In this document: piece by piece, positions 1-28,993 of the stretch
Layout of the letters: the number at the start of each line of letters is the position of its first letter
How positions within the stretch are numbered: the stretch's first letter is position 1
NCBI GenBank assembly: GCA_046597055.1
Contig: JBKJLC010000018.1
Location: 1 to 28,993, forward strand
Source of the DNA: Kofleriaceae bacterium
GTDB lineage: Bacteria; Myxococcota_A; Polyangia; Haliangiales; Haliangiaceae
Direction of reading: 5' to 3'
DNA: 28,993 bases
Translations under genes and position numbers: made by a program
The notes under the pieces: model-generated
The model's input: the letters and a program-made list of their open reading frames with translations, nothing else
Database searches by the model: none
Told to the model about the DNA's origin: nothing

Positions 1-1134
1 GGCGAGGTCGACCTCCTCGTCCGCGTCGAAGCGTTCGGTCCTCAGATCGCCGCGAGCACCGAGCCACGCTTTGGTCACGCGATTGGTCAGGGCCTTCCGA
101 TGCGACGGATCTTCGGAGTGCTCGAGCGCGTCGCCAAGACGACGGCGACCATCTTGCTCATGGGCGAGACCAGCACCGGCAAGGAGGTCGTCGCCCAGGC
201 GATCCACTCGCTGTCGCCGCGCTCGCGCAATGACCTCGTCGTGTTCGACTGTGGCGCGGTCCCGCCGAACCTGATCGAGAGCGAGCTGTTCGGTCACGAG
301 AAGGGCAGCTTCACCGGCGCCGTGATGACGCGGCAGGGTCTGTTCGAGCAGGCGGACGGCGGCACGCTGTTCCTCGACGAGCTCGGCGAGCTCCCGATCG
401 ATCTTCAGCCCAAGCTGCTGCGCGCGCTCGAGAACCGCGAGGTGCGCCGCGTCGGCTCGGCGAAGTCGAGCAAGGTGGACGTCCGGATCATCGCCGCGAC
501 GAACCGCAACCTCGAGGACGAGGTCAAGGCGGGTCGATTCCGCCAGGATCTGTTCTACCGGCTCAGCGTCGTGCGATTGCACCTGCCGTCGCTGCGCGAG
601 CGCGCCGATGACATCCCGCTGCTCGTCAACCACTTCCTCGAGATCGGCTCGTACAACAAGCTGCCGACCGGGACGCCCAAGGTCCGCGGTGTCAGCCGCG
701 AGGCGATGACGTTCCTGCAGAACTATCCGTGGCCGGGCAACGTCCGCGAGCTGGTCAACGTGATCGAGCGCGCGATCTCGTTCGCCGACAGCGACACGCT
801 CACCGTCGGCGACCTGCCCGACATGATCCGCGACGTGCGCCGGACCGCGCCGGTGCGGCACCTGACCGCCGAGGCCCGCCCGGCCCCGCCGCCGACGCCG
901 CGGCCGCCCGACGAGCTGATGGCCGACGGGGTGACATTCAAGGACGCCAAGGAGCGCTGGGTGTCGTCGTTCGAGAGTGACTACATCGTGCTGCTGCTCA
1001 AACGGCATGGCGGCAACATCTCGCACGCCGCGCGCGAGGCCGACATCGACCGCAAGTACTTCCGCAAGCTGATGAAGAAGTACGAGATCGAGGCGCTCGG
1101 CGCGGTCGCGCCCGACGAAGACGACGCCGAGTAG
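1..1134 (+). CDS. Sigma54-dependent Fis-family transcriptional activator (bEBP), 5'-truncated by the window edge; N-terminus possibly FHA
   Basis: Frame 1 is open from base 1. It carries Walker [24 protein letters not shown] (GAFTGA-loop variant), Walker [23 protein letters not shown] and a C-terminal HTH ([24 protein letters not shown]). Confidence 0.95.
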
Positions 1135-1177
1135 GCGCCCCCCGGGCACGGCCCGCACCGACTCGACATCAGGTTCG

Positions 1178-1215
1178 GTAGCACGTCAGTTTCGTCCACG
1201 TAACCAGGACGTAAC
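1178..1215 (+). promoter_or_regulatory. Four 5-bp half-sites at 11-bp periodicity (GTAGC/GTTTC/GTAAC/GTAAC); candidate OmpR/PhoB/GlnR-type operator
   Basis: GTAGC-N6-GTTTC-N6-GTAAC-N6-GTAAC at 1178, 1189, 1200 and 1211, in the intergenic region upstream of the porin. Confidence 0.4.
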
Positions 1216-1254
1216 TGCCATCGTGGTCAGTCGAACTCTGCCTCAGAATCCCGC

Positions 1255-1271
1255 TCGGCGCGCGAGGTGCG
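1255..1271 (+). promoter_or_regulatory. Candidate sigma54 (-24/-12) promoter for the porin gene
   Basis: tCGGCGCGcgagGTGCg: GG(1257-58)-N10-GC(1269-70), about 60 nt before the ATG. It is an imperfect match to TGGCACG-N4-TTGC. Confidence 0.35.
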
Positions 1272-1329
1272 CTAGCGTAGCTCTCGCGTAGAGGATGGAG
1301 TTCCCGACAACGCTCGACAGGAGAATTGA

Positions 1330-2505
1330 ATGCGATCGATGAGTCATACCGCTGGCGGCGCGATCCTCGGGATCGTCGCAGGTGCTGCATCCTCGTTGTG
1401 TCTGTGGACCGCGACTGCGGCGGCCCAGCCGGTACCTGAGACCGAGGCGCCGGTCGAGGCCGCGCCGGTCGAGGCCGCGCCGGTGGAACCGCCCCCAGCC
1501 GCGCCCCCCCCGCCAGCCGAGGTCGACGCGGATCGCCCGTCGCTGGCCCCGACCCTGTCGGGGCATGTTGCCGCGACCTACAACTTCAACTTCATGGATC
1601 CGGCGCTCGGGACCACGCCGTTCCACTCGTACACGGCCAAGCACAACAGCTTCCTCCTCAACCACGCGCACGTGATGATCGCGGGGAGTGACGAGGCGAT
1701 CGCCTACTCGGTCGAGATCGACGCCGGCACCGACGCGATCTTCAACACCGTGGGCAGCTACTTCGACGTCCAGGAGGCGTGGGTCAGCTACACCGCGCCG
1801 TCGGGGCTCGGCTTCAAGGCCGGCAAGTTCGTCACCTTCAACGGCATCGAGGTGATCGAGTCGCCGAGCAACCCGACGATCTCGCGGGGCTTCCTGTTCG
1901 GTCTGGCTGAGCCGTTCGCCCACGTCGGCGTGCTCGGCATCTACCAGGCCAGCGACACCCTCGACTTCGCGGTCGGCGCGGTCAACGGCTGGGACCTCAT
2001 CGTCGACAACAACGACAACAAGACGCTGGTCGCCAAGGTCGGCGTCACGCAGGACAAGCTGGGCCTGATCGTCTCGGCCTACGCCGGCAAGGAGACCGGC
2101 GAGAACTACCGGGCCACCCTCGACGCCACCGCGGTCGTGAAGCTGGCCAAGCTCGACCTCTGGCTGCAGGGCAACGTCGGCTTCGAGGAGGGCGTCGCGC
2201 TCGATGGCGAGGACGCGATGTGGATGGGCTTCGGGGTCCAGCCCGTCTTCAAGATCGACGACAAGCTGTCGCTGGGCGCCCGGCTCGAGGCCTTCATCGA
2301 CGGCGACGGCGCGCGCACCACGGTCGACCAGACGCTGATCAACGTCAGCGTGGCGCCCGCGTACAAGGTGCACGATCGGGTCACCGTCCGCGCCGAGGGT
2401 CGGCTCGACTTCTCGACCGAGGACGTGTTCGTGAGCGACGATGTGACCGCGGATCCGGGCGCGATCCAGGTCATCGCGCTGACCGAGGCGAGCGTCGCCT
2501 TCTGA
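1330..2505 (+). CDS. Outer-membrane beta-barrel porin (BBP2/OmpL-like family)
   Basis: AGGAGA RBS, signal peptide and Pro/Ala/Glu linker. Motifs YNFN, AGKFVTFNGIEVIESPSNPTISRGFLFG..EPF.H.G and GAVNGWD, amphipathic beta-strands, C-terminal Phe. Confidence 0.85.
   Translation: MRSMSHTAGGAILGIVAGAASSLCLWTATAAAQPVPETEAPVEAAPVEAAPVEPPPAAPPPPAEVDADRPSLAPTLSGHVAATYNFNFMDPALGTTPFHSYTAKHNSFLLNHAHVMIAGSDEAIAYSVEIDAGTDAIFNTVGSYFDVQEAWVSYTAPSGLGFKAGKFVTFNGIEVIESPSNPTISRGFLFGLAEPFAHVGVLGIYQASDTLDFAVGAVNGWDLIVDNNDNKTLVAKVGVTQDKLGLIVSAYAGKETGENYRATLDATAVVKLAKLDLWLQGNVGFEEGVALDGEDAMWMGFGVQPVFKIDDKLSLGARLEAFIDGDGARTTVDQTLINVSVAPAYKVHDRVTVRAEGRLDFSTEDVFVSDDVTADPGAIQVIALTEASVAF
1447..1490 (+). repeat. 15-bp tandem repeat (about 3 copies) encoding the APVEA linker of the porin
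   Basis: gcgccggtcgaggcc twice, then gcgccggtggaacc. Confidence 0.8.
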
Positions 2506-2515
2506 GCGGGAACGG

Positions 2516-2544
2516 TCGCCGGTGCCGCCGAGGCGGTCCGGCGA
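2516..2544. terminator. GC-rich hairpin between convergent genes; probable terminator or stabilising stem
   Basis: tcgccgg-t-gccgc-[cgag]-gcggt-ccggcga inverted repeat between the porin stop and the regulator stop. No U-tract. Confidence 0.5.
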
Positions 2545-3291
<747 letters not shown>

Positions 3292-3298
3292 GGAGGAC

Positions 3299-3327
3299 AC
3301 GGTACAGCCACGCTCGTGACCCGTCAA
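3299..3327 (-). promoter_or_regulatory. Sigma70-type promoter of the response regulator (probably leaderless transcript)
   Basis: Minus strand TTGACG-N17-TACCGT, then 7 nt to GTG 3291. Confidence 0.65.
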
Positions 3328-3464
3328 ACCCCCGCAGGCGCGGGCGTTGGTCAGATCAGCGGCTGTGAAGCATGCGCTTCTCACTCTCCCTGTCGATCGA
3401 TCGGCCACGGCCCGGAGGCCGCGCCCGATCTGTACGGACCCAGAGCCGCCTCGCGACGCTTGGC

Positions 3465-4421
3465 TCAGCGCGTGCGAGCCGGCCCGGGGCCGGCGTGCGG
3501 CGCTGGCAAGGCCTCGGTGAGCGTGCCCTGCATCCAGGTGCCATCGGCGGCGCCGACGAACACGGCGCCGCCGCGGGTCGCGACCAGGAGCCGGCCGGCG
3601 CGATCGACCGCGAGCGCGACCGCGACGTCGGCCGCGCCGAGCGGCGGCGGCGGTGCGACCGTCCACGTGCCCTTGCGCAGGCGGACCAGCGCGACGCCGG
3701 CCGTGGTCCGGCCGAGCACCCACGCGGTGCCGTCAGCGCCGATCGTCACCTGGCTGGCGGCGACCGCGACGCCGGCGGCGCTGGGGCGATGGACGCGGCG
3801 GGTGGTGAGGTCGAGCACCCCGCCATCGCTGGTGACCGCCCACGGCGTGGCGCCGCTGCCGAACGCGACGATCGGCGTGGTCGCATGGGCGACGAAGCCG
3901 CCGCCGACGAGGCGCACGACGCCCAGCTCGCTGCCCGCGAAGACCCTGGTCTCGCTGGCGGCCCACAGCGCCTTGAACGGCCGCCCGGCGGTCGCGATCC
4001 GCTTCCACGCGGTGCCGGTGTGGACGAACACCTGTCGGCCGATCGCGACCGCGGCGCGCGGGCCGTTCGCGATCAGCGTCCGACCGCGCTCGCCGAGGCG
4101 CATCGACAGCCAGCGGTCACCGTCGCGGCGGTAGAACGGCGTCGCGCGCCCGGCGACGACGAGCATCCCGGCCGCGCGGGTCGCGCCCATGACGTCAGCC
4201 GCCACGCCGCCTTCGGTGCGGCGCACCCAGCTGCCGGCGCCATCGGGCTCCCACAGCTGGCCAGAAGGGCCGATCAGCGTCGACTGGCGAACGTCGTCGG
4301 GGGCTGCCGCCGGCGGCACGATCGCCGCGAGCGAGGGCGCCGCGAGAGCGGAGGCGGCGGAGGACCCGAGCGCGAGCGCGGCCAGGAGGAGGGCAGCGAG
4401 GTGCGCGCGGGCGGAGGTCAC
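3465..4421 (-). CDS. Secreted hypothetical protein, possibly beta-propeller-like
   Basis: Signal peptide ([22 protein letters not shown]) and repeated DG.W/GTW beta-rich segments. Its GTG overlaps the upstream stop (GTGA). Confidence 0.65.
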
Positions 4422-4900
4422 GGCGTGATGGTGCCCGGCGCCGCAGCGGTCCCGGCGCTAGTCCCGGGTGCCGTCCCCGCGGCCGGTGCGGTCCCCGCGG
4501 CCGGTGCGGTTCCCGCGGCCGGATCCGTCCCTGGCGCCGTCCCGGCCGCGGGCGGAGGCGGCGGGGTGGCCGTCCCCGGCGCCGGCACCACCGGCGTCGT
4601 CCCCGGCACGGGCGCGTTCAGCTGCATCAGCTCATTGATATCGGTGTCCTTCAGCAGCCCGCACCGGCGCAGCTGGTCGACGGTCGACGACTCCATCGCG
4701 CACTGCACGCTCGACTTCTTCGCGCTGCCGCGGCACGAGCGCACCCACGCCGCGCTCACGCCGCTGTCGTTGCTCATGCGGTCGGTGCCGAGCAGGTTGC
4801 GGATGTTGCTGATCGCCTTCTTGCAGTCGCCCTCCGAGGGCTTGTTGCAGGCCGCGAGGCCGAGCACGAGACTGCACGCGAGCAAAAAACGCTGATTCAT
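4418..4900 (-). CDS. Small Cys-containing lipoprotein with Pro/Ala/Gly/Thr-rich tail
   Basis: AGGAG RBS and ATG 4900 overlapping the upstream stop (ATGA). Lipobox LAAC, four further Cys and a C-terminal PAAGTA repeat. Confidence 0.8.
   Translation of the reverse strand: MNQRFLLACSLVLGLAACNKPSEGDCKKAISNIRNLLGTDRMSNDSGVSAAWVRSCRGSAKKSSVQCAMESSTVDQLRRCGLLKDTDINELMQLNAPVPGTTPVVPAPGTATPPPPPAAGTAPGTDPAAGTAPAAGTAPAAGTAPGTSAGTAAAPGTITP
4471..4523 (-). repeat. 18-bp tandem repeat (about 3 copies) encoding PAAGTA
   Basis: Plus strand c(c/g)gt(c/t)cccgcggccgg repeated three times at 18-bp spacing. Confidence 0.8.
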
Positions 4901-5703
4901 GACCACTCCTCGGGGCAAGTCTCTACCAACTGGATGGCGCGGTCGAGATCCTGGCCGGTGTCGATCTCGCGCCACTGGCCGTGGATCGTCACCGGCGTGA
5001 TCGGGTGACCGCTGTCGATGATCTCCTGCAGGAGATCGGTCAGGTAGGCGTTGCGGAACCGCGCGGCGCGCTGGTACGGCTGGTCGTCGCGGCCCGCGTA
5101 GCGCGCGAGCGCCGCGTCCATCGTGGACGCGAGCAGCGCCATCCCGGCGGCGTCGACCTTCATCAGGCCGATGAACTCGCCATGGGCGTCGGCAGGCGGC
5201 AGCGACTTCTTGCCGACCCGGCGCACCTGGCCGCGGCCGTCGAGGTCCGACACCTCGCCCTCCTCGAGAGGGTGCAGCGTGCGGCCGACGTAGATGTCGC
5301 GGAAGTCGGCGTCGATCACCAGATCGATCGAGCCGGGCGCCGCGACCAGCGCGCGCGTGACCGGCGGCGTGAAGATGATGTCGCTGTAGGTCACTAGCGC
5401 GGGCCCCTCGAGCTCGGCGCGCGCGTAGGCGAGCGACAGCAGGATGTTGTTGGTCTCCCACTCGGGGTTGTCGATGAACGACAGCCGCATGCCGGCCGGC
5501 GCCTCGGCGCACGCGCCGGCCTCGAGCACGTCGCCGCGGTAGCCGCGGATGATCACCAGCTCGTCGACGCCGACCGCGGCGAACGCGCGCATCTGCCAGC
5601 CGAGCATGGTGTGGGCGCCGACCTGGACGAGCGTCTTGGGCAGCTCGTCGGTGTGCTCGCCCAGCCGCTTGCCGCGGCCGGCCGCGATGACGATCGCCTT
5701 CAT
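4897..5703 (-). CDS. Nucleotidyltransferase, phosphocholine/phosphonate cytidylyltransferase (LicC-like) family
   Basis: MKAIVIAAGRGKRL..PKTL, NPEW..NNILLSL, YSDIIF, GEFIGL and WREIDT..DL. ATG 5703 overlaps the upstream stop. Confidence 0.88.
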   Translation of the reverse strand: MKAIVIAAGRGKRLGEHTDELPKTLVQVGAHTMLGWQMRAFAAVGVDELVIIRGYRGDVLEAGACAEAPAGMRLSFIDNPEWETNNILLSLAYARAELEGPALVTYSDIIFTPPVTRALVAAPGSIDLVIDADFRDIYVGRTLHPLEEGEVSDLDGRGQVRRVGKKSLPPADAHGEFIGLMKVDAAGMALLASTMDAALARYAGRDDQPYQRAARFRNAYLTDLLQEIIDSGHPITPVTIHGQWREIDTGQDLDRAIQLVETCPEEWS

Positions 5704-6461
5704 GACGCCTCCGACGAGGACGGGGCGGGCGGCCGCGGGGTCGAGCGCCCGAGCCGGACGAGGATCTTGAGCATCGACATGCCGAGGTAGAGCACGTTCA
5801 CCGCGCCGTAGGCCCAGAAGTAGAGGTCGATCCGGTTGGCCACCGCGCAGATCCAGATGTACTGCGGGTAGTGCACGACCACCCGGGCCGACCACTCGAG
5901 CCCGCTGATGACCATGCCGATCGGGCCGCGGCGGCCGCCAACCTCGGCCGGCTGACCGTCCTCGGTCGGGGGCTTGGCGCCGTACTCGGGCCGGCGCATG
6001 AACGAGGTGAGCGAGATCCCCGACGCCAGCGCGAACAGGCCGGCCAACCCGATCACCAGCAGGTGCTCGTCGTCGGTCTGCTGCCACAGGCGCACCGCGA
6101 CGCATCCATAGATGAGCATCGCCTTCAGCTCGTCCATCAGGAAGTCGAGCAGGTGGCCGAGTGGCGACGCGATCTTGCGGACGCGTGCCAGCATGCCGTC
6201 GACGCAGTCGAGGACGAACGACAGCTCGTACACCGCCGCCGCCACCACCAGGCCGACCCAGCCGGGCCAGGCCACCAGCAGCGCGCCGGCGATCGCCGCC
6301 ACCACGGTCGACAGGAACGTGACCTGGTTGGGCGTGATCGGCGTGTTGCGGAGCAGCCACACGAACACCGCCGCCGGCGGCCGGGCGACGTGCTGGGTGA
6401 ACCAGTTGATGTCCTTCCGCTTCCGCGAGGACCGGTAGATGGCGACGATCTCGGACAACAT
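5700..6461 (-). CDS. CDP-alcohol phosphatidyltransferase family protein
   Basis: ITPNQVT and the signature DCVDGMLAR-x6-LG-x3-D-x3-D (DCVDGMLARVRKIASPLGHLLDFLMD); multiple TM helices. Confidence 0.93.
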   Translation of the reverse strand: MLSEIVAIYRSSRKRKDINWFTQHVARPPAAVFVWLLRNTPITPNQVTFLSTVVAAIAGALLVAWPGWVGLVVAAAVYELSFVLDCVDGMLARVRKIASPLGHLLDFLMDELKAMLIYGCVAVRLWQQTDDEHLLVIGLAGLFALASGISLTSFMRRPEYGAKPPTEDGQPAEVGGRRGPIGMVISGLEWSARVVVHYPQYIWICAVANRIDLYFWAYGAVNVLYLGMSMLKILVRLGRSTPRPPAPSSSEAS

Positions 6462-6583
6462 GCGGGCGTGCCGTTCGGCTGAGCGACGTTACGGGCGGGG
6501 ACGCGGGTGACCGCGACCGACCGGTCTATAGCGCAAAGCGCGGCCCGGCTCCATCGGCGGCGCCCCGGTGATACACCCGTCGC

Positions 6584-7393
6584 ATGTTCATCGACGCGGC
6601 GAGCGCCGCCCGGATCGACGCGGGTGAGGCGCGGCTGTCGTCGGCGATCGCCGGCACGCTCCAGGCGCGCGGGGTGGCGGTCGAGGTGACGCCGGTGGTC
6701 GGCGGCGTGTCGGTGCTGGCCCAGGCCGGCTCGCAGATCAACAAGGTCATTGGCGCCGGCTTCGGGTTCGTCCCCGACGACGCGGCGCTGGCAGCGGTCG
6801 AGGCCGCGTGGTGGGCTCGCGGCGAGCCGGTCCGCTTCGAGGTCGCGACCCTGGCCGACCCGGCGTTCTCCGCCTACCTCACCGCGCGCGGTTACCAGCT
6901 GCGCGGCTTCGAGCACGTCCTCACCCGCCGGCTGACCGACGCTGTGCTGCCGCCCGGCGACGTGACCGTGGACCGGGTCGGGCCCGACCACGGTGCGCGC
7001 TGGCTCGAGGTCTCGCTGGCCGGCTGGGGCCCGGCCGACGGCACGCCGCACGAGCAGGGCGGGCTGCGCGAGGTCTTCACCGACTTTCTCCGCACCGACG
7101 CGATCGCGCACTACCTCGGGTCCATCGACGGGGTCGCGGCCGGCTCCGCCAGCGCGCGCTACGACCCCGACGGCATCGCCTACCTGGTCGGTGCCTCGAC
7201 CGCGCCCGGCTACCGCCGGCGCGGCGTCCAGCGCGCGATCCTGAATGCCCGCCTGGCGGCCGCGCGGGAGGCCGGCTGCGAGCTGGCGGTGGTCACCACC
7301 GACCCCGGATCGCAGTCGCAGGCCAACGTGATCCGCGCCGGGTTCGAGGTCGGCTACGCCCGCGCCGTGCTGGTGCGGCCGCCGCCGGCCTGA
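6584..7393 (+). CDS. GNAT family N-acetyltransferase
   Basis: C-terminal acetyl-CoA motif A (GASTAPGYRRRGVQRAIL) and SQSQANVIRAGF. The N-terminal half also looks GNAT-like (YLTARGY). Confidence 0.88.
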   Translation: MFIDAASAARIDAGEARLSSAIAGTLQARGVAVEVTPVVGGVSVLAQAGSQINKVIGAGFGFVPDDAALAAVEAAWWARGEPVRFEVATLADPAFSAYLTARGYQLRGFEHVLTRRLTDAVLPPGDVTVDRVGPDHGARWLEVSLAGWGPADGTPHEQGGLREVFTDFLRTDAIAHYLGSIDGVAAGSASARYDPDGIAYLVGASTAPGYRRRGVQRAILNARLAAAREAGCELAVVTTDPGSQSQANVIRAGFEVGYARAVLVRPPPA

Positions 7394-7430
7394 TCGGCGA
7401 CGCCGGGGCGCGGCCTCGCGCACCACGGGA

Positions 7431-9227
7431 TCAGCAGCCGGTCGGCTTGACCTCGGCCTTGGCACCGCCGTCGATCTTGACCGCTTCGAGCGTGATCTTG
7501 GACTTGCATTCGCCGGCCACGCCGGCCTTGACCCGCTTGAACGTGACGTTCTTGAGGCTGGCGCTCACGTCCCGGGTGACTGCCACCGCGGCCTCGTCGG
7601 CGGTGTCCTGGATCACGGCGTGCTCGAGCAGGTTGTCCTCGGCGCGGTTCGACAGCTGGACGCCGCCCCACGCGCCGGCCTCGTCGCGCACGCCGCGCAG
7701 CACGATCGGCTTGTCCTTGGTCCCGGTCGCGCGCAGCGACGCCTTGTTGTGATAGCCGATCCGCAGGAAGGTCCCGGCGCCGTCGAAGCGGAGCTCGAGC
7801 CCGGCCGCGAGCAGGAGCTTGGCGTTGTTGACGTCGACGGTGCCCTTGAGCTGGATCGCGGCGGCCGGCTGCGGTGACCAGGTCTGATCGCTCTCGAGGG
7901 TGCCGCCCTCGACCATGATCGGCTGGTCGGCCGCGTAGGTGTTGGCCGCGCCCAGCTTGCCGACCTGGTCGGGAAACATCGTGATCGCGGTCGTGTTGGC
8001 CTCGAACCGATTGCCGTCGATCGCCTTGATCTTGCCGCGAACCTGGCTGGCGATGCCGACGGTGTTGCTCTTGATGCTGCTGTTCTTGACCGTGAGCACG
8101 CCGCCGTCGACGACGAACACCGCGCCGAGGTCGGTGTTCTCGCCGCCGTACTGGACGGTCGCGTGGCTGAGCGTCAGCTCGCCCTTGCCATGGGCGCCCA
8201 CGCCTTGCCACTTGCCGGGCTCGGCGCCGTCGGCGGCCGTGAACAGCACCGGCTTCTCGGCGGTGCCCTGGACGTCGATCGATCCGGGGGTGTGGTAGCC
8301 GGCGTGCAGGTCGACGCCGGGCCGGAAGCGCAGCTCCGTGCCGGCCTGGATGACCAGCTTGGCGTGGCCGTGCTCGCCGTCGACCCGGACCTGCCGCTCG
8401 ACGACGTAGTGGCTGCCCGGGTTGCGCCAGGTCGCGTCCTCGCTGACGGTGCCGCCGCGGATCTGCACGAAGCCGCCCTCGGAGAACGTGTTGCCCTCGC
8501 CCAGGGCGCCCACCGCGATCGCCGGCAGCGAGGCCGCAATGGTGCCGGCCTGGTCGAAGTGCAGCCCGGCGCCCTGCTTGACCGTCATGTCGTCGGCGAC
8601 CCACAGCCCTACCTCGGCCGCGTTCTTGATCGTGACGTCCTGGAGGCTGACGTCGACCGCCTCGATGCGGAGCGCGCCCTCGTCGCTGCCGGCGTTCTCG
8701 ATCACCAGGCCGGTGAGCGTGGACCGCGCGGCAAACGAGGCCAGGCGCACGCCGGCCCACGAGCCGGGGACCTGGTCGCCACCGGCGATCAGCCGGACCG
8801 GGTCGGCGGCGGTGCCGTTGACCTTGAGCTTGCTGGGGGTGCGGTAGCCGACCACCAGCCGGGCGCCGGGCTGGAACGCCAGCACCGCGCCGGCCTCGAG
8901 CGTGAGCGAGCCTTCGACGCTGTAGTCGCCTTTGACCGGGACCGGCCCGCACTCCTTCTTGATGGTGCGATCCAAACCGGTGTCGGTGCCCTCGAGCGAC
9001 TTGGGGCACTCGGTGATCGGCTTGAGCCCGGACAGCTCGCCGCCGGTGGCGGTCGAGCCCGGGCTGTCGCCCGGGTTGCCGGCGACCCCGCCGACGCCCG
9101 GGTTCTCGGCACCGGTGACCACGGCCGCGTCGGCGCCGGCCTGGTGGGTCGCCGGCTTCTTCTTGCAACCGCCAGCCGCGACCAGGCCACCAGCGACGAA
9201 CACCACCCCGAATGCACGCAGGTTCAT
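7431..9227 (-). CDS. Lipoprotein with three repeated modules, probably right-handed parallel beta-helix (pectin-lyase-like fold)
   Basis: Lipobox-like AGGC followed by KKK. Three copies of L..AG..L.F...L..GY.....L...GT...P...G.W.GV, plus N/T-rich beta-helix segments. Confidence 0.75.
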   Translation of the reverse strand: MNLRAFGVVFVAGGLVAAGGCKKKPATHQAGADAAVVTGAENPGVGGVAGNPGDSPGSTATGGELSGLKPITECPKSLEGTDTGLDRTIKKECGPVPVKGDYSVEGSLTLEAGAVLAFQPGARLVVGYRTPSKLKVNGTAADPVRLIAGGDQVPGSWAGVRLASFAARSTLTGLVIENAGSDEGALRIEAVDVSLQDVTIKNAAEVGLWVADDMTVKQGAGLHFDQAGTIAASLPAIAVGALGEGNTFSEGGFVQIRGGTVSEDATWRNPGSHYVVERQVRVDGEHGHAKLVIQAGTELRFRPGVDLHAGYHTPGSIDVQGTAEKPVLFTAADGAEPGKWQGVGAHGKGELTLSHATVQYGGENTDLGAVFVVDGGVLTVKNSSIKSNTVGIASQVRGKIKAIDGNRFEANTTAITMFPDQVGKLGAANTYAADQPIMVEGGTLESDQTWSPQPAAAIQLKGTVDVNNAKLLLAAGLELRFDGAGTFLRIGYHNKASLRATGTKDKPIVLRGVRDEAGAWGGVQLSNRAEDNLLEHAVIQDTADEAAVAVTRDVSASLKNVTFKRVKAGVAGECKSKITLEAVKIDGGAKAEVKPTGC

Positions 9228-9507
9228 CGCAACGTCTTACGTGGACGGCCGGGTGCGATCAAGGGCACGGTGCGGCACGCGGCGGCGGTGGTCTGAGCGG
9301 TGGAGCGCCGTCGGGGGGGCACGATCGAGCGGTCGTGCCGGGCCCGCGATCGAGCCGTGGCTGACCTCACCGCGCGCTTCCAGCGCCTGCCGTCGCCCGC
9401 CGATGTAAGCCGTGGATCGCCCGATCTGGCTTGCGCGGGAGTCAGCGCTATGGCTACCGTCCGCGCCGTTCACGTCCGTAACAATTCAGATGACCTGGGG
9501 GTTCAGG

Positions 9508-12500
9508 ATGCCCGAGCACACGATCCCCGAGTCCCTCGTCGAAGCGATCAAGTCTGGTCGTGCGGCCCTCGTGGTCGGCGCGGGAATCGGTGTCCCTTCC
9601 TGGAAGCAGCTTCTCGAGCGCATGACGAAGGAGCTGGAGGCGCGCGGTCGCGATGGCGACGACGCGGCCGCCAAGGATCTCGCCAAGCTCCTTCATAAAG
9701 GCAGCCTGGTCCGGGCGGTGGGCTTCCTCGCCCGCGCGCTGGGCGAGGAGGCCTGCGACAAGCTGGTCGAGGAGACCTGGCGCACGCCGCCGGAGCTGCC
9801 CGCGATCGCGAAGACGCTGGCCGAATTGCCGTTCCGCCACGTGTGGACCACGTTCCCCGGCGACGTCCTCGAGCGGGCGATGTCCGAGCACCGGCCCGAA
9901 GGCTGGCCCGAGTCCAAGGTCGTCACCTACCGCGAGCTCGGGGGGCTGTCGGCCCGGCGCCGGACCCTGGTCAAGATGCTCGGCAACTTCGACACGTACA
10001 TCGTCACGCCCAGCTCGGTCCGGCGTGCGCTGGCCCGCGCGGTCGACCTGCGCGACTACGCGCGCGAGCTGTACGTCGAGGGCACCCTGGTGTTCGTCGG
10101 CTTCCGCTTCGGCGATCCCGACCTGTCGGCGCTGCTCGATCGCGTGTTCGGCATGTTCGAGCCGCCGCGCAGCTCGCACTACTTCCTGAGCGCCGGGGTC
10201 GGTCCGGTCACGATCGACGAGCTGATGGCCGAGCACCACATCGAGGTGGTCAACCTGGCCGGCAAGGGCGGCGACGACCTCGCCGACAAGAGCGTGGTCG
10301 ACTGGCTCGACGCGCTGAGCCTCGCCTGCAAGCAGGCCTCGGTCACGCTGATCCAGACCCGGCCCGACGCCGACGATCTCGACGGCTGGTTGGCGCGCCT
10401 GCTCGATCACGATCTCGAGGCGCGCGACGCGGTCGACGCGATCGAGCTGGCCGCCCGCGACGCCAACGATGGCGAGCGGGTGGTCGAGGTGCTGCTCGGG
10501 CGGCTCGACCTTGAGTCGAACGGCAGCGACAAGGCCAGTCTCCTGCGCGAGGCGGCCAAGGTCTACGAGGAGATGGTCGGCGACCTGCGCCGCGCGTTCG
10601 AGGCGATCACCGCCGCGATGCACCTCGACCCGGCCGCGGACGCCGTGGTGACCGATGCCGAGCGGCTGGCCGCCGCCACCGGCGCCTGGGCCGACCTGGT
10701 CGGTGAGGCCACCGAGATCACGACCGAGGTCACCGAGCCGTCGCTGGCCTCGCGCTGGTGGGGCCGGCTCGGCGGCTGGTACGCGGTGCGCCTCGACCGC
10801 TACGACTACGCGTTGCCGTCGTTCCGGCGCGCGCTCGAGCTCGACGGCAAGAACCTCGACGCCCACCGCGGCCTGGCCGACCTGCTGCGCCGCCAGCAGA
10901 AGTGGTCGGAGCTGGCCGATACCCTGCGCGCCCAGGTCGAGATCGAGACCGACGCGACCCACAAGGTCGACCTGTTCCTGCAGCTCGGGGATCTGTGCGA
11001 GACCCAGCTGGCGCAGACCGCGCGCGCCGCCTCGGCCTACGAGGCCGCGGCCGACGTCGGCGACGGCAACGACGACGCCCTGGCCGCGCTCGAGCGGCTG
11101 TACCGCCGCGACGAGCGCTGGGCCAACCTGGCCAAGGTGCTCGAGCGCCGCGCCGAGGTGCTCGACACCGCCGGCGAGGTCGGGCGCGCCACCGCGGTCC
11201 GCAGCGAGCTGGCCCGGCTCCGCCACGAGAAGCTCGGCGACCTCGAGGGCGCGATCGCCCGCTACGAGGCGGCGATCGAGAAGGACGGCGCCGATCGCGA
11301 GGCGCTCAAGGCCCTGGTCGATCTCTACGACAAGACCGGGCGCTCGGACGACTACCTGCGCACCCTCGAGCGGCTGGCCAAGGTCGCGCCCGAGGCCGAG
11401 AAGCTGTCGACCCTGCGCAAGGTGGCGGCCGAGCTCGAGGATCACCCCGCGCTGGTCGAGCGCACGATCGCGGCCTACCAGAGCATCATCGAGGTCGATC
11501 CCGGCGCCGACGATGCCTACCGCGGCCTCGGCCGCGCGCTGCGCGCCAAGAGCGCCTGGTACGACCTGGTCGCGCTGCTCGATCGCCACGTGGGGGCGGC
11601 CAAGAACCCGGTCCAGCGGGTGGAGCTGTACCTCGAGGCGGCCGCGGTCCACGAGAAGGAGCTCGACGATCCTCACCGCGCGATCGAGGGCCACCTCAAC
11701 GCGCTGGCGATCGATGACACCGCCCGTCCGGCGCTGGCGGCGCTGGCCCGGCTGTATCGCCGCACCGAGGCCTGGGACAAGGCGGTGTCGACCCTGGTCC
11801 GGCACGCCGAGCTCGAGGGCAACCGCGGCGCGCACCTGTGGGCCGAGGCCGGTGAGCTGGCGCTGACCGAGGACGGCGACGCCGAGAGCGCCGAGCGCTA
11901 CCTCGACAAGGCGCTGGCGCTCGACCCCGAGCACCTGAAGGCGTTGACCACCCTGGCCGCGCTGCACGAGAAGAAGTCGGCGTGGTCGAGCGCGGTCGAC
12001 GACCTGCTCCGCGCCGAGGCGATCGCGCCCAACCGCGGCGAGCGCATCGAGCTGCTCGGCCGGGCCGCCGACATCGTCGAGATCCGGCTCGAGGACACCC
12101 CGCGCGCGATCGGCCTGCTCGAGCGCGTGCTCAAGCTCGACCCCGATCACGTGGTCGCCGGCGAGAAGGTGGCCGACCGCCTGGTCGCCGCCGAGCGCTG
12201 GGACGACGCGGTCCCGGTGCTCGAGATCCTGGCCCGCCGCGCCGAGAACGATCGGCTCGAGCGGGCCCGGCGCGAGGCCCAGCTCGGCCACGCCTACGAG
12301 GCGCTGCACCGCACCGAGAAGGCCGCCCGCCACTACCGGCTCGCGGTCGACGCCGATCCCGACAACCTGGAGGCGGCGCTCGGCCTGGCCGGCACGCTGC
12401 TCACCGCGGCCCAGGCCGCCGAGGGCGCCAACCCGGGCGGCGCCGGTGGCGAGGAGTCGTGGAAGGAGATCGACAAGCGCTACCGCGAGGTGCTGGCCCG

Positions 12501-14400
12501 CCACCGCACCGGCCTGGCCGACGGTCAGGTCGCCGACATCTGGTACCGGCTGGGCATCACCGCCCGCGCGCTCGGCGACGACAAGAAGGCCGAGAACGCG
12601 CTGCGGCGCGCGCTCGAGCGCGAGCCGGCGCACGGCGAGTCGCTGCAGGCGATGGTCGAGCTCGGCGGCGCGCGCGGCGACTGGAAGACCGTGGTCGAGG
12701 CCAAGCGGGCCCAGGTCGACGGCGCGCCCGAGAATCTGCAGGTCAAGCTGCTCGACGAGATCGGCGACATCCAGCGCGGCAAGCTCAAGGACCCGGGCAA
12801 CGCGGTCGGCGCCTACCTCGAGGCGCTGTCGCTGGCGCCCGGCAGCCACCAGCTGCTGCACAAGCTGCTCGAGTGCTACACCGAGCAGAAGCAGTGGCGA
12901 CGCGCGGTCGACACGCTCGAGGAGCTGGCGGTCCAGGAGACCTCGGCCGGCCGGCGCGCGAAGTACCACTACGCCGCGGCCGTGATCGCGCGCGACGAGC
13001 TGGCCGACACCGCGCTGGCGGTCGAGCGGTTCGCCAGCGCGCTCGAGGATGCCCCGGCCACGCCCAAGGCCTACGAGGCGATCGAGAAGCTGCTGACCGA
13101 CACCCGCGACTGGAAGGGCCTGGCCCGCGCGGTGCGCAAGCACCTCAAGCGGCTGGGCGACGACGCCCCCAACGAGCAGGTGCTCGAGCTGTGGACCCGG
13201 CTCGGCGATCTCTACGTCGATCACCTCGGCAGCCCCGAGCTGGCGATCGAGGCGTTCGAGATCGCGGCCCAGCTCGATCCCGACAACCAGCAGCGCCACG
13301 AGCAGCTCGCCGACCTCTACCTCGAGGCCGGCGAGGCGCGCCGCGGCGACGCGATCCGCGAGCTGCAGCAGCTGCTGGCGTTCGCGCCGGAGCGGGTCGA
13401 GATCTACAAGACCCTGTCGCGGCTGTACGGCGAGGACGGCGAGCTCGACAAGGCGTGGTGCCTGGCCCAGGCCCTGGTCTTCCTCGGCGCCGCCTCCGAC
13501 GACGAGAAGGCGATGTACCTCAAGCTGCGGCCGGCCCAGTTCATCCCGGCGACCCGCCGGCTGACCGAGGAGCTTTGGCAGAAGGCCGTGATCCACCCCC
13601 GCGAGGACCGGCACGTCGGCGCGATCTTCGCGACCACGCTCGGCGCGATCGCGGCGACCACCGCGGAGGCGCCGCAGGCGTTCGGCCTCGACGCGGCCGG
13701 GCGCACCGACCTCGACAAGGACTCGCGGCTCATCACCCGGGTCGTCAAGTACGCGTCCGGCGTGCTCGCGCTGGATCCGGCGCCGATGCTCTGGCTCGAC
13801 CAGGGCGACGGCCTGCGGGTGGCGAACACCACCGACCGCGGCAAGCTGGCGCCGTCGCTGCTGGTCGGCGAGGCCCACCAGGGCAAGCAGGACGAGCGCG
13901 AGCTGGCGTTCGAGGTCGGCAAGCGGCTGGCCTACCTGCGGCCCGAGCGGTTCGTGACCTTCGCGCTGCAGACGCTGCCGAAGATCGAGACCGCGTTCAC
14001 CGCCGCGCTGATGGCGTCGGGCGCGTCGCTCGAGGGCGTGGCCACCGCGATCACGGGCAGCGACGAGGCCCGCAAGCTCTCGGCGAGCATGAAGCAGACC
14101 CTGCCCGGCGCCCACCTCGAGCAGGTCGCGGCGCTGGCCGGCAAGCTCGGGCCGCGGCTGGGCAACGGCCTGGTCACCAGCTGGCGGAGCGCGACCGACC
14201 TCACCGCCAACCGGGTCGGGTTGATCCTCGCCAACGACCTGCAGTCGGCGGCCAAGGCGATCGCGACCGAGACCTCGAGCACCTCGGGGCTGCCGGTCAA
14301 GGAGCGCCTGCGCGACCTGCTCGCGTACGCGGTGTCGGAGCCGTACTTCCAGGTCCGGCGCCACCTCGGGCTGACCGTGCGGGCCGAGGCGTCGGCGTGA
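9508..14400 (+). CDS. Giant protein (about 1630 aa): degenerate SIR2-like N-terminal domain, long TPR solenoid and AgmK/GltI-like C-terminal domain
   Basis: N-terminal LVVGAG..P.W, WTTF, LVKMLG, LVFVGF..DPD and HYFL (SIR2_2 layout). Many TPR motifs (e.g. ALAALERLYRRDERWANLAKVL). C-terminal DKAWC..L.FL..HPRED..ELAF.VG..LAYLRPE..TANRVGL..VSEPYFQVRRHLGL. Start placed at ATG 9508 (alternative 9490). Confidence 0.85.
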   Translation: MPEHTIPESLVEAIKSGRAALVVGAGIGVPSWKQLLERMTKELEARGRDGDDAAAKDLAKLLHKGSLVRAVGFLARALGEEACDKLVEETWRTPPELPAIAKTLAELPFRHVWTTFPGDVLERAMSEHRPEGWPESKVVTYRELGGLSARRRTLVKMLGNFDTYIVTPSSVRRALARAVDLRDYARELYVEGTLVFVGFRFGDPDLSALLDRVFGMFEPPRSSHYFLSAGVGPVTIDELMAEHHIEVVNLAGKGGDDLADKSVVDWLDALSLACKQASVTLIQTRPDADDLDGWLARLLDHDLEARDAVDAIELAARDANDGERVVEVLLGRLDLESNGSDKASLLREAAKVYEEMVGDLRRAFEAITAAMHLDPAADAVVTDAERLAAATGAWADLVGEATEITTEVTEPSLASRWWGRLGGWYAVRLDRYDYALPSFRRALELDGKNLDAHRGLADLLRRQQKWSELADTLRAQVEIETDATHKVDLFLQLGDLCETQLAQTARAASAYEAAADVGDGNDDALAALERLYRRDERWANLAKVLERRAEVLDTAGEVGRATAVRSELARLRHEKLGDLEGAIARYEAAIEKDGADREALKALVDLYDKTGRSDDYLRTLERLAKVAPEAEKLSTLRKVAAELEDHPALVERTIAAYQSIIEVDPGADDAYRGLGRALRAKSAWYDLVALLDRHVGAAKNPVQRVELYLEAAAVHEKELDDPHRAIEGHLNALAIDDTARPALAALARLYRRTEAWDKAVSTLVRHAELEGNRGAHLWAEAGELALTEDGDAESAERYLDKALALDPEHLKALTTLAALHEKKSAWSSAVDDLLRAEAIAPNRGERIELLGRAADIVEIRLEDTPRAIGLLERVLKLDPDHVVAGEKVADRLVAAERWDDAVPVLEILARRAENDRLERARREAQLGHAYEALHRTEKAARHYRLAVDADPDNLEAALGLAGTLLTAAQAAEGANPGGAGGEESWKEIDKRYREVLARHRTGLADGQVADIWYRLGITARALGDDKKAENALRRALEREPAHGESLQAMVELGGARGDWKTVVEAKRAQVDGAPENLQVKLLDEIGDIQRGKLKDPGNAVGAYLEALSLAPGSHQLLHKLLECYTEQKQWRRAVDTLEELAVQETSAGRRAKYHYAAAVIARDELADTALAVERFASALEDAPATPKAYEAIEKLLTDTRDWKGLARAVRKHLKRLGDDAPNEQVLELWTRLGDLYVDHLGSPELAIEAFEIAAQLDPDNQQRHEQLADLYLEAGEARRGDAIRELQQLLAFAPERVEIYKTLSRLYGEDGELDKAWCLAQALVFLGAASDDEKAMYLKLRPAQFIPATRRLTEELWQKAVIHPREDRHVGAIFATTLGAIAATTAEAPQAFGLDAAGRTDLDKDSRLITRVVKYASGVLALDPAPMLWLDQGDGLRVANTTDRGKLAPSLLVGEAHQGKQDERELAFEVGKRLAYLRPERFVTFALQTLPKIETAFTAALMASGASLEGVATAITGSDEARKLSASMKQTLPGAHLEQVAALAGKLGPRLGNGLVTSWRSATDLTANRVGLILANDLQSAAKAIATETSSTSGLPVKERLRDLLAYAVSEPYFQVRRHLGLTVRAEASA

Positions 14401-15281
14401 GGCGCCCGGTCGGCGCGACCGTGATGCTCGCGATCGGCGCGATCGCGACCTCGTGGTCGTGTGGTGGCGACGGTCCGGTGTGTGGCGACGGCGACGTCGG
14501 TGGCACCGAGCAGTGCGACGACGGCAACGACGACGAACTCGACGAGTGTCGGGCCTGCGTGTCGTTCACGCCGCCGCGGACCATCGTCAAGTGGGCGTTC
14601 AACGCCGAGGCGGTGCCCGGCTTCACGACCGACGGCTGCGTCGACGTCAACGCGACCCAGGTGCGGGTCGAGCTGGCCGGGCCGATGGTCGCCAGCAAGG
14701 AGGGCCCCTGCTCGTCGCGCCAGGTCACGTTCGACGGCCTGCCGGCGGGGACCTATACCGCCCAGGTCACGCCGCTCGACAGCGCCGGCGCGTCGCTGGT
14801 GACCGCTGCCGCCACCGGCACCTTCGCGACCACGGCGATGTCCAACACGACCGAGGAGCACACCGTGGTGGTGCCGCCGGCGGCGTGGGCGCGCCCGATG
14901 ACTGGCACGTACTTCTTCATGCTGCGGTGGGGCGGCATGCCGTGCACGGCCGCGGTGGCCACGCAGACGGTGACGATGCGGGTGCTCGGGGTGGTCTCGA
15001 CGCGCAGCACGACCAGCACGCCGATGTACCGGCTCGACGGCAGCCAGCCCGTGCCGTGCGTGATGTCGGTCCCGGGCGACACCGAGCACGCGACGCTGAT
15101 GCGGTTCGGGCCCGCGCAGGTCGAGGTGGTCGGCAAGGATAGCGGCGGTGCCGAGATGTTCCGCGGCACCTTCGACACCTTCGTCGGGGCCGGCATGTCG
15201 AACCCGGTGCTCACGCTCGACGTGCCGTCGACGATCGACGCCGGCGTCGATGCCCCGCCCGACGCGACCATCGGCCTCTGA
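14397..15281 (+). CDS. Lipoprotein with a Myxococcus cysteine-rich repeat (DUF4215-like) and beta-rich domains
   Basis: GTG overlaps the upstream TGA. Signal peptide ends in SWSC, followed by CGDGDVGGTEQCDDGN..C and a C-terminal IDAGVDAPPDA. The real CDS is only the 3' part of track ORF 11982..15281. Confidence 0.8.
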   Translation: MRRPVGATVMLAIGAIATSWSCGGDGPVCGDGDVGGTEQCDDGNDDELDECRACVSFTPPRTIVKWAFNAEAVPGFTTDGCVDVNATQVRVELAGPMVASKEGPCSSRQVTFDGLPAGTYTAQVTPLDSAGASLVTAAATGTFATTAMSNTTEEHTVVVPPAAWARPMTGTYFFMLRWGGMPCTAAVATQTVTMRVLGVVSTRSTTSTPMYRLDGSQPVPCVMSVPGDTEHATLMRFGPAQVEVVGKDSGGAEMFRGTFDTFVGAGMSNPVLTLDVPSTIDAGVDAPPDATIGL

Positions 15282-15290
15282 GCCGGCGAC

Positions 15291-15322
15291 TCCCGTGCGG
15301 GGGCGGACCCGCGGGGATTTTT
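15291..15322 (+). terminator. Probable intrinsic terminator
   Basis: tccc-g-t-gcggg[ggcgga]cccgc-g-ggga hairpin followed by TTTTT, 10 nt after the stop at 15281. Confidence 0.55.
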
Positions 15323-15370
15323 GTGGGTGCCGGCGGTACATCCGCGGGCGGATTCGGTATCTTGGACCTC

Positions 15371-17203
15371 TTGAGGGCACCGTTCCCGCTCTGTAGGGTC
15401 GCTGTGGTCGTGTGGACGGCCGCGGTCGCCACGCTCCTGACCGGGTGTGGGCGTCCGGCGAAGTCGCGCGACGGCACCACGGTCACCGCCTCGGGCGCGG
15501 TCCCGTTCCCGGTCGACTTCGTGCCGTCACCCGCGCTGCCGCCGCCGGCCGGTGCCGACGCCAAGGCGTTCGGGGCCAGCTACCTCGAGATGGTCTATCC
15601 GCGCATCCGCGACGGCTGGCACCAGTTCCTCGAGGACTGCCGGCTGCGGCTGCCGCCGGCGCACCCGCTCAACAGTCCGACCCTGGCCGCGACCGTCGGG
15701 ATCACGGTCGACCGCCAGGGCCAGATCGTCGACGTCGCGATGCTGACCGGCAGTGGCGACCGCGAGTTCGACGACGCCGCGATGGGCGTGGCGACCGACG
15801 CCGGCCCGTTCCCGGCCCCGGCGCGTCCGCTGTTGTCCGACGACGATCAGGTCTACCTGACCTGGCTGTTCGCGCGCGATCAGCGGCAGGCCGGCCCGGC
15901 CACCGCCAGCCTGCGGCGGGTCGAGTGGTCCCTCGATCAGGCGGTGCCCAAGTTCATTGCGACCGGCGATCTCGACGAGGCGGCCCGGCGGCTGGCGGCG
16001 GCGTCGCCCACGGTCGAGGGCGCCGCGCGTGACTCGCTGCTCGGCCTGGCCGAGCGCGTGGCGACCGCGACCGTGCGCGAGGGCCTGGCCAGCCCCGAGC
16101 AGCCGGTCCAGCGGCTCGCCATCGAGATTGCCGCCGCGGCGCGGCTCACCCCGGCCGCGCGCGAGCTGCGTTCGATCGCCGATGGCTCGCTCGCGATCGG
16201 CCTGCGCGCGGCGGCGATCGACGCGCTCGCCGTGATCGGCGATCGCGAGGCGATTGGCCTGATCCGCGGCATCCTCGCGCGCGATCAGGGCGCCAACGCC
16301 GAGCTCACCGGCGCCGCGGCGCGCGCGCTGGGCCGGCTGGGCGCGACCGCCGAGCTGAACACGCTGGTCGCCGGCTGGCTCGCCGAGGGCCGGGCGGGCA
16401 CGACCGCGGCCCATCGAGCGAAGAGCTGGGCAGCGCTGGTCGCCGCGGCCCACGCCCCGGCGACCGCCGCGGTCCCGGACGCCAACCGGTTGGTCGGCAC
16501 CGGTGATCCGGCCCTGCGCGGCGCGGCGTGCCGGGCGCTCGGTCACGCGACCGCCGCCGATGCCAGCGCCTGGAAAGGCCTGCGGGCCGGGCTCGCGGAC
16601 GCCGACGCGTCGGTGCGGGCGGCGTGCGCCGGTGCGATCGCCGATGCCGCCACTGCTGGCCAGCGCAACCGCGCCAGCTTCTGGGCGATCGGCCCGCTGG
16701 TGCGCGACCGCGACGAGCGGGTGCGCGCCGCCGTGGTGCGGGCGATGGCGCGGCTCGAGCCGGCGCGCGCGAAGACCGAGCTGGCCGCGGTCGGGCGCGA
16801 CAAGAGCCCGGCCGTGCTCGCCAGCCTGGCCGAGGCCTGGGTCGTGATCGGGCTGCCCGACAAGACGGTCGCGCTGCTCGGCCACGAGGCTCCCGCGGTG
16901 CGGCTGGCGGCCGCCACCGCGCTCGCGGCCGGCGATGCCGCCGCTCAGCAGAAGCTCGCGACCCGGGCCAACCTCGACCCGGTGCTGCGGGTCCGCGCGA
17001 TCAGCGTCACCACCGACCGCGGCGCGCTCGAGGCGGGCTCGACCGACCCCGACGCCGACGTGCGGGCCGCGGCCGCGACCCGGCTGATCGTGGTGCGCGG
17101 CCGCTCCGAGACGCTCGGCGCCGTGATGACCGCGATCGCCGCGGCGCCCCCGGCCAGCGCCGAGCGGGTGCGCCTGGCCGGCGCCTGGCTGGCCGCGCGC
17201 TGA
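15371..17203 (+). CDS. Lipoprotein with TonB C-terminal domain and HEAT repeats
   Basis: Lipobox LTGC. TonB-C motif ITVDRQGQIVDV.MLTGSGDREFDDAAM....AGPFPAP. HEAT repeats (D.DASVRAA, DRDERVRAA, DPDADVRAAA). Start uncertain (TTG 15371; alternatives GTG 15404 and 15410). Confidence 0.8.
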   Translation: MRAPFPLCRVAVVVWTAAVATLLTGCGRPAKSRDGTTVTASGAVPFPVDFVPSPALPPPAGADAKAFGASYLEMVYPRIRDGWHQFLEDCRLRLPPAHPLNSPTLAATVGITVDRQGQIVDVAMLTGSGDREFDDAAMGVATDAGPFPAPARPLLSDDDQVYLTWLFARDQRQAGPATASLRRVEWSLDQAVPKFIATGDLDEAARRLAAASPTVEGAARDSLLGLAERVATATVREGLASPEQPVQRLAIEIAAAARLTPAARELRSIADGSLAIGLRAAAIDALAVIGDREAIGLIRGILARDQGANAELTGAAARALGRLGATAELNTLVAGWLAEGRAGTTAAHRAKSWAALVAAAHAPATAAVPDANRLVGTGDPALRGAACRALGHATAADASAWKGLRAGLADADASVRAACAGAIADAATAGQRNRASFWAIGPLVRDRDERVRAAVVRAMARLEPARAKTELAAVGRDKSPAVLASLAEAWVVIGLPDKTVALLGHEAPAVRLAAATALAAGDAAAQQKLATRANLDPVLRVRAISVTTDRGALEAGSTDPDADVRAAAATRLIVVRGRSETLGAVMTAIAAAPPASAERVRLAGAWLAAR

Positions 17204-17313
17204 GCCGGCGTCTCGCCCGAGGCGCGTGCCGGGTGTGACCGGCGCCGCTTCCCCGATGGCCGACGCAACCCCGCGTCGCCGGGCCCGGTCCAACTTCCGC
17301 CCCCGGATCCATC

Positions 17314-17649
17314 ATGCTATCCATCCTGCTGATGCGCCGACTCGCTGCTCTCCTTGGCCTCACGACCGTCCTCGCGCTGGCCGCGGTGGCCACCACCGGC
17401 CTGTCCGGGTGCAAGCAGCGCGAGGGCGACTACTGCCAGGTCACCGACGACTGCAGCGACGGCCTGCGCTGCGTCGCCGCGACCAACACGTGTCAGCGGG
17501 ACGTGGTGGACGGGGTCGACGCCGCGGTCGTCCTCCCAGTCGACGCGCGGGACGCCGCGCCGGACGGCCCGCTCGACGCCGCGCCGGACGCCGCGCTCGA
17601 CGCGGCCATCGACGCGGTCGCCGAGATCGACGCCGCCGTTCCGCGCTGA
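17314..17649 (+). CDS. Small Cys-rich lipoprotein with DA-repeat tail
   Basis: Lipobox LSGC, then CKQREGDYCQVTDDCSDGLRC..NTC and DAAPDGPLDAAPDAALDAAIDA. The start may be ATG 17332. Confidence 0.75.
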   Translation: MLSILLMRRLAALLGLTTVLALAAVATTGLSGCKQREGDYCQVTDDCSDGLRCVAATNTCQRDVVDGVDAAVVLPVDARDAAPDGPLDAAPDAALDAAIDAVAEIDAAVPR

Positions 17650-17700
17650 CCGGCGCAGCCCGGCGCCCCGACGGTCACGCTCGGCGCGGCCCGCCGGCGC

Positions 17701-18696
17701 CTACAGGCTGGCGCCGCCGTAGATGCAGCGGAAGCCGATGAAGGCCTCGCGCGAGCCGGGGTCGAGCGGTCGCAGCACCGCCATCGCGCTCTGGTAGCTC
17801 GGCACGTCGACCCGCGCCGCGAACGGCGGGTCCCGCCAGCTCCCGCCCCGGGTCATGCCCAGCCCCATCGGCGACCCGAGCCGGACCGGGTTCTCGGCCG
17901 GGAGCTGGTCGAAGCCGAGGTCGGTCCAGTCGTCGAGGACCCACTCGGCGACGTTGCCAGCCTGATCGTGGGTGCCGTAGGGACCGTTGCTCCAGCGCAG
18001 CGAGCCGGGCGGGGCTGCGAACGGCCAGCCGTCGCTCGGATCGGGATCGCCCTGGCCGATGTTGGTCCCCTGCGGCCGCGCGATCTCCGACAGCTGACGC
18101 AGCACCGGCTCGCGGGGCCGCCCGTGGTTGAAGTCGTCGGGCCGCGGCAGGTCGCCCCACGGCCAGGTCCGGAGGTCGGGGCCCCGCGCCGCCTTTTCCC
18201 ACTCGGCCTCGGTCGGGAGCCGCCCGCCGCGCCAGGCGCAGAACGCGCGCGCCTCGGGGCGGGTCACGTTGACCACCGGCAGGTCGTCGTGGAGGTGGCG
18301 GACGTCCCCGCTCACCAGCGGGTCGAGCGCGCAGCCGCCGGCCCAGACGCAGGCGCGGTACTCGGCGGTGGTCACCTCGTCGATGTCGATCGAGAAGGCC
18401 TCGATCCAGACGTCGCGGTGCAGGCGGCGCTCGAGCACGGCCGCCCACAGCATGCACGGGCTGAACGCCGGGCCGGGCGCGCGCACGACCTGCTCGCACT
18501 CGTCGAGCAGCGTGGGCACGTCGTCGGGCGGCACGCCCATCGTGAACCGGCCGGCCTCGACCCGGACCCGGGTCGGATCACGGTGGATGACCCGGACCAC
18601 GCTGCCGGGGCGCGCGGCCCACGCCCCGCTCGCGAGCGTGGCCGCGACCAGGACGGTCAGGCTGGCGAGGGCCACCGTGGGGACTGCCGCGCGCAC
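17701..18696 (-). CDS. FGE/sulfatase-modifying-factor fold protein (SUMF1/EgtB/PvdO family), exported
   Basis: G.FTMG, EVT.AEY, PVVNV, RLPTEAEWEKAARG, WPWG, GNVAEWV, RGGSW and GFRC; N-terminal signal peptide. Confidence 0.92.
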   Translation of the reverse strand: MRAAVPTVALASLTVLVAATLASGAWAARPGSVVRVIHRDPTRVRVEAGRFTMGVPPDDVPTLLDECEQVVRAPGPAFSPCMLWAAVLERRLHRDVWIEAFSIDIDEVTTAEYRACVWAGGCALDPLVSGDVRHLHDDLPVVNVTRPEARAFCAWRGGRLPTEAEWEKAARGPDLRTWPWGDLPRPDDFNHGRPREPVLRQLSEIARPQGTNIGQGDPDPSDGWPFAAPPGSLRWSNGPYGTHDQAGNVAEWVLDDWTDLGFDQLPAENPVRLGSPMGLGMTRGGSWRDPPFAARVDVPSYQSAMAVLRPLDPGSREAFIGFRCIYGGASL

Positions 18697-18729
18697 GCCG
18701 AACAGTGTGCCCCGAGGCTGCCGCCGCCG

Positions 18730-19239
18730 CTACTCGGCGAGGTCGCCGTCGGGCGCGCTGACCTCGACCCATTCGACCGAGACGATCTCGTACTCGCGCT
18801 TGCCCTTGGGGGTCACCACCACGACCTCCTCGCCCACGCGCTTGCCCAGCAGCTGGCGCGCGACCGGCGCCACCAGCGAGATCCGCCGCTTCTTGATGTC
18901 GGCCTCGTGCTCACCGACGATCGTGTAGGTCTGGCGCTCGCTGCTCTCGGTGTCCTGGATGGTCACGGTCGCGCCGAACTGGATCCGGTCGCCCGACAGC
19001 CGGGTCGGGTCGATGATCTCGGCGAGCGCGAGCCGCGAGTCGTAGTCGCGGACGCGCGCCTCGATCATGCCCTGCTCCTCCTTGGCGGCGGAGTAGTCGG
19101 CGTTCTCGGACAGGTCGCCGTGGCCGCGGGCGATCTCGATCGCCTTGGCGTTGGCCGGCCGGTCGACCTCCTTGAGCTTCTTCAGCTGGCGCTTCATCCA
19201 GAGGTGGCCGGCCGGGGTCATCGGGAACTTGTCGCTCAT
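18730..19239 (-). CDS. greA: Transcription elongation factor GreA
   Basis: PMTP.G, AR.HGDLSENADY.AAKEEQ, FGATV, Y.IVGE.EAD and IS..APVAR.LLGK. GGAG RBS before ATG 19239. Confidence 0.95.
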   Translation of the reverse strand: MSDKFPMTPAGHLWMKRQLKKLKEVDRPANAKAIEIARGHGDLSENADYSAAKEEQGMIEARVRDYDSRLALAEIIDPTRLSGDRIQFGATVTIQDTESSERQTYTIVGEHEADIKKRRISLVAPVARQLLGKRVGEEVVVVTPKGKREYEIVSVEWVEVSAPDGDLAE

Positions 19240-19292
19240 GATCTCATCTCCGGCGATGCGCTCGCGGGCGCCTGGCGGGCGCCCGTCCTCAT

Positions 19293-22571
<3,279 letters not shown>

Positions 22572-22572
22572 C

Positions 22573-23724
22573 TCAGTTCCTCCCTGCCCGCCGGTGGGAC
22601 ATCAAGTCAACGAATCTGTCGAACAGTGGCGCCACGTCATGCGGCCCGGGACTGGCTTCCGGATGGCCCTGGAAGCTGAAGGCGGGCGCATCGGTCAGTT
22701 CGATGCCCTGGTTGCTGCCATCAAACAGCGAGCGGTGGGTGACGCGGGCATTCGCGGGCAGCGTGGCCTCATCGATGCAGAAGCCGTGGTTTTGCGAGGT
22801 GATCATCACCTTGCCACTGTCGATGTCGATCACCGGGTGATTGGCGCCATGGTGGCCGTGCGGCATCTTCATGCTGCGTGCGCCGACCGCAAGGCCAAGC
22901 AGTTGGTGGCCGAGGCAGATGCCGTAGGTCGGGATCTTCGCGGCCAGGATGTCGCGGATCGCCTGGATCGCGTAGTCGCAGGGCGCCGGATCACCGGGAC
23001 CGTTCGACAGGAACACGCCATCGGGTTGCATTGCCAGCACGTCGGACGCCGGTGTCTGCGCCGGCACCACGGTCACGTCGCAGCCGCGCTCGGCCAGCAT
23101 GCGCAGGATGTTGCGCTTGGCCCCGAAGTCATACGCGACCACCTTGAATTTCGGTTCGCAGCTGTCGAATGCGCCGCTGTCCAGGTCCAGCTGGCCTTCA
23201 CGCCACGTATAAGCCGCCTGCGTCGAGACCACCTTGGCCAGGTCCATGTTGTTCAGTCCAGGAAACTTCCGTGCCGCCTCGATCGCCTTGTCGGAATCGA
23301 GTCGCTCGCCCGCCCCTCCGGCGGCCATCAGCGCGCCAGACTGGGCGCCGCCCTCGCGCAGGATGCGGGTGAGCTTGCGCGTGTCGATGTCGGCGATGGC
23401 TTTGATCCCGCGGGCGGCCAGCCACTCCGGCAGCGCCACCTGGCTGCGCCAGCTGCTCGGCCGGCGGGGCACGTCGCGCACGATCAGGCCGGAAGCCCAC
23501 ACCTGCGCAGCCTCGTCGTCCTGGTCATTGCAGCCGGTATTGCCGATGTGCGGGTAAGTCAGGGTCACCAATTGCCGCGCGTAGGATGGATCGGTGAGAA
23601 TTTCCTGATAGCCGGTCATGGCGGTGTTGAACACCACTTCGCCCACGGAGAGGCCGGCTGCGCCCACGGAAATGCCCTCGAAGACGGTGCCGTCTTCAAG
23701 CGCGAGAATGGCTGGTGCGTTCAA
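22573..23724 (-). CDS. carA: Carbamoyl-phosphate synthase small subunit
   Basis: [44 protein letters not shown] (catalytic Cys) and [14 protein letters not shown] start. Confidence 0.98.
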
Positions 23725-23807
23725 ATATTCGCCCTGCTTCGGGTTGCAAGAAAGCGCCGAAGCGGTATCGAAACCGGTTCGGAGCTGGAGGGGTCAGGCG
23801 AGCGGGA

Positions 23808-23836
23808 ATTGTACGCGTCGCCGTCCCAAAACGAAA
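23808..23836 (-). promoter_or_regulatory. Sigma70-type promoter of carAB
   Basis: Minus strand TTTCGT-N17-TACAAT, about 80 nt upstream of the carA start. Confidence 0.55.
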
Positions 23837-23906
23837 CGCCCGGCGTTCTCCGAAGCCGTGAAGCGGGCCCCGCATGAGTTGCAGCCGCCCCAATCACCTG
23901 GCGCGG

Positions 23907-24617
23907 TCAGCCCAGCAGATCGGCGACCCGGTAACTGCCTGGTGCACGCCCGCGCAGGGATCTGGCGACATGCAGCGCGCCGCGGGCGAAGATGTCCCGA
24001 TTGCCGGCGCGATGCACCAGCTCGATGCGTTCGCCTTCTGCAGTGAACTGCACCGCGTGCTCCCCGATGATGTCACCGGCGCGGATCGACGCGTAGTGCG
24101 GTATGGCTCCGTGCTCCTGAGCGGCAGCGCCCAAGGTCAGCGCGGTTCCCGATGGCGCATCCAGCTTGCGGGTGTGGTGCGCCTCGACGATGTCGCAGTC
24201 CCAGCCAGGCAGCGCCTGCGCGGCACGCGCGACCAGGTCATGCAGCAGTGCCACGCCGAGGCTGAAGTTGGATGCCCAGGCGATCGGGATGCGGGTCGAT
24301 GCGGTCTTCAGCGCCACCAGCTGTTCCGCCGACAAGGCGGTCGTACCGGACACCAGCGGTTTGCCTCGCGCCAGGCACAGGGCGAGGATCGCGTCGAATC
24401 CTCCCGGCAGGCTGAAATCGATTGCCACGTCAAAATCCGGGACACCGGCCAGTTCCGAGGACGCGAACTGCGGCACGCCGTCGATGACCCGGGGACCAAC
24501 CTTGCGCGAAACCGCCCCAGCCACGGCGAAGCGCGGGTCGTCGCGGCTAAGGCGCTGCAGGGACTGGCCCATGCGGCCATTGGCCCCGTGAATCAGCAAT
24601 CGGACAGGAGACTCCAT
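23907..24617 (-). CDS. dapB: 4-hydroxy-tetrahydrodipicolinate reductase
   Basis: GANGRMG, IDFS, SGTT, ASNFSLGV, EAHHTRKLDAPSGTA, R.GDIIGEH and RDIFARGAL. Confidence 0.97.
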   Translation of the reverse strand: MESPVRLLIHGANGRMGQSLQRLSRDDPRFAVAGAVSRKVGPRVIDGVPQFASSELAGVPDFDVAIDFSLPGGFDAILALCLARGKPLVSGTTALSAEQLVALKTASTRIPIAWASNFSLGVALLHDLVARAAQALPGWDCDIVEAHHTRKLDAPSGTALTLGAAAQEHGAIPHYASIRAGDIIGEHAVQFTAEGERIELVHRAGNRDIFARGALHVARSLRGRAPGSYRVADLLG

Positions 24618-24623
24618 GCCGGC

Positions 24624-24652
24624 AGGCTAGCGGGCGAGGCCCGCGCGGACAA
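24624..24652 (-). promoter_or_regulatory. Sigma70-type promoter of dapB (probably leaderless)
   Basis: Minus strand TTGTCC-N17-TAGCCT, then 6 nt to ATG 24617. No SD sequence. Confidence 0.6.
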
Positions 24653-24668
24653 GCGGCACGCCGCGGCG

Positions 24669-26915
24669 TCACGCCTGGTGGGCGGCGGTCTTCAGGCGGC
24701 CTGCGACCTGGTGCATGGCGTCTTCGAAGGCATTGTCGCCCTCGGGGATGCTGACCTTGCCCAGCTTGGCCATGGCCGCAAGTTCCTCGACCGAGGCAAC
24801 CAGTACGCGAATGCCGCGTCGGTTGACCAGTAGCAGCCGCGACGAAATCGGGCTGATCCATGACACTTTGGTCGGCTCGACGCGCTCGCCCGAGGTCGCC
24901 AACTGGATCCAGCTCCCCACCTGCAACTTGCGCATTCGTTCCAGCATGGCGGCATCGAAGTCGAGGTTGTCGGTGCCGGCGACGATTTCCAGCAGGGGTT
25001 CGGCGTCGGCAGCCGGGACGGGTTCCGGGGCCAGCACCTGCTCGGGCATGCGAAGGCCAGCGGCGCCCGCGTTTTCCCCCCGGCTCAGGCATTCCAGCGC
25101 CTCGCGCAGTGTCCTGATGGCCTCCTCCGCAGCGCTGCTGGTGCAGCCAGAACTCGCCAGGATGGCTTCGATCTGCAGGTGTGGCAGTGCTGGCAGTTCC
25201 TCGACCGGGGTGCGCAACTCCGCGTAGTCGAATGCCACCAGCAACTCGTCGACAGCGCGCATCGCCCCTTCATGGCGCGGGCAGCCGTGGCCGTCGCGCA
25301 AGACGACCTGGGTGAGATGGTGTGAGGTATGGCGGCTGAGGAACTCGTCCAGGACTGGCGGCAGGTTGCGCTCGCCCCGGTGCTGGGCCAGCTCGGCGCT
25401 TACCGCGCTGCGCGCCATGTCCAGTCGCTCACGTCCACGCTGCGCATCCGCGGCACGCTTCTCGGCAAGTTCGAAACGCTTGCGATGCTGCGCCATGAAC
25501 CCGCGCAACTCCTGTTCAAGGGTTTCGAAGATCGCCACGTCCTCGTTGAATTCGCCGACCAGGCGATTGATGGTCTGGTCGACGTGACCAAGCAGTTCGC
25601 GTTCCTGCGGCGCTTCCCCGTGGTTTCCCTGGCAGGCTTCGGCCACGGTGTTGAGCAGACGCCGCGCCGGGTGTTCCTTGAACAGGAACATGCGGCGGTC
25701 CTGGACCGCGACTTTCACGTAGGGCACCAGCATGAGGCCGATCTTGCGACGGATGTCGACATCGAATTGCGGGCCGTCGAGCAGGACGTCGAACAACAGC
25801 GCAACCAGGTCGACCGCGTCTTCGTCGAGCCCGTCCAGGTGCAGGTTGTCTCCGCTCACCCCCAGCTTGCGGGCGCCTTGCACCACTTCGTGGCGCAGGT
25901 GCGTGGCGAGCGAGCGATCCGCACCCAGGCTGGCCTGTTGCAACTGGGGCGGCAAGTCACGCTGAAGCAGCGAGAGGATGGCGAGCAGTTCGTTCTGTCC
26001 CAGGGTCTGGATCGGACCAGTACCGCCCTGGCCCGCGAGCCTGGGCCCCAATGAGGTACGCCAGCCTTGCAGCAGTCCCAGCAGGTTTGAGAAGACGGCC
26101 TGGTCCGCAGGGTTGACCGGGGCCGCGTGACCCCCGCTTCCACCAGCGGCGCCGCCGTCTGGCGCTTCGCCATGGATGGACCCGGAGCCGGATTGGCCCG
26201 ACTCCCCTGCGCCGGGATGACCGCTACCCTGCCCCGGAACCGTGGCTGGCATTGCCTCGACCTTTGCGGTGGCGCGCAGCTGCGGCAGGATCCCCGCAGC
26301 AACTAGCAAGGTATTGCCGCGTTCGTAAGCATGCGCCAGTGCCGTCGCCAGTTCGCGCTCGAACAACTTGAACACGACGATGCGCACGCCGGGATCCAGT
26401 TCGGCGCCATCGACCGCCTTGCGCAGGGCGCTGGCCAAGAACGTCGGCGTCATCGGATTTTCGGATGCTTGCAGGTGTTCGCGGCCGGTGATGTGCGCCA
26501 TCCGCTTGCCCAGCAGTTCCAGGCTGGGGGCATGCATGCGCGACAGGCTTTCGGCCAGCTGTTCATTCGCCAGCTGTTCCTCCAGCCCGTCCTCGGACAG
26601 CAGGCTCAGCGTTGAGTGCCCGGAAGCCGGCACGCTGTCGCGAGGGTCGCGCAGGGCCCGAAACCCGCTGATGATGGCTTGCTCGAAGCGGGGACCGATT
26701 TGCCCGCGGACTTGCCTGAGCTCGCGCAACGCCGTGAGGCCAAGGTCGTCGTTGCCCGTCTGGCTGCGGTCGAACAAATAATCGTCCACCCGCCCCAAGG
26801 CCCGCTCAAGCGCCGGGACCACCCGTTCGATGATCTGTTTCTGCAGGGCGTCCAGCAGCAACCCTTGATCACTTCGGCCGGGGTTTGGAAGGTCCGCGGG
26901 GGAACGGAACGACAT
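24669..26915 (-). CDS. DUF1631 family protein
   Basis: LSLLSE..LEE.LA, NP..P..L, VPYVKVA..D..F....HPARRLLN and a C-terminal K.SWISPISSRLL.VNRRG.R. Start placed at ATG 26915 (track start 26972). Confidence 0.8.
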   Translation of the reverse strand: MSFRSPADLPNPGRSDQGLLLDALQKQIIERVVPALERALGRVDDYLFDRSQTGNDDLGLTALRELRQVRGQIGPRFEQAIISGFRALRDPRDSVPASGHSTLSLLSEDGLEEQLANEQLAESLSRMHAPSLELLGKRMAHITGREHLQASENPMTPTFLASALRKAVDGAELDPGVRIVVFKLFERELATALAHAYERGNTLLVAAGILPQLRATAKVEAMPATVPGQGSGHPGAGESGQSGSGSIHGEAPDGGAAGGSGGHAAPVNPADQAVFSNLLGLLQGWRTSLGPRLAGQGGTGPIQTLGQNELLAILSLLQRDLPPQLQQASLGADRSLATHLRHEVVQGARKLGVSGDNLHLDGLDEDAVDLVALLFDVLLDGPQFDVDIRRKIGLMLVPYVKVAVQDRRMFLFKEHPARRLLNTVAEACQGNHGEAPQERELLGHVDQTINRLVGEFNEDVAIFETLEQELRGFMAQHRKRFELAEKRAADAQRGRERLDMARSAVSAELAQHRGERNLPPVLDEFLSRHTSHHLTQVVLRDGHGCPRHEGAMRAVDELLVAFDYAELRTPVEELPALPHLQIEAILASSGCTSSAAEEAIRTLREALECLSRGENAGAAGLRMPEQVLAPEPVPAADAEPLLEIVAGTDNLDFDAAMLERMRKLQVGSWIQLATSGERVEPTKVSWISPISSRLLLVNRRGIRVLVASVEELAAMAKLGKVSIPEGDNAFEDAMHQVAGRLKTAAHQA

Positions 26916-27021
26916 GGGGGAGGCTCGGAACAGGAATGAATGCACCGTACAGGCTACGCCTCGTTCCGTCACTTATTGGTGCCATGGGTCATGTTTTGAC
27001 ACATTTCGGTCGAGCCAGTCC

Positions 27022-28152
27022 TCAGGACACCATGCGGTCCCAGAACCCCTTGATGCCATCGACAAAAGTCGCCGATTTCGGGGAATGGCGACGCGCGTCC
27101 TCGCCAGTGAAGCTGGCCTCGAACTGCTCCAGCAAGCTGCGTTGCTCGGTGGTCAGGTTGACCGGGGTTTCCACCACCGTCTTGCAATACAGGTCCCCGG
27201 GGGCACGGCTGCGCACTGACTTCACGCCCTTGTCGCGCAGGCGGAACACGCGGCCGCTCTGGGTCTCGGCCGGGATCCGCAGTTCGACTTCGCCACCCAG
27301 GGTGGGTACGCGCACGATGTCGCCCAAGGCGGCCTGCGAAATGCGGATCGGGACCTCGCAATGCAGGTCGTCGCCATCGCGTTCAAAGATGTGGTGCGGC
27401 CGCACCCTGACTTCCACGTACAGGTCACCCGGCGGGGTGCCGGATGGTCCCACTTCGCCCTCACCTGCCAGGCGGATGCGGTCGCCGTTGTCGACCCCAG
27501 AAGGGATCTTCACCGACAGGGTCTTGTCGTCCTCGACCCGGCCCGCCCCGTTGCAGCTTTTACATGGATTGGGGATGGTCTTGCCGCTGCCGCCGCAATG
27601 CGGGCAGGCGTGCTGCATCTGGAACATGCCGCGCTGCATGCGGACCTGCCCACGACCGTGGCAAGTGCTGCAGGTTTCGACCTTGCCATCAGCCGATCCC
27701 GAGCCCTTGCAAGGTTCGCAGGGCACCACGGTGGGAATCTCGATCCGCTTCTCCACCCCGGCGACGGCATCCTCCAGGTCCAGCTCCATCACATAGCCGA
27801 CGTCCGCGCCGCGTCGCGGCGCCTGGCGGCCACCACCGCCACCCCCGAAGATGTTGCCAAAGATGTCGCCGAAGATGTCGCCGACGTCATGGAACCCGGG
27901 CCCTGCGTTGCCGCCGCCCATGCCATGCTCGAACGCGGCATGGCCGTGCTGGTCGTACATGCGGCGCTTGCCGCCATCGGAGAGGACCTCGTAGGCTTCC
28001 TTGGATTCCTTGAACGCCGCCTCTGAGGCCTTGTCGTCGGGGTTTCGGTCCGGATGGTGCTTCATCGCCGCGCGCCGGTAGGCCTTTTTCAGGTCTTCGT
28101 CGCCGGCATTGCGAGCCACGCCCAGCACCTCGTAATAGTCGCGTTTGCTCAT
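27022..28152 (-). CDS. dnaJ: Chaperone DnaJ
   Basis: J-domain with HPD, G/F-rich region, four CxxCxGxG zinc-finger repeats and GDLY. Confidence 0.98.
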
Positions 28153-28177
28153 CGGTCCCGCCTGCTTCCGTCATGAA

Positions 28178-28205
28178 GACGGGCAGACCTTGCGGCCTGC
28201 CCGTC
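28178..28205 (-). other. Stable stem-loop with GCAA tetraloop between dnaK and dnaJ (partial terminator or mRNA stabiliser)
   Basis: Minus strand GACGGGCAGGCC-GCAA-GGTCTGCCCGTC (12-bp stem with one G-U pair), followed only by TTC. Confidence 0.6.
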
Positions 28206-28225
28206 GTGGTTTGCCTGTCGCGTGA

Positions 28226-28993
28226 TCAGGCCTTGCCGTCGTTGTCCTTGACCTCGGTGAACTCGGCATCGACCACGTCATCCGATGCGGCAGCGTCCTT
28301 CGGCGCTTCGGCGCCCGGCTCCTGTTGCTGGCCCGCCGCGGCAACTGCTGCGAACAATGCCTGACCGGCTTCCTCCAGCGCCTTGGCCTTGGCGTCGATC
28401 TGCACCTTGTCGTCGCCCTTGATCGCGGACTCGAGCTCGGCGATCGCACCTTCGGCGCGTCCGATCAAGTCGCCCGGCACCTTGTCGCCGTTGTCCTTGA
28501 TCGCACTGCGGGTGGCATGGATCAGGCCGTCGGCATGATTGCGCGCGGTCACCAGTTCGTGAAAGCGCTTGTCTTCCTCGCGGTTGGCTTCGGCGTCCTG
28601 CACCATCCGCTGGATCTCGTCGTCCGACAGGCCCGAGCCGGCCTTGATCTCGACCTTCTGCTCCTTGCCGGTTTTCTTGTCCTTGGCGTTGACGTGGAGG
28701 ATGCCATTGGCATCGATGTCGAAGCTCACTTCCACCTGCGGCATGCCGCGCGGCGCCGAGTCGATCCCGGTCAGGTCGAACTTGGCCAGCGACTTGTTGT
28801 AGCGGGCCTGTTCGCGCTCGCCCTGCAGCACGTGCACGGTCACTGCGGACTGGTTGTCCTCGGCGGTGCTGAAGGTCTGCGAGGCCTTGGTGGGAATGGT
28901 GGTGTTCTTCTCGATGATCTTGGTGAACACGCCGCCCAGGGTCTCGATGCCCAGGCTCAGCGGGGTCACGTCCAGCAACAGCACGTCCTTGAC
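28226..28993 (-). CDS. dnaK: Chaperone DnaK (Hsp70), C-terminal part; 5'-truncated by the window edge
   Basis: [45 protein letters not shown] and [12 protein letters not shown]. The frame is open to the window end. Confidence 0.98.

Follow-up and report, generated by a model that had tools for sequence, protein, structure and literature searches.

A candidate domesticated pseudo-sirtuin domain at the N-terminus of a GltI-related TPR protein in a Kofleriaceae bacterium

We analyzed a 28,993-nucleotide stretch of DNA from a Kofleriaceae bacterium (contig JBKJLC010000018.1 of assembly GCA_046597055.1; hereafter the window), in which a forward-strand gene at 9508..14400 encodes a predicted cytoplasmic protein of 1630 aa, composed of an N-terminal pseudo-SIR2 domain, a TPR solenoid and a GltI-type C-terminal domain. 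The N-terminal domain has a ThsA/DSR2-type SIR2 fold, and by sequence alignment the window protein has lost the catalytic Asn, Asp and His together with both conserved motif serines. The best reading, which we regard as somewhat probable, is that a domesticated pseudo-sirtuin dimerizes a cytoplasmic TPR scaffold.

The pseudo-SIR2 domain comprises aa 1–276 (9508..10335, forward strand) and belongs to the ThsA/DSR2/KomC type, based on Pfam SIR2_2, PDB sequence matches and a structural model with its fold match. SIR2_2 scored 40.5 bits within the 9508–14400 frame (cut-off 24.5; E 3.7e-10), phmmer comparison of the domain with ThsA gave E values of 6e-7 to 8e-7, and the family profile matched ThsA at E 1.4e-25. 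The PADLOC ThsA model, applied to the giant gene itself only, matched the domain at E 9.5e-15. The AlphaFold model of the domain (pLDDT 91) had SeThsA (7uxt) as its top structural match, with Z 22.9 and an rmsd of 2.7 Å over 249 aligned residues; the SIR2 domains of ThsA, KomC and DSR2 as a group gave Z 21–23, and SAMD9 gave Z 11.8. Since the Pfam, phmmer, family-profile, PADLOC and AlphaFold/fold scores all agree, the SIR2 match is not due to chance, and the Pfam and model/fold results confirm the sirtuin fold proposed in the initial annotation.

All four SIR2 motifs that the initial annotation had located were found at the same positions on the forward strand. The GAGxS loop (9577..9603), aligned with SeThsA and with the relatives' consensus, is about 4 residues shorter and has lost its Ser while keeping P30 and W32; it begins with GAGIG at 9577–9591 (G24–G28). 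This Ser is present in 97% of 67 intact relatives, in 0% of 28 members of the Haliangiales clade and in 14% of 92 other fused members. The equivalent of TTNYD is TTFPGD (9847..9864, T114–D119), in which N is replaced by F116, Y by P117 and D by G118. The loss of this motif had been read correctly, but its alignment had not: the gap-free alignment with ThsA pairs TTNYD with TTFPG, so that the Asp equivalent is G118 and is lost, and D119 lies one residue further. KxHG has become KMLG (9973..9984, K156–G159; H to L158 in the ThsA alignment), and G[YF]SxxD has become GFRFGD (10099..10116, G198–D203), where the alignment and relatives' consensus place R200 at the Ser and G198 and D203 are kept. Although the alignment to ThsA bore out the loss of the catalytic residues, the broader claim that every diagnostic position is altered did not hold, as ten positions (G24, G26, P30, W32, T114, T115, K156, G159, G198 and D203) still equal the intact-relative consensus. 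In sirtuins the motif serines bind phosphate. Of the residues typical of intact relatives, S of GAGxS, H101, Y171, S200 and Y250 each survive in no more than 14% of fused members; the structural G, W and D are retained. The catalytic dyad of ThsA is N112/H152, and the activity of DSR2 is lowered by Y134A, D135A and H171A (PMC11263360). The nicotinamide-stacking W60 of DSR2 is probably the equivalent of W32 at the P-x-W position.

These losses extend across the family. Across the class, not one of 120 relatives fused to TPRs combines both catalytic motifs (N-x-D and H/N-G), whereas 67 of 83 other SIR2 matches keep them; a further 54 fused members likewise include none with both. Asn is lost in nearly all fused members and survives in single ones (P0205, L117 and P0330), and His is kept in few (at least 8 of 120); by counts only, this suggests that Asn may have been lost before His. 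The initial annotation raised the possibility that the N-to-F and H-to-L substitutions are conserved, which proved to be the case in the Haliangiales-type clade only. Among 119 close homologues, 118 have F at position 116 and one has Y, with P and G following in 119/119; at position 158, 112 have L and 7 have F; and R200 is present in 119/119. The loss is a constant feature throughout the class, and the substituting residue varies between clades. The HG loop is mostly deleted in the Nannocystaceae-type clade. A single origin of the fusion is neither established nor rejected by the trees: in a FastTree phylogeny of 194 rows (9 fragments left out) this clade falls among intact domains; IQ-TREE on 46 of these rows placed the fused members on one side of a branch with a support of 41.

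The gene is near-universal across the genus and the order, usually with one copy per genome and with 2–3 paralogues in some genomes, and the domain was found in 16/16 same-genus genomes. Same-genus dN/dS values were 0.16–0.30 for the domain versus 0.53–0.62 for the TPR part, where dS is distorted by a GC3 of ~0.96 and dN/dS approaches 1 at order and class distance. The domain was also better conserved than the TPRs in both genus- and family-level comparisons, and in some relatives it survives the insertion of a kinase-like domain between it and the TPRs. Decay of a single copy was ruled out by the conservation in the 119 close homologues and by dN/dS. Conservation by purifying selection, the alternative to decay, is therefore what these values and the complete absence of paired motifs indicate.

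A single open frame, from the ATG at 9508 to the stop at 14400, carries all four motifs, and relatives share the same N-terminal start. A contig from run X2 spans 9000–10166, including all four motifs, and contigs from X1 and X3 span 9000–9996, each with zero letter differences; the three runs belong to one study, and X1 is possibly the source of the window. A frameshift or assembly artefact as the cause of the fusion was excluded by the 119 homologues (899–1678 aa), the relatives' genomes and the matching contigs. Hydropathy in 19-residue windows revealed no clear membrane helix in the 1630-aa protein (maximum 1.33). A sigma-70 scan upstream of the giant gene found zero sites, although such a scan says little for this bacterial group.

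The intact frame followed by a long TPR stretch, as described in the initial annotation, is also supported by Pfam TPR families. The solenoid (~aa 298–1330; 10399..13497, forward strand) runs collinear with the last third of a GltI-like protein from the same genome, a separate product of 3968 aa without a pseudo-SIR2 domain, encoded in a glt-like cluster elsewhere. In blastp, residues 308–1624 of the query aligned with 2642–3967 of the GltI-like protein, with 32% identity over 1357 columns. The two proteins also have the C-terminal domain in common (13498..14397, forward strand), and its HMM matched the GltI-like ORF C177 at E 1e-76. The model of this domain (pLDDT 93) resembles M48 peptidases weakly (3c37: Z 7.5, rmsd 5.1, 179 aligned; ZMPSTE24 and BlaR1: Z 6.4–6.5). 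Foldseek returned zero matches at E <= 0.001, and Pfam, NCBIfam, PDB-sequence and Foldseek searches gave no assignment beyond TPR. HExxH was present in 0/32 rows, with KRLAY-type letters at the putative motif position, which was picked by eye.

Kinship with GltI/AgmK, as proposed earlier, is thus borne out by this collinearity, which was measured on the genome's own GltI-like protein as a stand-in for MXAN_4863. Like GltI/AgmK of the Myxococcus Agl-Glt gliding machinery, the protein is very large, predicted to be cytoplasmic and rich in TPRs, and has a large helical domain at its C-terminus; unlike it, the protein has 1630 aa instead of ~3800–4100 aa (PMC3169522, PMC11761067), carries a pseudo-SIR2 domain at its N-terminus and is encoded outside the G1 glt cluster. 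GltI itself is recruited to focal adhesions, and binding to the FHA domain of GltG is predicted for it. Genes resembling gltE and gltG, both scoring below NCBIfam cut-offs, flank the C177 paralogue and not the pseudo-SIR2 gene. Identity with GltI was ruled out by the separate 3968-aa protein in its glt-like cluster and by collinearity with its C-terminal third only; by sequence, the gene product is a GltI paralogue and not GltI. From the same locus evidence, the motility or predation role suggested initially gains no support. In addition, families almost without the pseudo-SIR2 domain still carry the GltG/GltJ-type C-terminal domain, and the gene was not found in several families that possess it. 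Because this domain (NF033768) is present in 251/251 class genomes, co-occurrence with gliding genes says nothing.

Homodimer prediction for the pseudo-SIR2 domain gave a score of 0.68, against 0.00 for the best of 3 controls; the passing mark was reached by 20/30 solved pairs and 1/23 single chains. The runs shared at least 96% of contacts, with pLDDT of at least 85. Since the PDB contains SIR2 oligomers, the pass may mirror likeness to solved structures. The predicted surface consists of aa 50–77 (9655..9738), including R69, G72, F73 and R76, and aa 232–242 (10201..10233), with G232, P233, V234, D237 and E238, both on the forward strand and both marked by prediction and conservation. Identity among the 119 close homologues was 93% for the interface versus 79% for the whole domain, values inflated by ranking these homologues on the domain itself. 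Enrichment of conservation at the interface had p = 0.05 in the 28-member clade, and the 92 fused members at greater distance showed none (p = 0.61). In the predicted dimer, R76, present in 89% of one fused group and 63% of the other, lies opposite D/E237 (82% and 73%). Mapped by residue offsets and not by superposition, the predicted surface appears to match the head-to-head interface 4 of DSR2. Of the three roles offered in the initial annotation, that of an oligomerization module is the one favored by the predicted dimer.

The genomic neighborhood holds a set of co-directional genes. Immediately downstream, a Cys-rich predicted lipoprotein (14397..15281, forward strand) is DUF4215/myxo_disulf_rpt-like, below the cut-off in the window copy and above it in L037 and L032; a GTG that can serve as its start codon overlaps the giant gene's stop codon, and an in-frame ATG lies at 14424. 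Of 72 family loci, 22 have a homologue directly downstream (7 of these seeded the profile) and 50 do not. It is followed on the same strand by a TonB_C and HEAT-repeat protein (15323..17203), a conserved neighbor by Pfam/NCBIfam and synteny, and by a small predicted lipoprotein containing Cys (17314..17649), recognized by sequence, for which family searches gave no match. On the reverse strand, family matches identify an upstream pair at 4897..6461, a CDP-alcohol phosphatidyltransferase (5700–6461) and a nucleotidyltransferase, which lies immediately upstream of the gene in relatives. A downstream housekeeping block of an FGE-sulfatase-domain gene, greA and carB (17701..22571, reverse strand) is syntenic in order- and class-level relatives.

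For the domesticated scaffold, we propose that an ancestor within the Polyangia, the presumed class, joined a defense-type SIR2 NADase domain onto a truncated copy of a GltI-type TPR scaffold, and that the enzyme was then disabled with its fold retained. According to the model, the domain would pair with itself head-to-head via helices 50–77 and 232–242, and this pairing would tie a pair of TPR solenoids together as a cytoplasmic scaffold with two heads. Such a scaffold may organize partner proteins, as is thought for GltI, and possibly serves an accessory module of the envelope together with the neighboring lipoproteins and the TonB_C-HEAT protein; it would neither cleave NAD+ nor need to bind it. 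We extend this proposal only tentatively, and doubt is in order, to a class-wide family of scaffolds built entirely of pseudoenzymes, in which the oligomerization surface of a disabled anti-phage NADase was reused for a two-headed GltI paralogue. This paralogue would also bear a peptidase domain that is probably dead, joined in certain families by a dead kinase, and would belong to an undescribed envelope-spanning module with the Cys-rich lipoprotein and the TonB_C-HEAT protein; the family would be a bacterial parallel to SAMD9, with an immune effector turned into a structural part for housekeeping.

The initial annotation also offered a non-catalytic NAD+/ADP-ribose sensor. In the form considered here, the old pocket would take up NAD+, ADP-ribose or some other phosphorylated molecule, and binding would switch the scaffold. 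The Rossmann core with G24/G26, W32, G198 and D203 is kept, replacement residues such as R200 are fixed in the close clade, and DSR2 H171A retains NAD+ binding (PMC11263360). However, the family as a whole has lost the equivalents of both motif serines and of H101, Y171 and Y250, the GAGxS loop is shorter, the substitutes differ between clades and the Nannocystaceae-type clade mostly lacks the HG loop; because pocket residues went along with the catalytic ones, NAD sensing is weakened, and we consider it unlikely. Rather unlikely, too, is a protein that is still immune, with a TPR solenoid sensing a phage protein and a dead SIR2 that would be either the adaptor of some active partner or a decoy drawing off anti-sirtuin proteins of phages. 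SIR2 joined to helical repeats resembles DSR2, SAMD9 is reported to employ a non-enzymatic SIR2 in immunity, and some genomes hold paralogues; nevertheless, the gene is usually single-copy in a fixed housekeeping locus, is strongly conserved with no fast turnover, and has repeats derived from GltI and not from DSR2. Furthermore, the window's genome (94% complete) has no second SIR2_2 match, and Pfam/NCBIfam found no TIR/ThsB, SLOG, HerA or Argonaute among the scanned window ORFs.

An inert cap that only stabilizes the first TPR helices, conserved for folding and partnerless, would account for the mostly structural nature of the retained positions, and the family-typical R110 and R152 could, judging from the sequence, pack with the acidic linker inside one chain. 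This we hold to be quite unlikely, since the entire 276-residue domain exceeds the TPRs in conservation, its surface helices 67–78 and 233–243 are some of the most conserved segments in the close clade, and it persists despite the kinase-like insertion. An enzyme that stays active through a site rebuilt from other residues, as a NADase, ADP-ribosyltransferase or deacylase, could draw on the variability of the HG motif in Avs5, where N in place of H is tolerated while N110 and D112 are required (PMC12931631), and on the few fused members with His or Asn. It is very unlikely, since the window protein has F, G and L, none of which can replace the function of Asn, Asp or His, no fused member has both motifs, and no new invariant polar residue occupies the catalytic positions family-wide.

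The domain shares its fold, motif order and N-terminal placement with the NADase domains of ThsA (Thoeris), KomC and DSR2, and with DSR2 also the long helical-repeat region after SIR2; it differs in the lost catalytic residues and motif serines, the lack of SLOG, the GltI-derived repeats and the housekeeping locus. It is far closer to ThsA than to SAMD9. In a preprint on SAMD9 (PMC12889676), NAD binding by its SIR2-like domain is judged unlikely and the domain is reported to work via SIR2/SIR2 contacts. Human SAMD9/SAMD9L thus also combine a prokaryotic-type SIR2 fold without NAD chemistry with a TPR-containing protein. SAMD9 has lost a small lid subdomain and has a STAND NOD and an N-terminal tRNase, whereas the myxobacterial protein keeps the helical subdomain and Pfam found no NTPase or nuclease families in its 1630 aa. 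Ordinary SIR2_2-TPR and SIR2_2-CHAT proteins likewise join SIR2_2 to further domains; the nearest intact matches are SIR2-CHAT fusions, and the intact matches examined keep TTNxD and HG and have no GltI-type linker or C-terminal domain. The ESM Atlas returned nothing at a score of at least 0.9; SIR2_2+TPR clusters of 500–800 aa scored under 0.9 and are leads only. The initial annotation did not recognize the pseudo-SIR2/GltI-type architecture, and it is undescribed in the literature searched, mostly open papers; such proteins may already figure as GltI homologues in the tables that accompany PMC3169522.

Bacterial SIR2_2 domains are usually annotated as NAD-depleting defense effectors, and a near-core gene with a disabled SIR2_2 would be a false positive for such annotation. 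If the favored scaffold reading is correct, the family is a case of immune-domain domestication, from weapon to building part, and a natural test of whether selection can act on SIR2 self-assembly separately from catalysis, an idea put forward for SAMD9. It also offers a handle on the role of uncharacterized myxobacterial GltI paralogues. As a separate observation, several pseudo-SIR2 proteins carry the name 'SIR2 family protein', in addition to the domain's match to PADLOC's ThsA model.

A single open frame on the forward strand of the window, from the ATG at 9508 to the stop at 14400, encodes a protein of 1630 aa whose N-terminal start is common to its relatives in the locus comparison. The four SIR2 motifs had been placed exactly by the initial annotation, all of them within this frame, and the Pfam scan matched SIR2_2 to residues 111–232 at 40.5 bits (E 3.7e-10; cut-off 24.5 bits), the remainder being covered by TPR families. 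The top PDB sequence matches were ThsA, then KomC and DSR2, and a family profile of 29 rows reached ThsA at E 1.4e-25. The AlphaFold model of aa 1–430 (pLDDT 91) matched SeThsA with a Z of 22.9 and an rmsd of 2.7 Å over 249 residues, and EcThsA, BcThsA, KomC and DSR2 with Z 20–22, in keeping with the sirtuin-like fold proposed for the N-terminal region.

The catalytic residues have not been retained. The alignment to ThsA, free of gaps at the catalytic motif, places F116, P117 and G118 at N, Y and D and L158 at the catalytic His, and so agrees with the earlier reading that the Asn of TTNYD and the His of HG are lost. ThsA uses a dyad of N112 and H152, and the activity of DSR2 is lowered by Y134A, D135A and H171A (both PMC11263360, in part). 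Loss of the His alone is not decisive, because Avs5 is functional with an NG motif instead of HG, N110 and D112 being required (PMC12931631, in part). The combined loss of Asn, Asp and His is strong evidence, at the level of sequence, against sirtuin chemistry.

SIR2 matches of any kind were found by the family profile in 144 of 251 genomes of the class, with families rich in them (f1 35/39, f12 29/42, f13 14/15, f14 38/42, f29 10/10) and families poor in them (f5 1/20, f10 1/18, f16 1/11, f21 0/18). In the phylum sample, 42 of 251 genomes matched at E ≤ 1e-8; among ORFs longer than 1400 aa outside the class the sole match was an intact SIR2 lacking TPRs, and a further three matches lay in ORFs of 1103–1320 aa. 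The motif survey covered 203 distinct domains, drawn from the fetched loci and the best 150 library representatives after dropping matches that covered too little of the profile. Fused members, defined by the family linker or C-terminal domain, made up 120 of these, including the window protein and some near-copies. None of the 120 kept both N-x-D and H/N-G, contrary to the possibility raised initially that homologues mostly keep TTNYD/HG; 110 had neither motif, one had N-F-D without the His, and nine received a His call, one of them false, the eight real ones combining TT/ST/NT-G-Y-D with AHG. The other 83 domains comprised 67 intact relatives, nine family fragments and seven members of a separate SIR2-STAND group. 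Both motifs were likewise kept in none of 54 further fused members, among which one had TTNAD but no His loop and HG was present in four. When intact (67), Haliangiales-clade (28) and other fused (92) domains were counted by column, in that order, the GAGxS Ser was present in 97, 0 and 14%, the catalytic Asn in 100, 0 and 2%, the catalytic His in 100, 0 and 9%, and the residues at positions H101, Y171, S200 and Y250 in 79, 0 and 7%, 90, 0 and 4%, 75, 4 and 8%, and 87, 0 and 4%, respectively. Because these functional columns drop while G24, G198 and D203 stay at 98–100%, the loss reads as selective for functional positions and family-wide, with replacing letters that differ by clade.

The domain occurs, mostly as a single copy, in 16/16 genomes of the same genus, 22/24 of the same family and 9/9 from other families of the order; the window's own genome has no further SIR2_2 match. 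Among the best 119 of 246 homologues, which were ranked by this domain and are hence biased towards likeness, no variation is seen at T114, T115, P117, G118, K156, G159, G198, F199, R200, D203, P204 or D205; position 116 carries F in 118 of them with a single Y, and position 158 carries L in 112 with seven F. Nine same-genus comparisons gave the domain a dN/dS of 0.16–0.30, and two with full-length genes gave the TPR part 0.53 and 0.62, dS being underestimated at a GC3 near 0.96; the domain is thus under purifying selection within the genus, as had been suggested for testing. At order and class distance dN/dS nears 1, and the domain is the less conserved part (30–37% vs 38–44% for the TPRs). 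A decayed single copy was rejected on the same-genus distribution, the near-invariant altered motifs and the low dN/dS.

Residues 308–1624 align in one piece with 2642–3967 of a 3968-aa GltI-like ORF elsewhere in the genome (G000:C177:58766-70669; loci L070, L071), at 32% over 1357 columns, which upholds the AgmK/GltI-likeness claimed for the TPR part; their C-terminal domains match each other with an E of 1e-76. That ORF lacks a SIR2 domain and is preceded by gltE-like (E 1.7e-29) and gltG-like (E 2.7e-97) genes, both below the NCBIfam cut-off, just as GltI of M. xanthus comes after gltE and gltG (PMC3169522, in part). GltI has been described as a TPR scaffold of the cytoplasm whose large C-terminal domain is helical and which has predicted GltG-FHA sites (PMC11761067, in part). 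Because of this collinearity with an ORF that sits by gltE/gltG-like genes and has no SIR2, the window protein, judged by alignment, is a shortened GltI paralogue bearing a new head. Its C-terminal domain has a confident predicted fold that matches M48 peptidases at a middling Z of 7.5; HExxH was not found in it. A TPR lipoprotein gene also adjoins the GltI-like gene, and the genome holds further giant TPR ORFs of 2216–4034 aa (contigs C269, C9 and C155) and a partial 835-aa ORF (G000:C248:1-2505, L072) with a GltI-type C-terminal domain (E 3e-31) and no NCBIfam match.

The giant gene lies in a housekeeping locus. CDP-alcohol phosphatidyltransferase and nucleotidyltransferase genes are upstream; downstream, the GTG start of a Cys-rich predicted lipoprotein overlaps the giant gene's stop, and genes for a TonB_C-HEAT protein, a small lipoprotein, FGE, greA and carB come next. 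The same arrangement of genes is seen throughout the order and in some families at class level; of the 72 loci whose flank was long enough, 22 have the Cys-rich lipoprotein immediately downstream, and seven of these 22 had seeded its profile. Since the GltG/GltJ-type domain is found in 251/251 class genomes, including families in which the SIR2-TPR protein was found rarely or not at all, the latter is at most accessory to gliding. An immune adaptor or decoy would suit a head whose closest folds include ThsA and DSR2, but no defence genes were found among the window ORFs scanned, and we regard this role as quite unlikely.

For two copies of the domain, homodimer prediction scored 0.68 vs 0.00 for the best of three controls, the dimer-score mark being reached by 20/30 solved pairs and 1/23 single chains; the runs share at least 96% of contacts at pLDDT of at least 85. 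The model supports self-binding and thereby the suggested oligomerisation module, although likeness to solved SIR2 oligomers may drive the pass. The predicted interface sets aa 50–77 against aa 232–242 across the two-fold, and by residue offsets (query 9–240 vs DSR2 32–259) its helices appear to be those of DSR2 interface 4, where R86, Q89 and I90 meet Y260 and Y261 in a head-to-head tetramer and the Y260E mutant retains NADase activity (PMC11263360, in part). Interface positions are 93% identical vs 79% overall in the best 119 of 246 homologues; the enrichment was seen in the 28-member clade (p = 0.05) and not in the other 92 fused members (p = 0.61), and R76 with a facing D/E237 is common in both groups. 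The working that we think most likely, with confidence slightly better than even, is that the dead domain would pair with itself head-to-head and so clip two TPR solenoids into a two-ended scaffold. That the head senses a nucleotide, its sirtuin-type fold kept and its functional columns replaced, seems unlikely. An inert cap is improbable, and a rebuilt enzyme, with Asn, Asp and His all gone, is highly improbable.

The component parts of the protein are already known, and SAMD9 offers a precedent for a non-enzymatic SIR2 acting by self-contact (PMC12889676, preprint, in part). In the literature searched, supplements aside, no description was found of a GltI paralogue that carries a conserved dead SIR2, nor in the part of PMC8195603 consulted; 'Sir2' is absent from the main text, as available, of the GltI paper (PMC11761067). 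The combination is real and conserved and apparently undescribed, its function being a prediction.

At 6584–9227, genes for a GNAT acetyltransferase and a beta-helix lipoprotein separate the CDP-alcohol phosphatidyltransferase and SIR2-TPR genes; the search of relatives' loci, in which the flanking two usually adjoin, turned up neither, and they are likely a recent insertion. The right end (~21500–28993) appears foreign: GC falls from 0.70–0.79 to 0.64–0.68, the tetranucleotide distance of 21001–27000 is at the 99th percentile, other copies of carA, dapB, dnaJ and dnaK are present in the genome, and the N-terminal half of carB compares with a relative at 0.54–0.92, worse than a second carB on contig C185 (0.76–0.94). 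No contig among those listed spans 20168–23612. There is probably a chimeric join inside carB, which leaves the finding on the SIR2-TPR gene unaffected.

In f14 and two other families, the SIR2 domain is followed by an inserted kinase-like domain, as in seven proteins of ~2000–2150 aa (L051, L052, L066, L092, P0203, P0220, P0302) with a Ser/Thr-kinase-like domain between dead SIR2 and TPRs; because HRD and DFG are altered in all seven inspected, it is probably a pseudokinase, dead as well. Among intact sirtuins, the nearest are SIR2-CHAT fusions (the group of P0176, P0180, P0184, P0188, P0192 and P0183), one of these being a SIR2-PAS-histidine kinase-receiver protein. Apart from the fused family, f14 carries a two-gene unit (L067:6411-12694, L123:853-6501, L124:634-6743), in which a SIR2-nSTAND1-WD40 gene that has lost Asn and His is directly followed by one for a SIR2 protein with PNLD and HG/NG (SIR2-CHAT in L124), possibly a STAND defence system that pairs a dead sirtuin with a live one.
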